Source of the DNA: a virus
Taxonomy: Duplodnaviria; Heunggongvirae; Uroviricota; Caudoviricetes
Virus record (IMG/VR): IMGVR_UViG_3300012347_000377
Coordinates: 64,001-128,000 of that record
DNA length: 64,000 bases
Direction: 5' to 3' (one strand)
Of the stretch, positions 1 through 64,000 are shown piece after piece. The translations under genes and the position numbers were made by a program. The stretch's first letter is position 1. Each line of letters opens with the position of its first letter. The notes beneath the pieces were generated by a model that saw only the letters and a program-made list of their open reading frames with translations, was not told where the DNA came from and did not search any database.

Positions 1-1
1 A

Positions 2-580
2 GAAAATGGATTCGTTTCATTTGATATAACAAGTGAATATGAATTAGAATTACTATCAAAGATATACTCAAATTTATCATATGATCAATTTAATAAATTG
101 GTAGTATCTTATGATAATGTTTCTCACACTCATCAAGTTCAACCATCAACTTTCGAAAAGTTAAATAAAACAAAAGATGAGTTAATTGAAACAGATAATT
201 TAGCACAAATTTGGTTTTCAGCATTCGATTCATCATCTGAAACTAATTTATTATTAAAAAGTATTTTTTACAAATTTTACGAATATACTGATGTTGATTT
301 CTTAAATATAATAACCTTATATAACAATGGATGTTTTATTATACCTCACTTAGATGGTAAAGATCCAAATAGAATAATGGGTGTATTAATTTATCTAAAC
401 AAAAATTATAACGAAGCAAATGGTGGAAATTTAATTTTAAAAAACGAAACCAAAATAGTACCTGAATATGGTAAAGTTGTAATAATCGATTACACACAAA
501 ATTCAGTTGAACACGAGGTCACTAAAGTGTTAGAAGGAGAGCGTTACGCAATTTGTGCATTCATACATAAAAAACAATAA
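2..580 (+). CDS. 2OG-Fe(II) oxygenase (prolyl-hydroxylase-like), 5'-truncated by window edge
   Basis: Frame is open from position 2 (ENGFVSFD...), so the true start is upstream; HxD (PHLDG), distal H (VEHEV) and ERYAI 2OG-binding Arg. Confidence 0.8.
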   Translation, partial: ENGFVSFDITSEYELELLSKIYSNLSYDQFNKLVVSYDNVSHTHQVQPSTFEKLNKTKDELIETDNLAQIWFSAFDSSSETNLLLKSIFYKFYEYTDVDFLNIITLYNNGCFIIPHLDGKDPNRIMGVLIYLNKNYNEANGGNLILKNETKIVPEYGKVVIIDYTQNSVEHEVTKVLEGERYAICAFIHKKQ

Positions 581-581
581 A

Positions 582-1052
582 ATGAAAAAATACAAAGTTA
601 TATTACTAAGTGGTGGGTTCGACCCAATACATAAAGGACACGTTGAGTGTATTCAGTTAGCAAATGAATTAGCAGATGAAGTTTGGGTTGGATTAAATAA
701 CGATAGTTGGTTAAAGAGAAAAAAAGGTAAATCCTTTATGGAACAATCCGAACGTAAATTTATTATGGAAAATATTAAAGGAGTTTCATATGTTTATGTG
801 ATGAATCCTAAAATTCATAATGATGATACTGCAATCGATTTCATTGATCATGCTAGATTGAAATATATTAGAGAAAATGGTGATCTACCAAAAGGTGTCA
901 TGGCCTTTGGAAATGGTGGAGATAGAACCGAAACCACTACACCCGAAAATGATGTATGTAATACCTACGGAATTGAATCTGTTTGGGGGTTGGGGAATAA
1001 AATTCAATCATCATCATGGTTATTAGAAAAATACTTAAATATCGCAAAATAA
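582..1052 (+). CDS. HIGH-family cytidylyl/adenylyltransferase (TagD/RfaE-II-like)
   Basis: SGGFDPIHKGH motif, GLNNDSWL..KKG, GNGGDR; ATG at 582 directly after the upstream stop preferred over 555. Confidence 0.85.
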   Translation: MKKYKVILLSGGFDPIHKGHVECIQLANELADEVWVGLNNDSWLKRKKGKSFMEQSERKFIMENIKGVSYVYVMNPKIHNDDTAIDFIDHARLKYIRENGDLPKGVMAFGNGGDRTETTTPENDVCNTYGIESVWGLGNKIQSSSWLLEKYLNIAK

Positions 1053-1067
1053 ATTAAAATAAATAAA

Positions 1068-1748
1068 ATGGTAGACACAGCAATTGAAATTACACAAGAA
1101 AAAATTGATAAACTCACATCAACACTTTTTCCAAAATTAATTAAAGACCCTTCAAAATTAAAATCAGTTATTCAACCAAAACCAATGTCTCAAGAAGATA
1201 TTGATTACATTACATTACAATTAACCAATGCATTGGAAATACATGGTGGTATTGGATTATCCGCAAATCAAATTGGATTAGATGTCCGTGCATGTATTAT
1301 CAATGTGAAAGAACCATTGGTATTAATCAATCCAACTATTGTTGAGGTTTCAAGAGATACGGTTGCATATGTTGAACAATGTTTATCGATTCCAAATAGT
1401 ATGAGTAAACCCGTAAAAACTATTCGTCATAAATCAATTACAATCGAATGTGATAATTTAGGGACAGTAGTATTTTCACCGGATTATGTTGAAGGTAGAG
1501 AGTGGAAAGATTCAAATGAATTTTTTGGAGATACTGGTTTATTAGAATGTGTTTGTGCACAACATGAAATTGATCATTTAAATGGAACGTTGATTACTGA
1601 TACTAAAAGACGTTATACTACAACGGTTGTTAAACAAAAATCGTATGGTAGAAATGAAATGGTTATGGTTAAATTACCAGATGGTAGCACCGAATTTATC
1701 AAATATAAAAAAGCACTACAATTGGGCTCAGCAGTTCAAATTCTATAA
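1068..1748 (+). CDS. def: peptide deformylase with C-terminal extension
   Basis: Motif 1 GIGLSANQIG, motif 2 variant EQCLS, motif 3 QHEIDHLNG. Confidence 0.9.
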   Translation: MVDTAIEITQEKIDKLTSTLFPKLIKDPSKLKSVIQPKPMSQEDIDYITLQLTNALEIHGGIGLSANQIGLDVRACIINVKEPLVLINPTIVEVSRDTVAYVEQCLSIPNSMSKPVKTIRHKSITIECDNLGTVVFSPDYVEGREWKDSNEFFGDTGLLECVCAQHEIDHLNGTLITDTKRRYTTTVVKQKSYGRNEMVMVKLPDGSTEFIKYKKALQLGSAVQIL

Positions 1749-1757
1749 TAAATACCT

Positions 1758-2012
1758 ATGGCAAAATTAATATTTAAATACACCGATTCGGAATTTATAG
1801 AAGGATTACGTGAGGCATCAGAAATTGAATTTACTGTCCCCGATGATATGGATATACATGAATTCAAAGTAATGTGTGTTAGATTGGCTTCTTCATTGGG
1901 ATATCAGCAAGAAACAATTAATAAGGGATTCGGTAATCTCGTATACGGAAACGAAACCAAAGATGGTTTAAGACAATTACTTAATGAAATCAACAACAAA
2001 GAAATTAATTAA
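1758..2012 (+). CDS. hypothetical protein
   Basis: 84-aa ORF in gene-dense run, overlaps next gene; no recognisable motif. Confidence 0.65.
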   Translation: MAKLIFKYTDSEFIEGLREASEIEFTVPDDMDIHEFKVMCVRLASSLGYQQETINKGFGNLVYGNETKDGLRQLLNEINNKEIN

Positions 2013-2226
2013 AAATCTAAATGATAGGTTGTTAACCCAAAATATAATAGTTCAGACATTAATTGATATTATATTAGAAAACGGGTTAACAACCGAAGAG
2101 GATTTAGATATTAGAATTAAATCTAATATTGAATTGTTAGATGAGGAATTGAATTCATTTAAAAGTGATGAAACCCCAACCGATGGAGTTGGATTCCAAT
2201 ATAACGGCCAAGTTGGTGAAGCATAA
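1984..2226 (+). CDS. hypothetical protein (acidic)
   Basis: 80-aa ORF coupled to the previous gene. Confidence 0.6.
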   Translation: MKSTTKKLIKNLNDRLLTQNIIVQTLIDIILENGLTTEEDLDIRIKSNIELLDEELNSFKSDETPTDGVGFQYNGQVGEA

Positions 2227-2242
2227 AATAATTGATAAATTA

Positions 2243-2274
2243 TTTGGTAAATTCAAATATTTTTCGTATATTTG
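2243..2274 (+). promoter_or_regulatory. Bacteroidota-type housekeeping sigma promoter (-33 TTTG / -7 TAnnTTTG)
   Basis: TTTG 2243-2246, 20-nt spacer, TATATTTG 2267-2274, 23 nt before ATG 2298. Confidence 0.7.
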
Positions 2275-2297
2275 TATATAACAAAAAATTAAAAGAC

Positions 2298-2669
2298 ATG
2301 ATAAACTATTTAAAATCTAAATTTTTCCCTCCTTACCAAATGAATGAAAAGGAGACTTTGACTTACAATGTTATTCAAATGTTGTGTGAACAATCTGATA
2401 CTGATTTAAAAATTGCACCATTAACCGGTAGATATTTTATGATAAATAAAAGATTATCATATTGGGTTAAAGTTGAAGATTTTAGTGTGAGTATTACCAA
2501 TCACAAATTTACATTAACGAATACCATCACTTCAGAGTATCAGAAAAAATTAGTTAATATGATAGACACCTTCATTGAAGCTGATAGAAATGAGTTCGAA
2601 CAAACAGTTTTCCAAAACGAAGTTGAATTGCTTGAAAACATTTTATCAAATATTAAATTTAAAGAATAA
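2298..2669 (+). CDS. hypothetical protein
   Basis: ATG 2298 downstream of the predicted promoter (track start 2232 would overlap it). Confidence 0.65.
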   Translation: MINYLKSKFFPPYQMNEKETLTYNVIQMLCEQSDTDLKIAPLTGRYFMINKRLSYWVKVEDFSVSITNHKFTLTNTITSEYQKKLVNMIDTFIEADRNEFEQTVFQNEVELLENILSNIKFKE

Positions 2670-2672
2670 TAT

Positions 2673-2936
2673 ATGAGTGGAATTGAAATTACATTAGTAG
2701 TATCCGTATTACTAAACATTGCATTAATAGTTGGTGCACGTAATATACTATTACAAAACGAAGAGTTAGAAGACACATTATTAGAAACCGTAATGGATGT
2801 CCAACAAAAGGTAGAAACTGCATATCAATCAATGCAAGAAATTGATTTACGTGGTTCTTTCGAATCAGATGATGAAGTAGGTGCAGTGTTTGCAGAATTG
2901 AAAGAAATCATTACAAAATTAAACGAAACAATTTAA
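2673..2936 (+). CDS. membrane-anchored coiled-coil hypothetical protein
   Basis: N-terminal hydrophobic helix (ITLVVSVLLNIALIVGA) then acidic heptads. Confidence 0.65.
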   Translation: MSGIEITLVVSVLLNIALIVGARNILLQNEELEDTLLETVMDVQQKVETAYQSMQEIDLRGSFESDDEVGAVFAELKEIITKLNETI

Positions 2937-2937
2937 T

Positions 2938-3702
2938 ATGGCAAAAACCAGAAAACCAAAATCCAAAATATATTTTGGTACTCCTGCTCAAGAGGCTATA
3001 GTTGAATATAACAAATGTAAAGACCCAATCAAACGTAGTAAAATTTACGAAGAGGGAATTAAGTATCCATTTGAAAAACTAGCAGAAAACGTTCTAAACA
3101 CATTTAAATTTTCTTATTTTGATGTATCTAAGAAAGATATTCAAATGGAAGTTGTTTCTACAATGGTAGAGAAAATGCATATGTATAAAGAAGGTAAGGG
3201 TAGAGCGTTTTCATATTTTACCATTATTGCAAAGAATCATTTGATTTTAAAAAACAACGGAAACTACAAACGTTGGAAACAAAATGCTCTAATATCAGAG
3301 ATGCCCGAAAGTTGGAATCCCGAGAATGATTTTTATGAAGTTGAAGAGGCTTCTGAATTTAGAGAGTTTAAAGATATAATGTTGGAATATTGGGATAAAC
3401 ATCTTGCAACGGTCTTTAACAAAAAAAGAGATATTCAAATCGGTGATGCAGTATTAGAGTTATTCCGTAGAAGTGATTTCATTGAAAATTTTAACAAAAA
3501 ACATTTATATCTACTTATTAGAGAGATGACAGATTGTAAGACTCACTATATCACAAAAGTGGTAAATGTGATGAAACAACATCAACGAAAAATGTTAAAC
3601 GAGTATTTAGATAATGGTGATTTTTCAGTAAGAGATGAACCATTTTGGGTAGATACATCAAAAATAGATTTAGAAGAGGATATATTTGATGACGAAGATT
3701 AA
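2938..3702 (+). CDS. phage RNA polymerase sigma factor, T4 gp55-like (late transcription)
   Basis: Region-2-like segment KGRAFSYFTIIAKNHLILKNN resembles gp55 NAFAYFTQII; size and acidic C-tail fit. Confidence 0.6.
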   Translation: MAKTRKPKSKIYFGTPAQEAIVEYNKCKDPIKRSKIYEEGIKYPFEKLAENVLNTFKFSYFDVSKKDIQMEVVSTMVEKMHMYKEGKGRAFSYFTIIAKNHLILKNNGNYKRWKQNALISEMPESWNPENDFYEVEEASEFREFKDIMLEYWDKHLATVFNKKRDIQIGDAVLELFRRSDFIENFNKKHLYLLIREMTDCKTHYITKVVNVMKQHQRKMLNEYLDNGDFSVRDEPFWVDTSKIDLEEDIFDDED

Positions 3703-5410
3703 AAACAATTATATTTTAGGAATTTCATGTGGATTCCACGATTCAGGTGCAGCATTAATTAACAATGGAAAAGTTATTGGTGCAACATTGGAAGAAAGTT
3801 TTACAGGAATAAAACATGATGAATCATTTCCATTCAAATCAATTGAGTGGTTATTAACATCAAATAATTTAACAGCATCAGATATTGATGTTGTTTCTTT
3901 TTATGAAAATCCTAAACTTAAAATAAACCGAATTGAAAAATCAGTAAAGAAGGGTGGATTTTTTAATTTACTAAATAGTGCATCAATCATCAGTAGAAAT
4001 AAAAAAGCATATGATGAAATTGAAAATACTATAAAATCAATTTTTGGAAATGAAATTGAAATATCATATGTAGAACATCATCTTTCTCACTTAGCTTATT
4101 CATATTATACTTCACCTTACGAAAGAACTGCAATTGTATCCGTAGATGGTGTAGGTGAATGGGAAACTGCAGTAATTGCATATGGTGATAAAAATACTAT
4201 AACAAAACTACAAACAATTGAATACCCACATTCATTGGGTATGTTATATTCCGCTTTTACTGCTTTCTTAGGGTTTAAACCAAACGAAGGTGAGTATAAG
4301 GTAATGGGACTTGCTCCCTATGGAAATCCAAAAGCATATTTAGATAAATTTGAAAGTATCATGTCTCCTACCGAAGATGGTGGGTTTGAATTGAATATGG
4401 ATTACTTTGATTATGAGTGGTCAACTGATATGATGTTTAATGAAAAGTTAGGAGAACTATTTGGTTTTACAAATAGATTACCAGATGAAGAACTTGAAAA
4501 TCATCATATGGATTTAGCTGCAACATTACAACAAGTATATGAAAATTACTTTTTCAAATTTTTAAATAGAGCATTTGAACTTAAATCAGTTCCATTTTTA
4601 TGTCTAAGTGGGGGATGTGCATACAACGGAACGGCGAATGGTAAGATTACTGAATTATCCAAATTTCAAACATTGTGGATTCCACCTGCTCCATCCGATG
4701 GAGGTTCTGCAATTGGGTGTGCGTTGTATCATTATTATACCAATAACCCAACATCAGTTAGAGTTGATAATACGATTCCATATTTAGGTCCATCTTATAC
4801 CAATGCGGAAATTAAACAAATTTTAGATGAATCCGAAGTAGATGTTTGGTATGAATATAAAGAATATTCGGAACTAATTCCATTCATTTCTAAGCAAATT
4901 GTTGATGGAAATGTTATTGGTTGGTTTGAAGGTAAAATGGAATTTGGTGCAAGAGCATTAGGAAATCGTTCTATACTTGCAAATCCTCGAGACCCTCAAA
5001 TGAAAAGTAGGGTAAATAGAGTAATCAAAAAAAGAGAAGGATTCAGACCTTTTGCTCCAATGGTTAAAGAAGAAGATAGAACTAAATACTTCGATTATAA
5101 GTTATTAGTTCCATTTATGAATCAGGTTGTAAGAGTAAAAGCAGAACATAGAAAAAACTTACCAGCAATTACACATATAGATGGTTCTGCACGAATACAG
5201 ACGGTTAGTAATAGACAACATACGAATATGTATAAATTACTTTGTCAATTACAAAAAGATAATGAATATCCAATGGTGTTAAATACCTCATTCAATTTGA
5301 AAGACCAAACAATGGTATTAGACCCTAAAACTGCAATCCAAACTTTCCTTAATTGTGAGATGGATTTATTAGTATTACAGAACTATATTGTAAGAAAAAA
5401 GATATTGTAA
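3689..5410 (+). CDS. carbamoyltransferase, NodU/CmcH/TobZ family
   Basis: GISCGFHDSGAAL, EHHLSH, DGVGE, YKVMGLAPYG, GGCAYN, EFGARALGNRSIL, KKREGFRPFAP, THIDGSARIQT, NTSFN. Confidence 0.95.
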   Translation: MTKIKNNYILGISCGFHDSGAALINNGKVIGATLEESFTGIKHDESFPFKSIEWLLTSNNLTASDIDVVSFYENPKLKINRIEKSVKKGGFFNLLNSASIISRNKKAYDEIENTIKSIFGNEIEISYVEHHLSHLAYSYYTSPYERTAIVSVDGVGEWETAVIAYGDKNTITKLQTIEYPHSLGMLYSAFTAFLGFKPNEGEYKVMGLAPYGNPKAYLDKFESIMSPTEDGGFELNMDYFDYEWSTDMMFNEKLGELFGFTNRLPDEELENHHMDLAATLQQVYENYFFKFLNRAFELKSVPFLCLSGGCAYNGTANGKITELSKFQTLWIPPAPSDGGSAIGCALYHYYTNNPTSVRVDNTIPYLGPSYTNAEIKQILDESEVDVWYEYKEYSELIPFISKQIVDGNVIGWFEGKMEFGARALGNRSILANPRDPQMKSRVNRVIKKREGFRPFAPMVKEEDRTKYFDYKLLVPFMNQVVRVKAEHRKNLPAITHIDGSARIQTVSNRQHTNMYKLLCQLQKDNEYPMVLNTSFNLKDQTMVLDPKTAIQTFLNCEMDLLVLQNYIVRKKIL

Positions 5411-5411
5411 T

Positions 5412-5459
5412 TAACATTAACATAACATTTAACATTTATTTCATAACAATTTCATAACA
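5412..5459. repeat. six TAACA direct repeats in an intergenic spacer
   Basis: TAACA at 5412, 5418, 5423, 5430, 5444, 5455; TTTCATAACA at 5439 and 5450 (11-bp period). Confidence 0.75.
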
Positions 5460-5464
5460 TTGAT

Positions 5465-5473
5465 ATATTTATA
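5465..5473 (+). promoter_or_regulatory. putative late promoter ATATTTATA
   Basis: Exact motif 17 nt before ATG 5491. Confidence 0.6.
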
Positions 5474-5490
5474 TTAAATAGGATTTTATT

Positions 5491-5799
5491 ATGAAAAAAA
5501 TTATTACATTATCCCTTCTCCTATTTTCTTTAATGGGGTTTTCACAAGATGTGGAAGTTGGGGACAAGATTAAAATAAACGATGACACTCAAAAAGGTGT
5601 GTTAGTTTATAATGGTGTTAAATTCGTTCAAAACGGAATTTGGAAATCAAACTATGCTAAGGCAGAGTATGTAATGGGAAAATTACTTTGGATTCATCCA
5701 AAGGGAAATCGTAAATGGACAACGGAAGAAATTACAATAGCTCAATTAAGAAATAGAGTTATTAGGTTAGAAGAATCTATTGCATCTACGGACAATTAA
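5491..5799 (+). CDS. secreted hypothetical protein (Sec signal peptide)
   Basis: MKKIITLSLLLFSLMGFS-QD signal peptide with Gln at +1. Confidence 0.7.
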   Translation: MKKIITLSLLLFSLMGFSQDVEVGDKIKINDDTQKGVLVYNGVKFVQNGIWKSNYAKAEYVMGKLLWIHPKGNRKWTTEEITIAQLRNRVIRLEESIASTDN

Positions 5800-5824
5800 T
5801 TATTATTATCAATTTATGTATAAG

Positions 5825-5852
5825 AACCCGACATTTTTGTGTTGGGTTTTTT
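5825..5852 (+). terminator. intrinsic terminator
   Basis: AACCCGACA/TGTTGGGTT stem (one G-U), 6-nt loop, T tract. Confidence 0.75.
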
Positions 5853-5904
5853 ATTTTTGATATTTATTATAGTATTATTATTTAATTTAAGGAGATTACG
5901 GAAA

Positions 5905-6447
5905 ATGGAACAACCAAGTGGTTTTAAAGATTTATTAAACTCAATGATGAAACGTAGATGGTATATTACCGCTATTGTTTTATTAACGTTTTTATTATTA
6001 ACAATTGGTATTGTAATATCAATACATAGTGAAGCAACTGTCGGACAGGAGTGGAAAGAATTGTTGTTATTAATGTTAGGAGCTTTTATTGGTTCTTATG
6101 GTAAAATAATTGATTATTGGTTTTCTGATACTGATAAGGATAAAATGTTAGTTCAGAAAATGGATGAAGAAGATGGTGTATCATTAAGTTCTACAACAGG
6201 CGATACTCCACCATCAGGTTCTTTACCAACGATTGAGGTTGTAAATGAGTCAGTGCAACCCCAACCAAGAACAGGAATTGAAATCGATGAAGATGGTGAT
6301 GGAACTATGGATGGTATTGATTTCGATGGTGATGGTAAAATTGATGTATATTTTGCACATAGACAATGTGAACACGTTTGGGGTGATGTAGATGGTGATG
6401 GTGAGGAAGAGTGTTTGAAATGTGGTAAAATCAAAGATATAGAATAA
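5905..6447 (+). CDS. two-TM membrane protein (holin-like) with DxDGDG loops and C-terminal Cys/His cluster
   Basis: AAGGAG then ATG 5905; two hydrophobic helices; DEDGDG, DFDGDG, DVDGDG; CEH...CLKC. Confidence 0.6.
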   Translation: MEQPSGFKDLLNSMMKRRWYITAIVLLTFLLLTIGIVISIHSEATVGQEWKELLLLMLGAFIGSYGKIIDYWFSDTDKDKMLVQKMDEEDGVSLSSTTGDTPPSGSLPTIEVVNESVQPQPRTGIEIDEDGDGTMDGIDFDGDGKIDVYFAHRQCEHVWGDVDGDGEEECLKCGKIKDIE

Positions 6448-6468
6448 TAAGTAAAATAATAACCAAAC

Positions 6469-7293
6469 ATGAAAAAAATACTCAGCGAATGTATTATTGT
6501 ATCAAAAGAAATTGATAATAAATTCATTCTTGCTAAAAACCGAGATAGGGCGTATAAACCTACATTAGAAGTCATTCATACTATTATGAATGGAATTGAG
6601 GTTGCATATCTCCATGACATCACAACCGATTGGAGTGAAGGTTTAAATGAGTATGGTATTGGTGTAGTAAACTCTGCATTGTTAGTTGGACACGATGAAG
6701 CAGAACATAAGTTAGTAAAAAAAGGTGGTGGTAAACCAGGAGCAGATGGTGCTAAGATGAGAAACATCTTATCTCAAAAAACTCTTAAAGATGCTTTAAA
6801 ATCATGTTTATCATATACAGGTAAAAGTAATTTACCCCTTAAAGGGCATACCTTTATATCATCACCACAACATATGATTAGTGTGGAGGCAACTTCTAAA
6901 CATAAACCAGATGTTAAATTACATAATAGTGAAAATCCAATAGTTAGAACCAATCACGGTCATATGTTTACCGATGCTGGTTATACACATGGTGAGAAAT
7001 ATCTATCATCTAAAATGAGAAAAATATCAGCAGAAAAATCAGTTGATAAAGTAGATGATTGGAAAGAGATTGCAATCGCAATGAGAAAAGAATTTTTTCC
7101 AAAAGAATCTCAATTAAATATGAGAAGACAATCAGAAAGTATGTTTACATCATCTCAAACCGTAATGAACTTAACTGATAAGATTTTGGAAATTACTTAT
7201 TTTGATTCACAAGTTAATGAATTCAAAGGTATTAAAACCGATTTACCAAATGGATATGTTCCAAAAATCAAAATACAAATCGTAAAAGCATAA
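6469..7293 (+). CDS. N-terminal nucleophile (Ntn) hydrolase, C45/C59-like
   Basis: E-CIIV...ILAKNRDR, WSEGLNEYGIGVVN, VRTNH. Confidence 0.7.
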   Translation: MKKILSECIIVSKEIDNKFILAKNRDRAYKPTLEVIHTIMNGIEVAYLHDITTDWSEGLNEYGIGVVNSALLVGHDEAEHKLVKKGGGKPGADGAKMRNILSQKTLKDALKSCLSYTGKSNLPLKGHTFISSPQHMISVEATSKHKPDVKLHNSENPIVRTNHGHMFTDAGYTHGEKYLSSKMRKISAEKSVDKVDDWKEIAIAMRKEFFPKESQLNMRRQSESMFTSSQTVMNLTDKILEITYFDSQVNEFKGIKTDLPNGYVPKIKIQIVKA

Positions 7294-7297
7294 CATC

Positions 7298-7327
7298 AAA
7301 AACCCCACCTAAAAGTGGGGTTTTTTT
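7298..7327 (+). terminator. intrinsic terminator
   Basis: AAAAACCCCAC-CTAAAA-GTGGGGTTTTTTT. Confidence 0.85.
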
Positions 7328-7334
7328 ATTCTCT

Positions 7335-7343
7335 ATATTTATA
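7335..7343 (+). promoter_or_regulatory. putative late promoter ATATTTATA
   Basis: Directly after terminator, 22 nt before ATG 7366. Confidence 0.65.
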
Positions 7344-7365
7344 TGTTGAACTAATATATAAAAAT

Positions 7366-7776
7366 ATGAGTACCGAATTTCAATTATTTCCAGGTAAAAG
7401 TTTGGGTGATTTGTTTAAAGACATTTATGACAATCAACAAAATAAGAAACAACGAATTTCTGAATTAATCGCAGAGATGAGAAAACTTGTCCGTCATGCA
7501 GGTGATATGGCAGTGATAGGACCAATTCTAAAAGACCTAATTGATACATCAGTTCGTAATGATGATTCCCTAATTAAATTAGCTGCAATTGCACAAAGAA
7601 TAATTGGTGCACAGAATAAAGCAGATGGTGATAGTGGATTCTTAACTGAAGAAGAAAAAAATCAATTGTTAAAAGATTTAGAATTAACTGCTAAAGAAGT
7701 AGTTGGTGAACAAGAACATAAGGTTGATGAATTAACATATGAACTTGAGGAATTAAAACAAAAAATGAGTAAATAA
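7366..7776 (+). CDS. helical hypothetical protein heading the baseplate operon
   Basis: ATG 7366 (track GTG 7315 lies in the terminator); coiled-coil character. Confidence 0.7.
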   Translation: MSTEFQLFPGKSLGDLFKDIYDNQQNKKQRISELIAEMRKLVRHAGDMAVIGPILKDLIDTSVRNDDSLIKLAAIAQRIIGAQNKADGDSGFLTEEEKNQLLKDLELTAKEVVGEQEHKVDELTYELEELKQKMSK

Positions 7777-7777
7777 G

Positions 7778-9073
7778 ATGAGTCAAAGAATACAATCTTC
7801 ATTATCTAGTGCAAACTCCAATAAACAAACACCAACCACCTCCATACAGACAGGTATAGTTGTTGATGTTATTTTGGATGATACACATCCACGTGTCATA
7901 AAAAAAGCAGATACTGAAACTCGTTTTACCGAAAAGAATATGAATTCGTTGGGTGGTGTAGTAGTTAGACCATATTCAGATAGCACAACTCCAGACGAAA
8001 AATTACAGATATATAAACCAATTGAACCAACCAATTTAGAATTACCGGTCATTGGTGAAGTGGTTGAATTAATAAAAGTAGGTAGTTCGGAATACTATAA
8101 AAGAATACCTGGCCAGTTTTTAAATAAAGCATCTGCAGTAGAAGGTAGAGCAACGGCTGTATATCCTGATAAAGAAAAACCAACAAACACTGCAAGTGAT
8201 TATTCTAAAACTGCAGAAACCGGAACATCCACAACTACAAGTGGAACATCAAGTCCTGAATTAAAAAAATTAGGAAAATATTTTAAACACACCCCTATCA
8301 ATAATTTAAAATTATATGAGGGTGATAAATTAATACAATCTCGTTTCGGCCAATCAATTCGCTTCAGTGCATATAACAATGTAAATAATTCGTTTTCACC
8401 AACTATACTAATTCGTAATAGACAAAATACGGAATCGCTTGGTAAGTTAAAAGAAGGTGATATAACTGAAGAAGATGTTAATAAAGATGGAACAACTATC
8501 GCTATTACATCCAACGATTATAAATTAAATTTCCAACCGGGAATTGTAGATGATGGTGGTTCTTCGGATTTCAAAGCAAAACCAGATAATTTTAAAAAAT
8601 ATCCATCCGAATTAAAAGGTATGGATCAAGTATTGGTGAATTCGGACAGAATTATTATTTCATCAAAACGTGCAGAAATGATATTTTATTCTAAGGGAAA
8701 CTATGGATTTATATCAGATGGAAATTTTTCAATTGATAATTTAAACGGAGGTGCAGATTTAGATTTTGGTAATGATGTAAATATCACAACTAAACGAAAT
8801 AATCGAAATTTAAGAATTGATACCGGTGATGGTAAAGTATTTTTAAATACAGATACATCGGGTAAATCACCCAATACATCTAAATCTACCGAACCATTGG
8901 TTAGGGGTAATACCTTAAAAGAAATATTAGAAACTTTAATTGATTTGATTAAAGTTCAAGTTTATAAAACACCTGCAGGACCAACTGCAATTGGGCCAGA
9001 AAACAAACCTGATTTTGATGAATTAAAATCAAAATTAACTGAAATGTTGTCAACAAAAAACTTTACAGAATAA
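7778..9073 (+). CDS. baseplate central spike / hub, gp5/gpV-like (no lysozyme domain)
   Basis: N-terminal OB-like GIVVDVILD...LPVIGEVV, YEGDKLIQSRFGQSIRF, beta-rich body, C-terminal PLVRGNTL...TPAGPT; position upstream of gp25/gp6. Confidence 0.6.
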   Translation: MSQRIQSSLSSANSNKQTPTTSIQTGIVVDVILDDTHPRVIKKADTETRFTEKNMNSLGGVVVRPYSDSTTPDEKLQIYKPIEPTNLELPVIGEVVELIKVGSSEYYKRIPGQFLNKASAVEGRATAVYPDKEKPTNTASDYSKTAETGTSTTTSGTSSPELKKLGKYFKHTPINNLKLYEGDKLIQSRFGQSIRFSAYNNVNNSFSPTILIRNRQNTESLGKLKEGDITEEDVNKDGTTIAITSNDYKLNFQPGIVDDGGSSDFKAKPDNFKKYPSELKGMDQVLVNSDRIIISSKRAEMIFYSKGNYGFISDGNFSIDNLNGGADLDFGNDVNITTKRNNRNLRIDTGDGKVFLNTDTSGKSPNTSKSTEPLVRGNTLKEILETLIDLIKVQVYKTPAGPTAIGPENKPDFDELKSKLTEMLSTKNFTE

Positions 9074-10242
9074 TGTCATTAGATATTTTTAAGCAAAATA
9101 TGCTATCGTATATGCAAAACCAAAATGGAATTGGTTCGTATAGTGATTTTGCAAAAAAATTAACTCAAGAATATGATGCTGCGTGTAAACGTGGATTCGA
9201 AAGTGTAAATTCAATTAAAATTCAAAAGGGTAATACTGAATTAATGGAATCCATTATAACATCAGTATTAGCAAATGCATTACAACAAGGAAGTGGAGAA
9301 CATCCAATAATAACAAATTTAGGACAAGGATTTGTAGGATATTGGACAGGTGCACAGATGAGTTTATCACCACCACCAATCATACCATCTCCTGGCTCTG
9401 TTTCAAATATTGCACAAACATCAAATGCAATTGTAAATCCAGGTGTGTGGCAACCAACCGATACTTTATCATTAGAACCACCAATTGAAGAACCACCTAA
9501 AAAATCGGTTGAACAATTGTTAGAAGAAATACCAGATGATAATAATACGATTGAAGGTGCAACCGAAGTAGTTGAAGAAACGGGTGTGGATATATTGGAT
9601 GATGATGGTGAAGACCCAGGTCCACAAGTTCAACAGATAAAAGATAAACTTTCGGAAGGATATGATCCAGATGAGGATAATCCCGTTACATATGATGATA
9701 GTGGAGAACCGATTTCATCCGAAGAGGTAGATGAATCACCTGCAAGAATAAAAGGTAAATCCGTTAAATGTGGAGTAGGATTTGATTATACTGCTAAATT
9801 ATCAACACATTATCAATTGAGAAATTTATCATTAGATGTAACGTTTCCACATAAAATAAAAGCACAAGCTGGATTATCAACTGATGAAATCATTTGTAAT
9901 TTAAAAGCAGTTGCTGAAAATATATTAGAACCTCTTCGAGCACAATATCCAAGAATAAAAATTAATTCTGCATTTAGAGGAACTGCATCTTTGGGTGGTG
10001 GAAAAGTTTCTCAACATCAAAAAGGAGAGGCAGTGGATATTCAAATTCCAGGATTACAACCAAAGGATTATTTACCAGTTGCAAAATGGATAATTAAAAA
10101 TTTACCATTTGATCAATTAATTTTTGAACATGGTAAATCTATATGGTTGCACATATCACATAAAAGAAATGGTGCACAGAGATATCAGCAATTAACAATG
10201 TATAAGGGAAAATACAAACCCGGTCTTAAATTATATTATTAA
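9073..10242 (+). CDS. structural N-domain + acidic linker + peptidase M15A (Zn)
   Basis: INSAFR, SQHQKGEAVDI, DQLIFEH, WLHIS. Confidence 0.8.
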   Translation: MSLDIFKQNMLSYMQNQNGIGSYSDFAKKLTQEYDAACKRGFESVNSIKIQKGNTELMESIITSVLANALQQGSGEHPIITNLGQGFVGYWTGAQMSLSPPPIIPSPGSVSNIAQTSNAIVNPGVWQPTDTLSLEPPIEEPPKKSVEQLLEEIPDDNNTIEGATEVVEETGVDILDDDGEDPGPQVQQIKDKLSEGYDPDEDNPVTYDDSGEPISSEEVDESPARIKGKSVKCGVGFDYTAKLSTHYQLRNLSLDVTFPHKIKAQAGLSTDEIICNLKAVAENILEPLRAQYPRIKINSAFRGTASLGGGKVSQHQKGEAVDIQIPGLQPKDYLPVAKWIIKNLPFDQLIFEHGKSIWLHISHKRNGAQRYQQLTMYKGKYKPGLKLYY

Positions 10243-10244
10243 TT

Positions 10245-11207
10245 ATGGCAAAACCAACTGATAATTCGGAAGTATTTTTAGATCAATTGATTGCATCAAT
10301 TCAAACTCACTTGCCTACAATTGAGGGAATATATATGACAACTTCATTATACCCACCTGCTATGACACCTGGTCCTGGTATTGTAAAGTGGATTGGTTAT
10401 ACCATAGAACCTGCTAGTCCTAGTCAAAGTGGTGGGGATGAATCTGAAACACCTCAAACAGATGAAGAAATGGTTGCGGAAGAACAAGCAGTAGAAGAAG
10501 CATCAACTTTATCACCCGAACAAGAAGAACAAGCAAATATGGCAACCGATGCGGGATTAGGTATATCAGAATCAACATCTGCAGGATTATCATATGATCC
10601 AGATGCACCAATGGTATTTCCTTCAAGTAATGAAGATGATTCGGATGAATCCAATTCATCTGCAAATGAGGGAGAATCTATTAGTGGTTGTAGTGGTTCT
10701 ATAATAACACCATCAACTACTATCATAAACGCAATGAGAAAATGGGGAATTACTACTCCATTAGCAAGAGCACATTTCTTAGCACAATGTGCACATGAAA
10801 GTGGTAATTTTAAATATAAGAAAGAAATTTGGGGTCCATCTGGTGCACAACAACGTTATGAAGGTAGACGTGATTTGGGTAATGTAGTTGATGGTGATGG
10901 AAAGCGATTTATGGGTAGAGGATATATCCAAGTTACAGGTAGAGCAAATTATACTCAATTCAATAAAGGAGTTTCCGAAGATGTTGTATCAAACCCAATG
11001 TTGGTTGAATCAAAATATGTAGCAGAAACAGCAGCATGGTTTTGGAAGACTCGTAAATTAAATAATTTAGCAATCGATGATACTACTGCATCGGTAAAAC
11101 GAATCACCAGAGTAATAAATGGTGGCTATAATGGATTAGATGATAGAATTAAGAAATTCTGTGGATATTGGAAAAAGATAAAAGAAAATCCAAATCTGTG
11201 GGCATAA
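10245..11207 (+). CDS. structural N-domain + acidic linker + glycoside hydrolase family 19 lysin
   Basis: HFLAQCAHESG, RDLGN, GRGYIQVTGRANY, AAWFW, INGGYNGLDDR. Confidence 0.88.
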   Translation: MAKPTDNSEVFLDQLIASIQTHLPTIEGIYMTTSLYPPAMTPGPGIVKWIGYTIEPASPSQSGGDESETPQTDEEMVAEEQAVEEASTLSPEQEEQANMATDAGLGISESTSAGLSYDPDAPMVFPSSNEDDSDESNSSANEGESISGCSGSIITPSTTIINAMRKWGITTPLARAHFLAQCAHESGNFKYKKEIWGPSGAQQRYEGRRDLGNVVDGDGKRFMGRGYIQVTGRANYTQFNKGVSEDVVSNPMLVESKYVAETAAWFWKTRKLNNLAIDDTTASVKRITRVINGGYNGLDDRIKKFCGYWKKIKENPNLWA

Positions 11208-11229
11208 CTATACAAAATCCTCAAAAGAT

Positions 11230-11238
11230 ATATTTATA
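11230..11238 (+). promoter_or_regulatory. putative late promoter ATATTTATA
   Basis: 23 nt before ATG 11262. Confidence 0.65.
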
Positions 11239-11261
11239 GTAGTAAAATAATATTATTTAAA

Positions 11262-11882
11262 ATGGATAGTAAAAAATTAGCACAATTAATCAAATTAGTT
11301 GTAGAATCTGAAATTAAGAAACAGCTTCCTAAATTAGTGAAGGAAGAAGTTAATAAAAGAATGAAGGTTTTACAAGAAACAAAATCATCTTCAGTAGTAG
11401 AAGAAGTTGAACAGGACCCGTTTGCGTTAGCAGAAGCAATGTTGATGAGAGAAAGACAGACACAACCTAAAGAAGTAGTTCAATCACCTCAAAAACATTT
11501 TACAAAAAATTCTGCAATAAATGAGATTTTAAATCAAACACAACCATTCACTTCAGCACAAAGAGCATCAGGCCCTTCGGTTGGTGCATCGGTTTTGGAT
11601 AAATTCCAAAGTGCAGAACCTATACAAGAATCATATGTAAATTCTCACATCCCAAATTATATGGATGCTGAACCAGATATTGAAGGAACATTGAATATGG
11701 GTTCTTCATTAGGAGCAGGTGGAATGGAAGCAATGAGAGCACAAATGGCAGCTAAAATGGGTTATGGTGATATGGGTGGTTCTGCTAAAAGTGGAGGATT
11801 GGGTGTCACAACTGGTCTTGCAGGTTTAGATAGAATTCTTAATAGAGATAATTCAGAATTAGTTAAGAAATTTAAAAGATAA
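11262..11882 (+). CDS. hypothetical virion-associated protein
   Basis: Glu-rich helical N-terminus with L/I-x-E sites, Gly/Met-rich C-terminus; in structural operon. Confidence 0.65.
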   Translation: MDSKKLAQLIKLVVESEIKKQLPKLVKEEVNKRMKVLQETKSSSVVEEVEQDPFALAEAMLMRERQTQPKEVVQSPQKHFTKNSAINEILNQTQPFTSAQRASGPSVGASVLDKFQSAEPIQESYVNSHIPNYMDAEPDIEGTLNMGSSLGAGGMEAMRAQMAAKMGYGDMGGSAKSGGLGVTTGLAGLDRILNRDNSELVKKFKR

Positions 11883-12013
11883 TGTATATACCTGGTGAAG
11901 TCATATTTGTATTAATTATAACTTGTGTATGGAGTGGATATTCTATACCTAATAAAATACAAAGATGGAAATCAGGTAAAGGTTGTGATAAATGCAAATG
12001 TGGAGGTAAATAA
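11882..12013 (+). CDS. 43-aa single-TM protein with Cys-rich tail (not in ORF track)
   Basis: TAATG overlap with upstream stop; MYIPGEVIFVLIITCVWSGYSIPNKIQRWKSGKGCDKCKCGGK; fills the gap to gp25. Confidence 0.6.
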   Translation: MYIPGEVIFVLIITCVWSGYSIPNKIQRWKSGKGCDKCKCGGK

Positions 12014-12015
12014 TT

Positions 12016-12447
12016 ATGGCTTATGTATTAGATAAAAAAGTAGTAAAGGATACGAAAGAATTTAACGATTTCGCATACGGAATTACTTTGCCAGTTCAGA
12101 AAGGTAATACTGGTTACTTTTCACAAGCGTTTTCTTCGTTTGAACAGGCAAAATCTAATTTAAGAAATTTATTGATGACAAAAAAAGGTGAAAGAATCAT
12201 GCAACCAAACTTTGGGACGGGATTGCACTCACTTTTATTCGAACCAATGGATTCATCATTTGAAACCAAATTACAAGAAACAATAACTAGCAATGTAAAC
12301 TATTGGCTACCATATATTAATATAGAAGAAATTGATATTGAAATGACAGATGCGATGAAAGACCGAAACACTGCACATATGACAATACAATTTACGGTCG
12401 GTAATCAAATAGAAACACAACAAATAACATTTACGGTACAAGGATAA
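12016..12447 (+). CDS. baseplate wedge subunit, gp25-like
   Basis: NLRNLLMTKKGERIMQPNFGTGLHSLLFEP. Confidence 0.9.
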   Translation: MAYVLDKKVVKDTKEFNDFAYGITLPVQKGNTGYFSQAFSSFEQAKSNLRNLLMTKKGERIMQPNFGTGLHSLLFEPMDSSFETKLQETITSNVNYWLPYINIEEIDIEMTDAMKDRNTAHMTIQFTVGNQIETQQITFTVQG

Positions 12448-12451
12448 TACA

Positions 12452-14464
12452 ATGGCACTGAATTCAATTACAAAGAAATCAAATCAAGGAAGAGATATAA
12501 AGTATCTTAATAAAGATTTTTCTAAATTTAGAGAAAACTTAATTGAATATGCCAAAACATATTTTCCAAAAACATATTCAGATTTTAACGAATCATCTCC
12601 TGGTATGATGTTTATAGAAATGGCATCATATGTTGGTGACGTTCTTTCATACTATACAGATGATACATTAAAAGAATCCTTAATGTTATATGCAGAAGAT
12701 AAAGAGAACGTTCTTGCTCTTGCACAATATTTAGGATACAAACCAAAAATAACATCACCTGCAATAACAACATTATCGGTGTATCAATTAGTTCCTGCAA
12801 TTGGAAGTGGTGATACAAACAGACCAGATAATGATTATTATTTAAGAATAAAAGAAGGGATGATTGTTTCTGGTAGAGATGATATTAAATTTAGAACAAC
12901 TGAAATGGTTGATTTTAATGATGATACTACTCGTGAAATCACCATATACACAAAGGATGAGAACACCGGTGAACCTTCATTATATTTAGTAAAGAAACAA
13001 GTAAATGCTATTTCTGCTACGTTAAGAACTCAATCAGTTGATTTTGGTGCATCTCAGCAATTTTCAAAAATTGATATTGCAGATACAGATGTTATTCAAA
13101 TTTACGATGTTAAAGATTCAAATGGTAATAAGTGGTATGAAGTTCCATATCTTGCACAAGAAATGGTTTTTGTAGATTATCCAATATCGGAACAAACTGA
13201 TAAAGATTTAGTTGAATTTAAAGATTCAGTATCAAGTGTTTTAAAACTAACAAAAACATCACGTAGATTCGTTACGAAAATAAATTCAGATAATACTACA
13301 ACAATTGTTTTTGGTGGAGGTAATTCTACATCATCGGATGAAACTCTTATACCAAATTTTAAAAATGTTGGATTGGGTTTAAAATCATCAATTGATAAAT
13401 TGGGTGCATCATTTGACCCTGCAAATTTTCTAAAAACAACAACATACGGTCAGGCACCATCAAACACTACTATTACATTTTCATATTTAGTTGGTGGTGG
13501 TATAAATTCAAACGTTCCTGCAGGAGATTTAACTACAATCGATAGAGTAGAATTTGATGATGATATAACCGCATTTAATACAAATGATTTAAGATTATAT
13601 AAACAAGCTAAAGCATCAGTTGCAGTATCAAATGAAATTCCGGCAACAGGTGGTAGAGGTGAAGAAACGATTGAAGAAATTAGAGAAAACGCATTGGCAA
13701 ACTTTGGTTCTCAAAATCGTGCAGTAACTCGTAAAGATTATCAAGTAAGAGCATTATCACTACCTGCAAAGTATGGTGGTATTGCAAAAGCATATTGTGC
13801 ACCGGATGGGGAGTTGGATAATAATTCACCATCTTCAATCCTTTCAAACCCAGATACACTTTCTGAATTTACACAATTGGTTCAATCAATGCAAGGTAAA
13901 TCTGAAATGGAAATTAAGGATAGTATAAATAAATTCTTAATTGGTAAGAAAAACAATTTGAATGAAAAGAATAATCCGTTTGCAATTAATTTGTATGTAT
14001 TGGGTTATGATTCAAATAAAAATGTTATACCACTTAATAAGGCAGTTAAACAAAACTTAAAAACTTATTTAAGTGAATATCGTTTATTAACTGATGGTGT
14101 AAATTTATTAGATGGATTTGTAATAAACATCGGAGTAGATTTTGAAATCAGAGTTTATGGTGGATATAACAAAAGAGAAGTTTTAACGAAATGTATTACC
14201 GAACTTCAAAATTATTTTAATATAGATAATTGGACATTTAATATGCCAATCAATATTTCTGAAATTGAATTATTAATTGCAGGTATTGAAGGAGTTCAAT
14301 CAGTTCCAAAATGTGATATTGTAAATAAATGTTTGGGTAATTATTCAAAGAACTCATATAATATATCATCAGCAACAAAGGGTAAAATGGTATATCCATC
14401 GGTTGACCCATCGGTTTTTGAAGTTAAATATCCAAATAAAGATATTAAAGGGAGAGTAGTATAA
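12452..14464 (+). CDS. baseplate wedge subunit, gp6/J-like
   Basis: YLNKDF...YSDFNESSPGMMFIEMASYVGDVLSYY, GGRGEETIEEIR, QNRAVTRKDY. Confidence 0.9.
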   Translation: MALNSITKKSNQGRDIKYLNKDFSKFRENLIEYAKTYFPKTYSDFNESSPGMMFIEMASYVGDVLSYYTDDTLKESLMLYAEDKENVLALAQYLGYKPKITSPAITTLSVYQLVPAIGSGDTNRPDNDYYLRIKEGMIVSGRDDIKFRTTEMVDFNDDTTREITIYTKDENTGEPSLYLVKKQVNAISATLRTQSVDFGASQQFSKIDIADTDVIQIYDVKDSNGNKWYEVPYLAQEMVFVDYPISEQTDKDLVEFKDSVSSVLKLTKTSRRFVTKINSDNTTTIVFGGGNSTSSDETLIPNFKNVGLGLKSSIDKLGASFDPANFLKTTTYGQAPSNTTITFSYLVGGGINSNVPAGDLTTIDRVEFDDDITAFNTNDLRLYKQAKASVAVSNEIPATGGRGEETIEEIRENALANFGSQNRAVTRKDYQVRALSLPAKYGGIAKAYCAPDGELDNNSPSSILSNPDTLSEFTQLVQSMQGKSEMEIKDSINKFLIGKKNNLNEKNNPFAINLYVLGYDSNKNVIPLNKAVKQNLKTYLSEYRLLTDGVNLLDGFVINIGVDFEIRVYGGYNKREVLTKCITELQNYFNIDNWTFNMPINISEIELLIAGIEGVQSVPKCDIVNKCLGNYSKNSYNISSATKGKMVYPSVDPSVFEVKYPNKDIKGRVV

Positions 14465-15525
14465 TGATATATTTTTTAACAGCATCAAAAGATGCATCGA
14501 TTTATTTACAACAACCTAATCAAAATACTGGGTTGGATGAGATATTAGAAGTTTCTAAAACTTATTATGGAAACTTAAAAGATATATCACATTCTTTGAT
14601 TAAATTTGATACAACTCAATTATCCGCATCATTATATTCGGGTGAGATTACAATGAGTTCTGCTGAATTAATTTTAAGAGAGTGTGAAGCAAACGAAATT
14701 CCATTATCATATACATTATATGCATATCCTGTTTCACAAAGTTGGGAAATGGGAATTGGTACTAGATTTGATGAAATAACTACGGATGGTGTAACATGGA
14801 ATTCATTATCCACATCAACTGCATGGTTACGTTCAGATTCATTATCGCCGGAATCTACTGGTTCATATAACGGAAAGGGTGGAACTTGGTATACGAGTTC
14901 TGTTGCAACTCAAGCATACGAATATCAGAGTTGTGATGTTGAAATGGATATTATCGATATGATGAATTCGTGGATAAGTGGTGATATTCCAAATGATGGA
15001 TTGATATTAAAACATGATTCTGTATTAGAAAATGATACAAACGATTATGGACAATTAAAATTTTTCTCAAAGGAAACAAACACAATATATCAACCAAAAG
15101 TTAGAATTGGATGGGATGATTCCACCTTTACTACTGGTTCATTACCAGAATTAACTGCTGATGATATATATGTCACATTTAAGAGACTAAAAACTAAATA
15201 TAAGGTTGGTAGTTCACCTGAGATTAAAGTGTTCGGTAGAGAGAAATACCCACTTAAACACTATGGTAATCAATTTGCATATAATGACGTAACTTATTTA
15301 CCTGCAACTACTTACTATCAAATAAAGGATGTTATTACGGAGGAGGTTATTATTCCATTCAGCGATTACACAAAAGTAAGTTGTGATGGTAATGGTAATT
15401 TCTTCAAATTAAATCTTACCAATTGGGAAACTAATAGAGAATACTACATTGAAATAAAAGTAGAACGAAATGGTGTTATTGAATATTTTTCCGATAAAGA
15501 TTTAACATTTACAATAGAAAAATAA
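14464..15525 (+). CDS. structural protein, DNRLRE-like beta-sandwich + Ig-like C-domain
   Basis: KDASIY...NTG, SLIKFD, SAELIL, YPVSQSWEMG, TWN pattern; baseplate context. Confidence 0.5.
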   Translation: MIYFLTASKDASIYLQQPNQNTGLDEILEVSKTYYGNLKDISHSLIKFDTTQLSASLYSGEITMSSAELILRECEANEIPLSYTLYAYPVSQSWEMGIGTRFDEITTDGVTWNSLSTSTAWLRSDSLSPESTGSYNGKGGTWYTSSVATQAYEYQSCDVEMDIIDMMNSWISGDIPNDGLILKHDSVLENDTNDYGQLKFFSKETNTIYQPKVRIGWDDSTFTTGSLPELTADDIYVTFKRLKTKYKVGSSPEIKVFGREKYPLKHYGNQFAYNDVTYLPATTYYQIKDVITEEVIIPFSDYTKVSCDGNGNFFKLNLTNWETNREYYIEIKVERNGVIEYFSDKDLTFTIEK

Positions 15526-15526
15526 T

Positions 15527-16621
15527 ATGGCATTAGATAACGAGTTTATATTAAGTGAACTAATGAATAGTGGTTCTTCCGCATTAAATCAAACATTTGA
15601 TGGCGGTGGAAATTTAGTTGTCAATACTGCACTAAATACGGATGGTGAATCATTTGGATATGTTGAACGTCCTATTTACAACGAACAACAATTAGTAAAA
15701 GCAGTTGATACGATTGTAGATGAGTTAATTGGAAATCAAACACCCGAAGGACCTGCTACGGTTTTAAAAACGGTATTTGATGATTTATTCTTAAAATACC
15801 AAAGTGCATTAAATCAAATAAAAGATTTAACAAAACAATTAAATTTAGCATTACAACAAATCGAAAGATTAAAAATCGAAATTGATGATTTGAATGTTAA
15901 ATTAGATTTAGAAAAATTATTAAGAGCAAGTGCGGAAACGGAAAGAGATACTGCAAATACCAAATATGCAGCAACAATTTTGGATTATCAATCTGCATTA
16001 TCTAAAGGTGTTAAAGAAGGTATTGAACGAGTTTCAACTGAAGCACAACTACAAGGTTTGTTAGCAGAAAAATCATCGTTCATTGAATTTACAAAACAAG
16101 CACAAGCACAATTGACTGATGCTAATAATCAAATTATAGATTTGAATAAACAATTAAATGATGCATTTATCCAATTAGCAAAAGCACAAGGTGAAGCAAT
16201 TTCACAAGCAAACTTAGCAGCAGCAAGTGCAGCAGCCGCAGGTGCAGCCGCTCCGGCACCTAAGAAGGGAACTATAATTTGCACAGAGATGTATAATCAA
16301 GGATTGATGCCAGAAAATATATTCTTAGCAGATAGAAGATTTGGTTACCATATGTATAAAAACAATAAAAATATATTACAAGGATATTGGCAGTGGGCAT
16401 CACCGGTGGTTGAGTGGATGAAAAAAAATCCAACAGGAACAAAAATATTCTATTATACTTTTATCAAACATTGGTCAGAACATATGGCATATGAAATGGG
16501 TGTGTTGAAAACTGACAATTTATATGGAAATCTTATACATAAAGTAGGAGTATCATTCAGTAAAATGATTTATTACATAAATAAATCAACCGTTAATAAA
16601 GTAGGTGCAGTATGGCAATAA
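15527..16621 (+). CDS. coiled-coil structural protein with C-terminal IICT domain
   Basis: Long heptad region, Ala/Pro linker, GTIICTEMYNQG...GYWQWASPVV. Confidence 0.6.
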   Translation: MALDNEFILSELMNSGSSALNQTFDGGGNLVVNTALNTDGESFGYVERPIYNEQQLVKAVDTIVDELIGNQTPEGPATVLKTVFDDLFLKYQSALNQIKDLTKQLNLALQQIERLKIEIDDLNVKLDLEKLLRASAETERDTANTKYAATILDYQSALSKGVKEGIERVSTEAQLQGLLAEKSSFIEFTKQAQAQLTDANNQIIDLNKQLNDAFIQLAKAQGEAISQANLAAASAAAAGAAAPAPKKGTIICTEMYNQGLMPENIFLADRRFGYHMYKNNKNILQGYWQWASPVVEWMKKNPTGTKIFYYTFIKHWSEHMAYEMGVLKTDNLYGNLIHKVGVSFSKMIYYINKSTVNKVGAVWQ

Positions 16622-17967
16622 AAGGATTCAAAGAGGTAATTGAAAAAAAGGGATATAAGGTAGACCCAAAGGATAGAGCTATTTTCGAACGTGAAGTTGG
16701 TAAGGCTTATTTTGGTATGGGTTCTGCTGATTTGATTGAATTCATAATCTACGATATTAATGATAATCAATTACCACAAGGTGATAGTGGATTAATGGTA
16801 AAATACATTCCATTGAATAGTGAAAATATTCGTAAATACTTTTTAATTACGAATACTAAATCTAGACAAAGAATGAATGGTGCAGATGAGTATATTATTG
16901 ATATTGAAAAATTAGTAACCGAAGCAGGATACTCAAATGGTATTTTTAAAACTCAAATTAATTTATTAAACAGACGAGTTGGTTCTGAAGTTATTGATAA
17001 AGATAAACTTTGGATACATGAAATTTCACCATCTCGTACTGAAATTCGTGTCTTACCATTGGAAGATAATAACGAAGAAGTTTTAGAAGATTTACAACTT
17101 AGATTAGATGTTCTTTTAAAAGAAGGACAATTCAGAGATGATACGATTTATTTTGTAAAACCGATGATTGAAGCAATTAAAATCGAAGATGTATTAAAAA
17201 ACTTTTTAATATTGAATGGAACGGTTGCAAGTGGTGATAATTACGTTAAGTTAATTCAGAAAGAATTTAAGATACAAGATTTTGAATTGTTTATGAATCA
17301 AATTAGAGAAACTCTAATTGAAGCAACACAATACTATATTGAAAACCGAAATTGCGATATATCATCATTAGATTATGGTAAACCACTTTCCACTTCAATT
17401 CCAATAGAACTTTCAGTTGAAAAAATTAAAGAAACAATTGGTTCAATATTAATAAAAATAATTGATAAATTTTTACCTCAACGAAATATACAAGAGGAAA
17501 ATATTTTAACTAAAGAAGAACAAGAAACATTAGATAAAACTACCCAAATTTTGAAAACAATTCAATCGGGTAATAAATATCAAAGTAATGTGTTAGATAA
17601 TCGTCAATCAGTTGTTAGAGGTTGTATGAATCCAAATGCATTGAATTACAATCCACTTGCAAAAGAGGATGATGGTAGTTGTATTTTTACAGCACCAGCA
17701 CCTGCAGAAGATAAACCAATTCAACCAATTAAGGAAAATCCTAAAACTATAATAGTGACTCAGCCGGAAATCACACCTCCACCTACAATTAAATATGATA
17801 TAGGTGGTTACCCATATTATGATGTTCCGTCAACTCCCGTAGTTCCAACACCAATAATTCCTGCAGTTGTTCCAGAACCACCTACACCTAAAACAGGTGG
17901 TGCAGGTGACCCGTATATACCATCATATTCAGGTAATATAAATAACAACACAGAATATCTACGTTAA
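16612..17967 (+). CDS. hypothetical structural protein with Pro-rich tail
   Basis: 451-aa ORF in baseplate operon; single GCMNPNALNYNP...DDGSC motif. Confidence 0.6.
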   Translation: MAIKGFKEVIEKKGYKVDPKDRAIFEREVGKAYFGMGSADLIEFIIYDINDNQLPQGDSGLMVKYIPLNSENIRKYFLITNTKSRQRMNGADEYIIDIEKLVTEAGYSNGIFKTQINLLNRRVGSEVIDKDKLWIHEISPSRTEIRVLPLEDNNEEVLEDLQLRLDVLLKEGQFRDDTIYFVKPMIEAIKIEDVLKNFLILNGTVASGDNYVKLIQKEFKIQDFELFMNQIRETLIEATQYYIENRNCDISSLDYGKPLSTSIPIELSVEKIKETIGSILIKIIDKFLPQRNIQEENILTKEEQETLDKTTQILKTIQSGNKYQSNVLDNRQSVVRGCMNPNALNYNPLAKEDDGSCIFTAPAPAEDKPIQPIKENPKTIIVTQPEITPPPTIKYDIGGYPYYDVPSTPVVPTPIIPAVVPEPPTPKTGGAGDPYIPSYSGNINNNTEYLR

Positions 17968-17979
17968 TAATATTGCTAT

Positions 17980-18816
17980 ATGAAATTAATTTGGAGTTTG
18001 GCAAATAGAATGCCAGAAGTGCCACATAGTCCATATATCTATGATATGTTTTATTTATCAATTCATATGGCTAAAGAATTGGGGTATGAAACTATATTAT
18101 ATGGTTCAACTGATGCCGTTGATAGATTGGGTGATTATGTAGATGAAACTTATAATATAGATAATTTAGATTATCGTTTATTTGATGATACTAAAATTTA
18201 TATTTGGAAAACAAGAAGTGATGATTATATTACAATTGATGGTGATGTATTTTTACATTCAAAATTAGAATTTAATAAAAATCAATCAACTTTTGTTTCA
18301 TTTGATGAAATAGTAAATTTACCAAATGATGGTTATATAAAAGAATCATATGATATTGTAAATAAGTTGGGAATATCTCAATTAATACCTGAATGGGATA
18401 ATACTCAAACCAAAAGTTTTTCAACTAACTTAATACATTGGAAATCTAATAATGGAGTATTACAATATTTTATCAAATCATATGAAACTTTACGAGAATG
18501 GTATTTGAAAAATGAAGATTATATAACAAAATTAAATTCAGAATTAGCAGTTGGTAATTCGTTAATTTCACATTTTTTATGTGAACATTTATTACAACGA
18601 ATTGTTTCATATTATTCATTAGGATATGATGAAATACGAGTTAATACTAAAAACTCATATTACCATTGGCAAGGTTCTGATAAATTTACCAATATGAGTA
18701 AAGTGGAGTGTGTTAGATTGGTAGTTGAACGACATAAACAATTTGGAGGAAATATAAAGGATATATACGATTCTTTAGTGGAACTTCGTTTAATACAACC
18801 AATTTTATATCCTTAA
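17980..18816 (+). CDS. DUF6734-like / GT-A-like putative glycosyltransferase
   Basis: YITIDGDVFL (DxD) preceded by DTKIYIW. Confidence 0.5.
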   Translation: MKLIWSLANRMPEVPHSPYIYDMFYLSIHMAKELGYETILYGSTDAVDRLGDYVDETYNIDNLDYRLFDDTKIYIWKTRSDDYITIDGDVFLHSKLEFNKNQSTFVSFDEIVNLPNDGYIKESYDIVNKLGISQLIPEWDNTQTKSFSTNLIHWKSNNGVLQYFIKSYETLREWYLKNEDYITKLNSELAVGNSLISHFLCEHLLQRIVSYYSLGYDEIRVNTKNSYYHWQGSDKFTNMSKVECVRLVVERHKQFGGNIKDIYDSLVELRLIQPILYP

Positions 18817-18817
18817 A

Positions 18818-18826
18818 ATACTTATA
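18818..18826 (+). promoter_or_regulatory. late promoter variant ATACTTATA
   Basis: One mismatch to consensus, 19 nt before ATG 18846. Confidence 0.5.
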
Positions 18827-18845
18827 TAGAAAGAGAAAGTAAATT

Positions 18846-19142
18846 ATGATTCAAGCTATAGCACAAGATTCTGGCATTGATAATCTATATGATTACTCCG
18901 GTGGTGGCGGAGGAGGTGGGGGAACTGCACCAAGTATAGTAGAAAGTGATAGAGAAATTGCCTTTAGTGTAAATTCATCTCCAACAAATTGTTCAATATA
19001 CATTAATGGAAGTGATAGTGGATATAAAACTCCCCATACTTTAATTTTTAGAGAGAAAGAATTAAATACAAGTTCTAAATTAATTGAAGTATATAATTCA
19101 TCAACTAAATTAACTGAAAAGTATTTAATCACTGCAAATTAA
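18846..19142 (+). CDS. small PEGA-like protein with poly-Gly
   Basis: VNSSPTNCSIYING...GYKTP pattern. Confidence 0.55.
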   Translation: MIQAIAQDSGIDNLYDYSGGGGGGGGTAPSIVESDREIAFSVNSSPTNCSIYINGSDSGYKTPHTLIFREKELNTSSKLIEVYNSSTKLTEKYLITAN

Positions 19143-19169
19143 AATTATAAATAAAGTGGAAATTAACTA

Positions 19170-22100
19170 ATGGCATACAACGACCCATACAATTTAAGTG
19201 GAAATTCTGGTTACAATAGCGGAGGAAATAGTGGTGCAGGAAGTGCTGCAGGTTCGAACCCTCCAATCGTAACACCATCAGTTAAGCAATATCAAATTGT
19301 AATCACTAAAATGGTAGATGGACAACCTAATGAATATACTCAAATAAATCCATTAGATACTCCTTATGCTAATTTACAATTTACTCAACCAGAAGTAATT
19401 ATTCCATCTGAAATTCCTACTGCAGTTGTATCAATCAAAGCAGATATATACAAATACGGATTAATTTCATACCGAACATCTGATGGGCAAACTGGTACTA
19501 TTAATGCAGATACAATTATTAATGTAAATTTAGGTAATCCTAATTATATAGAATTTATAGGTGATAAAGGTGAAACTTATTCATTTAATGCGATTATTAA
19601 AAATTCATTAACAAATGTAGTTTCTAACAATAGTGATTTTAAAGTAACCTTACCGATTGGCCAAACTACCATCGAAATGGTTGCAAGTAAAAACAACGTT
19701 GCACCTGCTCCAAATTCACCAACACTTTCAGTATCAGATACAAATTTTACTTGGAATATAAATGATTCAAATCCATTACAAATTTCATATACATCTGAAA
19801 ATTCTGATTTTGTAATAATGTCATTGGGTAATATTCAAAGACAATTACCAACCAATGGTGTCATTGATTTATCTCAATCAGAATTTGTAAATGGAATTGG
19901 GAATTACACATTATACTTACAACCAGTTTCATCGAGAGGTGGTAGTGGTTCAACTCAATCAATATCAATAAACGTATTAAGTAAATCTTATTTACCTGGG
20001 CCGGATATTACAAACATATATTATCCTGAAACTATTAAGGGTAAAGACTTTGCAGGATTTGATGTTCCATTTGATATTAGTTGGCAATCTATTAATGCAA
20101 ATTATGTAGATATTTACGTTTCTAAAAAAGATTCTCAATTTGTGTTGGGTAGATTTTCACCCTCTGGTCTTGCTACATTCAACGTTAGCCAAATATTGAA
20201 AAAAGCTAATGCAGAATATAATGAAGATACTGATAAGATACAATTCAAATTTATTTTAATACCATACAATTCCGAAGGTGATGAATTGACAGAAGGTAAG
20301 AATGAAGAAATATCTATATTATTTGATAAAGGTGATTTAAAACTTAGAAGAGGAAATGTAGTTTCGGATATTCGTTCTGCATTCCAAATGACTTTAGATG
20401 ATTCTTTATTTAAAGATGAAATATCTAAATTATTAACACATTATGCACACTTTGGTGATGGTGATAATAAATTAATTGCAACTTGGGGAATTGACACTGA
20501 AACCTTTTCTGTATATGATGAAGGATTCGATTCAAATGGACAGAAGTATAAAAAGAAAATCAAAGAAGAAAAATCATTAGTTTTAAAATTATACGAACCA
20601 TTACCAACATCAGTTCAACCAAACCAACAACTTTGGATTTCTAAAATTCAATCAATTCCAATTATTGAGCAAATCACAATCTTAGGTGATTTAGTAAATG
20701 ATTGCACACCATTAACTCCTAATTTTAATTTGGATATTGGTGATGATATTGGCTATCAAATATTAGATGATTTAGTTGCAAGTGGTTCAACTACTTCAAC
20801 TGATTTAGTAAACCAATTTATATCATCATCTGAATTTTCATTAGATAATTTAGATATAAAATTTGTAACTTCATCTAAAGCGTTAGAAACATCAAATGAT
20901 GGTGGTTCTATTATAGTATTGGGTGAGGAAGATTATTGGTGGTCTAATTTTGTTAAATATTCATCTGCAGAAGAACGTGTTCATAATTTTGTTTACAAAG
21001 TTGAAACGATTGAAAGATATAATGCTAGATACGAATCTCTTAATGAAAATACGAGTTCAATTGCAGCATCTAACGAAGCAAAACAAATTGTATCAAATAT
21101 TAATGAACTTAAACGTGGATTTGATTCATTTGAAAAATTCTTATATAATGAATCATCATCATTATCGTATCCAGGTGCAGGACAAAATGAATTAAGTGCA
21201 TCAACTGATAGTTCTGTTACGAGTTGGTATAATGGAATTGTTTCTTCTGCTCGTGATTATGATTATTACAACGTATCATCGTTTGTAAATAATTTACCAC
21301 AACACATAAGAGAAGATGAGAATGGTCAAGAATTCGTATTATTCTTTAATATGATTGGTCAACACTTTGATATTTTATGGGCACATATTAAAGGAATATC
21401 TCAAGCTAAAAAACTTGAACACAAATATGAATCTGGTATTAAGGATGATTTAATTTATCATATGTTGGAATCTCTTGGATGGGATGCTGATATGGGAGTT
21501 AAATCTCAATTCTTATGGGAATATGCATTTGGTAAACATTCAGATGGAACTGAAGTTTCATCAATGAGTGGAAAGGATAGACAAAATGAAATATGGAGAA
21601 GATTATTAAATAACTTACCATATCTTAATAAACATAAAGGAACTAAACGAGCATTACACGCTGCAATGGCTTGTTATGGTATTCCTGCTTCATTATTAAC
21701 TATAATGGAGTTCGGTGGACCAACAGATCCAGACTCTACTGGCGTAACACAATTTACATATGATGATAGAACTGCAGCAATCAATTTAACGAATTCATCA
21801 CAAATTAGTATTCCATATAAAGAATACGTTGAAACATCAGATTTTCCTAATTCGATAGAAATTCGTTTGAACACAACTGAAAAGCAAGACCAATTAGTTG
21901 CGGAAGTTCCGAATGCTTGGAGATTAGAAATCGAAAGTGGTTCAAACTATTTAGGAAGAGTTAAATTTACAATTAGTGGTAGTGGAGTTGAACATTCAGT
22001 TTATACAGATTATGTTCCGGTATTCTATGATGAGTATTATAATTTAACATTAAATAAATCAACCAATACTACTAAAGAATTATATACCATTTATATAAAA

Positions 22101-23828
22101 GAAGGATTTGATGGTAGAATTAGAAATTCTGGTTCAATTCAACTTCAATTAGATATTGATACAACTTCTTGGAAAAGTGGTTCTGAATTGGTTATTGGTA
22201 ATGGATTTACGGGTTCAATTGATGAGGTTAGATTATGGTCAACTGCATTGAACGAATCACGTATTGATAATCACGCTTTGTTACCTGATGCTATTGATGG
22301 TAATCACATTTCAGCATCTACTGATGATTTATTATTCCGTTTAGATTTTGAATATCCTAAAAATGTAGGAATAGAAACTCAAATCAAAAACGTTGCAATG
22401 AATTATACCTATGGTGAATCATTTGCAACCGCATCTGGGTTTGATTCTATTATAGAATATCCATACAACTACACGCCATACGAAAGAAGTGTAACTGCAA
22501 ATGTTCCTTCTTCTGGTTTCAATGTTGGAAATAAATTTAGAGTTGAAACTCAATATGATTTAAGTGGAAATGAAATAAATTCAGAATCCGAAACTGGTAT
22601 TGGATTGGATTACAAAACTCGTTCTACAAAAAAATCATTTGATCAATCACCAATTGATTCAGATAGATTAGGATTATTCTTCTCCCCAATTAAGGAGATT
22701 AATATGGATATTCTAAAATCATTAGGACAATTTAATATCGATGATTATATCGGTGACCCATCGGATGAATATAAAGATGAATATAAATCTCTTTCTACAT
22801 TACGAAACTATTATTTCGATAGATATGATTTAAATTTCAATGAATATGTTCAATTAGTTAGATACATTGACAAATCTTTATTTGATACATTAGAATCATT
22901 AGTTCCTGCTCGAGCAAAGGTTTCATCTGGGTTATTAATTGAACCACATATTTTAGAAAGAAGTAAAGTTAAGTGGAGTAAGCCAACTGCAACGGATAAT
23001 ACATTAGAAACTTCAATTGATGTTGAATCCAATACAAACGTAATTTCTACATATGATGTAATTGATAATGTTATTATAAACACAACATCAGATGTTAATT
23101 TAGAGGTTGTAAATCCACAATACGATGGTGTTATAACTTCAATTACTGATGTTTTTGTTGGTGGTGATGTTTCAAATATTACATCATCAATTGATACTAC
23201 AACTACCAATATCCAAAGAGGATATATGACTATAAATTCAGGTTCTGATATGGGTGGTATTGTATTTAATATTGATGCAAATTTGGGTTCATCTATAATG
23301 GGTGAATATGATGCTACTTCATATATTCAAGTAGGAATGGATCCAGATTCAATTTCAGTAAAAGGATTTGGATTGTGGGGTTCAGATGGAAACTCACAAA
23401 TTACTAAGTTGGATAAATTTGGAAATATTACAAAAGAACGTAAAAAAGTATATCGTATAAAAGAAAGTTATACTATAAATGTTCCACAAAATATAAATCC
23501 AAATGATTCTTCATTAGGAACGGAAATGATTTCACAAACAGAATACCGATATAAAATAACTATTTTAGATTGGGATGCAACTGCACCATCTGTTAATGGA
23601 AATATCGTAGAAGTTACTCCATTAAATGGATACTTACCATCTCACTATAAAAATGTAGGAGATTTAACAACTGGTTTGGAAAATAGTTTCTTTAATGGTT
23701 CAAAACAAACATCTAAAACCACATTAGATGGTGGTGATGCAGTTGTAACATTTACTACGAATCCAAATACATTGAAAGTTTCTAACACAGGTAGAGGAAG
23801 TGGTGAACCAATATTAGAAGTTGAGTAA
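19170..23828 (+). CDS. large baseplate wedge protein, gp7-like, with LamG domain
   Basis: FNMIGQHFD, LPYLNKHKGTKRAL...CYGIP; GFTGSIDEVRLWSTAL at about 22200. Confidence 0.65.
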   Translation: MAYNDPYNLSGNSGYNSGGNSGAGSAAGSNPPIVTPSVKQYQIVITKMVDGQPNEYTQINPLDTPYANLQFTQPEVIIPSEIPTAVVSIKADIYKYGLISYRTSDGQTGTINADTIINVNLGNPNYIEFIGDKGETYSFNAIIKNSLTNVVSNNSDFKVTLPIGQTTIEMVASKNNVAPAPNSPTLSVSDTNFTWNINDSNPLQISYTSENSDFVIMSLGNIQRQLPTNGVIDLSQSEFVNGIGNYTLYLQPVSSRGGSGSTQSISINVLSKSYLPGPDITNIYYPETIKGKDFAGFDVPFDISWQSINANYVDIYVSKKDSQFVLGRFSPSGLATFNVSQILKKANAEYNEDTDKIQFKFILIPYNSEGDELTEGKNEEISILFDKGDLKLRRGNVVSDIRSAFQMTLDDSLFKDEISKLLTHYAHFGDGDNKLIATWGIDTETFSVYDEGFDSNGQKYKKKIKEEKSLVLKLYEPLPTSVQPNQQLWISKIQSIPIIEQITILGDLVNDCTPLTPNFNLDIGDDIGYQILDDLVASGSTTSTDLVNQFISSSEFSLDNLDIKFVTSSKALETSNDGGSIIVLGEEDYWWSNFVKYSSAEERVHNFVYKVETIERYNARYESLNENTSSIAASNEAKQIVSNINELKRGFDSFEKFLYNESSSLSYPGAGQNELSASTDSSVTSWYNGIVSSARDYDYYNVSSFVNNLPQHIREDENGQEFVLFFNMIGQHFDILWAHIKGISQAKKLEHKYESGIKDDLIYHMLESLGWDADMGVKSQFLWEYAFGKHSDGTEVSSMSGKDRQNEIWRRLLNNLPYLNKHKGTKRALHAAMACYGIPASLLTIMEFGGPTDPDSTGVTQFTYDDRTAAINLTNSSQISIPYKEYVETSDFPNSIEIRLNTTEKQDQLVAEVPNAWRLEIESGSNYLGRVKFTISGSGVEHSVYTDYVPVFYDEYYNLTLNKSTNTTKELYTIYIKEGFDGRIRNSGSIQLQLDIDTTSWKSGSELVIGNGFTGSIDEVRLWSTALNESRIDNHALLPDAIDGNHISASTDDLLFRLDFEYPKNVGIETQIKNVAMNYTYGESFATASGFDSIIEYPYNYTPYERSVTANVPSSGFNVGNKFRVETQYDLSGNEINSESETGIGLDYKTRSTKKSFDQSPIDSDRLGLFFSPIKEINMDILKSLGQFNIDDYIGDPSDEYKDEYKSLSTLRNYYFDRYDLNFNEYVQLVRYIDKSLFDTLESLVPARAKVSSGLLIEPHILERSKVKWSKPTATDNTLETSIDVESNTNVISTYDVIDNVIINTTSDVNLEVVNPQYDGVITSITDVFVGGDVSNITSSIDTTTTNIQRGYMTINSGSDMGGIVFNIDANLGSSIMGEYDATSYIQVGMDPDSISVKGFGLWGSDGNSQITKLDKFGNITKERKKVYRIKESYTINVPQNINPNDSSLGTEMISQTEYRYKITILDWDATAPSVNGNIVEVTPLNGYLPSHYKNVGDLTTGLENSFFNGSKQTSKTTLDGGDAVVTFTTNPNTLKVSNTGRGSGEPILEVE

Positions 23829-23860
23829 TATTGAAAAATATTTAATTTTATAAAATACTT

Positions 23861-23869
23861 ATATTTATA
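23861..23869 (+). promoter_or_regulatory. putative late promoter ATATTTATA (overlapping ATACTTATA 23855-23863)
   Basis: 27 nt before ATG 23897. Confidence 0.65.
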
Positions 23870-23896
23870 TACTGAAAGTAAAGAGGAATAAAAATT

Positions 23897-24526
23897 ATGG
23901 CTTATTTAGACAATTCAGAAATTACCGTTGATGCAATTCTTACCAAAAAAGGTAGAGAAAAATTAGCAACAGGTGAAGGATTAAACATTACGAAGTTCGC
24001 ATTAGGTGATGACGAAATCGATTATACATTATACGAACCAGCACACCCAAAGGGTTCTGCATACTATGATGCTGCGATTAGAGCAATTCCTGTGACAGAA
24101 GCTTCACCGGATGAAACACAAGTTTTAAGATACAGATTAGTAACTTTACCAAAAGGCACAACTAAAATTCCTAAAGTAGAATTTGGTGTTCCATCAATTT
24201 CTGTAAATCAGAATTCAGGTCAGGTTTCTTTGACACCAACTACATCTCCAAGTGGTAATACACAATCTGGATATACTATTGTTCTTGCAAATAAAAACGC
24301 AGGTTCTATCGTTGGTAGTGGTTTAGCAGCAGGAAGTGGGACTATTCCAGTATTCTTAGGTGATGAAATCACAACAACTGCGGCAGTAGAAAGAGGATTA
24401 GCATTTACTTTCATTCCTAATCCAAACATTACAACAACTATTAAAACTACAATTACCGTATATGGTAACGAAACTGGTGGTTCTCAATCAATCCCGGTGA
24501 CCGTGACATATGTGCAACCAAAATAA
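23897..24526 (+). CDS. baseplate/tail-collar-like structural protein
   Basis: AILTKKGREKLA...ITKFALGDDEIDY resembles the N-half of tail-collar (DUF3751/gp8-like) proteins. Confidence 0.55.
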   Translation: MAYLDNSEITVDAILTKKGREKLATGEGLNITKFALGDDEIDYTLYEPAHPKGSAYYDAAIRAIPVTEASPDETQVLRYRLVTLPKGTTKIPKVEFGVPSISVNQNSGQVSLTPTTSPSGNTQSGYTIVLANKNAGSIVGSGLAAGSGTIPVFLGDEITTTAAVERGLAFTFIPNPNITTTIKTTITVYGNETGGSQSIPVTVTYVQPK

Positions 24527-24545
24527 TAACGGAGAGTAAAAAGAT

Positions 24546-25772
24546 ATGGCACAAATTACAGGACAAGCAGGTGTAAATTTAACTTCAGAGTTGGCAACGT
24601 ATTTAAACGGCCAACAAGGAAATCTTACATCTGAGCAATTAACACAAATTATCAATCAATACCTAACAGGTGGTGATAAGTTGGGTTCTCAAGGAGGTTC
24701 AATCTCTACGGGAATTTATAAAAGATTTGGTGAATTTGACCAAGTAACAGGTAAGGTAGAAATCGTAACTACTGGTCTTTGGAGTGGTGATACTGGAAGT
24801 TTAACTTCGTTCTACACATCATCGACTCAATCTGCTACTTCTAAAAATTATTACACAAATGTATATTCAACAGACCCAGCAACGGATGAAGGTGCTGCAG
24901 TTCAATATGCAGTTGCTTACGGGCACAAAACTGCAAGTGGTTCAGTATCTCTAACAAATGATGATACATCAACCTTAGCAACTAAAGCAACTTATGCACA
25001 ATATCGTTCTATTTTATTAGAACAAGATGATGCTTATTTTACATTCTATTCTTCATCTGCAGATGGTGTTCATGATTCTTCGGATATTTACGTTATTAAT
25101 GTGGCTCGTAGTAGATACAAAGAAACGATGGATGCCGGTAACTGGTCATTAAACCTAAGTGGTTCATTGGGAACAATTACACTTATTGATGATTCGGGTA
25201 AGAAATTCTCTGACACGGTTGGTAAAGCAGGTAGAGTATTCTACGTTGGTAGTGGTTCATTAAATTTAGGAACTGAAAACGAAGCAACTATAAATTCATT
25301 AACTGCATCAAACGGACAAGGTTTTGGATTATTTTATCCAGACCAAGGTTTAGTAGTATTGAATCCACAAGCAATTGAAAATGCAATTGGAACATCAATC
25401 GATAGTGGTTCAGTAGGTGGTAAATCAATCTACACTGGTGTTGCATATGAAGGACAAAATCAATTCTTATTACATAATGCAATTAAGGGTGGTGGTGATT
25501 TCCAAGCAAGAAGAACTGAAAACGTTTCAACTGCACACTATTTTGTAAGAGCAACAAACAGAGAATTTAATTTCTCAAACAACCCTACATTCGTAAGTGG
25601 TTCAGATGGAACTTTTGCAGAATCAACATTTGAAAGAGATCCTAAAACATTTATTACAACGGTTGGTTTATACAACGATGCAAACGAAATGATTGCAGTT
25701 GCTAAAACATCACAACCGATTCCAAAATCATTTGATAAGGAAATCCTAATCAAAGTTAAATTAGATTTCTAA
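24546..25772 (+). CDS. structural protein with collar-like C-terminal motif
   Basis: EFNFSNNPTF...FITTVGLYNDANEMIAVAKTSQPIPK. Confidence 0.6.
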   Translation: MAQITGQAGVNLTSELATYLNGQQGNLTSEQLTQIINQYLTGGDKLGSQGGSISTGIYKRFGEFDQVTGKVEIVTTGLWSGDTGSLTSFYTSSTQSATSKNYYTNVYSTDPATDEGAAVQYAVAYGHKTASGSVSLTNDDTSTLATKATYAQYRSILLEQDDAYFTFYSSSADGVHDSSDIYVINVARSRYKETMDAGNWSLNLSGSLGTITLIDDSGKKFSDTVGKAGRVFYVGSGSLNLGTENEATINSLTASNGQGFGLFYPDQGLVVLNPQAIENAIGTSIDSGSVGGKSIYTGVAYEGQNQFLLHNAIKGGGDFQARRTENVSTAHYFVRATNREFNFSNNPTFVSGSDGTFAESTFERDPKTFITTVGLYNDANEMIAVAKTSQPIPKSFDKEILIKVKLDF

Positions 25773-25793
25773 TCGCAATTCTATATTACTAAG

Positions 25794-25817
25794 AACCCCC
25801 TTAAATGGGGGTTTTTT
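25794..25817 (+). terminator. intrinsic terminator
   Basis: AACCCCC-TTAAAT-GGGGGTTTTTT. Confidence 0.85.
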
Positions 25818-25826
25818 GTTTAACTA

Positions 25827-25835
25827 ATATTTATA
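25827..25835 (+). promoter_or_regulatory. putative late promoter ATATTTATA
   Basis: After terminator, 17 nt before ATG 25853. Confidence 0.65.
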
Positions 25836-25852
25836 TAGAGTAGGAAATTATT

Positions 25853-26929
25853 ATGTTTAAATCAATACCAAAATCAAACGTATCGAAAAGGAAATTCCAA
25901 GTTTATAAACTTTGGAATACCAATCAATCGGAATACCCTGTAAGTATTTTATCAGGTAGTAATCCGGCGTATCGTTCGATTAAATCAAAATACTATTCAA
26001 ACGAAGGTAATGTAATAACTCTTTTTGGTAGCACCAAAAACATAGCAAATATACAAACCGAACGAGTTATTTCGGATACTATATATGTAATTGATATTGA
26101 TAGAAATAAATTTGGCGAGCAAATAAAACGTCATTCTATTAATTTAACTAATGAAGCTACTCAAAAAACATATATTGATGATGGGTATGGTAAAATAATA
26201 GCACCAAATCCAACATATAGATTGGAGAGTATGGATGTTGAAAATAATAAACTTGTTATTTCTGATGATAATTCATATTATGAAATATCTATAACATCAT
26301 TAGAATTGGAAACTGGTTTTTGTATTTTAACATTTGATGGTGATTCGGATGAACATTATATTCTTCAAATTGATTTTGAGAACAATTTAGTTTCATTTAA
26401 AAATAAATTAGACTTTAATGGAATTGATATAAGTCAACTTTTATATGGAAATGTTTTCTATTCAGATGGAACACTTGTATTAACGGGCATTACATTAGAG
26501 AATTATACATTAGAATATCGTTCTACTCAAACTATATATGAAACCGAAGTATTAATTACTGCTAGAGCCGGAGAATTTAATTATTCACAAAATCCATCTG
26601 CAATTAATATAACATTAAGTGGTTCATATGAGTTTGAAACTACACCAAGCACAAATAACTCTCCTGGTGGAATTAGAACTATGAAAGAAATCTTAGACAT
26701 CAGTAGAAAGGAAGAGTTCTATGGAACTATGGGTTCTTCAACTGGTTCGTGGGATGATTATTATAACTTTGGTTCAGTTGACCCGACCGGTTCATATATT
26801 TCAACCTACATCACTACTATTGGTCTATATGATGATAATAACGATATGGTTGCAATTGCTAAATTACCACAACCAATTAAAAACTTACCGGATTATGATA
26901 TTAACTTCATAATACGTTTTGATACTTAA
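25853..26929 (+). CDS. structural protein, paralog of 24546-25772
   Basis: EFNYSQNPS...YITTIGLYDDNNDMVAIAKLPQPIK. Confidence 0.6.
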   Translation: MFKSIPKSNVSKRKFQVYKLWNTNQSEYPVSILSGSNPAYRSIKSKYYSNEGNVITLFGSTKNIANIQTERVISDTIYVIDIDRNKFGEQIKRHSINLTNEATQKTYIDDGYGKIIAPNPTYRLESMDVENNKLVISDDNSYYEISITSLELETGFCILTFDGDSDEHYILQIDFENNLVSFKNKLDFNGIDISQLLYGNVFYSDGTLVLTGITLENYTLEYRSTQTIYETEVLITARAGEFNYSQNPSAINITLSGSYEFETTPSTNNSPGGIRTMKEILDISRKEEFYGTMGSSTGSWDDYYNFGSVDPTGSYISTYITTIGLYDDNNDMVAIAKLPQPIKNLPDYDINFIIRFDT

Positions 26930-26932
26930 TCT

Positions 26933-26941
26933 ATATTTATA
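26933..26941 (+). promoter_or_regulatory. putative late promoter ATATTTATA
   Basis: 19 nt before ATG 26961. Confidence 0.65.
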
Positions 26942-26960
26942 CTATATAAGGAATAATATA

Positions 26961-27140
26961 ATGGCAACAATCGAAGAATTATACAAACAATCTGCATTTT
27001 CTAAATTAGCAGACAAATCAAAGGATAAGACACCATTATCAGTTGATTCAAAGAAACTTCAAAAAGATGAACAAGCTATTGCGAAAGCAAGAGGCGGTAA
27101 ATTATTAGAGAAGAAATATTCAGATTCAATCAAACGCTAA
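26961..27140 (+). CDS. small basic hypothetical protein (59 aa)
   Basis: AAGGA + ATG 26961 (MATIEELYKQ...). Confidence 0.6.
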   Translation: MATIEELYKQSAFSKLADKSKDKTPLSVDSKKLQKDEQAIAKARGGKLLEKKYSDSIKR

Positions 27141-27150
27141 ATTTTAGTAA

Positions 27151-27723
27151 GTGGGGTTATTAATCAACCACAAATATAAATGGGCATATATTCATATTCC
27201 CAAAACTGGAGGTTCATCCATAACCGAAATATTGTCAAATATTGATGGAACTGAAACTATTATGTCTCATGGAACTATCAATGAATTGGGTAATATTGAG
27301 GATTATTTTATTTTTACATTTGTAAGAAACCCATTTACACGTCTAGCATCATGGTATGACCACACAAAACGTGATGGTAAATCTCAATCATTTTCCAATT
27401 TCATCCAAAGAATAGATAATTTAGATTATCTATATTTTCCACAAACCTATTTCACAAATCACGGAAAGACGAATACTAAAAAAATATCGTTCGTTGGTAG
27501 ATATGAAAATTTTAATGATGATTTAAAATTCGTTTTAAAAAAACTAAATATTAACAACATTAACATTCCACACTTAAACAGAAACTTAATGTGGGAAACC
27601 CATCCCAATTTAAATAGTGATAAATTATACAAATTTTATTACAAGGATGTTTGGATAAAAGATTGGGTTAAAGAAAAATATAAAGATGATTTCAAATTTT
27701 TTAACTATGAGTTGGACATATAA
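27151..27723 (+). CDS. sulfotransferase, Sulfotransfer_2 family
   Basis: 5'-PSB HIPKTGGSS, 3'-PB FVRNPFTRLASWY, FVGRYE, HLN; GTG start. Confidence 0.85.
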   Translation: MGLLINHKYKWAYIHIPKTGGSSITEILSNIDGTETIMSHGTINELGNIEDYFIFTFVRNPFTRLASWYDHTKRDGKSQSFSNFIQRIDNLDYLYFPQTYFTNHGKTNTKKISFVGRYENFNDDLKFVLKKLNINNINIPHLNRNLMWETHPNLNSDKLYKFYYKDVWIKDWVKEKYKDDFKFFNYELDI

Positions 27724-28153
27724 AGGAAGTTATATTACAGAATTATCAGATATGCCAGAAGGCACTATTGGATTTATTTATAAAATTACAAACGGAAAAA
27801 CTGGACAATATTACATTGGAAAGAAAAACGTTGCATCAATTAGAAAACGTAATTTTGGTAAAAAGGAAATTGCTCTTTTAACCGATAAACGTATGAAACG
27901 ATATGAGATGGTGACTAAAGAATCCGATTGGAAAACGTATCGCTCATCAAACAAATCCGTAAGTGAATGGTTTTTGGACACAACCAATGACCAACTACAA
28001 TTAGAAATACTACGTTTCTGCTCATCTACTAAATCACTTACTTACTACGAATTACAAGAACAATTTGCTCATAACGTTTTAGTGGATGAAAATGCATTAA
28101 ATGACAATTTACTTGGAAAATTCTTTCGAAAAGATTTGGAATTATCAAAATAA
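27707..28153 (+). CDS. GIY-YIG family endonuclease
   Basis: GFIYKITNGKTGQYYIGKK, WKTYRSS, LTYYE, NDN. Confidence 0.75.
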   Translation: MSWTYKGSYITELSDMPEGTIGFIYKITNGKTGQYYIGKKNVASIRKRNFGKKEIALLTDKRMKRYEMVTKESDWKTYRSSNKSVSEWFLDTTNDQLQLEILRFCSSTKSLTYYELQEQFAHNVLVDENALNDNLLGKFFRKDLELSK

Positions 28154-28166
28154 TTTCGTATCTTTA
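28135..28166 (+). promoter_or_regulatory. Bacteroidota-type promoter variant
   Basis: TTTG 28135-28138, 20-nt spacer, TATCTTTA 28159-28166; near copy of 2243-2274; precedes primase. Confidence 0.6.
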
Positions 28167-28186
28167 CTAAGTAAAGTGTATAAGGT

Positions 28187-29128
28187 ATGCTCTCACAACG
28201 AGATAAACTAACAATTATTAGTATTTTGAATGACACATTAGGTGTTGGTTCATCCCTAAAAGGAGATGAGCAGGCTCATCATTGTCCATTTTGTCATCAC
28301 CATAAGAAAAAACTACAAGTCAATTTGGAAACTCAACAATGGCATTGTTGGGTATGTGATGCAAAAGGAAAACGAATACAAGGATTATTAAAGAAACTTC
28401 ATGTAGATTCTCATAAACTTAAAAAGGTATATGAAATCTATGGTGATGATTATGTAGTTTATTCAAATGATTCCGAAGAGGAGAAAATTGAATTACGTTT
28501 ACCAAATGAATTCAAATCTTTATTAGAAACTCCAAAGGGTATAAATCCTACATTCAGAAAAGTAAAATACTACGCAGATAATCGTGGGATTACTACTGAA
28601 GATATTATACGATATAATATTGGATATTGTGATTCTGGTTTATATAATGGTAGAATTATCATACCATCGTATGATTCCGATAATAAATTGAATTATTTTA
28701 TTGCACGTTCAGTATTTGAGGATGAACCATACAAATATAAAAATCCACCGGTTTCAAAGAATGTTATTATGTTTGAAAACCAAATAAATTGGAATGAACC
28801 AATTACAATTGTAGAAGGTGCGTTTGATGCAATGGCAGTTAAACGAAACGCTATTCCGATATTGGGTAAATTTATTCCAAAAAAATTGATGGATAGTATA
28901 TATAAAAAAGAGGTTAAACACATCAATATATTGTTAGATAAGGATGCACAACAACAAGCATTGAATTATGTAGTTCAGTTGGGTAATCAAGGTATTGAGG
29001 TTAGAAACATCATCCCATCCGATAAAGATGCGGGTGAAATGGGATTTAGTAGAGTGAATCAAATTCTTAAAGAATCTACTGAAACTGATTTTTCCGATGT
29101 TATAAAACAAAAATTATTTAATTTATGA
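28187..29128 (+). CDS. DNA primase (CHC2-type Zn finger + TOPRIM), gp61/DnaG-like
   Basis: CPFC...HCWVC, GRIIIP, KYKN, VEGAFD, LDKDA. Confidence 0.9.
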   Translation: MLSQRDKLTIISILNDTLGVGSSLKGDEQAHHCPFCHHHKKKLQVNLETQQWHCWVCDAKGKRIQGLLKKLHVDSHKLKKVYEIYGDDYVVYSNDSEEEKIELRLPNEFKSLLETPKGINPTFRKVKYYADNRGITTEDIIRYNIGYCDSGLYNGRIIIPSYDSDNKLNYFIARSVFEDEPYKYKNPPVSKNVIMFENQINWNEPITIVEGAFDAMAVKRNAIPILGKFIPKKLMDSIYKKEVKHINILLDKDAQQQALNYVVQLGNQGIEVRNIIPSDKDAGEMGFSRVNQILKESTETDFSDVIKQKLFNL

Positions 29129-30225
29129 TTCATATAATCCCACAACATATTGGTAAGGGTTCTTACGTTGCTTGGTATGATTTACTAAATTTCAATGAAT
29201 CTCATATTTTTCATAAATTTGATGATACGGAAAATATTGAAAGAAAGATATTAGGTGAACCACCTTATTTGAATAAGTTAATTCAGAAATTAGATGCAAT
29301 TAATCCACAGAGGGATGATATAGTTGTATTTGATTTTAAATACATTTTCAATCATAACTTAGAAGATTTTAACAAAAATATATTAGAATTATCTAAAAAA
29401 TACAATGATTGTAAATTTGTTTTATTTGAAGATGATCACACCTTACCTTATACCGATACTAAAATCTATACTATTTTTTCTAATAGATTTTTAAAAACTG
29501 AAAATGGATATAGTTCGAATTGTAATTATTACAGATTCCGTGCACCCCATCAAAGTTATTGGAAATCACTTGAATTTGTAGTTGATACATTTAAAGGAAA
29601 TATTCGTCAAAAGAAGATGAATATGATTATTGGTGTGGATAAAAAAGAGAGATTACAGACATTTAAATATGTATATAATATAGGATTAGATTCCGATTCG
29701 TGGTTAGGGTATAGTGCATTTGCATGCAATTATGATGATTCTGAAATAAGTGAAGGATTGCTTAAATTTAGAAATGAACACATTCCAACTATATTAGATA
29801 CTCCATATGAATTAAGTTTAGTTGGAAATGTAAATGTAGAAATTCCACCCTTGCCAATTACAATGACATCATACATCAGTTGTATTTTGGAAACATCAGT
29901 CTTAGTTGGTGATGAAATTCATTTAAGTGAAAAAGCATGGAATCCATTTATATCAAAGAATATACCATTAATATTAGGCAGTTCTTATGTAAATGAATAT
30001 CTAAAATCGATTGGATTTTGGTTGGCGGGTGATTTGTTTGATTTAACTCCAAAGTTTTCAACCGATGAAATATTACAACAATATCGAAGTAATTTAGATA
30101 TTATTAATAAAATGACATATGATGAAATACACTCATATTATATAAAACATAAAAATAACATTGATTCTAATTTTAATTTATTGGCAAATCAAAAATTTGA
30201 ATTTAATACAAACAATTATAAATAA
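29125..30225 (+). CDS. putative glycosyltransferase, GT10-like (paralog 1 of 4)
   Basis: ILETS...HLSEKAWNPF...PLILG. Confidence 0.45.
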   Translation: MIHIIPQHIGKGSYVAWYDLLNFNESHIFHKFDDTENIERKILGEPPYLNKLIQKLDAINPQRDDIVVFDFKYIFNHNLEDFNKNILELSKKYNDCKFVLFEDDHTLPYTDTKIYTIFSNRFLKTENGYSSNCNYYRFRAPHQSYWKSLEFVVDTFKGNIRQKKMNMIIGVDKKERLQTFKYVYNIGLDSDSWLGYSAFACNYDDSEISEGLLKFRNEHIPTILDTPYELSLVGNVNVEIPPLPITMTSYISCILETSVLVGDEIHLSEKAWNPFISKNIPLILGSSYVNEYLKSIGFWLAGDLFDLTPKFSTDEILQQYRSNLDIINKMTYDEIHSYYIKHKNNIDSNFNLLANQKFEFNTNNYK

Positions 30226-33200
30226 TGGTTATAAATAAGGTTTACCACTTAGCAGATTTACACATTCGAAATTTGCAAAGACACAAAGAATATCGTTCGA
30301 TATTTAAAAAGTTTTTAAAACAGGTTAAAGATGATGGTATTGAAGATTCTATCATTTATTTAGCAGGAGATATTGCTCACGCTAAAACCGAAATGAGTCC
30401 TGAATTAATTCAAGAAATCAGTTGGTTTTTAACGGAATGTTCTAAATTACGTGAAACAATACTTATAACAGGTAATCACGATTGTAATTTAAATAACTCA
30501 CACCGATTAGATGTTCTTACGCCCATTATTAATAATTTGGACAATCCTCGTATCCACTATCTTCGTGATACTGGTGTCTATAATATCCATAATCTTACTT
30601 TTGTCGTTTATTCCATACTTGATAAGAAGGAAAATTGGCCGAAGGGTGATGAGGTAGAAGGTGAACATAAAATCTGTTTATTTCACGGGCCGGTAAACAA
30701 AGCATTAACCGATATTGGATATGTAGTTTCATCTAATTCATTTACTGTCGATATGTTCGATGGGTTTGATATGGTTATGATGGGTGATATTCACAAACGT
30801 CAAACGTTTGGTAAAGGATATGAACACGTTGCATATGCAGGTTCAATGATTCAACAAAATCACGGAGAGATGTTAGAAGACCATGGCTATTTGTTATGGG
30901 ATATTCCAACTCGTACATTCACAGAACATCATATTCACAATGATTTTGGATTCTTAACCATTGATGTTATTAATGGTGTAATTCCACAATGGGTTTACGA
31001 TGAGGTTAATGTAAAATTACCAAAATATCCACGTTTACGATTAAGATTTACATCTACTGAAGCTTCGGATATGAAACTTCGTATTGCAGAATTGAAACAA
31101 TTATTTCATGTTGCAGAAGTAACGGTAACAAGAACAGATACAATCGGTCAATTAAAGACTAACAATAAATTAAATAAAAATATTGTTGGTAATGTAAAAG
31201 ATGAAACTTTTCAAAATTCTTTAATCAGAGATTACTTAGAAAGACAATATCTACTTACTGATTCCGAATTAGATAAAATCACAGATATTAATAAGGATTT
31301 AAATTCACGAATTAATCAAGATGATTTAGCCGAAAATATTTTATGGACACCAAAGACATTAGAATTCAGTAATATGTTTTCGTATGGTGAAGATAATTTA
31401 ATTAGATTTGATAAGGCACAGGGTATTATGGGAGTATTTGCTCCAAATGCTAGTGGTAAATCATCGTTATTTGATGCACTTGCATTTTGTATATTTGATA
31501 GATCATCGAGAACATCATCATCAAAGAATATTCTAAATAATCAAAAAGATAATTTCTATTGTAAATTTAATTTTGAAATTGATGGTGTTGATTATTTTAT
31601 TGAACGAACTGCTAAATGGACTCGTAAAGGAACTAACCTTTCGGTAAATGTAAACTTTTGGAAAGAAGATGCCGGTATTACTACATCTTTAAATGGAGAA
31701 CAACGTAGAGATACTAATAAAAATATTGAAAAATATTTAGGTAAATTTGAAGATTTCGTTTTAACATCCTTATCTTTACAAGGAAACAATGCGTTATTCA
31801 TTGATAAATCTCAATCAGAACGAAAAGAAATTCTTTCTCAATTTATTGGTGTAAACATCTTTGATAAAATTTATCAATTAGCAGCAGATGAAAACAGAGA
31901 TAATGCAACACTTATCCGAAAATTTAAATCAGATGATTTTACTTCAAAATTAGCTGAGATTGATACTAATTTAAAAACTACTCGTAATGAATATAAATTA
32001 ACTGAAATAGAGTTAAACGGATTGAAGGATGAAGAAGATTCTCATAATAAAGAACTTATCAGATTAAATGGTAAGATTGTAAAATTGAATGCAGATAGTG
32101 GTGTTTCAATTGATGAATTGGAAAGACGATTGGAAGTTTTAAAAGAAAAGGAAACTACAATACAATCCGATAAAAATTTATTACAAGAAAAAATCGGTAA
32201 ATTTGAAGAATTACAAATTCAATTAGATGAAATTATAGATGGATTTGATGAGGAATTGTTAGAAGAGAAAATTGAGTTATTAACATTTAGTAGAAAAGAA
32301 TTCAATACATCTAAACATGAATTAGAAAAATTAGATATTAAAATCAATTCATTAAGAGATAAGAAAGACCATTTAGAATCTCACAAATATAATCCAAATT
32401 GTGAAATTTGTATGGATAATTCTAAAACTATTTTGGAATCTAAAAAAGATGTAGAAGAACAATTATCAGATGTATTAGAACAATGGGGTGATGCTATTCG
32501 TATAAATGAAATCGCAGAAGAAAAGATAAATGAATGTCAAATATATGAAGTAGATTATAAAACTTTATTAGATACGAAAGATAAAGAAGGTAAAGTAGAA
32601 AAGGAATTATTTAATCTTAATAGTAAAGTATCTGCATTAGAAACTGATGAAGTTAGAATTGAAACACAAATTACGCAACAGATACATTTAATTGAAGAAT
32701 ATCATCAAAATGAAGAACAAATCAAACAAAATACAGAGATTCGTTCAGAAATAAAAGATGTTAGAGAAAAATTAGATGCAACTAAAAATAAACTAAAAGA
32801 TGTCAATGGTAGGGTATTATCTTTAAATGGTAGAATATCTGCATTAGAAAATCAAAAACAATCCATTGAAGCAAGAATTACCGAAGTTAAAGAAATGGAG
32901 GAGCAATCCAAATTATTTGACTATTATTTAAATGCATTAAGTAAGGATGGTGTTTCTTATGAATTGATTGAAAAGGCACTCCCAATGATTGAAGGTGAGG
33001 TGAACAACATCTTAGCACAAATTGTTGAGTTTGGAATGCAATTAGAGATGGATGGTAAAAACATCAATGCTTACCTTGTTTATGGTGATAATAAGTGGTC
33101 TTTGGAAATGTGTAGTGGTATGGAGAGATTTATCTCAGGACTTGCAATTAGAGTTGCTTTAATCAACATTTGTAATTTACCTCGTCCAAACTTCTTAGTA

Positions 33201-33383
33201 ATTGATGAAGGATTTGGAACATTAGATAGTGAGAATTTACAATCTTTATTTATGTTGTTTACATACTTAAAGACTCAATTCGATTTCGTAATGATTATAT
33301 CCCACATTGATTCAATGAGAGATGTAGTAGATGGATTACTTGAAATTAAAAAAGTAGATGGATTTAGTCATGTGAAGTTTTAA
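30225..33383 (+). CDS. Mre11-Rad50 (gp47-gp46, SbcD-SbcC) fusion nuclease-ATPase
   Basis: DLH, GDIAH, GNHD, HG, GDIH phosphoesterase motifs; Walker A PNASGKSS; CEIC hook; CSGMERF; IDEGFGTLD; ISH. Confidence 0.92.
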   Translation: MVINKVYHLADLHIRNLQRHKEYRSIFKKFLKQVKDDGIEDSIIYLAGDIAHAKTEMSPELIQEISWFLTECSKLRETILITGNHDCNLNNSHRLDVLTPIINNLDNPRIHYLRDTGVYNIHNLTFVVYSILDKKENWPKGDEVEGEHKICLFHGPVNKALTDIGYVVSSNSFTVDMFDGFDMVMMGDIHKRQTFGKGYEHVAYAGSMIQQNHGEMLEDHGYLLWDIPTRTFTEHHIHNDFGFLTIDVINGVIPQWVYDEVNVKLPKYPRLRLRFTSTEASDMKLRIAELKQLFHVAEVTVTRTDTIGQLKTNNKLNKNIVGNVKDETFQNSLIRDYLERQYLLTDSELDKITDINKDLNSRINQDDLAENILWTPKTLEFSNMFSYGEDNLIRFDKAQGIMGVFAPNASGKSSLFDALAFCIFDRSSRTSSSKNILNNQKDNFYCKFNFEIDGVDYFIERTAKWTRKGTNLSVNVNFWKEDAGITTSLNGEQRRDTNKNIEKYLGKFEDFVLTSLSLQGNNALFIDKSQSERKEILSQFIGVNIFDKIYQLAADENRDNATLIRKFKSDDFTSKLAEIDTNLKTTRNEYKLTEIELNGLKDEEDSHNKELIRLNGKIVKLNADSGVSIDELERRLEVLKEKETTIQSDKNLLQEKIGKFEELQIQLDEIIDGFDEELLEEKIELLTFSRKEFNTSKHELEKLDIKINSLRDKKDHLESHKYNPNCEICMDNSKTILESKKDVEEQLSDVLEQWGDAIRINEIAEEKINECQIYEVDYKTLLDTKDKEGKVEKELFNLNSKVSALETDEVRIETQITQQIHLIEEYHQNEEQIKQNTEIRSEIKDVREKLDATKNKLKDVNGRVLSLNGRISALENQKQSIEARITEVKEMEEQSKLFDYYLNALSKDGVSYELIEKALPMIEGEVNNILAQIVEFGMQLEMDGKNINAYLVYGDNKWSLEMCSGMERFISGLAIRVALINICNLPRPNFLVIDEGFGTLDSENLQSLFMLFTYLKTQFDFVMIISHIDSMRDVVDGLLEIKKVDGFSHVKF

Positions 33384-33855
33384 CATAGGGTGAATCCAAT
33401 TTAACATGATATATTCTAATACCAGTTCCAGTAGATGGGCTGGTATTATTGTTTAATATGTCATCAATTTTTTGCTGCTCTTCAATTCCCCATTTTGATT
33501 TTATTTCAACTCCTGCTTGTTTTGCTTTTTCTAATAATATTTTTTTTGTTTTATACAATCTACCTACACTACCATCCACATGAAACCCTTCATTTGGTAT
33601 GTGGTAATTCCTATTTAATGGATTATTTATATTTTCTTTTATTATATTTGATTCATACTCCATCAATTCATCTCTTGAATTAAAATCATCTTTTAGTATT
33701 TCCTTTATTAGATTTTCCTTATTTGGTTTCCATGTAACCATAGAACCCATATACGAATTATCATCAGTTGGATTACCATAACAACTTCTACTACCATAAT
33801 AAAACTCATTCGTAGTTTTATCGATTATTTTGTACGCGTAAAATGTTTTTTTCAT
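33364..33855 (-). CDS. GIY-YIG (Seg-like) homing endonuclease
   Basis: FYAYKIIDKTTNEFYYGSR, YMGS, E in helix, NRN. Confidence 0.75.
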   Translation of the reverse strand: MKKTFYAYKIIDKTTNEFYYGSRSCYGNPTDDNSYMGSMVTWKPNKENLIKEILKDDFNSRDELMEYESNIIKENINNPLNRNYHIPNEGFHVDGSVGRLYKTKKILLEKAKQAGVEIKSKWGIEEQQKIDDILNNNTSPSTGTGIRIYHVKLDSPYVKTSHD

Positions 33856-33994
33856 TTATTTGTTTTTTGCTTAAGTTCTCTTCAATCCAACGTTCAATTA
33901 CTTTACTCATTTTTTTATCATTGTTTTTACACCATTCTTTTAACAACGTATGAGTTTCCTCTGAAATTTGAAGCATTTTGTATTTTTTTACCAT
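33818..33994 (-). CDS. ribbon-helix-helix-like DNA-binding protein, 58 aa (not in ORF track)
   Basis: Manual translation MVKKYKMLQISEETHTLLKEWCKNNDKKMSKVIERWIEENLSKKQINEKNILRVQNNR; strand-helix-helix pattern; own promoter motif upstream. Confidence 0.65.
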   Translation of the reverse strand: MVKKYKMLQISEETHTLLKEWCKNNDKKMSKVIERWIEENLSKKQINEKNILRVQNNR

Positions 33995-34018
33995 CTTTAT
34001 TTTTCTTTAGTTTTCTAA

Positions 34019-34027
34019 TATAAATAT
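34019..34027 (-). promoter_or_regulatory. putative late promoter ATATTTATA on minus strand
   Basis: + strand TATAAATAT; 24 nt before minus-strand ATG at 33994. Confidence 0.65.
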
Positions 34028-34048
34028 TTAAAACAAATAAAAAACTAC

Positions 34049-34057
34049 ATATTTATA
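34049..34057 (+). promoter_or_regulatory. putative late promoter ATATTTATA
   Basis: 18 nt before ATG 34076, AGGAG in between. Confidence 0.7.
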
Positions 34058-34075
34058 TGAGTATAGGAGAAATTT

Positions 34076-37000
34076 ATGGCAATAATAAAATCATACTCAC
34101 CATTTTTGAATCTTTCAAATTATTCAACTTTTTTAGTTGATAATAACTCAACGTCTGAATATTTCAGAATTAGTGATTTGAAAGAAACCTTAACTGGTGG
34201 TAAAAACGGATTCTTAATTGAAGGTTCGGAGTATCTAAAAGAAACAACTGAAATTAAAATTGAAATTTTAGATGTAAATGGTAATCCCATTTATTTTGAA
34301 CCTGGTAATGGTATACCAGAATACTATGAAGGTTTATCTAAATTAATTGCAGTTCATGTGTATGAAGATACTCCAATTGGTATTGGAAAAATTACTATTT
34401 TAGGTGAATTAAAAACCTATGTTTCCCCAAATGGATTAGTATTACCAATTCCATCTGAATGGCAAGGAACTTACAACGTAAAGTGGGAAAGAACTTTTCA
34501 GATAAATAAAAATCTAAATAATGAAACTATTGTTAGATTTTATAAAAGACCAACAATTTCGATTGATGAATTGGTTAAACCTATTTTTTCTAAAACAATT
34601 CCAACTATAACACAAAGTGGTTCAGTTTCGGGTATTTCTGAAATTCCTACTGCAGGTAGTAATATAAATAATTGGGGTGCAGGAACGTTATATAAATTAA
34701 AAATTGAAGATAATTCAAATTGGACATCTTCAGTAGATGAAAATATAATTTCCATTCCATCATTAGGATATTCTGCAACGGTTAAGGAAGTTCTTAATAA
34801 TAAGGAAATTTTAGTAAATATTCCATATACAACTGGTAGTATTGTTTCTGATTTTCCACCTACACCCTATACCACATCATTTGAATACGTTGAAGGCCAA
34901 ATTGTGGGTGAATCTGCATTGACAGGTTCATTTGCTAAAATTAACATCCAACAATTAAAAACATTCGTAGGTGATGTTGCTAGAGTTAAGGTTTATCGTA
35001 AATCACGTAATGATGTCGGTGATTATCAATTTGTACAAGAATCTAAATTAGAGGCTTCTGAATTACTAAGAGATATAACATCAACATTGGATACTGATAT
35101 TTCGTATGGTAATTTTACTGATTCTAATTTATCAACTTATTGGGTAACGTCATCCAATGACCACCCTACTTCATTAAACGTTGATATACTTAATGCATCC
35201 GTAAAAGTTGATTATAATTCCGGTGTTGGTGGTGTTCAACAATTAATAACATCCGAATCATTTAACGTTTCGAAAGATGTTGAATATACTCTTTCATTCA
35301 AAACCTTATTAAGCGGGTCAATAGACGGGCAAAAAACCCTCAAAGCATATTTCAGTTCATCAGATTACCAACAAACGTTTTTAACGGTAAGCGGTTCAGA
35401 TATATACAAAACAAGACAATCTATTTCTCAAAACATATTAGCAACAAATACTTCAAATGCTAAATTGGTTTTAGAGTTTAGCGGAGATGATTGGTATGTA
35501 TCAAATGTTTCATTACAAAACGCACAAGAAACATCATTCTCACCTGATGAATTTACAATTGTGCAAGAAATTCCAAGAAACATTCCGGTTGAAACTTTTG
35601 ATTTTAGATTTGAATTTTATGATATAAATAATAACTACATTCCCGTAGTTGTCAATTCAACAAAAACATTCACAGGTGGTAATAATTTCTTAGCAAGCAC
35701 TAAATTTTTATCATTTGCATCAGATAGAACTGCATTCCGTTTTAGCACAGGTTCGTTTGCTAATCCTCCATATCAATCATTACACCTTTCTACACAACGA
35801 AATGGTTTAACTGGTTCAGTATTCTTTTATTCATCCGCATATGATATGTTGGGTAATTGGATTGATCCTGTAAATTATTCAGCATCAGGTACATTGGAAT
35901 ATGGTGTAAATTGGCCTAATCAAATCCAATATCCTGGTGGTATTACAAATCAAGGAGATGGCGGTGGATTATTACACATACATGATTTTAGTGGTTCATT
36001 GGATTATTCGGGTAGTGTAAATACTATTAGAGTTGGTTCAATCGTTTATACTGCATCATGCGAAGGTCTAAATGAATATGAAACTATCTATCGTTTTGAG
36101 GATGGTGATAATGCACCAAGTTTATTTGTAAATTCAAATACAAATCAATTTATTTATAAGGCAACGGATTTATCATTAAATCCAAGTGGTCAGAATATTA
36201 TAGTTCAAGCTAAAAGAAAAAATTTAGCATCAACAACTACTCCAATAACAATTAATTCGGGTAGTGGAAAGCCGGGATTAACTCACTTATCAGATGATCC
36301 AACTACGGGAGTTTCTACCTATCAATTAAGTGGAACATCGTATCCATATATTGCAGGGGAAACTACTTACGAATTCACAGGTTCAGATCAATTTGGAAAC
36401 AATTTTTCGGATATTGTAAAAATAACACCGGTAAAAATATTAGATGGCTTATCAGTATCACTTTCAAATGAAAACGCAACATTACCTGCATTATCGACTG
36501 GATTTGTGAGTAGTGGTTCATTTGGTTTGACAACTGGTTCGGTGAGTGTAAAAGTTGGTGGTGAAACAATTACTCATAGTAATGGATTAATTGTTAGTAA
36601 TTCATTTGATATAATCTCAGCAATTCCATCAAACGTTTTAACTGGTTCTTTAGATTATTCTACTGCAGATTATTATATAACAAGATTAGATTCCGATACT
36701 GGTTCTTTAGAATTAAATATTAGATATAAGGATGGGTATGGTGATACAACTGATGTTTCAAAAATTGTATCATATTCAAAAGCAAAGAAAACTCCACCAA
36801 TTATTTCGGTATTTGGAAATCCGCAATCACAAACAATTACATCGGGTTCATTAAGTGGAATTGGAACACCATTACCAATAAACGTTTCGGTTAAAGAAGG
36901 TTCATCTAATTACACCTATGGTAATGGAACAAATAAATTTACTATTAGTAATGTAAGTGCATATTTTTCACAATCTGGACAAACTGCAGATATTATTTAC

Positions 37001-39613
37001 ACAGGTTCATTATCACAATCTGCAAGTGGTTCTGCATTAATCAGTTATATTAATTCGGAAGGAACACCCGATTCTCAAACTATTAATTTTAGTATCGGTG
37101 TAGCAGCACAAGGTGTGGATGGTTCAAACGGAGCTCCTGGTGTTGTTGTATCAACTCCACCATCACAAATTGTGACACGAAGTAATACAGGAGTTTACGG
37201 AACACCTACGTCAATTTCAGTTTCCGTAGTTGAGGGTAATACCATATATCCATATGATAATTCATCACCATATACTTCTGGTAGTTTTTATATCTCGAAC
37301 GTAGTAAATGGAACTAATAACAATAACAAAACATTAACTCCAACTACACCAACAACACCTTCGGGTATCGTTACAACATTTGATGTAAATTATACTACAT
37401 CAACCGGAGTTCAAGTATCAGTTCCACAAACTCATTCAGTTTTAGTGACATTGGATGGACAGACTGGTCCTGGTGTTGTTCATACTGGGCCATGGGTTGA
37501 AGGTAGAGCTTATCAATTTAGTACGGGAGCAGGAACAGGTCGAAGAGATGTGGTATTATATCCTGCAAGTGGGACTGGAACTTATTATGCAGCAACACAA
37601 CAACATACATCTACTGCAACGGGTGTAACTGGTCCACCAACGGTTGGTTCTTATTGGGAATCACTTGGTTCGGAAGATTTATTCGTAGCAGCTAAAATTG
37701 GTTTGTTTGAAGATTCATATGTTCAGAGCACATTAAATATTGGAACTAACAACAATGGTGGAGTTTCATCGGCAAACATAACACTTTCGGGTGGAACTGC
37801 CTATCCATATTTTTCATTGGGACAGACAGTAGCTGGAGTTTATAACGCTAATGGTATATACATTGGTAGTGATAGTGGTGTGTATAAAATGTCGTTAAAA
37901 TCCGCTACAAACTCTCTAACTTGGGATGGTTCTACTTTAGGTATTGTGGGAACGATTACTATTAAAAATCCAGCAACTGCTAATGATGGAGGTAAAGTTG
38001 GTTCATTTAGTAATGGGGATTCACATAACTCAGGTGATGTAGGTGGATGGACACTTTCTGCTAATGCAATATATAGAGGAACAATTGGTTCAGATAATAA
38101 TTACACTACTAACGCAGGAGATATAACGTTAGGTGCAGGTTGGATTTCTGCAAAAGAATTCAAAATATCATCTGCTGGGGCTGCATCATTCAAAGGTGCA
38201 TTATCTGCTCCAAGTGGAAACATTGGTGGATTCTCAATTGGTGGTAGTCAATTTTATACAGGTACAAAATCATCATATGCATCAAACGCAGCCGGAGTTT
38301 ATTTAGGTAATGATGGAATTGCATTAGGAACAAATTCACCATTCAAAGTAGATTCAAATGGTAATTTAACTGCAACTGCTGTAAATATAACCGGAGCAGT
38401 AACTGCAACAAGTGGAACATTTACTGGAACTATTTATGCAAATGATGGTATTTTCGCAGGAAACTTATCAGCAGCATCAGGTTCATTTGGTGGTTCACTA
38501 ACGGTAAATACCGGATATATTGGTGGTTGGGCTATTGGTCCAAATACATTATCATCAAATAACAATGCTATTGTTTTAGATTCAGCTACAAAAACAATTA
38601 CCTTAAACGATTCGGGTAATGCACCTCGTGTTTTAATTAATCAAAATAATACGTTTGGTAGTTTAAGTGGAACATATTCAAATAGTGGAACGTATAATGG
38701 TCCTACTGATGGAACTAGCTATTATCATAGTGCTACAATTACAACTACGATAGATAATGCTGCATTAGTATCTACCAATGGTAAAACTTATTCATTCTCT
38801 TTAACGGATACTTCATCGGGTACTGCTTTTTATATTCCAAATGGTGGTGGATATACAATATATCAGGTTGCTTATAATTACTGGTATACGTTGGAAAGCA
38901 CTACAACCCCATCTCTAAAATATTATGTAGGTCAAAGTAGTGCTACATTTTACGGACCTCAATCAGGTGCAGTATCTGGTTATTATGGAAGTAATGGATA
39001 TAATCAAACTATTACCATCACTGGAAATGGTGATACGTTTAAATTAGTTCAAAATATAAGTATTTCTATATTTTCTACTTACCAATCGGGTGTTTATATA
39101 AATTCATCATATAGACCCGATGCAACTTGGTCAACTGCTGAAGTGAATTCATTTGTGGAAATTATCGCAGGTGGTATTCAGGTTGGTAGAGATTCATCAA
39201 AATATGTAAAGATGGATAGAAATGCAGGAACGGGAACAATGTTAGAAGTTGGTGGTGCTATAACTGCTACTGGTAACATCACTGCCTTTTATACATCGGA
39301 TAAACGATTAAAAGAAAATATAATTCCAATTGAAAATGCATTGGATAAAATTGATAAAATAAATGGAGTTGAATTTGATTGGACAGATGAATTTATTGAT
39401 ACTGAAAGTGGTGGTAAAGGTGAAGATGGATTCTTTTTCAGAAAACATGATATTGGTATAATTGCACAAGAAATCAACGAAGTTCTACCCGAAGCGGTTG
39501 GAACTAGAGATGATGGGTATATGGCCGTTAGATATGAAAAAGTAGTTCCACTACTTATTCAAGCTATAAAGGAATTGAAAACTGAAATTAAAGAGTTAAA
39601 AGAAAACCGATAA
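34076..39613 (+). CDS. large tail fibre/spike with C-terminal peptidase S74 intramolecular chaperone
   Basis: Ser/Thr/Gly-rich beta body, repeated G-x-I/V-GG-W/F-x-I/L, TSDKRLKENI...GIIAQE...VRYEKVVPLLIQAIKEL from 39296. Confidence 0.85.
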   Translation: MAIIKSYSPFLNLSNYSTFLVDNNSTSEYFRISDLKETLTGGKNGFLIEGSEYLKETTEIKIEILDVNGNPIYFEPGNGIPEYYEGLSKLIAVHVYEDTPIGIGKITILGELKTYVSPNGLVLPIPSEWQGTYNVKWERTFQINKNLNNETIVRFYKRPTISIDELVKPIFSKTIPTITQSGSVSGISEIPTAGSNINNWGAGTLYKLKIEDNSNWTSSVDENIISIPSLGYSATVKEVLNNKEILVNIPYTTGSIVSDFPPTPYTTSFEYVEGQIVGESALTGSFAKINIQQLKTFVGDVARVKVYRKSRNDVGDYQFVQESKLEASELLRDITSTLDTDISYGNFTDSNLSTYWVTSSNDHPTSLNVDILNASVKVDYNSGVGGVQQLITSESFNVSKDVEYTLSFKTLLSGSIDGQKTLKAYFSSSDYQQTFLTVSGSDIYKTRQSISQNILATNTSNAKLVLEFSGDDWYVSNVSLQNAQETSFSPDEFTIVQEIPRNIPVETFDFRFEFYDINNNYIPVVVNSTKTFTGGNNFLASTKFLSFASDRTAFRFSTGSFANPPYQSLHLSTQRNGLTGSVFFYSSAYDMLGNWIDPVNYSASGTLEYGVNWPNQIQYPGGITNQGDGGGLLHIHDFSGSLDYSGSVNTIRVGSIVYTASCEGLNEYETIYRFEDGDNAPSLFVNSNTNQFIYKATDLSLNPSGQNIIVQAKRKNLASTTTPITINSGSGKPGLTHLSDDPTTGVSTYQLSGTSYPYIAGETTYEFTGSDQFGNNFSDIVKITPVKILDGLSVSLSNENATLPALSTGFVSSGSFGLTTGSVSVKVGGETITHSNGLIVSNSFDIISAIPSNVLTGSLDYSTADYYITRLDSDTGSLELNIRYKDGYGDTTDVSKIVSYSKAKKTPPIISVFGNPQSQTITSGSLSGIGTPLPINVSVKEGSSNYTYGNGTNKFTISNVSAYFSQSGQTADIIYTGSLSQSASGSALISYINSEGTPDSQTINFSIGVAAQGVDGSNGAPGVVVSTPPSQIVTRSNTGVYGTPTSISVSVVEGNTIYPYDNSSPYTSGSFYISNVVNGTNNNNKTLTPTTPTTPSGIVTTFDVNYTTSTGVQVSVPQTHSVLVTLDGQTGPGVVHTGPWVEGRAYQFSTGAGTGRRDVVLYPASGTGTYYAATQQHTSTATGVTGPPTVGSYWESLGSEDLFVAAKIGLFEDSYVQSTLNIGTNNNGGVSSANITLSGGTAYPYFSLGQTVAGVYNANGIYIGSDSGVYKMSLKSATNSLTWDGSTLGIVGTITIKNPATANDGGKVGSFSNGDSHNSGDVGGWTLSANAIYRGTIGSDNNYTTNAGDITLGAGWISAKEFKISSAGAASFKGALSAPSGNIGGFSIGGSQFYTGTKSSYASNAAGVYLGNDGIALGTNSPFKVDSNGNLTATAVNITGAVTATSGTFTGTIYANDGIFAGNLSAASGSFGGSLTVNTGYIGGWAIGPNTLSSNNNAIVLDSATKTITLNDSGNAPRVLINQNNTFGSLSGTYSNSGTYNGPTDGTSYYHSATITTTIDNAALVSTNGKTYSFSLTDTSSGTAFYIPNGGGYTIYQVAYNYWYTLESTTTPSLKYYVGQSSATFYGPQSGAVSGYYGSNGYNQTITITGNGDTFKLVQNISISIFSTYQSGVYINSSYRPDATWSTAEVNSFVEIIAGGIQVGRDSSKYVKMDRNAGTGTMLEVGGAITATGNITAFYTSDKRLKENIIPIENALDKIDKINGVEFDWTDEFIDTESGGKGEDGFFFRKHDIGIIAQEINEVLPEAVGTRDDGYMAVRYEKVVPLLIQAIKELKTEIKELKENR

Positions 39614-41766
39614 TGGGAACTATAAAATCTTCGGGTGAACTTAGTTTTGATGATTTGAATATCGCATTAAATCAAAGTGCAGGAGCACAAATTGATTTAG
39701 ATTCATCTGCAACAAAATTAAATTTAGCTAAACCACATAGTATGGATGAATTTTATGGGAAAACTTACAATGGTCCGTTTACATTTACTACTGCCGGTTT
39801 AACCGGATTTAGAGTAGATTCAAATGGTGGAGTTACCGGTCCTACTATTACAAAAGGTAGTATAAAAAGTATTACATATGCATCGGGATATTCAAATGGA
39901 TATTTTCCATTAGTAGATACAAATACTACAAGAACTGCAGTGGTAGTAGTAAATATCCCAGCTGGTTATACCAATTCCGGAACAGTTAGTGGAACTTTAA
40001 CAACTACCCAACAAGCAGCACCGGTATTTTCATATAGTATGTGGACTGGTAATGTATCGGTTGCTAGTAATGGTCTTGTGATTTATAATTTAGGAAACGC
40101 TGCAGGTATTGGATTTAATTCACCATCCTCATATTATACGGTCGGAGTAAATACCCAACGAACTATAAACATTCAACTAACAATTCCAAGTGGTTATTAT
40201 AATGCAGGACAACAGACATCTCCACAAGATGTAGTAGTTACACAACCACCTGCAACATTTACAATGGGTGATTGGACAGGTGATGTATCGATTGATAAAT
40301 ATGGTTCTATTAGTTACTCATTGGGTAATGCTACTTCATTTTCACCATCACCAACTTCTTTTGCAGAAGTTGCAAGTTCAACATCGAGATTGATTTCGGT
40401 TACAATTGGAATACCATCATCACCAAATGCATACACTAATAGTGGTGGAACAATTACGTTTGATGTTGGTAAAGTTCAACCTGCTACGGATGAATACATC
40501 CGTTTGACCGATGCCAATGGAAATGATATTACAAATGTATATAATTTAAGTGGACAAGGAACATCTTATACTTTATATGTAAAAACATCACCGGTTTGGA
40601 ATACTTCGTGGGAAATATCAGATGATTCTAGTTGGGCATTTGCACCAACCACTACTTCGGGTCAAGGAAACGGAAGTTTTGTATATGTTTTAAATCCAAA
40701 CTATGAGGGTGAAGGTGGGTATAATGGAAACGCTAGAAGTGTTACAATAACCGCATCAAAAGTAGGTGGAGGTGTTTCAGATTCAGCAACACTTAGTCAA
40801 GATGTGGGAACACCACCTGCAGTAATCCCATCCGTTTCAATTACAACACCAAACGATATTGCATATAACTCATATGGGTCTTACAACTATATGACAGTTA
40901 CTGCAAACGTAAATGGGGGAACAACCCCATCAACTGCTGAAATATCAATGAATGGTGGTGGTGATTTTGCATTCATTGCAATAGATTCAAATGTGGAAGT
41001 ATTAAATCCATATGGTAATATTTGGACTGCATATGCAAATAATGCAGGAGTTGGGTCTTTTCAAGTTGGTGTATATGCTATAAATAATAATAGTTCTGGT
41101 GCTAATAAAACCGCCACAATTACATTTAGAGCATCAAATAGTGCAGGACAAGGTAGTGCATCTTCGGTAGTTACTCAAACTTTTCCAGTGGTATTCAGTA
41201 TAAGTCCATCATCATTTGTAATTAATTCTGATGGTGGTAACCAAACAATATCAATAACAACTTCACCTTCTTCAATGGCCTGGAGTGTGGGTGATGATCA
41301 AGGTTGGATTACACCATCTTCTACTTATGGAACTGGTACTACAAATATAAATGTTGCAATTGAATCATATTCCGATACTAGCACAAATCGAAGTGGAACT
41401 ATAACAATAACACCACAAAGTGGATATGGATTACAACCAGTTGGGTTAGTAGTAACTCAAACAAAAGCATCAAGTGGAGGAGGGAATCCTACACCTGATT
41501 ATAGTTTCAGTATTGCAGCTGATAGTGGTGATGGTTCATGTTCAAGTTATACAAATGGAGATACATTCCTAATATACACCTACATTTATTTGGGTTCATT
41601 ACAAAGCGGACAAACTTATTATAACTCCGATGGTTCAGTATTCAATGGATATAATACTGCTTACTCCGATGGTTCAGTATATGGTTCAATAGATTCAAGT
41701 GGATACTTTACTTATTATGGAGATTGTTCGGGTGATGGGGGTGTAATACTCGGTCCGATTAATTAA
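39613..41766 (+). CDS. tail-fibre-associated adhesin with three tandem repeats and BACON domains
   Basis: N-terminal SSGELSF...SMDEFYG anchor; three 76-81-aa repeats 39778-40485; BACON-like SWEISDDSSW and AWSVGDDQGWIT...NRSGTITIT. Confidence 0.7.
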   Translation: MGTIKSSGELSFDDLNIALNQSAGAQIDLDSSATKLNLAKPHSMDEFYGKTYNGPFTFTTAGLTGFRVDSNGGVTGPTITKGSIKSITYASGYSNGYFPLVDTNTTRTAVVVVNIPAGYTNSGTVSGTLTTTQQAAPVFSYSMWTGNVSVASNGLVIYNLGNAAGIGFNSPSSYYTVGVNTQRTINIQLTIPSGYYNAGQQTSPQDVVVTQPPATFTMGDWTGDVSIDKYGSISYSLGNATSFSPSPTSFAEVASSTSRLISVTIGIPSSPNAYTNSGGTITFDVGKVQPATDEYIRLTDANGNDITNVYNLSGQGTSYTLYVKTSPVWNTSWEISDDSSWAFAPTTTSGQGNGSFVYVLNPNYEGEGGYNGNARSVTITASKVGGGVSDSATLSQDVGTPPAVIPSVSITTPNDIAYNSYGSYNYMTVTANVNGGTTPSTAEISMNGGGDFAFIAIDSNVEVLNPYGNIWTAYANNAGVGSFQVGVYAINNNSSGANKTATITFRASNSAGQGSASSVVTQTFPVVFSISPSSFVINSDGGNQTISITTSPSSMAWSVGDDQGWITPSSTYGTGTTNINVAIESYSDTSTNRSGTITITPQSGYGLQPVGLVVTQTKASSGGGNPTPDYSFSIAADSGDGSCSSYTNGDTFLIYTYIYLGSLQSGQTYYNSDGSVFNGYNTAYSDGSVYGSIDSSGYFTYYGDCSGDGGVILGPIN
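41624..41680. repeat. 18-bp exact direct repeat ACTCCGATGGTTCAGTAT
   Basis: Copies at 41624-41641 and 41663-41680, 39-bp in-frame period. Confidence 0.8.
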
Positions 41767-41814
41767 ATATAAAATTTTGATTATCTAAAAAAATATCAAT
41801 AATTTAGAAAAAAT

Positions 41815-41823
41815 ATATTTATA
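41815..41823 (+). promoter_or_regulatory. putative late promoter ATATTTATA
   Basis: 22 nt before ATG 41846. Confidence 0.65.
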
Positions 41824-41845
41824 TATAGAGTAAAAACTATATATT

Positions 41846-43042
41846 ATGACAAAAGTAGTCGGAGAATCATTACAAACATTAAAAGAAAATTTAGTTGATT
41901 ATTTTGAAAATAAACAAGAAATTGATACGGATGATATTGCCCGAATCTTAAATGAATTTACCGATACTGAAGACCGTTTATATACTGAAAATGGATTACG
42001 AAAACATCAACAAAGAGTATTAATAACAACTGGTGCTGGAAACACAATTGTTGGTGGTGCTGATATCTGGGTAAATTACTTTTTAGAACACGTATGGCCG
42101 AATTTACCAATGAAAAAGACTTGGAAATTACTAATCGATTCCAAACGACCATTAAATTTTAATGAAAAATCACTACCAAGAGGTTTAGTTTTTCATTTTC
42201 ACGGAGATGATCCTGATAAAACGGAACAATGGTTAGAAACTGCGATGGAGATTCATGTTTTACACCCACACTATCATAAGAGAGAACATATTTGGAAATG
42301 GGAAGATAAATTTAATTCAGTATTCGTGCATGCATATGCTAAAGATTTAGTTGATGTATTAAATAAAATACCAGAATTAAACTTATTACAAACTCAAACT
42401 AAAATAGATGCTGAATTTTACGATGATTACATTGCAACGTTTAAAAAAAGAATTTGGATTGGAAATAATACTACTTCAATGATTGAAAAATTTCCAAACT
42501 ATACTTACAATATTCCAAACTTTTATGAGTTCAAACATAATGTAAATTTAACTACTCATATAGATAATGGTAAAGTTGGATTTGCATCGAGAGCTGAGAC
42601 TAGGAAATGTTTACATTGGTTAAATGATCATGAGGGATTTGCTTTAACATCTCAACATGATGTTAAAAATTTAAGAGATACTACTACTTATACTTTCAAA
42701 AATATAGATTTTTACCAATGGGACCCTGAAATTCATCATCAATTTATGTTGAAAAATTGGGGTATATTTCACGGAGCATATTTCCAAGAACCATTTGGAT
42801 ATTCCATATTCCAAGCGGTTGATTATGGAAAATTACCAATAATTAACAAAGATTGGGCACCCGAATTAGATTACAAATATAGGGTAGCTACAAAAAATGA
42901 ATTTGACAAATGTATTAAGACTATTTTGAAAGATTCATATGAAACAAGATTAAATGAATTCAATAAGATAAAAACTTATATGAAAAAATTCGATAATCGT
43001 AATGAGTGGGCAGATAAGGTTCGTAGTATTTTATTAAACTAA
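41846..43042 (+). CDS. GT-B fold glycosyltransferase (GT4-like)
   Basis: GFASR..TRK, EPFGYSIFQAVDYGKLPII. Confidence 0.7.
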   Translation: MTKVVGESLQTLKENLVDYFENKQEIDTDDIARILNEFTDTEDRLYTENGLRKHQQRVLITTGAGNTIVGGADIWVNYFLEHVWPNLPMKKTWKLLIDSKRPLNFNEKSLPRGLVFHFHGDDPDKTEQWLETAMEIHVLHPHYHKREHIWKWEDKFNSVFVHAYAKDLVDVLNKIPELNLLQTQTKIDAEFYDDYIATFKKRIWIGNNTTSMIEKFPNYTYNIPNFYEFKHNVNLTTHIDNGKVGFASRAETRKCLHWLNDHEGFALTSQHDVKNLRDTTTYTFKNIDFYQWDPEIHHQFMLKNWGIFHGAYFQEPFGYSIFQAVDYGKLPIINKDWAPELDYKYRVATKNEFDKCIKTILKDSYETRLNEFNKIKTYMKKFDNRNEWADKVRSILLN

Positions 43043-43048
43043 CTCAAT

Positions 43049-43096
43049 ATATTTATATATATTTATATACGTTTGAAACAAACTTGCATACTTATA
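43049..43096 (+). promoter_or_regulatory. cluster of late promoter motifs
   Basis: ATATTTATA at 43049 and 43059, ATACTTATA at 43088. Confidence 0.55.
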
Positions 43097-43109
43097 ATAA
43101 AGGGGGTAG

Positions 43110-43200
43110 GGGGTTAGCTACTAAGCTTAATAACTACTACACTTTTACTTATACTATTTTAATAATACTTATTTAACTATAAGCTAGTAATACTAACCTC
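43110..43200 (+). other. predicted long imperfect stem-loop in the leader of the methyltransferase gene
   Basis: GGGGTTAG/CTAACCTC, TACT/AGTA, AGCTTA/TAAGCT paired by eye. Confidence 0.45.
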
Positions 43201-43205
43201 GATTA

Positions 43206-43976
43206 ATGGAGCCACTCTACAAACTGGATTATCTTCGAAATAATCTTACGAACAATTTAGAATTTAACGAATCTCACGAAGAAGAATATTCACCTGTCCC
43301 ATATCGTTGGTCTCATGGAGCAACTGATTTACACTTAGGAGATGGGTTGATTGTTTATTCACTAATTCAGTATATGCGAGCTAAGAATTGTGTATGTTTA
43401 GGTAGTGGTGGTGGATTCATTCCTCGTTTAATGACTCAAGCTAGAGTTGATTTATACGAAGCCAAAATCTTTGAAGGTAATGGTGATTACAATTGGGGTG
43501 ATATTGGTGCAACATTTGTAGTTGATGCGATGAACGGAGTTGGCGGTCATGTAAATTGGTCAAGAGAAGAATCATTTTTTAGAAGAACGTTCCATCCACG
43601 TATTATTACCAAAACTACTGAAGAAGCATTTCACAATTTTTTTGTATTAAACGATATTCAGATTGATTACTTACATATCGATGCAGGTCATTCATATGAG
43701 GATGTGAAAAATGATTTCGAAATGTATTCACAACTTCTTTCACCAAATGGTATTATTTCAATACATGATACAGACCCAAATTATGGTGATAAATACATTA
43801 TAACAAATGAAGTAAAAGATAGGGGTGATTTTGATGATTGGCATGGACCAATTAAATTTGCTAAAGAACTTAAAGATAATTCAGATTGGGAAACATTTGA
43901 TTTATTTAATTTTGGAATACAAAAAAATAAACCAGCATCAACTGGTCTAACACTTGTTAGAAGATGTCAAAAATAA
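43206..43976 (+). CDS. class I SAM-dependent methyltransferase (Methyltransf_24-like)
   Basis: CLGSGGG, IDYLHIDAGHSYEDVKND, NGIISIHDT. Confidence 0.88.
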   Translation: MEPLYKLDYLRNNLTNNLEFNESHEEEYSPVPYRWSHGATDLHLGDGLIVYSLIQYMRAKNCVCLGSGGGFIPRLMTQARVDLYEAKIFEGNGDYNWGDIGATFVVDAMNGVGGHVNWSREESFFRRTFHPRIITKTTEEAFHNFFVLNDIQIDYLHIDAGHSYEDVKNDFEMYSQLLSPNGIISIHDTDPNYGDKYIITNEVKDRGDFDDWHGPIKFAKELKDNSDWETFDLFNFGIQKNKPASTGLTLVRRCQK

Positions 43977-44815
43977 ATTTAGTTACGGTTGTAGGTCATA
44001 ATATTACTATGTTGCCTCATATGCTGAATCACTATAAAGATATAGTTGATGAGGTATATGTTGTAGTTTATAGACAATCTGAAAACGATGGTATATTAAA
44101 AGAAATTACTGATTTGGGTATTACACCTTATATGGTTGTCACCGAACCTAAATTTAATTGGGAACGTGTTACTGATTTATATAATTTAGTAAAATCTACA
44201 AAACCAAATGAGTGGTGGATTGTATCAGATGATGATGAACTTCAAATTTACCCAAAACCACTTAAAGAAATGATTTCCGAATGTGAAGAAAACGGATGGG
44301 AATTTATTACAGGTGGGTTTTTAGATAGAATCGGTGAAGGTGGTGAATTTCCAAAAGTAACCCCAACCTCTAACGTTTGGAAATTATTCGGTAATGCTGG
44401 ATTTTTCAGGTATCCATTGAGTGGTGCATGTCCTAACAAAGTATGTGTAATGAAAGGTTCGGTTAATGTAACACCTGGTCAACATTATGTAGATTTTGGT
44501 GATGGAACTAATAGTTGGGGTAAATACAATATTAAACATAAAAAACGCTACCCCGTTGGTAGAGGTGAAGGATTAATACAAGTTCATCATTTTAAATGGG
44601 ATTCAACGGTTTTAGAACGTTTGAAGGAAGTAGCCGAAACAAAGGAGGATTATACCTTTTGGCAAGAATATCAAAAAATGTATAAAGCAATCGAAAATAA
44701 TGATTGGAAAATTGATATGAGTAATTCCGAATTTAAAATGGAATGGATGCTTCATAATTCACATTGGGATTATTCTAAATGGGATAGTTTATCAAGAATA
44801 ATTGTTCAAATTTAA
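43964..44815 (+). CDS. GT-A fold glycosyltransferase (GT2-related)
   Basis: LPHMLNHY, WWIVSDDDEL, HHFKW. Confidence 0.75.
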   Translation: MSKINLVTVVGHNITMLPHMLNHYKDIVDEVYVVVYRQSENDGILKEITDLGITPYMVVTEPKFNWERVTDLYNLVKSTKPNEWWIVSDDDELQIYPKPLKEMISECEENGWEFITGGFLDRIGEGGEFPKVTPTSNVWKLFGNAGFFRYPLSGACPNKVCVMKGSVNVTPGQHYVDFGDGTNSWGKYNIKHKKRYPVGRGEGLIQVHHFKWDSTVLERLKEVAETKEDYTFWQEYQKMYKAIENNDWKIDMSNSEFKMEWMLHNSHWDYSKWDSLSRIIVQI

Positions 44816-44823
44816 AAAAAAAT

Positions 44824-44832
44824 ATATTTATA
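44824..44832 (+). promoter_or_regulatory. putative late promoter ATATTTATA
   Basis: 25 nt before ATG 44858. Confidence 0.65.
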
Positions 44833-44857
44833 TATACAATTAATAAACAAAAAAGTT

Positions 44858-45055
44858 ATGGCAAAATTAGATGAAAGTCAACAAATTTTAGAAGAGAGAA
44901 AGATTAAAGCATTAGAAAAAATTGCTAACTCTCTTGATGCATTGACAATTTGGTTTGAGGAAATTGATAAGGATGAGTGGAGTAATCGTATTCAGTATTA
45001 CTTATCAGAATGGCATCAAACTACCAAACCAAAAGACCCAACTATAAATGGCTAA
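44858..45055 (+). CDS. small hypothetical protein
   Basis: 65-aa ORF with promoter motif, coupled to next gene. Confidence 0.6.
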   Translation: MAKLDESQQILEERKIKALEKIANSLDALTIWFEEIDKDEWSNRIQYYLSEWHQTTKPKDPTING

Positions 45056-46448
45056 ATTAGGAATAATCGTTCCTTACCGAAATAGACATGAACATTTAGC
45101 AGTATTTAATCGAACTATTTCAAAATATCTAAATAATACGGATATTGATTATAAAATAATAATAGTTCAACAAGATGATGCTAAATTATTTAATCGTGGA
45201 ATGTTACTTAATATCGGTTTTACTTTTGCAAAAAAGTATCATTGTGATTATGTAGTATTCCACGATATAGATATGATTCCATTGGAAGTGGATTATACTT
45301 ACTCACCAAATCCTATACATCTTGCTACTGATTTTGAAGTAGAAACCACCGAAAAAATGAGAGAATCATTTGATACTTATTTTGGTGGAGTAACGATGTT
45401 TTCAGTTGAAGACTTTGAAAAAATAGATGGATATTCAAACAAATATTGGGGATGGGGATTTGAAGATGATGATTTATTTTTGAGATGTAAAAATGAAAAT
45501 ATAGGAATTCAAACCACAGAACTTAAAAATATTGTAAATAATAAAAGTGTATTGAAATTTAATGGAGTTGATGCATATGTTAAATCAAAAAATCCAATTA
45601 ATTTTTCTGAAGATTTTTCAATAACAATTTGTTTCGAACCAAACGATATAAAGTTAGATCATACCAAACAATCAGATGAATTTACTATATTTAGTATTCC
45701 TGGTTATGATTTTGCAATATCATACACTTCTTTTAATAGATACAATTTTTGTGTATTCGATTCAACTAAAAAAGCAATATATCTAAATAGTGAAATACTA
45801 CCAACGTATAGAACTAATATTACTTTAACTTACGATTCAGCATCAACTACAATTAAAATGTATCAAGATGCTAAATTTATTGGAGAAACTACCGAAATTA
45901 GAAGATTCTATCCAACTTATAGGAAAGAAGAATTTATGTATTTGGGAGTTGGTAATCCTAATAGAGAAATAATTCCAAATTGGTTTAAAGGATATTTTGA
46001 ATATTTTGCATATTATGATAGAATTTTAACAGATACAGAAATACAATCGATAGTTGAAAGTAAAACAAATATACCAACTGATAATTTACAATTACATTAT
46101 GATTCTGAATTTATTGATAATTACCATTTAACTGATTTATCAAATAATGATAATAATGGTAAAATTATTAAATGTGAAATTGTAAAAACGGAAACCAACC
46201 CATACACCATCATTCAGATTCCACATAGACGAAAATCATTATTTAAATCATTAAAACATGAAGAAAACGGATTTGTTGGAAATGGGTGGAAAAGTGAAGT
46301 TACACGCTGGAATCAACTTAGATTTACAAACGAAGTAACTGAAAATTTAGAATTATTAAAAAACGATGGATTATCGACACTTCAGTTTGTAGTTCATGGA
46401 ATTGAAAAAATAGATAAACACATAGAAATTGTAAACGTAGGTATATAA
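45048..46448 (+). CDS. GT7 (beta-1,4-galactosyltransferase-like) with inserted LamG domain
   Basis: IIVPYRNR, FNRGMLLNIG, FHDIDMIP, YFGGV, GYSNKYWGWGFEDDDL; LamG about 45549-46170. Confidence 0.85.
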   Translation: MAKLGIIVPYRNRHEHLAVFNRTISKYLNNTDIDYKIIIVQQDDAKLFNRGMLLNIGFTFAKKYHCDYVVFHDIDMIPLEVDYTYSPNPIHLATDFEVETTEKMRESFDTYFGGVTMFSVEDFEKIDGYSNKYWGWGFEDDDLFLRCKNENIGIQTTELKNIVNNKSVLKFNGVDAYVKSKNPINFSEDFSITICFEPNDIKLDHTKQSDEFTIFSIPGYDFAISYTSFNRYNFCVFDSTKKAIYLNSEILPTYRTNITLTYDSASTTIKMYQDAKFIGETTEIRRFYPTYRKEEFMYLGVGNPNREIIPNWFKGYFEYFAYYDRILTDTEIQSIVESKTNIPTDNLQLHYDSEFIDNYHLTDLSNNDNNGKIIKCEIVKTETNPYTIIQIPHRRKSLFKSLKHEENGFVGNGWKSEVTRWNQLRFTNEVTENLELLKNDGLSTLQFVVHGIEKIDKHIEIVNVGI

Positions 46449-47914
46449 TGAAATTAGGAGTTTGTGTCCCATATAGAAATAGAGAATCTCATTTAAAAGA
46501 ATTCATTCCAACGGTTGGAAAATACTTAGAAGAACAAGGTATTGAATATTGTATGTATTTTGGTCATCAAACCGATGATAAATTATTCAATAGAGGTGCA
46601 ATGAAAAATATCGCAGCTGAACAAGCATTCAAAGATGGATGTGATTATATAGTTTGGCATGATATTGATATGATACCCGAAGAAGGATGTGATTACTCAT
46701 TTCCAAAAGAACATCCAATACACATCGCTACGAATATCTCTCAAATGGATTATAAGTTGAAATATGAGGAGTATTTCGGTGGTGCGGTGATATTCTCCAA
46801 AGAACAAGTTGAGAAGACTAATGGGTATTCTAATGATTATTGGGATTGGGGTATGGAAGATGATGATTTGTTTTGGAGATGTCAATTAGAAGGTTATGCT
46901 AATAATTCTTATATGGAATTTCCCCAAACACCTCAAACATTTTTACATTTTAATGGAAAATCATCACATATAAAAATTGATAAACATTCAGATTTAAGAA
47001 ACGTCACATCGCGTTCACATACAATTTCAGTTTTAGTTAGAGCAAATCAACAAGAAGAAAAAGTTCCAATTTGGTTGGTAGGTGATACTGAAAGAAGATT
47101 TTGTGAATATCCAATTATTAGAAGACCAGGTTATGATTATGGTATTTCATATAATAATAGTAGAGCATATACTGCACAACTTTGGGATAATGAACAAAAT
47201 CATTTATATCAATGGATGAAACGTTATGAAAATCAATGGAGTTGGGTGACACTTTCGGTTGATACTATCTCTCAAAATATACACTTTTATTTAAATGGTA
47301 AAGAATCTGATGCAAGACATGGAACTGGTACTCAATCTCCATTACATTACCAAAATCGTTTAAAAAGTTATGGTTTAGAAGATTGGTTTATTGGAACAAC
47401 TACATCGGTTGGTAAGAATGAAGTCAATCGTTGGTTTAAAGGTGATATAGCAGATGTTAAAATTTGGAATAGAGCATTATCACCAAATGAAATTGAAAAA
47501 ATACATACAGATTTCCCAACAGATGGATTGAAACTACATTATAATTTTAATCATCCAAATCAAAAAAATTCACCAAATGTTGCAATTGATTTGAGTGGAA
47601 ATGAAACAAATGGTTCAATCAATCGTTGTGAAGAAAGAACGGAAGAAATAAAAATTCCATATACAACAATTCCACATAGAATACCTGGTAGATTAAGGTG
47701 TTTACCTCATGTAGATGAAGGGTTAATTAATATTGGTGGAGTTGATAAATGGGCAAAGGGTGAAACTACTGCTAGAAATGAAAGAAGATATGTTTTACAA
47801 ATGCAACAAGGTGAATGGGATTATAAATCCGATGGAATTGCTCAACTAAATTATGAATTAGTTAGTATTGAAGAGCTAACACCTTCAGCAAAAATGATAA
47901 ATGTAAAATTGTAA
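46448..47914 (+). CDS. GT7 with inserted LamG domain, tandem paralog
   Basis: VCVPYRNR, FNRGAMKNI, WHDIDMIP, YFGGA, GYSNDYWDWGMEDDDL; FKGDIADVKIWNRALS. Confidence 0.85.
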   Translation: MKLGVCVPYRNRESHLKEFIPTVGKYLEEQGIEYCMYFGHQTDDKLFNRGAMKNIAAEQAFKDGCDYIVWHDIDMIPEEGCDYSFPKEHPIHIATNISQMDYKLKYEEYFGGAVIFSKEQVEKTNGYSNDYWDWGMEDDDLFWRCQLEGYANNSYMEFPQTPQTFLHFNGKSSHIKIDKHSDLRNVTSRSHTISVLVRANQQEEKVPIWLVGDTERRFCEYPIIRRPGYDYGISYNNSRAYTAQLWDNEQNHLYQWMKRYENQWSWVTLSVDTISQNIHFYLNGKESDARHGTGTQSPLHYQNRLKSYGLEDWFIGTTTSVGKNEVNRWFKGDIADVKIWNRALSPNEIEKIHTDFPTDGLKLHYNFNHPNQKNSPNVAIDLSGNETNGSINRCEERTEEIKIPYTTIPHRIPGRLRCLPHVDEGLINIGGVDKWAKGETTARNERRYVLQMQQGEWDYKSDGIAQLNYELVSIEELTPSAKMINVKL

Positions 47915-47927
47915 TATATATTAATAT

Positions 47928-49379
47928 ATGGAAGATATAGAAAAACAACAAGAAGATACTAAAAAGTTAAAAAAACAATTTGGTGGAGAAAATCCGTTCT
48001 ACGTTGATGTAAAGGAAAAATTAGATGTTATTGGTAAAGGTATGTGTCTTGCAAAATGGACACAAGTAACAATGCACCTACAATTGGGTCATACACATTC
48101 ATGTCATCACCCTCGTACTCATGCTATTTCTAAAAGTGAAATTGCTAGAAATCCATCTGCACTTCACAACACTACTTACAAAAAAAGAAGAAGAAAAGAA
48201 ATGTTGGAAGGTGAAAGACCATCAGAATGTGATTATTGCTGGAATGTAGAAGATAATTCAGACAGATTTTCAGATAGAACTTTTAAATCATCTGAAAGTT
48301 GGTCACTACCTTATTATAATGAAATTAAAAAATTAGATTGGAGAGCAGATTACAATCCAAAATACGTTGAAGTTGCTTTTTCAAATGCTTGTAATTTTAA
48401 ATGTTCATATTGTTCTCCTGCATTTTCAACAAAATGGATGGAGGAGATTGAAAAATATGGTGCATATCCAACAACTGATAAGTTTAATAATTTGGAGTAT
48501 GCAATTGCAGAAAACAAAATGCCATTTAAACAAACAGAGCAAAATCCGTATGTAGATGCGTTTTGGAAATGGTGGCCTGATTTATATAAAGACCTTCATA
48601 CATTTAGAATTACCGGTGGAGAACCATTAATGTCAAAAGATACTTGGGATGTATTGGATTATATCATCGAAAACCCAAATCCAAATAGAAATTTAAATCT
48701 TGCTATAAATTCAAACTTAGGTGTACCTGATAAGTTAATAGATAGATTTATAGAAAAAGTTTCAAAAATTTGTGATGAAAATAGAGTAAATGAATTTATC
48801 ATATTTACATCAGTTGATACATGGGGGGAACAAGCCGAATATATTCGTACTGGATTAGAGTTTAATCGTTTTTGGGATAATGTAAATAAGGTATTAGCAA
48901 AATGTCCAAGAGTTAATTTAACTTTTATGGTTACATATAATGCCCTATCAGTTCCAAACTATGATAAGTTAATTAATGGAGTTTATGGATTGAAAAAGCA
49001 ATATGGTTCTACTGATAGATATTGGAATTCTGCAGTATTTTTAGACACATCATATTTGAGATACCCATTACACCAAACGGTACAGGTATTGCCATATCAA
49101 TGGAGTGAGAATATTTTCAAACAAGCTCAACTTACCGATTTCTTAGGAGTGCCACTTTTTGAAAACATATTTATTGGATATTCCGATATTGAAATACAAA
49201 AAATTAAAAGAACATACGATTGGATGATTTCACCTCAAGATGCATCTACTCAAATGCATAATAGATATAATTTTGGTAAATACTTTACAGAACATGATAA
49301 ACGTAGAGGAACTAATTTTAACAAAACATTTCCAGAATTAGCTGAATTTTTTGAATTCACAAAAACAATACAACTATGA
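47928..49379 (+). CDS. radical SAM protein with N-terminal Twitch/SPASM-like Cys cluster
   Basis: CNFKCSYC, TGGEPL; CLAKW...SCHH...CDYCW. Confidence 0.9.
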   Translation: MEDIEKQQEDTKKLKKQFGGENPFYVDVKEKLDVIGKGMCLAKWTQVTMHLQLGHTHSCHHPRTHAISKSEIARNPSALHNTTYKKRRRKEMLEGERPSECDYCWNVEDNSDRFSDRTFKSSESWSLPYYNEIKKLDWRADYNPKYVEVAFSNACNFKCSYCSPAFSTKWMEEIEKYGAYPTTDKFNNLEYAIAENKMPFKQTEQNPYVDAFWKWWPDLYKDLHTFRITGGEPLMSKDTWDVLDYIIENPNPNRNLNLAINSNLGVPDKLIDRFIEKVSKICDENRVNEFIIFTSVDTWGEQAEYIRTGLEFNRFWDNVNKVLAKCPRVNLTFMVTYNALSVPNYDKLINGVYGLKKQYGSTDRYWNSAVFLDTSYLRYPLHQTVQVLPYQWSENIFKQAQLTDFLGVPLFENIFIGYSDIEIQKIKRTYDWMISPQDASTQMHNRYNFGKYFTEHDKRRGTNFNKTFPELAEFFEFTKTIQL

Positions 49380-50089
49380 GTAAAATAAGTTTAGATGGTC
49401 AAACTTCGTGGTTTATTTCACCCGATAGTCAATATGGATTAAGCACATATCCGATAAAAAAAATAACAACTGATAATTTTTCTTTTTTAACAAAAGTAAA
49501 AATTGATTGGGATAAAATGGATGCTAAGGGTGATACTAATCAATCAGGCATCGTTGTCATAAATGGGATGCATATGGGAATTACTGCATTCAAAACAGAA
49601 AAAGAAGATTGTTGGATTAATGCTAAAATTTGGACACAAAAAGATGATGGTAGCAATTTTGAATATGTAAATTCAATTTATATTACTGATTTAGACGAAG
49701 AACTTGAAATAGGATTTTCAGTTGATGTTCATAATAACGAAACATTTATTTATTGCAACGGAAAAACTAATAAAATAAAATTAGAAGGTAATATTGTAGA
49801 TTATAGTAATGCATTATTATGGATTGGTGCATCAATGCCACTTGGATATATTGATTCTAAATTTCATCACTTTTTGTTTGGAGAAATTTCATACGTTTCA
49901 ATTATACCAAGAACATTTACCGCAGCTGAATTTAAAGAAATATTTTTAGATTATAAAACTAATTTAATAAATAAAAGTGCTGTTGCTTCATTTAATTTTG
50001 AAGATCAAACTCCATATAAAATACTTGATATATCAGGTAATGGAAATAATTTAATTAAATTTGACAACTCATGGATGCCAGAGATTTAA
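49376..50089 (+). CDS. stand-alone LamG/concanavalin-like protein
   Basis: LDGQTSW, LWIG, GEISYVSI, DISGNGNN. Confidence 0.6.
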   Translation: MSKISLDGQTSWFISPDSQYGLSTYPIKKITTDNFSFLTKVKIDWDKMDAKGDTNQSGIVVINGMHMGITAFKTEKEDCWINAKIWTQKDDGSNFEYVNSIYITDLDEELEIGFSVDVHNNETFIYCNGKTNKIKLEGNIVDYSNALLWIGASMPLGYIDSKFHHFLFGEISYVSIIPRTFTAAEFKEIFLDYKTNLINKSAVASFNFEDQTPYKILDISGNGNNLIKFDNSWMPEI

Positions 50090-51489
50090 ACACTATACCA
50101 ATTACTAATTTTGTGTTTGATTTTAGAACACCCGAAGGTTATTTGCCATTTGGATATACCAAACAAACTATTGGTATAAATGTTATAAAAAAATTAAATA
50201 AAATTCATGAATCATTTACAGGATATTATCCACCATTGGAATCACCAAATGATTTTAAATTAAATAGAACTGCTGGATTTCAAACTTATATAGTTGAACA
50301 AACGCCAAATACAAATTATCGTTTAACTACCGAATTAAAACAAGAAATTGATGAAACCCAATTGTATTTAGTGATATTAGAATCATTAAATGTAAATAAT
50401 TTATATGAATATTATGGTTCTGATAAATTTGATTTAAGTGATTTTTTTTCACCTCAATTGATAAAATTAATTAAAGATAATAAAAACTTTAAAATAGTTT
50501 TTATGGATTATAGGGAGGGTGCATATCCACATTTTGAATCTTTTTTAACAAAAATTGATGATTTTTTAAATAAACATAATATAAATCATAAAAATAAAGT
50601 TATAATATCAACAAACAATAATTTTATAAATGATACTATAAATTTAAAAAAATACAAACATAGAATTTCAGTTTATTGTAATAACAATTATTTACTAACA
50701 GCTGGAAAGTATATATCGGAATTACGTGTTGCAAATAATAGTATAACTGAAAATGATTATGAGTATTCAATTCAACAAGATATAAATTATGATTTTAAAG
50801 ATAAATACTTTTTAATGTATAATCGAAATTCTGATAGAATACATAGATCATATTTTTTAAATAAATTATATAAAGAAAATTTAATAGATAAGGGTTATAT
50901 ATCATTTTTTGAAAATTCTCATTTTGAAAACTTTGTAAATAATTCAAATCATTATCCTGAATTGAATTTAGAATATGAAGATATATTGGATATAAAAAAT
51001 AACTATAAAAATTATTATCCATTAATTATAGATAGTAATGATGGCGAAAAGGTTGCAGATTTTCATAATTTTTTAAGTAGAAAAGATGAATATGAAAACA
51101 GTTATTTCACAATAGTTTCGGAAACAAATGCCGAATCAAAATATTGTTTCATAACCGAAAAAACTACAAAACCAATAATGAATTTACATCCATTTATTAT
51201 AATGGGGAATCCAAAAATATTATCTGTTTTAAAATCATATGGATTTAAGACATTTAGTAAATGGTGGGATGAATCATATGATGATGAAATAGATTTTAAA
51301 ACTCGTACTCAAATGATTTTAAATATTGTAAAAGATTTATGTAGTAAATCAAAAGAAGAGATGACTTCAATGATTAAAGAGATGGAAAGTGTTTTGATTC
51401 ATAATAAAAAAGTATTACATAAATTATATACAACAAAACAATATCAAAAAGAATTTTTTAACAACGTAATAGATAAGGGTCTTATATGA
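50071..51489 (+). CDS. putative glycosyltransferase, GT10-like (paralog 2)
   Basis: YNR...HR, IVSET, FITEKTTKPI..LHPFII.G, GFKTF..WWDESYD. Confidence 0.55.
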   Translation: MDARDLNTIPITNFVFDFRTPEGYLPFGYTKQTIGINVIKKLNKIHESFTGYYPPLESPNDFKLNRTAGFQTYIVEQTPNTNYRLTTELKQEIDETQLYLVILESLNVNNLYEYYGSDKFDLSDFFSPQLIKLIKDNKNFKIVFMDYREGAYPHFESFLTKIDDFLNKHNINHKNKVIISTNNNFINDTINLKKYKHRISVYCNNNYLLTAGKYISELRVANNSITENDYEYSIQQDINYDFKDKYFLMYNRNSDRIHRSYFLNKLYKENLIDKGYISFFENSHFENFVNNSNHYPELNLEYEDILDIKNNYKNYYPLIIDSNDGEKVADFHNFLSRKDEYENSYFTIVSETNAESKYCFITEKTTKPIMNLHPFIIMGNPKILSVLKSYGFKTFSKWWDESYDDEIDFKTRTQMILNIVKDLCSKSKEEMTSMIKEMESVLIHNKKVLHKLYTTKQYQKEFFNNVIDKGLI

Positions 51490-52451
51490 AAGTATTAATC
51501 ACAGGTGGTGCAGGTTACTTAGGTTCAGTTTTAACTGAGCGATTATTGAATAGTGGATATAGTGTAACTATATTAGATAATTTGATGTATAATCAAACAT
51601 CATTAATACATTATTCACACAATAAAAATTTTGATTTTATCTATGGAGATGTCAGAAATCATAAATTGTTAGAAGAATTAGTTCCATCATTCGATGTAGT
51701 AATTCCTTTAGCAGCAATCGTAGGATTCCCCGCTTGCGATAGAGATAGAGATTTGGCAACTGCAGTAAACTATGATCATGTTAGAAAAATATGTGAAATA
51801 GTTAAAGATACAAAAATAAGGGTGGTATATCCAAATACAAATAGTGGATATGGAATAGGAGAAAACGGAGAGTGCACTGAAGAAAGTCCACTTAACCCAA
51901 TTTCACATTATGGTGTGACAAAGGTAAAAGCAGAAAGAGAGGTTTTAAATATCGGTGGAGTTTCAATTAGATTAGCAACGGTATTCGGTTCATCTCCGAG
52001 AATGAGAATGGATTTATTGGTAAACGAATTTGTTTACAAAGCATTAACTGATAAATATATTACTATTTTTGAGAAAAACTTTACTCGTAATTACATTCAT
52101 ATTAGAGATGTTGCTAAAACATTCCAATATATGATAGAAAATTATGAAAAATTTAGTGGAGATGTATTTAATGTAGGATTATCATCTGCTAATTTAACTA
52201 AACAACAATTGGTAGAAAAAATTAAAGAATATGTTCCTAATTTTGCAATCACATATTCAGATTTTTATGAAGACCCCGATAAAAGAGATTATGTGGTTTC
52301 AAACGCTAAAATCGAAGCAACAGGCTGGAGTCCAGATTGGAGTTTAGATGATGGTATTGTTGAACTAATCAAAACATACACAATTTTAATACAAGATTTA
52401 TCATCAAAATATAGGAATGGATTTCCATTAGGTTATGGCACAAGGACGTAG
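51486..52451 (+). CDS. NAD-dependent nucleotide-sugar epimerase/dehydratase (extended SDR)
   Basis: ITGGAGYLG, YGVTK, RLATVFG, RNYIHIRD. Confidence 0.9.
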   Translation: MKVLITGGAGYLGSVLTERLLNSGYSVTILDNLMYNQTSLIHYSHNKNFDFIYGDVRNHKLLEELVPSFDVVIPLAAIVGFPACDRDRDLATAVNYDHVRKICEIVKDTKIRVVYPNTNSGYGIGENGECTEESPLNPISHYGVTKVKAEREVLNIGGVSIRLATVFGSSPRMRMDLLVNEFVYKALTDKYITIFEKNFTRNYIHIRDVAKTFQYMIENYEKFSGDVFNVGLSSANLTKQQLVEKIKEYVPNFAITYSDFYEDPDKRDYVVSNAKIEATGWSPDWSLDDGIVELIKTYTILIQDLSSKYRNGFPLGYGTRT

Positions 52452-53019
52452 TATATTTTACAAAGAAAGAGATTGGAACGATTTTCACTTTTATAATGCT
52501 TCGGTATTACCAGAAGTGAAGATTGTTCAACCATCTATATATCACGAATATCGTGGTTCAATATCAACAACATATCATTCAGAATATTACGATAGATTAC
52601 TACCAGCAAACGAACGTAATGAAGGATTGGAGTTTAAACACGATAGATACTCAAAATCAAAATTCGGTGTGTTACGTGGATTACATTACGATGAAAAGAC
52701 TTGGAAATTAGTAAGTTGTATTCATGGTAAAATTTATTTAGTAGTATTGGATATGAGAGAACAGCAACCCAACTATGGTAAGTGGGAATCGTTTGTAATT
52801 TCACCCGAAACTGCAACTCAAGTTTTAATACCACCTATGTTCGCTAATGGTCATTTTGTAATGGAAGATGATTCGATATTCACATATAAAATGGCATATA
52901 AGGGTGAATATAATGATGAGAATAAACAAAAAACAATTGTATTTAATGATTCAAGATTTGGTATAGATTGGCCGGTTCAATCACCGATTCTTTCAAAAAG
53001 AGATAGAAATGGAAATTAA
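52435..53019 (+). CDS. rmlC: dTDP-4-dehydrorhamnose 3,5-epimerase-like cupin
   Basis: SKFGVLRGLHY, KLVSCIHGKIYLVVLD, LIPPMFANG, GIDWP. Confidence 0.85.
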   Translation: MAQGRSIFYKERDWNDFHFYNASVLPEVKIVQPSIYHEYRGSISTTYHSEYYDRLLPANERNEGLEFKHDRYSKSKFGVLRGLHYDEKTWKLVSCIHGKIYLVVLDMREQQPNYGKWESFVISPETATQVLIPPMFANGHFVMEDDSIFTYKMAYKGEYNDENKQKTIVFNDSRFGIDWPVQSPILSKRDRNGN

Positions 53020-53647
53020 AAATTTAGAATATCATGAAGATAGATGGTTGGGTGGAAGTTTATCGGCCGAACAACTAATTCAATTTGAAGATGATATTAT
53101 TAAGCATTGGGAAAATGGTGAAATAACTGGTCCTATACACTTATCAAACGGAAACGAAAATCAACTAATTGAAATTTTCAAAAAAATCGGTGCACAAGAT
53201 TGGGTATTTTCAACATGGCGTTCACATTATCATGCGTTATTACATGGAGTTGAACCACAAACGTTAAAACAAAAAATATTAGATGGTAAATCAATAACAA
53301 TTGTTGATAAGGCTTCTAATTTTTATTCATCTGCAATTGTAACCGGAACTTTACCGATTGCATTAGGTGTTGCTAAATCAATTAAGTTAAAAGGTGGTGA
53401 TGAAAAGGTGTGGTGTTTCATTGGTGATATGAGTTTTGAAACTGGTGTGTTTTATGAAGTTCATAAATATGCAAGAAACTATGATTTACCTTTATATTTT
53501 ATAGTTGAAGATAATGAAGTTTCAACCAACACTCCAACCTTAGATACATGGGGAGGTATTCAAAGAGAAATACCACAAGATGTAATTTATTATAAATATA
53601 AATCAAAATATCCGCATTACGGAACTGGAAAATGGGTAGTCTTTTAA
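53009..53647 (+). CDS. ThDP-dependent E1 alpha-like subunit, short (212 aa)
   Basis: HLSNGNE, STWRSHYHAL, AIVTGTLPIALG, GDMS...EDN ThDP motif. Confidence 0.88.
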   Translation: MEIKNLEYHEDRWLGGSLSAEQLIQFEDDIIKHWENGEITGPIHLSNGNENQLIEIFKKIGAQDWVFSTWRSHYHALLHGVEPQTLKQKILDGKSITIVDKASNFYSSAIVTGTLPIALGVAKSIKLKGGDEKVWCFIGDMSFETGVFYEVHKYARNYDLPLYFIVEDNEVSTNTPTLDTWGGIQREIPQDVIYYKYKSKYPHYGTGKWVVF

Positions 53648-54774
53648 ATTTCGTATGGTTCAGTCATAAGTTAGAAAAAAATGGAGATGATAATACTACA
53701 ATCGCAGGCCCTTTATTTTGGAATGTAGATAAAAGTAAGTATTCACACACCTTTAATGGAGAAATACGCGAAGGATATAAAAATTTAATATTAATGGAAG
53801 GTAAATGTAGCCTTCAATCATTTTCTAATTTAGATGATGATTTAATAAATTTTATTAACAATAATGATGTTAAATTATTAGCAGTAAGTCTTGCAGACCC
53901 ATCTTCATATTCTAGTTATATCGAAACAATTGAATTTTTAAATAAAACCATTCCTAATAAATTTATAATAATTGATAGTAATACCGCATTACCTGAAAAA
54001 TATGTAATCGATTATTTTTTAGAAGAGGCATCATCCAGTAATTCAAAATCTACTTTATTTAAATATAAAAATGAATTGGGATATGTGAGTGAAGATATTG
54101 AAATTGGTGAGTTGGATAATTTTAGAACAAAAAAATTTATATCATTTAATAGAACTACCGATAAACACCATCGTGCACGATTACTACACGAATATTTAAC
54201 TAATGATTATTCAGATTCTTACTTTAGTTTTTTATCACCATTAGAACATTTAGGTGATATTGTTTCAGTTGGTAGTATAACACATCGTAGAGATTTTTAT
54301 AATAAACAAATTCCAATCGAATTGGATACTATGGATTGTGAAAATAAAAGTGGATTTGGCACTAACGCTACTTTTAAAAAACATTTATTTTTAAATTCTT
54401 GTATTAATTTAGTAACAGAAACATCATTTGATTGCAATCAATTATTTATTTCTGAAAAAATACTAAAACCAATAATTTGCTATCAACCATTTATAGTATT
54501 TGGTCCATATCAGTATTTGAAGAGGTTAAAAACGTATGGTTATAAAACATTTTCAGATGTCTGGGATGAGAGTTATGATGAGATTGAGGATTGGCGAGAG
54601 AGATTAAAAGTTCTTATAGATTTAGTTAATGGTTTAAATTCAAAATCAATTGAAGAAATCAATGAAATATATCTAAAAACTAAAAATATATGTATATATA
54701 ATAGGGAATTGTTTAACTCATTAGAGTTAGATAGTTTTCCACAAATTTTTAAAAATATAGAAAATGAATGGTAA
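53632..54774 (+). CDS. putative glycosyltransferase, GT10-like (paralog 3)
   Basis: FNR...HR, LVTET, FISEKILKPI...PFIV.G, GYKTFSDVWDESYD. Confidence 0.55.
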   Translation: MGSLLNFVWFSHKLEKNGDDNTTIAGPLFWNVDKSKYSHTFNGEIREGYKNLILMEGKCSLQSFSNLDDDLINFINNNDVKLLAVSLADPSSYSSYIETIEFLNKTIPNKFIIIDSNTALPEKYVIDYFLEEASSSNSKSTLFKYKNELGYVSEDIEIGELDNFRTKKFISFNRTTDKHHRARLLHEYLTNDYSDSYFSFLSPLEHLGDIVSVGSITHRRDFYNKQIPIELDTMDCENKSGFGTNATFKKHLFLNSCINLVTETSFDCNQLFISEKILKPIICYQPFIVFGPYQYLKRLKTYGYKTFSDVWDESYDEIEDWRERLKVLIDLVNGLNSKSIEEINEIYLKTKNICIYNRELFNSLELDSFPQIFKNIENEW

Positions 54775-55729
54775 AAAGGTTTTAATCACAGGTGCCAACG
54801 GATTGGTTGGTAATTACATGGTTCAAAAATGTATCGATAGAGGTGCATTTGTAACAGCGGTAGATATTCACGAACCAACAAATCAATTGGAAAAGTATAA
54901 AGATGAAAACTACCAATTCATCAAAGCAGATTTGCGAGAATTTTCAAATTGTAAAAAAGTAGTAGAAGGACAAGATGTAATTTTTCACATCGCAGGTGTG
55001 AAGGGTTCTCCTAAAAGAGCAGCAGAACAACCTGCTGATTATTTTGTTCCAATGTTACAATTCAATACTAATATGATGGAAGCATCAAGATTGGAAGGAG
55101 TTGAGTGGTATGTATATACCTCAACCGTTGGTGTATATCAACCAGCAGAAGTATTCTACGAAGATGATGTTTGGAAAACATTCCCATCAGAAAAAGATAA
55201 ATATGCAGGATGGGCTAAAAGATTGGGTGAACTTCAAGCAGAAGTTTATTCAGTATCATATGATTGGAATAAAGCATCAATTGTAAGACCGGCAAACATT
55301 TATGGTAGACATGATAATTTCGGTCCAGAATCAACGGTAATCGCATCGTTAATCAAACGTTTATTTGGTGAAAAAGAACACCCATTAGTATGTTGGGGAG
55401 ATGGTTCTCCAATTAGAGATTTTATATATGCAGGTGATGTTGCAGATGGCATTATTCAATCATATGAACAAAAATTAACACAACCAATTAACTTAGGTAG
55501 TGGAACTGGTGTCACCATTAAAGAACTTGCAGAAACTCTTGTAGAAATCTATGAAGATATGTATGGAGTTAAAGTTGGAATTGAATGGGACCCAACTAAA
55601 CCAAATGGTGATACAAAACGTTTGATGAGCACTGAAAGAGCCGAATCATTTGGTATAAAACAACAAGTATCTCTTAAAGAGGGATTGAAAGAAACGATTG
55701 ATTATTATTTAAACGAATACAAAAAATAA
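54764..55729 (+). CDS. GDP-L-fucose synthase-like epimerase/reductase
   Basis: ITGANGLVG, GWAK, RPANIYGRHDNF, WGDGSPIRDFIY. Confidence 0.85.
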   Translation: MNGKKVLITGANGLVGNYMVQKCIDRGAFVTAVDIHEPTNQLEKYKDENYQFIKADLREFSNCKKVVEGQDVIFHIAGVKGSPKRAAEQPADYFVPMLQFNTNMMEASRLEGVEWYVYTSTVGVYQPAEVFYEDDVWKTFPSEKDKYAGWAKRLGELQAEVYSVSYDWNKASIVRPANIYGRHDNFGPESTVIASLIKRLFGEKEHPLVCWGDGSPIRDFIYAGDVADGIIQSYEQKLTQPINLGSGTGVTIKELAETLVEIYEDMYGVKVGIEWDPTKPNGDTKRLMSTERAESFGIKQQVSLKEGLKETIDYYLNEYKK

Positions 55730-55732
55730 GTT

Positions 55733-56725
55733 ATGAAAAAAACAGATAGAATTTTAGTTACAGGTGCAAGTGGATTTATTGGTTCACATCTTTTAAGATT
55801 ATTACATCAAAAGGGTTATACTAATTTACGTGCTACTTCTCATAGTAGAGGATTAAGAAACGATTTTGATGGATGTGAAACTATTCCATTATTTAAAGGA
55901 AACTTACAAGATGCTAAATTTTGTGCAGAGGTTTCCGAAGATATTGATGTAGTATTTCATTGTGCAGCAAATACATCAAATGCATTAGATACTAAATTCA
56001 ACCCACTATTACACGTTACTCCAAACGTAGAGATGAATACTAATTTAATGGAACAAAGTTGGAAAAACAAAGTTCGTAAATTCTTATTTATATCATCAAA
56101 TACAACATACCCAGATATGGGAACTGAATTTTGTAGTGAAGATGTAAATGTTCATGCAACTCCATTATTACCGGTTTATAAAGCAGTTGGTGGTATGAAG
56201 AGATATGGTGAAATGTTATGTGATTTCTTTTCTAATCAAATTCACGACCCAATGCAATGTTTGATTGTTAGACCTTCAAACGCATTCGGCCCGAATGATA
56301 AATTTGATTTTGAAAAATGTCACGTTACACCTGCAAACATTCGTAAAGTAGCAGATGGGTTAAATCCAATACCTGTTTGGGGAGATGGAACGGAAGTGAG
56401 AGATTTATTACACGTTGAAGATATGGCAGATGGTTTTATTTTCGTAGCAGAAAATTGTGATACATACGATATTTACAATGTGTGTTATGGTGAAGGATTT
56501 ACTGTCAATGAAACTTTAAATACTATTAAAGAATTAGATGGAAACACAAACCCAATCGAATATGTGAATAACAAAGCACCAATGATTCCAATCAGATTAC
56601 TTTCTTCTAAGAAGATTAATCAATTAGGTTGGAAACCAAAAAGAGATTTAACACAGGCGTTAAAAGAAACGATTGAGTGGTATAAAGCAAACAAACATTT
56701 ATACAACCCAGATTCTCGTCCATAA
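55733..56725 (+). CDS. GDP-L-fucose synthase-like epimerase/reductase, second copy
   Basis: VTGASGFIG, GGMK, RPSNAFGPNDKF, WGDGTEVRDLLHVED. Confidence 0.85.
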   Translation: MKKTDRILVTGASGFIGSHLLRLLHQKGYTNLRATSHSRGLRNDFDGCETIPLFKGNLQDAKFCAEVSEDIDVVFHCAANTSNALDTKFNPLLHVTPNVEMNTNLMEQSWKNKVRKFLFISSNTTYPDMGTEFCSEDVNVHATPLLPVYKAVGGMKRYGEMLCDFFSNQIHDPMQCLIVRPSNAFGPNDKFDFEKCHVTPANIRKVADGLNPIPVWGDGTEVRDLLHVEDMADGFIFVAENCDTYDIYNVCYGEGFTVNETLNTIKELDGNTNPIEYVNNKAPMIPIRLLSSKKINQLGWKPKRDLTQALKETIEWYKANKHLYNPDSRP

Positions 56726-56736
56726 ATAAAAATTGA

Positions 56737-57504
56737 ATGAGTTATAATAAAATATATTCAGGTGGTTCAAGTTTCAGTTGTGCAGGCGGGTTAAATTGGG
56801 ATGAAGTTCAAAATTTATATAATGATATTCATAATATTAAAATAGATAAACATATTGATTTTGCATATCCTAATTTAATATCAAAAAAGAATGATGTATC
56901 AATAGTAAATGATTCAATTCCCGGTGGTTCTGCAAATAGAATGATTAGAAAAACCTTTGATTATATACATAATCATCAATTAGAATCTAAAACAACTTTA
57001 TTTTTATTAGAAATACCTCCCATGTGGAGAGATGAGTTTTATTCAAATGATTTTGATAAAATGTTTAACATCACATGGGGAGTATTAAAAAATTCAGATG
57101 ATAATACTGATATAGCAAATGGATATGATAAGTCTGAATCTTTATTAATCAAAAACGATTTAAAAAATTACTTTTCAAAGTTTATTAACGTAGATTTTGA
57201 GATTAAGAAAACTATGAATAACATACTTGGATTATTATCATATTTAAAATTAAATAATATTCAATATGTGTTATTAAATGGATTTGAATTTTACACATTC
57301 TTACTAAAAAATAATTTAAAATTGGATTATAATTTTTATTGGATAGATGGGAGTATTGAACCAATTAATATTTCATTCATTAATAAAAATTTAACAATAA
57401 CACAAGAATTAAACGATATTTATACAGATAATCATTTGGGTTATTTTGGAAATGAATACGTAGCAAATAATTTAAATGAATTTATAAAAAATACTATAAA
57501 ATGA
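56737..57504 (+). CDS. SGNH/GDSL-like protein
   Basis: GGSSFS, YPNLI, NDSIPGGSANRMIR, DNH near C-terminus. Confidence 0.5.
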   Translation: MSYNKIYSGGSSFSCAGGLNWDEVQNLYNDIHNIKIDKHIDFAYPNLISKKNDVSIVNDSIPGGSANRMIRKTFDYIHNHQLESKTTLFLLEIPPMWRDEFYSNDFDKMFNITWGVLKNSDDNTDIANGYDKSESLLIKNDLKNYFSKFINVDFEIKKTMNNILGLLSYLKLNNIQYVLLNGFEFYTFLLKNNLKLDYNFYWIDGSIEPINISFINKNLTITQELNDIYTDNHLGYFGNEYVANNLNEFIKNTIK

Positions 57505-58049
57505 GTGCACCACAATTCACACCTTACTTAGATGCATTAACTGAAGCAATGAAATTATCGATGGAAGACCCATCTACTATTTTCATCGGTCAGCAAATTG
57601 TGTATTATGGAAATCCAATGAGTAAAACAATCGAAGGTTTACCAAAAGAACGAATGATTGAAACACCGGTAATGGAAGAAACTCAAATGGGAATGAGTGT
57701 TGGATTAGCTATGGCAGGTCATAGAGTTGTTTCATTCTATCCACGTTGGGATTTTCTTATTTGTGCATCAAATCAATTGATAAATCATTTAGATAAATTG
57801 GAAGCAATGTCTGATGGTGAATATTGTCCAAATGTAATTATTAGAGTTGGTAAAGGTGCAGATAAACCACTAGATCCAGGTCATCAACATAAAGCAGATT
57901 ATTCAGACCAATTTGCATCGATGTTACAACATATCCCGGTTATTAAATTAGATTCGGCTGATAAAATTTTACCTGCATATAAACAGGCATTAACTACAAA
58001 CGGCCCAATTATATTAGTTGAATATCCAGAAATGTATTATGAGAATTAA
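57501..58049 (+). CDS. ThDP-dependent E1 beta-like subunit, pyrimidine-binding domain only (182 aa)
   Basis: FIGQ, TPVMEETQMGMSVGLAMAG, FLICASNQLIN, GHQH. Confidence 0.85.
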   Translation: MSAPQFTPYLDALTEAMKLSMEDPSTIFIGQQIVYYGNPMSKTIEGLPKERMIETPVMEETQMGMSVGLAMAGHRVVSFYPRWDFLICASNQLINHLDKLEAMSDGEYCPNVIIRVGKGADKPLDPGHQHKADYSDQFASMLQHIPVIKLDSADKILPAYKQALTTNGPIILVEYPEMYYEN

Positions 58050-59502
58050 AAAGGTATTTGATGTTCAAGGCCCACATGGATTTGTTCCAAACGGATGGAA
58101 TTATAAATACACTAATGATATGTGGGATTATAATTTCATAGTTACTCATGAAACCATTGCTGCATTTAATAAAAACTATGAACAATTATCTGTTTATGAA
58201 TGTAATTTAAATATTTCAACTCATAATATCGATAATCGACATATATCAGAATTAACATTTAATCCATCTGATTCAAAAGTATATGAAAATGGTGAAGCTG
58301 GATTAGTAGTATATACAATACATCCGTTTGGAAGTATTGATACTTGTTTGGGTAATAACTTAAATTATCATCAAAATACTCATTGTTTTGATTTTATTTC
58401 AGAACAATCAAAAGAATATATTCGTAAAGCTTCAAATTATTATTTAATTTTTGATTATAGTAGTGAGGGAGATATAAAACCAGAGTTATTTAAAACTTTA
58501 CATGAAAAATGTATTGAATTAAATATTCCACCAAAAAAGATTTTAGTTATAACATCATCAATGAACACACGTGATTTGTATGATATGTATTTAAAGGATA
58601 ATCCTACTACCGAACAATTTTATACTGCATATTATTGCTGGCCCATTTTACCAAAAAGTGGTGAAACCAGAGATATAATCCAAAACCGAAATGTAATTGA
58701 ATTTAATGGTAATTCGAATGTAAATTCATTAATGAGTTCGGATGAATTTAAAAATGCAACAAATCGAAATAAGAAAGCATTAATTTTCAATAGAAGAGTT
58801 GCATCACATAGAGTAATACTTTTAAGTTTATTACATAATGATAATTTAATAGATAATGTAGATTATTCAATTGATTTATCATTATCGGTAATAAAAAATA
58901 TCGGATTAGATTTGGCACATGATACTGGATATAATGGAGAGCCTTATCTAAAGAATGATAGAGTAAAAAGTAATATGATAAATGGATTTTTTAAATTAAA
59001 CAAAATCAATAAAAAAACCATTGATTACGAAGATATAAATGGAGTATGGGGATTCGGATTTGAGAATAAAAGAAATTATTTAAATACTTATTTTAGTGTA
59101 ATAACCGAAACTATATTTTATGAATATGGAAATTATATTTCAGAAAAATCGTTTAAAGGTCTAGCACACTTACATCCGTTTGTCATAGTTGGTAAACCGG
59201 GAATATTGAAATATCTAAAATCAAAAGGATTTAAAACATTTTCAGATTTTTGGGATGAGAGTTATGATGAAATTGAAGATAATTCCGATAGAATGGAATC
59301 GGTATATAAAACCATAAAATCATTAATTGAAAAAACAAATGAAGAATGGGATGAGTTGAATACTAAATTATTACCAATATTAGAACACAATCGAAATACT
59401 TTAATAACAATTAAAGAAACGGAAGTAAACACAACATATATTAATAACCTTTATAAATTATTTAATGATGAACCTAATACAGAAAATTTTTACTTATTTT
59501 AA
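58039..59502 (+). CDS. putative glycosyltransferase, GT10-like (paralog 4)
   Basis: FNRR..SHR, VITET, YISEKSFKG..HLHPFVI.G, GFKTFSDFWDESYD; ATG 58039 preferred. Confidence 0.55.
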   Translation: MRIKKVFDVQGPHGFVPNGWNYKYTNDMWDYNFIVTHETIAAFNKNYEQLSVYECNLNISTHNIDNRHISELTFNPSDSKVYENGEAGLVVYTIHPFGSIDTCLGNNLNYHQNTHCFDFISEQSKEYIRKASNYYLIFDYSSEGDIKPELFKTLHEKCIELNIPPKKILVITSSMNTRDLYDMYLKDNPTTEQFYTAYYCWPILPKSGETRDIIQNRNVIEFNGNSNVNSLMSSDEFKNATNRNKKALIFNRRVASHRVILLSLLHNDNLIDNVDYSIDLSLSVIKNIGLDLAHDTGYNGEPYLKNDRVKSNMINGFFKLNKINKKTIDYEDINGVWGFGFENKRNYLNTYFSVITETIFYEYGNYISEKSFKGLAHLHPFVIVGKPGILKYLKSKGFKTFSDFWDESYDEIEDNSDRMESVYKTIKSLIEKTNEEWDELNTKLLPILEHNRNTLITIKETEVNTTYINNLYKLFNDEPNTENFYLF

Positions 59503-59596
59503 GAATAAGAAAGCAGAAAAGCAAAGAAAAGAATTATATAGAAAAAAATTAGAAGAACTTAGAAAACGTGACCCGTTTGTCTATAAAAATCACTAA
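59468..59596 (+). CDS. 42-aa basic hypothetical protein (not in ORF track)
   Basis: MNLIQKIFTYFKNKKAEKQRKELYRKKLEELRKRDPFVYKNH; amphipathic then charged helix; fills gap. Confidence 0.55.
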   Translation: MNLIQKIFTYFKNKKAEKQRKELYRKKLEELRKRDPFVYKNH

Positions 59597-59610
59597 TTCT
59601 AATCTTTATC

Positions 59611-59619
59611 ATATTTATA
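59611..59619 (+). promoter_or_regulatory. putative late promoter ATATTTATA
   Basis: 23 nt before ATG 59643, GAGG in between. Confidence 0.65.
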
Positions 59620-59642
59620 TACTCGACGAGGTATATTAAAAT

Positions 59643-62600
59643 ATGAGCACATTATCTACATTTTTAGCAGAACAAATATTATTAGAGGAATCTACTCCCA
59701 TAAAAAAGACAGTTGTCGTTTATGTGGGTAGATTTCAACCATTTCATAAAGGCCATTACGCAACGTATTCAAATCTTGTAAAAAAGTTTGGAAAAGATAG
59801 TGTATTTATCGGAACATCTAATAAAACCGAAAAGCCAAAATCTCCTTTTAATTTTAGAGAAAAAAAACAAATAATGACAACTATGTTTGGTATTCCATCA
59901 AACAAAATAGTTGAAGTTAAAAATCCATATGCTCCAACTGAAATACTTAAAAATTTCGATGAGGAAACAACTGCATTTGTAACGGTAGTTGGTGAAAAGG
60001 ATAGTAGTAGATTGGGTGGTAAGTATTTTGCTAAATGGGATGGACATCCAACTGAAGGATATAAAACCAAAGGATATGTGTATGTTTCACCTGCATTAAG
60101 TTCAATTAGTGGAACTGATGTAAGAATTGGATTAAGTAATGGTTCAGAAGATCAAAAACAAAACTTCTTTACCGATACTGCATATCCAAAATTCAATAAA
60201 CAAATATTTAAATTAATTTCAGATAAATTAACAGAAGCAATAACCTTACCGGTTGAAGTAGGTGATACTCTTTTGATGGGTAAATTTAAGAACAAAAAAG
60301 TTGTTGTTAAAACCATTGGAACTGATGAACATGGTATGCCAACTATTAATGGTAAAAAAGTAGTGACATTTAGAATGATTAAAGAAGGAACGCAGATATT
60401 TTTCGAAGATGAGAATGAAGATGCTAAATATACTCATATTGGGTATGGTAGATACAAATTAAAAGGTAAGGAAGATGATGATAAATCTCCTACGTTTACC
60501 AAAGATGATAGTGGTAAGTATATTCAATCACAAACTCAAACAAACGAACCTAAACAAGATACTCCGCAGGGAACTGCAGTTAAAGGGGCAAAGATGTTCG
60601 CTCATGATCCAAATGTTAAACAACCAACAACTACCGAACCAACTAATAAAGATTGGACTGATGGTAAGGATGGGTGGGAAATATTAGATGACCCTAGATC
60701 AAAAGTAAAAAACATTAGAAAATACACCGATGAAGAACTTCAAGGTGAAACTAGTGAATATTTTGATAATGAAGTGACTAAAAAAGTTGCACCAAATGCA
60801 TTTACCGATGAATCTGATATGATTCAACAAATTAAAGATGCAAAACCGGTTTATTTATCATCTGAAGAAATGCAAAATATGAATAACTCCGATATGAGTG
60901 ATATTCTTTCTGCAAGTGAAAATGGTGGTAAAGATGCAATGTTAAAATTGGGTAAAGAACGTGCTACTAAATATGGTAAAGATTGGGATAGATTGGAAAG
61001 AGGTATTGCTAAAGGAAATGCAGTTCCATCACCAATTGTATTAAAAGATAAAACTGGTCAATTACATTTATTAGCAGGAAATACTCGTCTAATGTCATTT
61101 ACTGCAAGTGGTAAAAAATTACCCGTAAAGATTATCAATTATGATGGTGAATTTCAATATGAAAATTCCGATTCTAAAAAAACTGATGTAAGTAAATACA
61201 GCATCAAAAATTTAAAAAGAAAAATTAGTGGTTGGGCTGAAAAAGAAAGAGAATTCTTTACTAAAAATCAACAAAGACCAAATTCCGAAGTTCGTAGAAC
61301 TATTGGTGAAATGATTGCCGATAAAACTAAAGGAGCAATTCAAGCAATTAAAAAGATTGCACAACACGAAATTAAAGAATTTAAAGAGGCAGGAGTTGGT
61401 GCAGCAAAATTCTTCAAAGGAGAAGAATTAACCGATGAAGATAAAAAGGCTCTAAAAGCAATTGCTATAAAAGTAGCCACAACTGCTTTATTTGGAGCAG
61501 TGACCGGTGGAGCATCACATGGAGCAATTGCATTTGGAAAACACGTTGCAATTGAATTAATTCCTCACGTAGTTGGTGAAACTATTTTGAAGGGAATAGG
61601 TAAGGCTGCGATATTTGCAGGTGTAGATGAAGAAAACGAAGAAATGTATTTACAGAAATTTGGTGAATTGATTGCTAAAAATATGCAAGAAATGAAAATA
61701 CCAAGTGATATTCTTCAAAAATCAATTATGACTTACGAAAGTGAAGGTGAGAAAGAAGAACAATCAGTTAGTGAAAAATATCTAAGTGATTTCAGTAAAG
61801 TTGTTAAGGAAATGATTGATGAAGAAACTGAATTACAACAAAATGAAATGAGTAAATCTCAATTAAATCAAGTTGAAAAATACGCAGAGAAACAATTATC
61901 ACCCGAAGATATTGAATTTACAAATCATTTCTTTGATAGAGTTAATGATGCTAGAAATGGAAAAGAAATTTCGGATGCAGAATTGACTGGGTTTTTCAAA
62001 AGATTAGCACGTCATAAAAAGGAATTTAAAGAATTCTTAGAAAAGTTCCATCAGATTGTTGTTAAAGATAAAAGAAACGATATAAATATTCCATTTGTTA
62101 AACAATCCAACCATATCATTGCTAAAACGGTAATGAGAAAGGGTGATTTCAAATCAACAAATCAAACTTTAACAATTGAAGATAAAATTCCTGGTGGCAA
62201 ATCTACTGGTATGAATTTATATGATATAGCAAATTATCATAATTGTGATATTGATGAATTATCAAATCAATTACAGATTGGTATTAAAGTAGAAATGGAA
62301 CACACTTCAGATAGAAAAATTGCTGAAGAAATTGCAATGGATCATTTATATGAAGACCCTAAGTATTATACTAAACTTGCTACTATTGAAACTGAAGATA
62401 CTATATCTGAAATCAGTGCAATGGGGGGTTCGTTCCAAAACGATGGAAACGCAACAACTGGTAATTCATGGAATGATGATTGGAGTGATTATGATAATCA
62501 AGATTACTATTTAGATAATTTAGAAGGTTGGTCAACATATAGTGATAATCCATCTGAATATGAAAAGAAAAAATCAACCGATCAAGTATTACCTATCCAT

Positions 62601-64000
62601 AATCATAATCATGATAAGACATCAAAATATGATCGTATCTTAAAATATGGGTATAAAGAACCATTAGAACAATTAAAAGATTTTGATACGAAAATAACTG
62701 AAGCATATACAAAAGGACAATTATTTGCGGGTAATCTTAAAATAAGTGGAGTAGTAGTTCCAATTGAAGTAGAATTAGTTGGTGCAGATAATAAAAAGAA
62801 TGCGTTTATCACTAAGGTAATTAATATTGATAAAAAGTATTTGAGTAAATTACCATCAAATGGTATATTAGAAATACCAGCAAGAATATTCCGTTTTACG
62901 GGAGGTTGGAGAAAAATAAAAACTCCATCTGTATTTGAATCGATATTAACTGAAGGTGGAGCATATGGTCATATGAACCATCCATTTGATACTGATATTA
63001 ATTTAACGTTTGGTCAATTAAAAGATATTGTAAATCGTGCATTAGATGGTGAGTTAGAACTTGCTAGAGAGAAAACTGATGGACAGGCACTTGCAATTAG
63101 CTGGGTAGGTGGAAGATTAGTTGCTGCTCGTAATAAAGGACACTTAAAAAATAGAGGTGCGGGTGCATTAGATATAAAAGGTGTTGCGGATAAATTTACT
63201 GGTAGAGGAGAATTAGAGAAAGCTTACAACTTTGCAATGCAAGACCTTAGTAAGGCTATAAAAGCACTTTCTGAAAAACAAAGAGAGAAGATTTTTAAGA
63301 ATGGTGCTTGTTTTATGAACATTGAGGTAATATACCCAACATCAGTCAATGTAATCCCATACGGACAACCTCTATTAGTATTCCACGGAACAATGGAATA
63401 TGATATGGAAGGTAATGCAATTGGGGAAGACCAACAATCAGGTAAGATTTTAGGTGGTATGATTAAACAAGTAGAACAAAACGTTCAGGCTAATTATACT
63501 TTACAAGGCCCACCGGTTCTATCATTACCAAAATCACAAAACCTTTCATCTAAAAAAGGTGAATACAATTCGAAAATCTCAAAATTACAAAAAGAATTTG
63601 GATTAGGAGATACTGCCGGTGTTGCCGAATATCACCAAGCATGGTGGGAAAACTTTGTAGATAAGAAATCACCATTGAAGTTAGATAATAACACTAAAAT
63701 GGGATTGGTTAAGAGATGGGCGTTTGGTGATAAAGGATTTAGAATAGATGCTAAAAATATAACAGATACTAAAGTGTTAGATTGGGCTACTAAAATTGAT
63801 AAAGAAGATCAAGGAAAAATCACTAAAGAAAATTTAATGAAATTTGAAGATATTTTCTTAGGAGTAGGTGCAGAAGTTCTCTCATTCACATCATCAGTAT
63901 TGACTGTTAATCCAGACAAGGCTGTTAGAGATATGAAAAAGAGATTAGACCAAACTATTAGTGATGTTAAGAAATCGGGTGACCCTAAAAAGATTGAAAA
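59643..64000 (+). CDS. giant multidomain protein, 3'-truncated (>1452 aa; not in ORF track): NMNAT-like, ParB-like, RNase-like, DUF5661-like, ligase-like (DUF6267-like)
   Basis: Translated by hand with no stop to the window end; GRFQPFHKGH (59727), LLAGNTRL (about 61070), FTNHFFDRVND (61917), GIKVEMEH...DHLYEDPKYY (62280-62370), EKTDG (63069). Confidence 0.9.
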   Translation, partial: MSTLSTFLAEQILLEESTPIKKTVVVYVGRFQPFHKGHYATYSNLVKKFGKDSVFIGTSNKTEKPKSPFNFREKKQIMTTMFGIPSNKIVEVKNPYAPTEILKNFDEETTAFVTVVGEKDSSRLGGKYFAKWDGHPTEGYKTKGYVYVSPALSSISGTDVRIGLSNGSEDQKQNFFTDTAYPKFNKQIFKLISDKLTEAITLPVEVGDTLLMGKFKNKKVVVKTIGTDEHGMPTINGKKVVTFRMIKEGTQIFFEDENEDAKYTHIGYGRYKLKGKEDDDKSPTFTKDDSGKYIQSQTQTNEPKQDTPQGTAVKGAKMFAHDPNVKQPTTTEPTNKDWTDGKDGWEILDDPRSKVKNIRKYTDEELQGETSEYFDNEVTKKVAPNAFTDESDMIQQIKDAKPVYLSSEEMQNMNNSDMSDILSASENGGKDAMLKLGKERATKYGKDWDRLERGIAKGNAVPSPIVLKDKTGQLHLLAGNTRLMSFTASGKKLPVKIINYDGEFQYENSDSKKTDVSKYSIKNLKRKISGWAEKEREFFTKNQQRPNSEVRRTIGEMIADKTKGAIQAIKKIAQHEIKEFKEAGVGAAKFFKGEELTDEDKKALKAIAIKVATTALFGAVTGGASHGAIAFGKHVAIELIPHVVGETILKGIGKAAIFAGVDEENEEMYLQKFGELIAKNMQEMKIPSDILQKSIMTYESEGEKEEQSVSEKYLSDFSKVVKEMIDEETELQQNEMSKSQLNQVEKYAEKQLSPEDIEFTNHFFDRVNDARNGKEISDAELTGFFKRLARHKKEFKEFLEKFHQIVVKDKRNDINIPFVKQSNHIIAKTVMRKGDFKSTNQTLTIEDKIPGGKSTGMNLYDIANYHNCDIDELSNQLQIGIKVEMEHTSDRKIAEEIAMDHLYEDPKYYTKLATIETEDTISEISAMGGSFQNDGNATTGNSWNDDWSDYDNQDYYLDNLEGWSTYSDNPSEYEKKKSTDQVLPIHNHNHDKTSKYDRILKYGYKEPLEQLKDFDTKITEAYTKGQLFAGNLKISGVVVPIEVELVGADNKKNAFITKVINIDKKYLSKLPSNGILEIPARIFRFTGGWRKIKTPSVFESILTEGGAYGHMNHPFDTDINLTFGQLKDIVNRALDGELELAREKTDGQALAISWVGGRLVAARNKGHLKNRGAGALDIKGVADKFTGRGELEKAYNFAMQDLSKAIKALSEKQREKIFKNGACFMNIEVIYPTSVNVIPYGQPLLVFHGTMEYDMEGNAIGEDQQSGKILGGMIKQVEQNVQANYTLQGPPVLSLPKSQNLSSKKGEYNSKISKLQKEFGLGDTAGVAEYHQAWWENFVDKKSPLKLDNNTKMGLVKRWAFGDKGFRIDAKNITDTKVLDWATKIDKEDQGKITKENLMKFEDIFLGVGAEVLSFTSSVLTVNPDKAVRDMKKRLDQTISDVKKSGDPKKIE

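What the first reader, a model, noticed from the sequence alone, without database searches (positions are those of the whole stretch)
59643..64000. Hidden >1450-aa polyprotein of unrelated enzyme modules joined by gp21-type cleavage linkers
Absent from the ORF track because it runs off the window. Modules: NMNAT-like (59700-60230), small beta module (60237-60385), ParB-like (about 60900-61160), Gly/Ala hydrophobic hairpin (61450-61625), RNase-like (61848-62180), DUF5661-like (62180-62390), ligase-like (62955-end). Boundaries fall at ILLEE, KLTE-A, MIKE-G, QQNE-M, LTIE-D, TISE-I, KITE-A, ILTE-G, matching the T4 prohead protease (I/L)-x-E rule. Late motif upstream. Inference: a packaged cassette cut into separate effectors in the head and injected, a modular counter-defence payload.
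Basis: partly seen in the sequence, partly recalled or inferred. Interest (0 to 1): 0.8.

Follow-up and report, generated by a model that had tools for sequence, protein, structure and literature searches.

The report
Cleavable phage head-cargo enzyme polyprotein
A large freshwater bacterial virus strings about nine unrelated protein modules into one 1502-residue chain whose swappable parts start at the short motif its head protease should cut, so the chain is probably loaded into the capsid, cut into separate enzymes and delivered with the DNA, though no experiment shows this yet.

Summary
The ORF is real and complete in the genome: 1502 aa, ending 151 nt past the window, 1.4 kb upstream of the terminase of a 289-kb T4-like phage with a gp21-family protease. 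Modules: NMNAT-like HxGH transferase, small beta module, ParB-like plus helical block, RegB-fold nuclease (Z 8.2), DUF5661, two unknown modules and an RNA-ligase-fold domain (Z 9.2, all catalytic motifs). In 80 close and 147 distant relatives the chain is 414-2000 aa with shuffled modules. Breakpoints found without using the motif carry (I/L)-x-E far above controls (34-47% vs 19-25% shuffled; Asp version not enriched). Stand-alone homologs of the modules start with T4 capsid-targeting-like leaders (40 of 43), and two cultured cyanophage homologs of module 1 with such leaders are virion proteins. Corrections: two of eight listed sites do not fit the rule, the ParB-like and hairpin parts have no site between them, and counter-defence is not shown; cargo in relatives points to RNA end repair. 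Packaging, cleavage and injection are inferred. I found no published description; this scan has reported the same family on other genomes.

The parts
59612..59619 (+). Late-type upstream motif TATTTATA (reverse complement of the T4 late promoter consensus)
   Evidence: enriched in non-coding DNA before structural genes. TATTTAT within 80 nt upstream in 35 of 44 complete relatives.
59643..64000 (+). Polyprotein gene, 1502 aa; continues to genome position 128151 (window-equivalent 64151)
59643..59690 (+). N-terminal leader, capsid-targeting-like, with (I/L)-x-E sites at E10, E15, E16
   Evidence: E10 site kept in 41 of 54 aligned relatives; leader pattern
59691..60236 (+). Module 1: HxGH (NMNAT/cytidylyltransferase-like) nucleotidyltransferase, about 20 kDa, ends at site E198
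   Evidence: homologs in cyanophage virions
60237..60386 (+). Module 2: 50-aa basic beta module, 61-90% identical across relatives, found at different positions in the chain, flanked by sites
   Evidence: no structure match
60408..61823 (+). Block of about 470 aa: small YTHIGYG module, linker, ParB/Srx-like domain (aa 336-506) and helical domain with Gly/Ala hairpin (aa 514-702); no conserved site inside; ends at E727
61848..62180 (+). RegB/RelE (BECR)-fold RNase-like module, 13 kDa
   Evidence: pLDDT 92; T4 RegB Z 8.2, 101 aligned, rmsd 3.0; REGB_T4 E 1.5e-4, below cut-off
62181..62411 (+). DUF5661 module, preceded by a non-canonical Glu site, ends at E923
62412..62702 (+). Acidic module of unknown function, ends at E1020
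62703..62939 (+). Basic module of unknown function (79 aa), mobile among relatives
62940..62954 (+). Tandem site linker (E1099, E1104); near-identical strains carry a 67-aa module inserted here
62955..64000 (+). C-terminal RNA-ligase-fold covalent nucleotidyltransferase (aa 1105-1502, 44 kDa) with a large helical insert; distant relative of DUF6267
6469..7293 (+). Separate gene with a short leader ending in LSE whose product is a module inside a relative's polyprotein (supporting evidence, not part of the chain)
   Evidence: 37% identity over 267 aa to P0312 aa 370-631, which begins after a Glu

Best explanation
A late-made internal head protein built as a polyprotein. Its leader works like the T4 capsid-targeting sequence and brings the whole chain into the prohead core (inferred). 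The phage's gp21-family protease then cuts after Glu in the exposed linkers, releasing about nine pieces of 5-53 kDa (inferred) that enter the host with the DNA, as T4 IPI and Alt do (inferred by analogy). The chain grew by fusion of neighbouring leader-tagged genes, whose old leaders became the linkers, and modules are gained, lost and reordered at these linkers (shown comparatively). The constant parts are the HxGH transferase and the ligase-fold enzyme. With the CCA-adding, HD, kinase and 2H modules in relatives, the likeliest job is repairing or remodelling RNA ends right after injection, which would counter host RNase defences; NAD+ supply is a possible side role (inferred, about 45% for RNA repair).
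For: Module shuffling and 414-1999 aa length range in 80 relatives. Motif at BLAST-defined breakpoints 55-63% vs 18% random; [IL]xE 46.5% vs 24.8% shuffled in close relatives and 33.7% vs 18.5% in 133 diverse proteins, with [IL]xD not enriched; T4 work shows Asp at this position blocks processing (PMC9026906). Before the ligase: L/I at P3 in 79 of 79 and Glu at P1 in 77 of 79 distinct junctions with different upstream modules. Module indels between near-identical strains fall on the Glu sites. Split loci with a separate 414-aa leader-plus-ligase gene and absorbed internal leaders in L050, L067, L079. 40 of 43 stand-alone RegB-like homologs have a leader with [IL]xE. Seven stand-alone genes of this genome match modules inside relatives' chains. 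S-SZBM1 gp140 and S-CREM2 gp154 match module 1 (E 8.5e-12, 5.8e-9), start with T4-like leaders and were found in purified virions. Protease is Peptidase_S77; capsid protein, protease and scaffold candidate carry N-terminal sites. Terminase follows in 66 of 66 loci. RNA-repair modules in relatives.
Against: No proteomics for this phage group. The motif is short and also occurs inside folded modules (E91, E904, E1211, E1262). Two junctions are non-canonical. In distant relatives the ligase junction lacks Glu in 27 of 126 (Cys 13, Met 11) while keeping L/I, so part of that motif may be structural and cutting there is dispensable. The DUF6267 gene next to S-SZBM1 gp140 has no leader and is not in the listed virion proteins. 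Breakpoint counts are not independent, because relatives share junctions. No substrate is known for any module.
Confidence: 0.68

Rival explanations
1. Packaged but mostly uncut: the leader targets the chain to the head and is removed, while the internal motifs are relics of old leaders or recombination seams that are not needed for function.
For: Absorbed whole leaders are seen, so relics exist. The ligase junction is lost in about a fifth of distant relatives. Non-canonical junctions. Processing of homologous head proteins varies among giant phages (PMC5694885).
Against: L/I and Glu are kept while the middle residue and the surrounding linker vary freely, which is selection on the protease motif rather than decay. 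An exposed L/I-x-E in a prohead would be expected to be cut. A 170-kDa chain is a poor candidate for ejection (own knowledge: larger than T4 Alt).
Confidence: 0.14
2. A cytoplasmic late enzyme complex that is never packaged; any cutting happens in the infected cell or not at all, and the enzymes support late translation beside the bS21 and tRNA genes.
For: Late motif upstream. RNA ligases and NMNAT normally act in the cytoplasm. The genome has Nampt, a cytoplasmic partner for an NMNAT.
Against: T4 gp21 is active only in the assembled prohead (PMC9958956). Leaders match capsid-targeting sequences, and module-1 homologs are virion proteins.
Confidence: 0.1
3. A prohead core or scaffold accessory: the chain is packaged and cut, but the pieces act inside the head (DNA condensation, end processing) or are discarded, and are not injected effectors.
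For: gp21 cuts T4 core proteins gp22, gp67 and gp68 at many sites into fragments that leave. Several modules are small and highly charged (pI 4.5-10). The locus is fixed next to the terminase.
Against: Sites fall between folded domains that keep full catalytic motifs. Cargo varies between close strains, as expected of host-facing proteins and not of a scaffold.
Confidence: 0.08

Closest known systems
Phage T4 internal proteins IPI-III and Alt (capsid-targeting sequence, gp21 cleavage after L/I-X-E; PMC9026906, PMC9958956, PMC3012670)
   Same: Short N-terminal leader ending in (I/L)-x-E, a gp21-family protease in the genome, late context, variable cargo behind a conserved tag.
   Different: T4 uses one tag per small protein and trims only the ends of IPs and Alt. 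Here many folded modules sit in one chain with sites between them, and no module is homologous to IPI-III or Alt.
Polyvalent proteins of phages and conjugative elements (Iyer et al. 2017, PMC5512222)
   Same: Many biochemically unrelated domains in one polypeptide, mosaic between relatives, near virion genes, with ParB-like and BECR RNase domains; predicted to be injected.
   Different: Release there is proposed through a built-in metallopeptidase; the paper does not describe head-protease sites between domains. The HxGH-plus-ligase frame and leader-derived linkers are not among the features I found described.
Cytidylyltransferase and DUF6267 genes of T4-like cyanophages (S-SZBM1 gp140/gp141, S-CREM2 gp154, S-PM2 591-aa fusion)
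   Same: Module 1 is homologous and has the same leader type; virion-associated by mass spectrometry; the ligase module is structurally similar to the S-PM2 protein (Foldseek E 1.4e-5).
   Different: One or two domains, not a shuffled chain; no sequence-level match of the ligase module to DUF6267.
ATP-dependent RNA ligases (T4 Rnl2, Naegleria Rnl5, trypanosome REL1)
   Same: Nucleotidyltransferase fold (Z 8.0-9.2, about 190 residues aligned) with invariant motif I Lys-x-Asp-Gly and motifs III, IV and V.
   Different: 11-15% identity, a helical insert of about 180 residues and an invariant N-terminal Gly/His segment; substrate unknown.
T4 endoribonuclease RegB
   Same: Best structural match for aa 737-846 (Z 8.2, 101 of 110 residues).
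   Different: 11% identity; RegB is an early cytoplasmic protein, whereas this family carries head-targeting-like leaders.

Membership tests
T4-type internal head protein (CTS cargo) | Short N-terminal propeptide ending in L/I-X-E | tested here: met
   Sites at E10, E15, E16; E10 kept in 41 of 54 relatives; T4-like leaders on stand-alone homologs
T4-type internal head protein (CTS cargo) | gp21-family prohead protease in the same genome | tested here: met
   Peptidase_S77 E 1.3e-26
T4-type internal head protein (CTS cargo) | Late expression | tested here: inconclusive
   Upstream motif shared with structural genes; RNA contigs cannot show timing or transcription
T4-type internal head protein (CTS cargo) | Present in virions, cleaved, and ejected into the host | not testable with these tools
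   Only distant homologs of module 1 have virion data
Polyvalent proteins (Iyer 2017) | Two or more biochemically disparate domains in one chain, mosaic across relatives | tested here: met
Polyvalent proteins (Iyer 2017) | Encoded beside virion or DNA-transfer genes | tested here: met
   Terminase 0.7-3.3 kb downstream in 66 of 66 loci
Polyvalent proteins (Iyer 2017) | Hallmark domains (MPTase, ArdC-N, MuF, ART) | tested here: inconclusive
   None found by Pfam, PHROG or NCBIfam in this protein; one relative has a weak metallo-protease match; the authors' own profiles were not available
Covalent nucleotidyltransferase (ligase) superfamily | Motif I Lys-x-Asp-Gly plus acidic motifs III and IV and motif V Lys | tested here: met
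   K40, D42, G43, E124, E370, G371, K382 invariant in 118 sequences
Covalent nucleotidyltransferase (ligase) superfamily | Fold | tested here: met
   Ten best VIA matches are RNA or DNA ligases, Z 7.0-9.2; pLDDT 96
RNA ligase (Rnl1, Rnl2, Rnl5) | RNA substrate and ligation activity | not testable with these tools
   RNA ligases rank above DNA ligases but within about 2 Z units
DUF6267 (PF19782) | Pfam profile match | tested here: not met
   No match; profile comparison with S-SZBM1 gp141 not significant; only feature and fold likeness
NMN adenylyltransferase (NadM/NadR) | HxGH motif and Rossmann-like N-terminal half | tested here: met
NMN adenylyltransferase (NadM/NadR) | Score above curated family cut-off | tested here: not met
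   All NCBIfam NMNAT models far below cut-off; only the generic TIGR00125 domain passes
RegB / BECR RNases | BECR fold | tested here: met
   RegB Z 8.2, RelE Z 6.5
RegB / BECR RNases | Catalytic residues equivalent to RegB; nuclease activity | not tested
   His, Phe, Arg, Glu invariant in 55 sequences but not mapped onto RegB
ParB/Srx fold | Profile or structure match | tested here: inconclusive
   Motif conserved; SbnI at E about 1; no Pfam match; not folded

The most novel reading that the evidence does not exclude
These phages use a true polyprotein strategy for head cargo: one targeting tag, one gene, and a chain of interchangeable modules released by the prohead protease. The linkers are both cut sites and exchange points, so any tagged gene can join or leave the chain without losing function. 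The fixed ends define a new ligase-fold family and an HxGH transferase that act in the first minutes of infection, and the variable middle is a catalogue of untested host-facing effectors that can be read off by the motif.
Probability: 0.55. Interest if true: 0.82.

Novelty: new variant of a known kind. Interest (0 to 1): 0.68.

Why it matters
Polyprotein processing into several working enzymes is a hallmark of eukaryotic RNA viruses; in tailed phages the head protease is known to trim propeptides and destroy scaffolds. A widespread family (1762 clusters at 50% identity match the ligase module) that uses it to release shuffled cargo would extend the T4 targeting system and give a simple rule for finding injected phage proteins: module boundaries and likely mature N-termini can be predicted from sequence. 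It also gives a function lead to the unexplained cytidylyltransferases found in cyanophage virions and adds a new ligase-fold family and a RegB-like family. Two cultured phages carry short versions, so the idea can be tested directly.

Tried and rejected
Folding aa 1-1104 from stacked module fragments was dropped because the alignment misplaced the fragments; the ParB-like, helical and small modules were therefore not folded. Foldseek against PDB gave no match at E 0.001 for either model. No PDB sequence match for the beta module or a significant one for the ParB-like module. PADLOC gave only a weak AbiTi match on a helical stretch, rejected. Peptidase_C39 and microcin matches are below cut-off and rejected. 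S-SZBM1 gp139, a virion protein beside gp140, is not homologous to any module. The phiM12 proteome paper is not held, so virion status of its gp458, which ends in the RegB-like module, is unchecked. Clokie 2010 does not mention the cytidylyltransferase. Paper searches for DUF6267 and Mel-JY01 found nothing; searches on phage polyproteins and head proteases found no description of this family, but subscription journals are not covered. Read-laying used contigs only: RNA-library contigs of one study cover most of the gene and also its neighbours, which does not show transcription. An N-terminal [IL]xE is not specific on its own: 57 of 280 other genes have one.
Full report
The gene. One frame opens at window 59643 and leaves the window. 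The genome is a single 288,673-bp virus record with direct terminal repeats; the frame ends at 128151 and encodes 1502 aa. Three short genes later come the terminase, portal, a Peptidase_S77 (T4 gp21 family) protease and the capsid protein. The nearest cultured phages by terminase are Microcystis phage Mel-JY01 and Flavobacterium phage immuto at 55-56%. Near-identical DNA occurs in freshwater metagenomes. A bS21-like gene among the head genes suggests a Bacteroidota host by analogy with PMC9723584; this is inference. The motif TATTTATA sits 24 nt before the start; 42 of 58 ATATTTAT copies lie in the 11% non-coding DNA, mostly before structural genes, and 35 of 44 complete relatives have the motif upstream.

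Modules. Residues 17-198 are an HxGH nucleotidyltransferase: above the Pfam cut-off, closest to NMN adenylyltransferases but far below their family cut-offs. Residues 199-248 are a conserved 50-aa beta module with no known match. Residues 256-727 hold a small module, a linker, a ParB-like domain (motif conserved, match weak) and a helical domain with a Gly/Ala hairpin. Residues 737-846 fold with high confidence and match T4 RegB best (Z 8.2, 101 aligned, rmsd 3.0), then RelE-type RNases. DUF5661 follows, then two unknown modules. Residues 1105-1502 fold at pLDDT 96; the ten best matches are RNA and DNA ligases (Z up to 9.2, rmsd 4.1, 188 aligned), and the catalytic motifs are invariant in 118 sequences. 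It resembles DUF6267 by features and fold but not by profile.

Shuffling. Eighty viral contigs encode the ligase module at 75-100% identity in proteins of 414 to 1999 aa. Middle modules are present, absent or reordered. In strains 95-99% identical a 67-aa module is inserted at the double site before the ligase, and other indels also fall on Glu sites. Relatives add CCA-adding/poly(A) polymerase head, HD, AAA_33/zeta kinase, 2H and GNAT modules. The terminase follows in 66 of 66 loci with enough sequence.

Is the motif more than chance? Breakpoints were defined from BLAST alignment ends, without the motif. In 41 dereplicated close relatives, 55% of starts and 63% of ends had a hydrophobic-x-Glu nearby, against 18% at random positions (maximum 27%). 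Against shuffles of the same windows, [IL]xE was 46.5% vs 24.8% (maximum 30.2%), and the Asp version was not enriched. In 133 more diverse proteins the figures were 33.7% vs 18.5%. At the ligase junction P3 was Leu or Ile in 79 of 79 distinct contexts and P1 Glu in 77, with P2 free: the T4 gp21 rule (PMC9026906; PMC12991175).

Where the linkers come from. In L006, L008, L009 and L013 the locus is split into an HxGH-headed chain and an adjacent 414-aa gene of leader plus ligase. In L050, L067 and L079 that whole leader lies inside the fused chain. Of 43 distinct stand-alone homologs of the RegB-like module, 40 have a leader with [IL]xE, several close to the T4 form. Seven separate genes of this genome match modules inside relatives' chains, most just after a Glu site. 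Immuto gp191 is a short version with leader, DUF5661, a site and the RegB-like module in reverse order; Mel-JY01 has module 1, a site and the ligase. Fusion of leader-tagged genes is thus shown comparatively.

Evidence for packaging. S-SZBM1 gp140 and S-CREM2 gp154 match the module-1 profile (E 8.5e-12 and 5.8e-9), begin with T4-like leaders and were found in purified virions (PMC9146016; PMC10665884), with only 2 and 3 peptides. The capsid protein, protease and probable scaffold of this phage carry the same motif near their N-termini. T4 gp21 becomes active in the completed prohead (PMC9958956), so selection on the motif implies that the chain is in the prohead; this step is inference.

Mechanism. 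Most likely the chain is made late, enters the prohead through its leader, is cut into about nine pieces of 5-53 kDa and is ejected with the DNA. Shown: frame, modules, shuffling, motif enrichment, leaders, protease family. Inferred: packaging, cutting, ejection and all activities. The likeliest role of the fixed enzymes is RNA end repair early in infection, given the modules in relatives; an NAD+ role is possible because the genome has Nampt, but module 1 does not qualify as NMNAT and two other HxGH genes exist. Counter-defence is plausible and unproven.

Comparison and verdict. It works like T4 internal proteins and looks like a polyvalent protein (PMC5512222), but neither has been described with head-protease sites between exchangeable modules in the papers I could search. 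This scan has noted the family in many other genomes; those notes are not independent evidence. I rate it a new variant of a known kind, interest 0.68.

Noticed in passing
window 6469-7293 (+): Gene with a 7-residue leader ending in LSE followed by Cys; its homolog is an internal module of polyprotein P0312, also right after a Glu, so cleavage could expose an N-terminal Cys.
   Followed up: partly
G000 237746-246106 (outside the window): Cluster of small genes with leaders of the MIKLxxLLxE type and late motifs; several match modules of relatives' polyproteins; the 521-aa gene at 244541 looks like a second small polyprotein.
   Followed up: partly
L001:12368-13651 and L001:15443-16666 (G000 134368, 137443): Genes between portal and capsid with many [IL]xE sites or leaders; the 407-aa one starts with a small module also found inside relatives' polyproteins. 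Candidates for core proteins or more cargo.
   Followed up: partly
G000 16857-17471: Isolated gene whose likely true start gives a T4-like leader; homologous to a module of polyprotein P0282.
   Followed up: partly
G000 9172-10650: Nicotinamide phosphoribosyltransferase (PF04095, E 3.5e-43) with no fused NadM-type partner nearby found.
   Followed up: partly
L001:17186-17449 (G000 139186): bS21-like gene on the same strand as the head genes, unlike the reverse-strand arrangement in PMC9723584; identified by resemblance and by the Mel-JY01 annotation at the same place.
   Followed up: no
window 41846-59502 (+): Long block of glycosyltransferase, epimerase and related genes directly before the polyprotein; the same block precedes it in L008.
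   Followed up: no
L084:2537-4345 (Sinorhizobium phage phiM12 gp458): 602-aa protein of a cultured phage ending in the RegB-like module; a published proteome exists but was not readable here.
   Followed up: partly
ligase module aa 1105-1113 (window 62955-62981): The first Gly and two His of the module are invariant in 118 sequences, exactly at the predicted new N-terminus; a role for the freed amino group is possible, but lineages with Cys or Met at P1 argue it is not required.
   Followed up: partly
genome-wide: The late-type motif reads as the reverse complement of the T4 late promoter on the coding strand (63 vs 26 copies by strand).
   Followed up: partly
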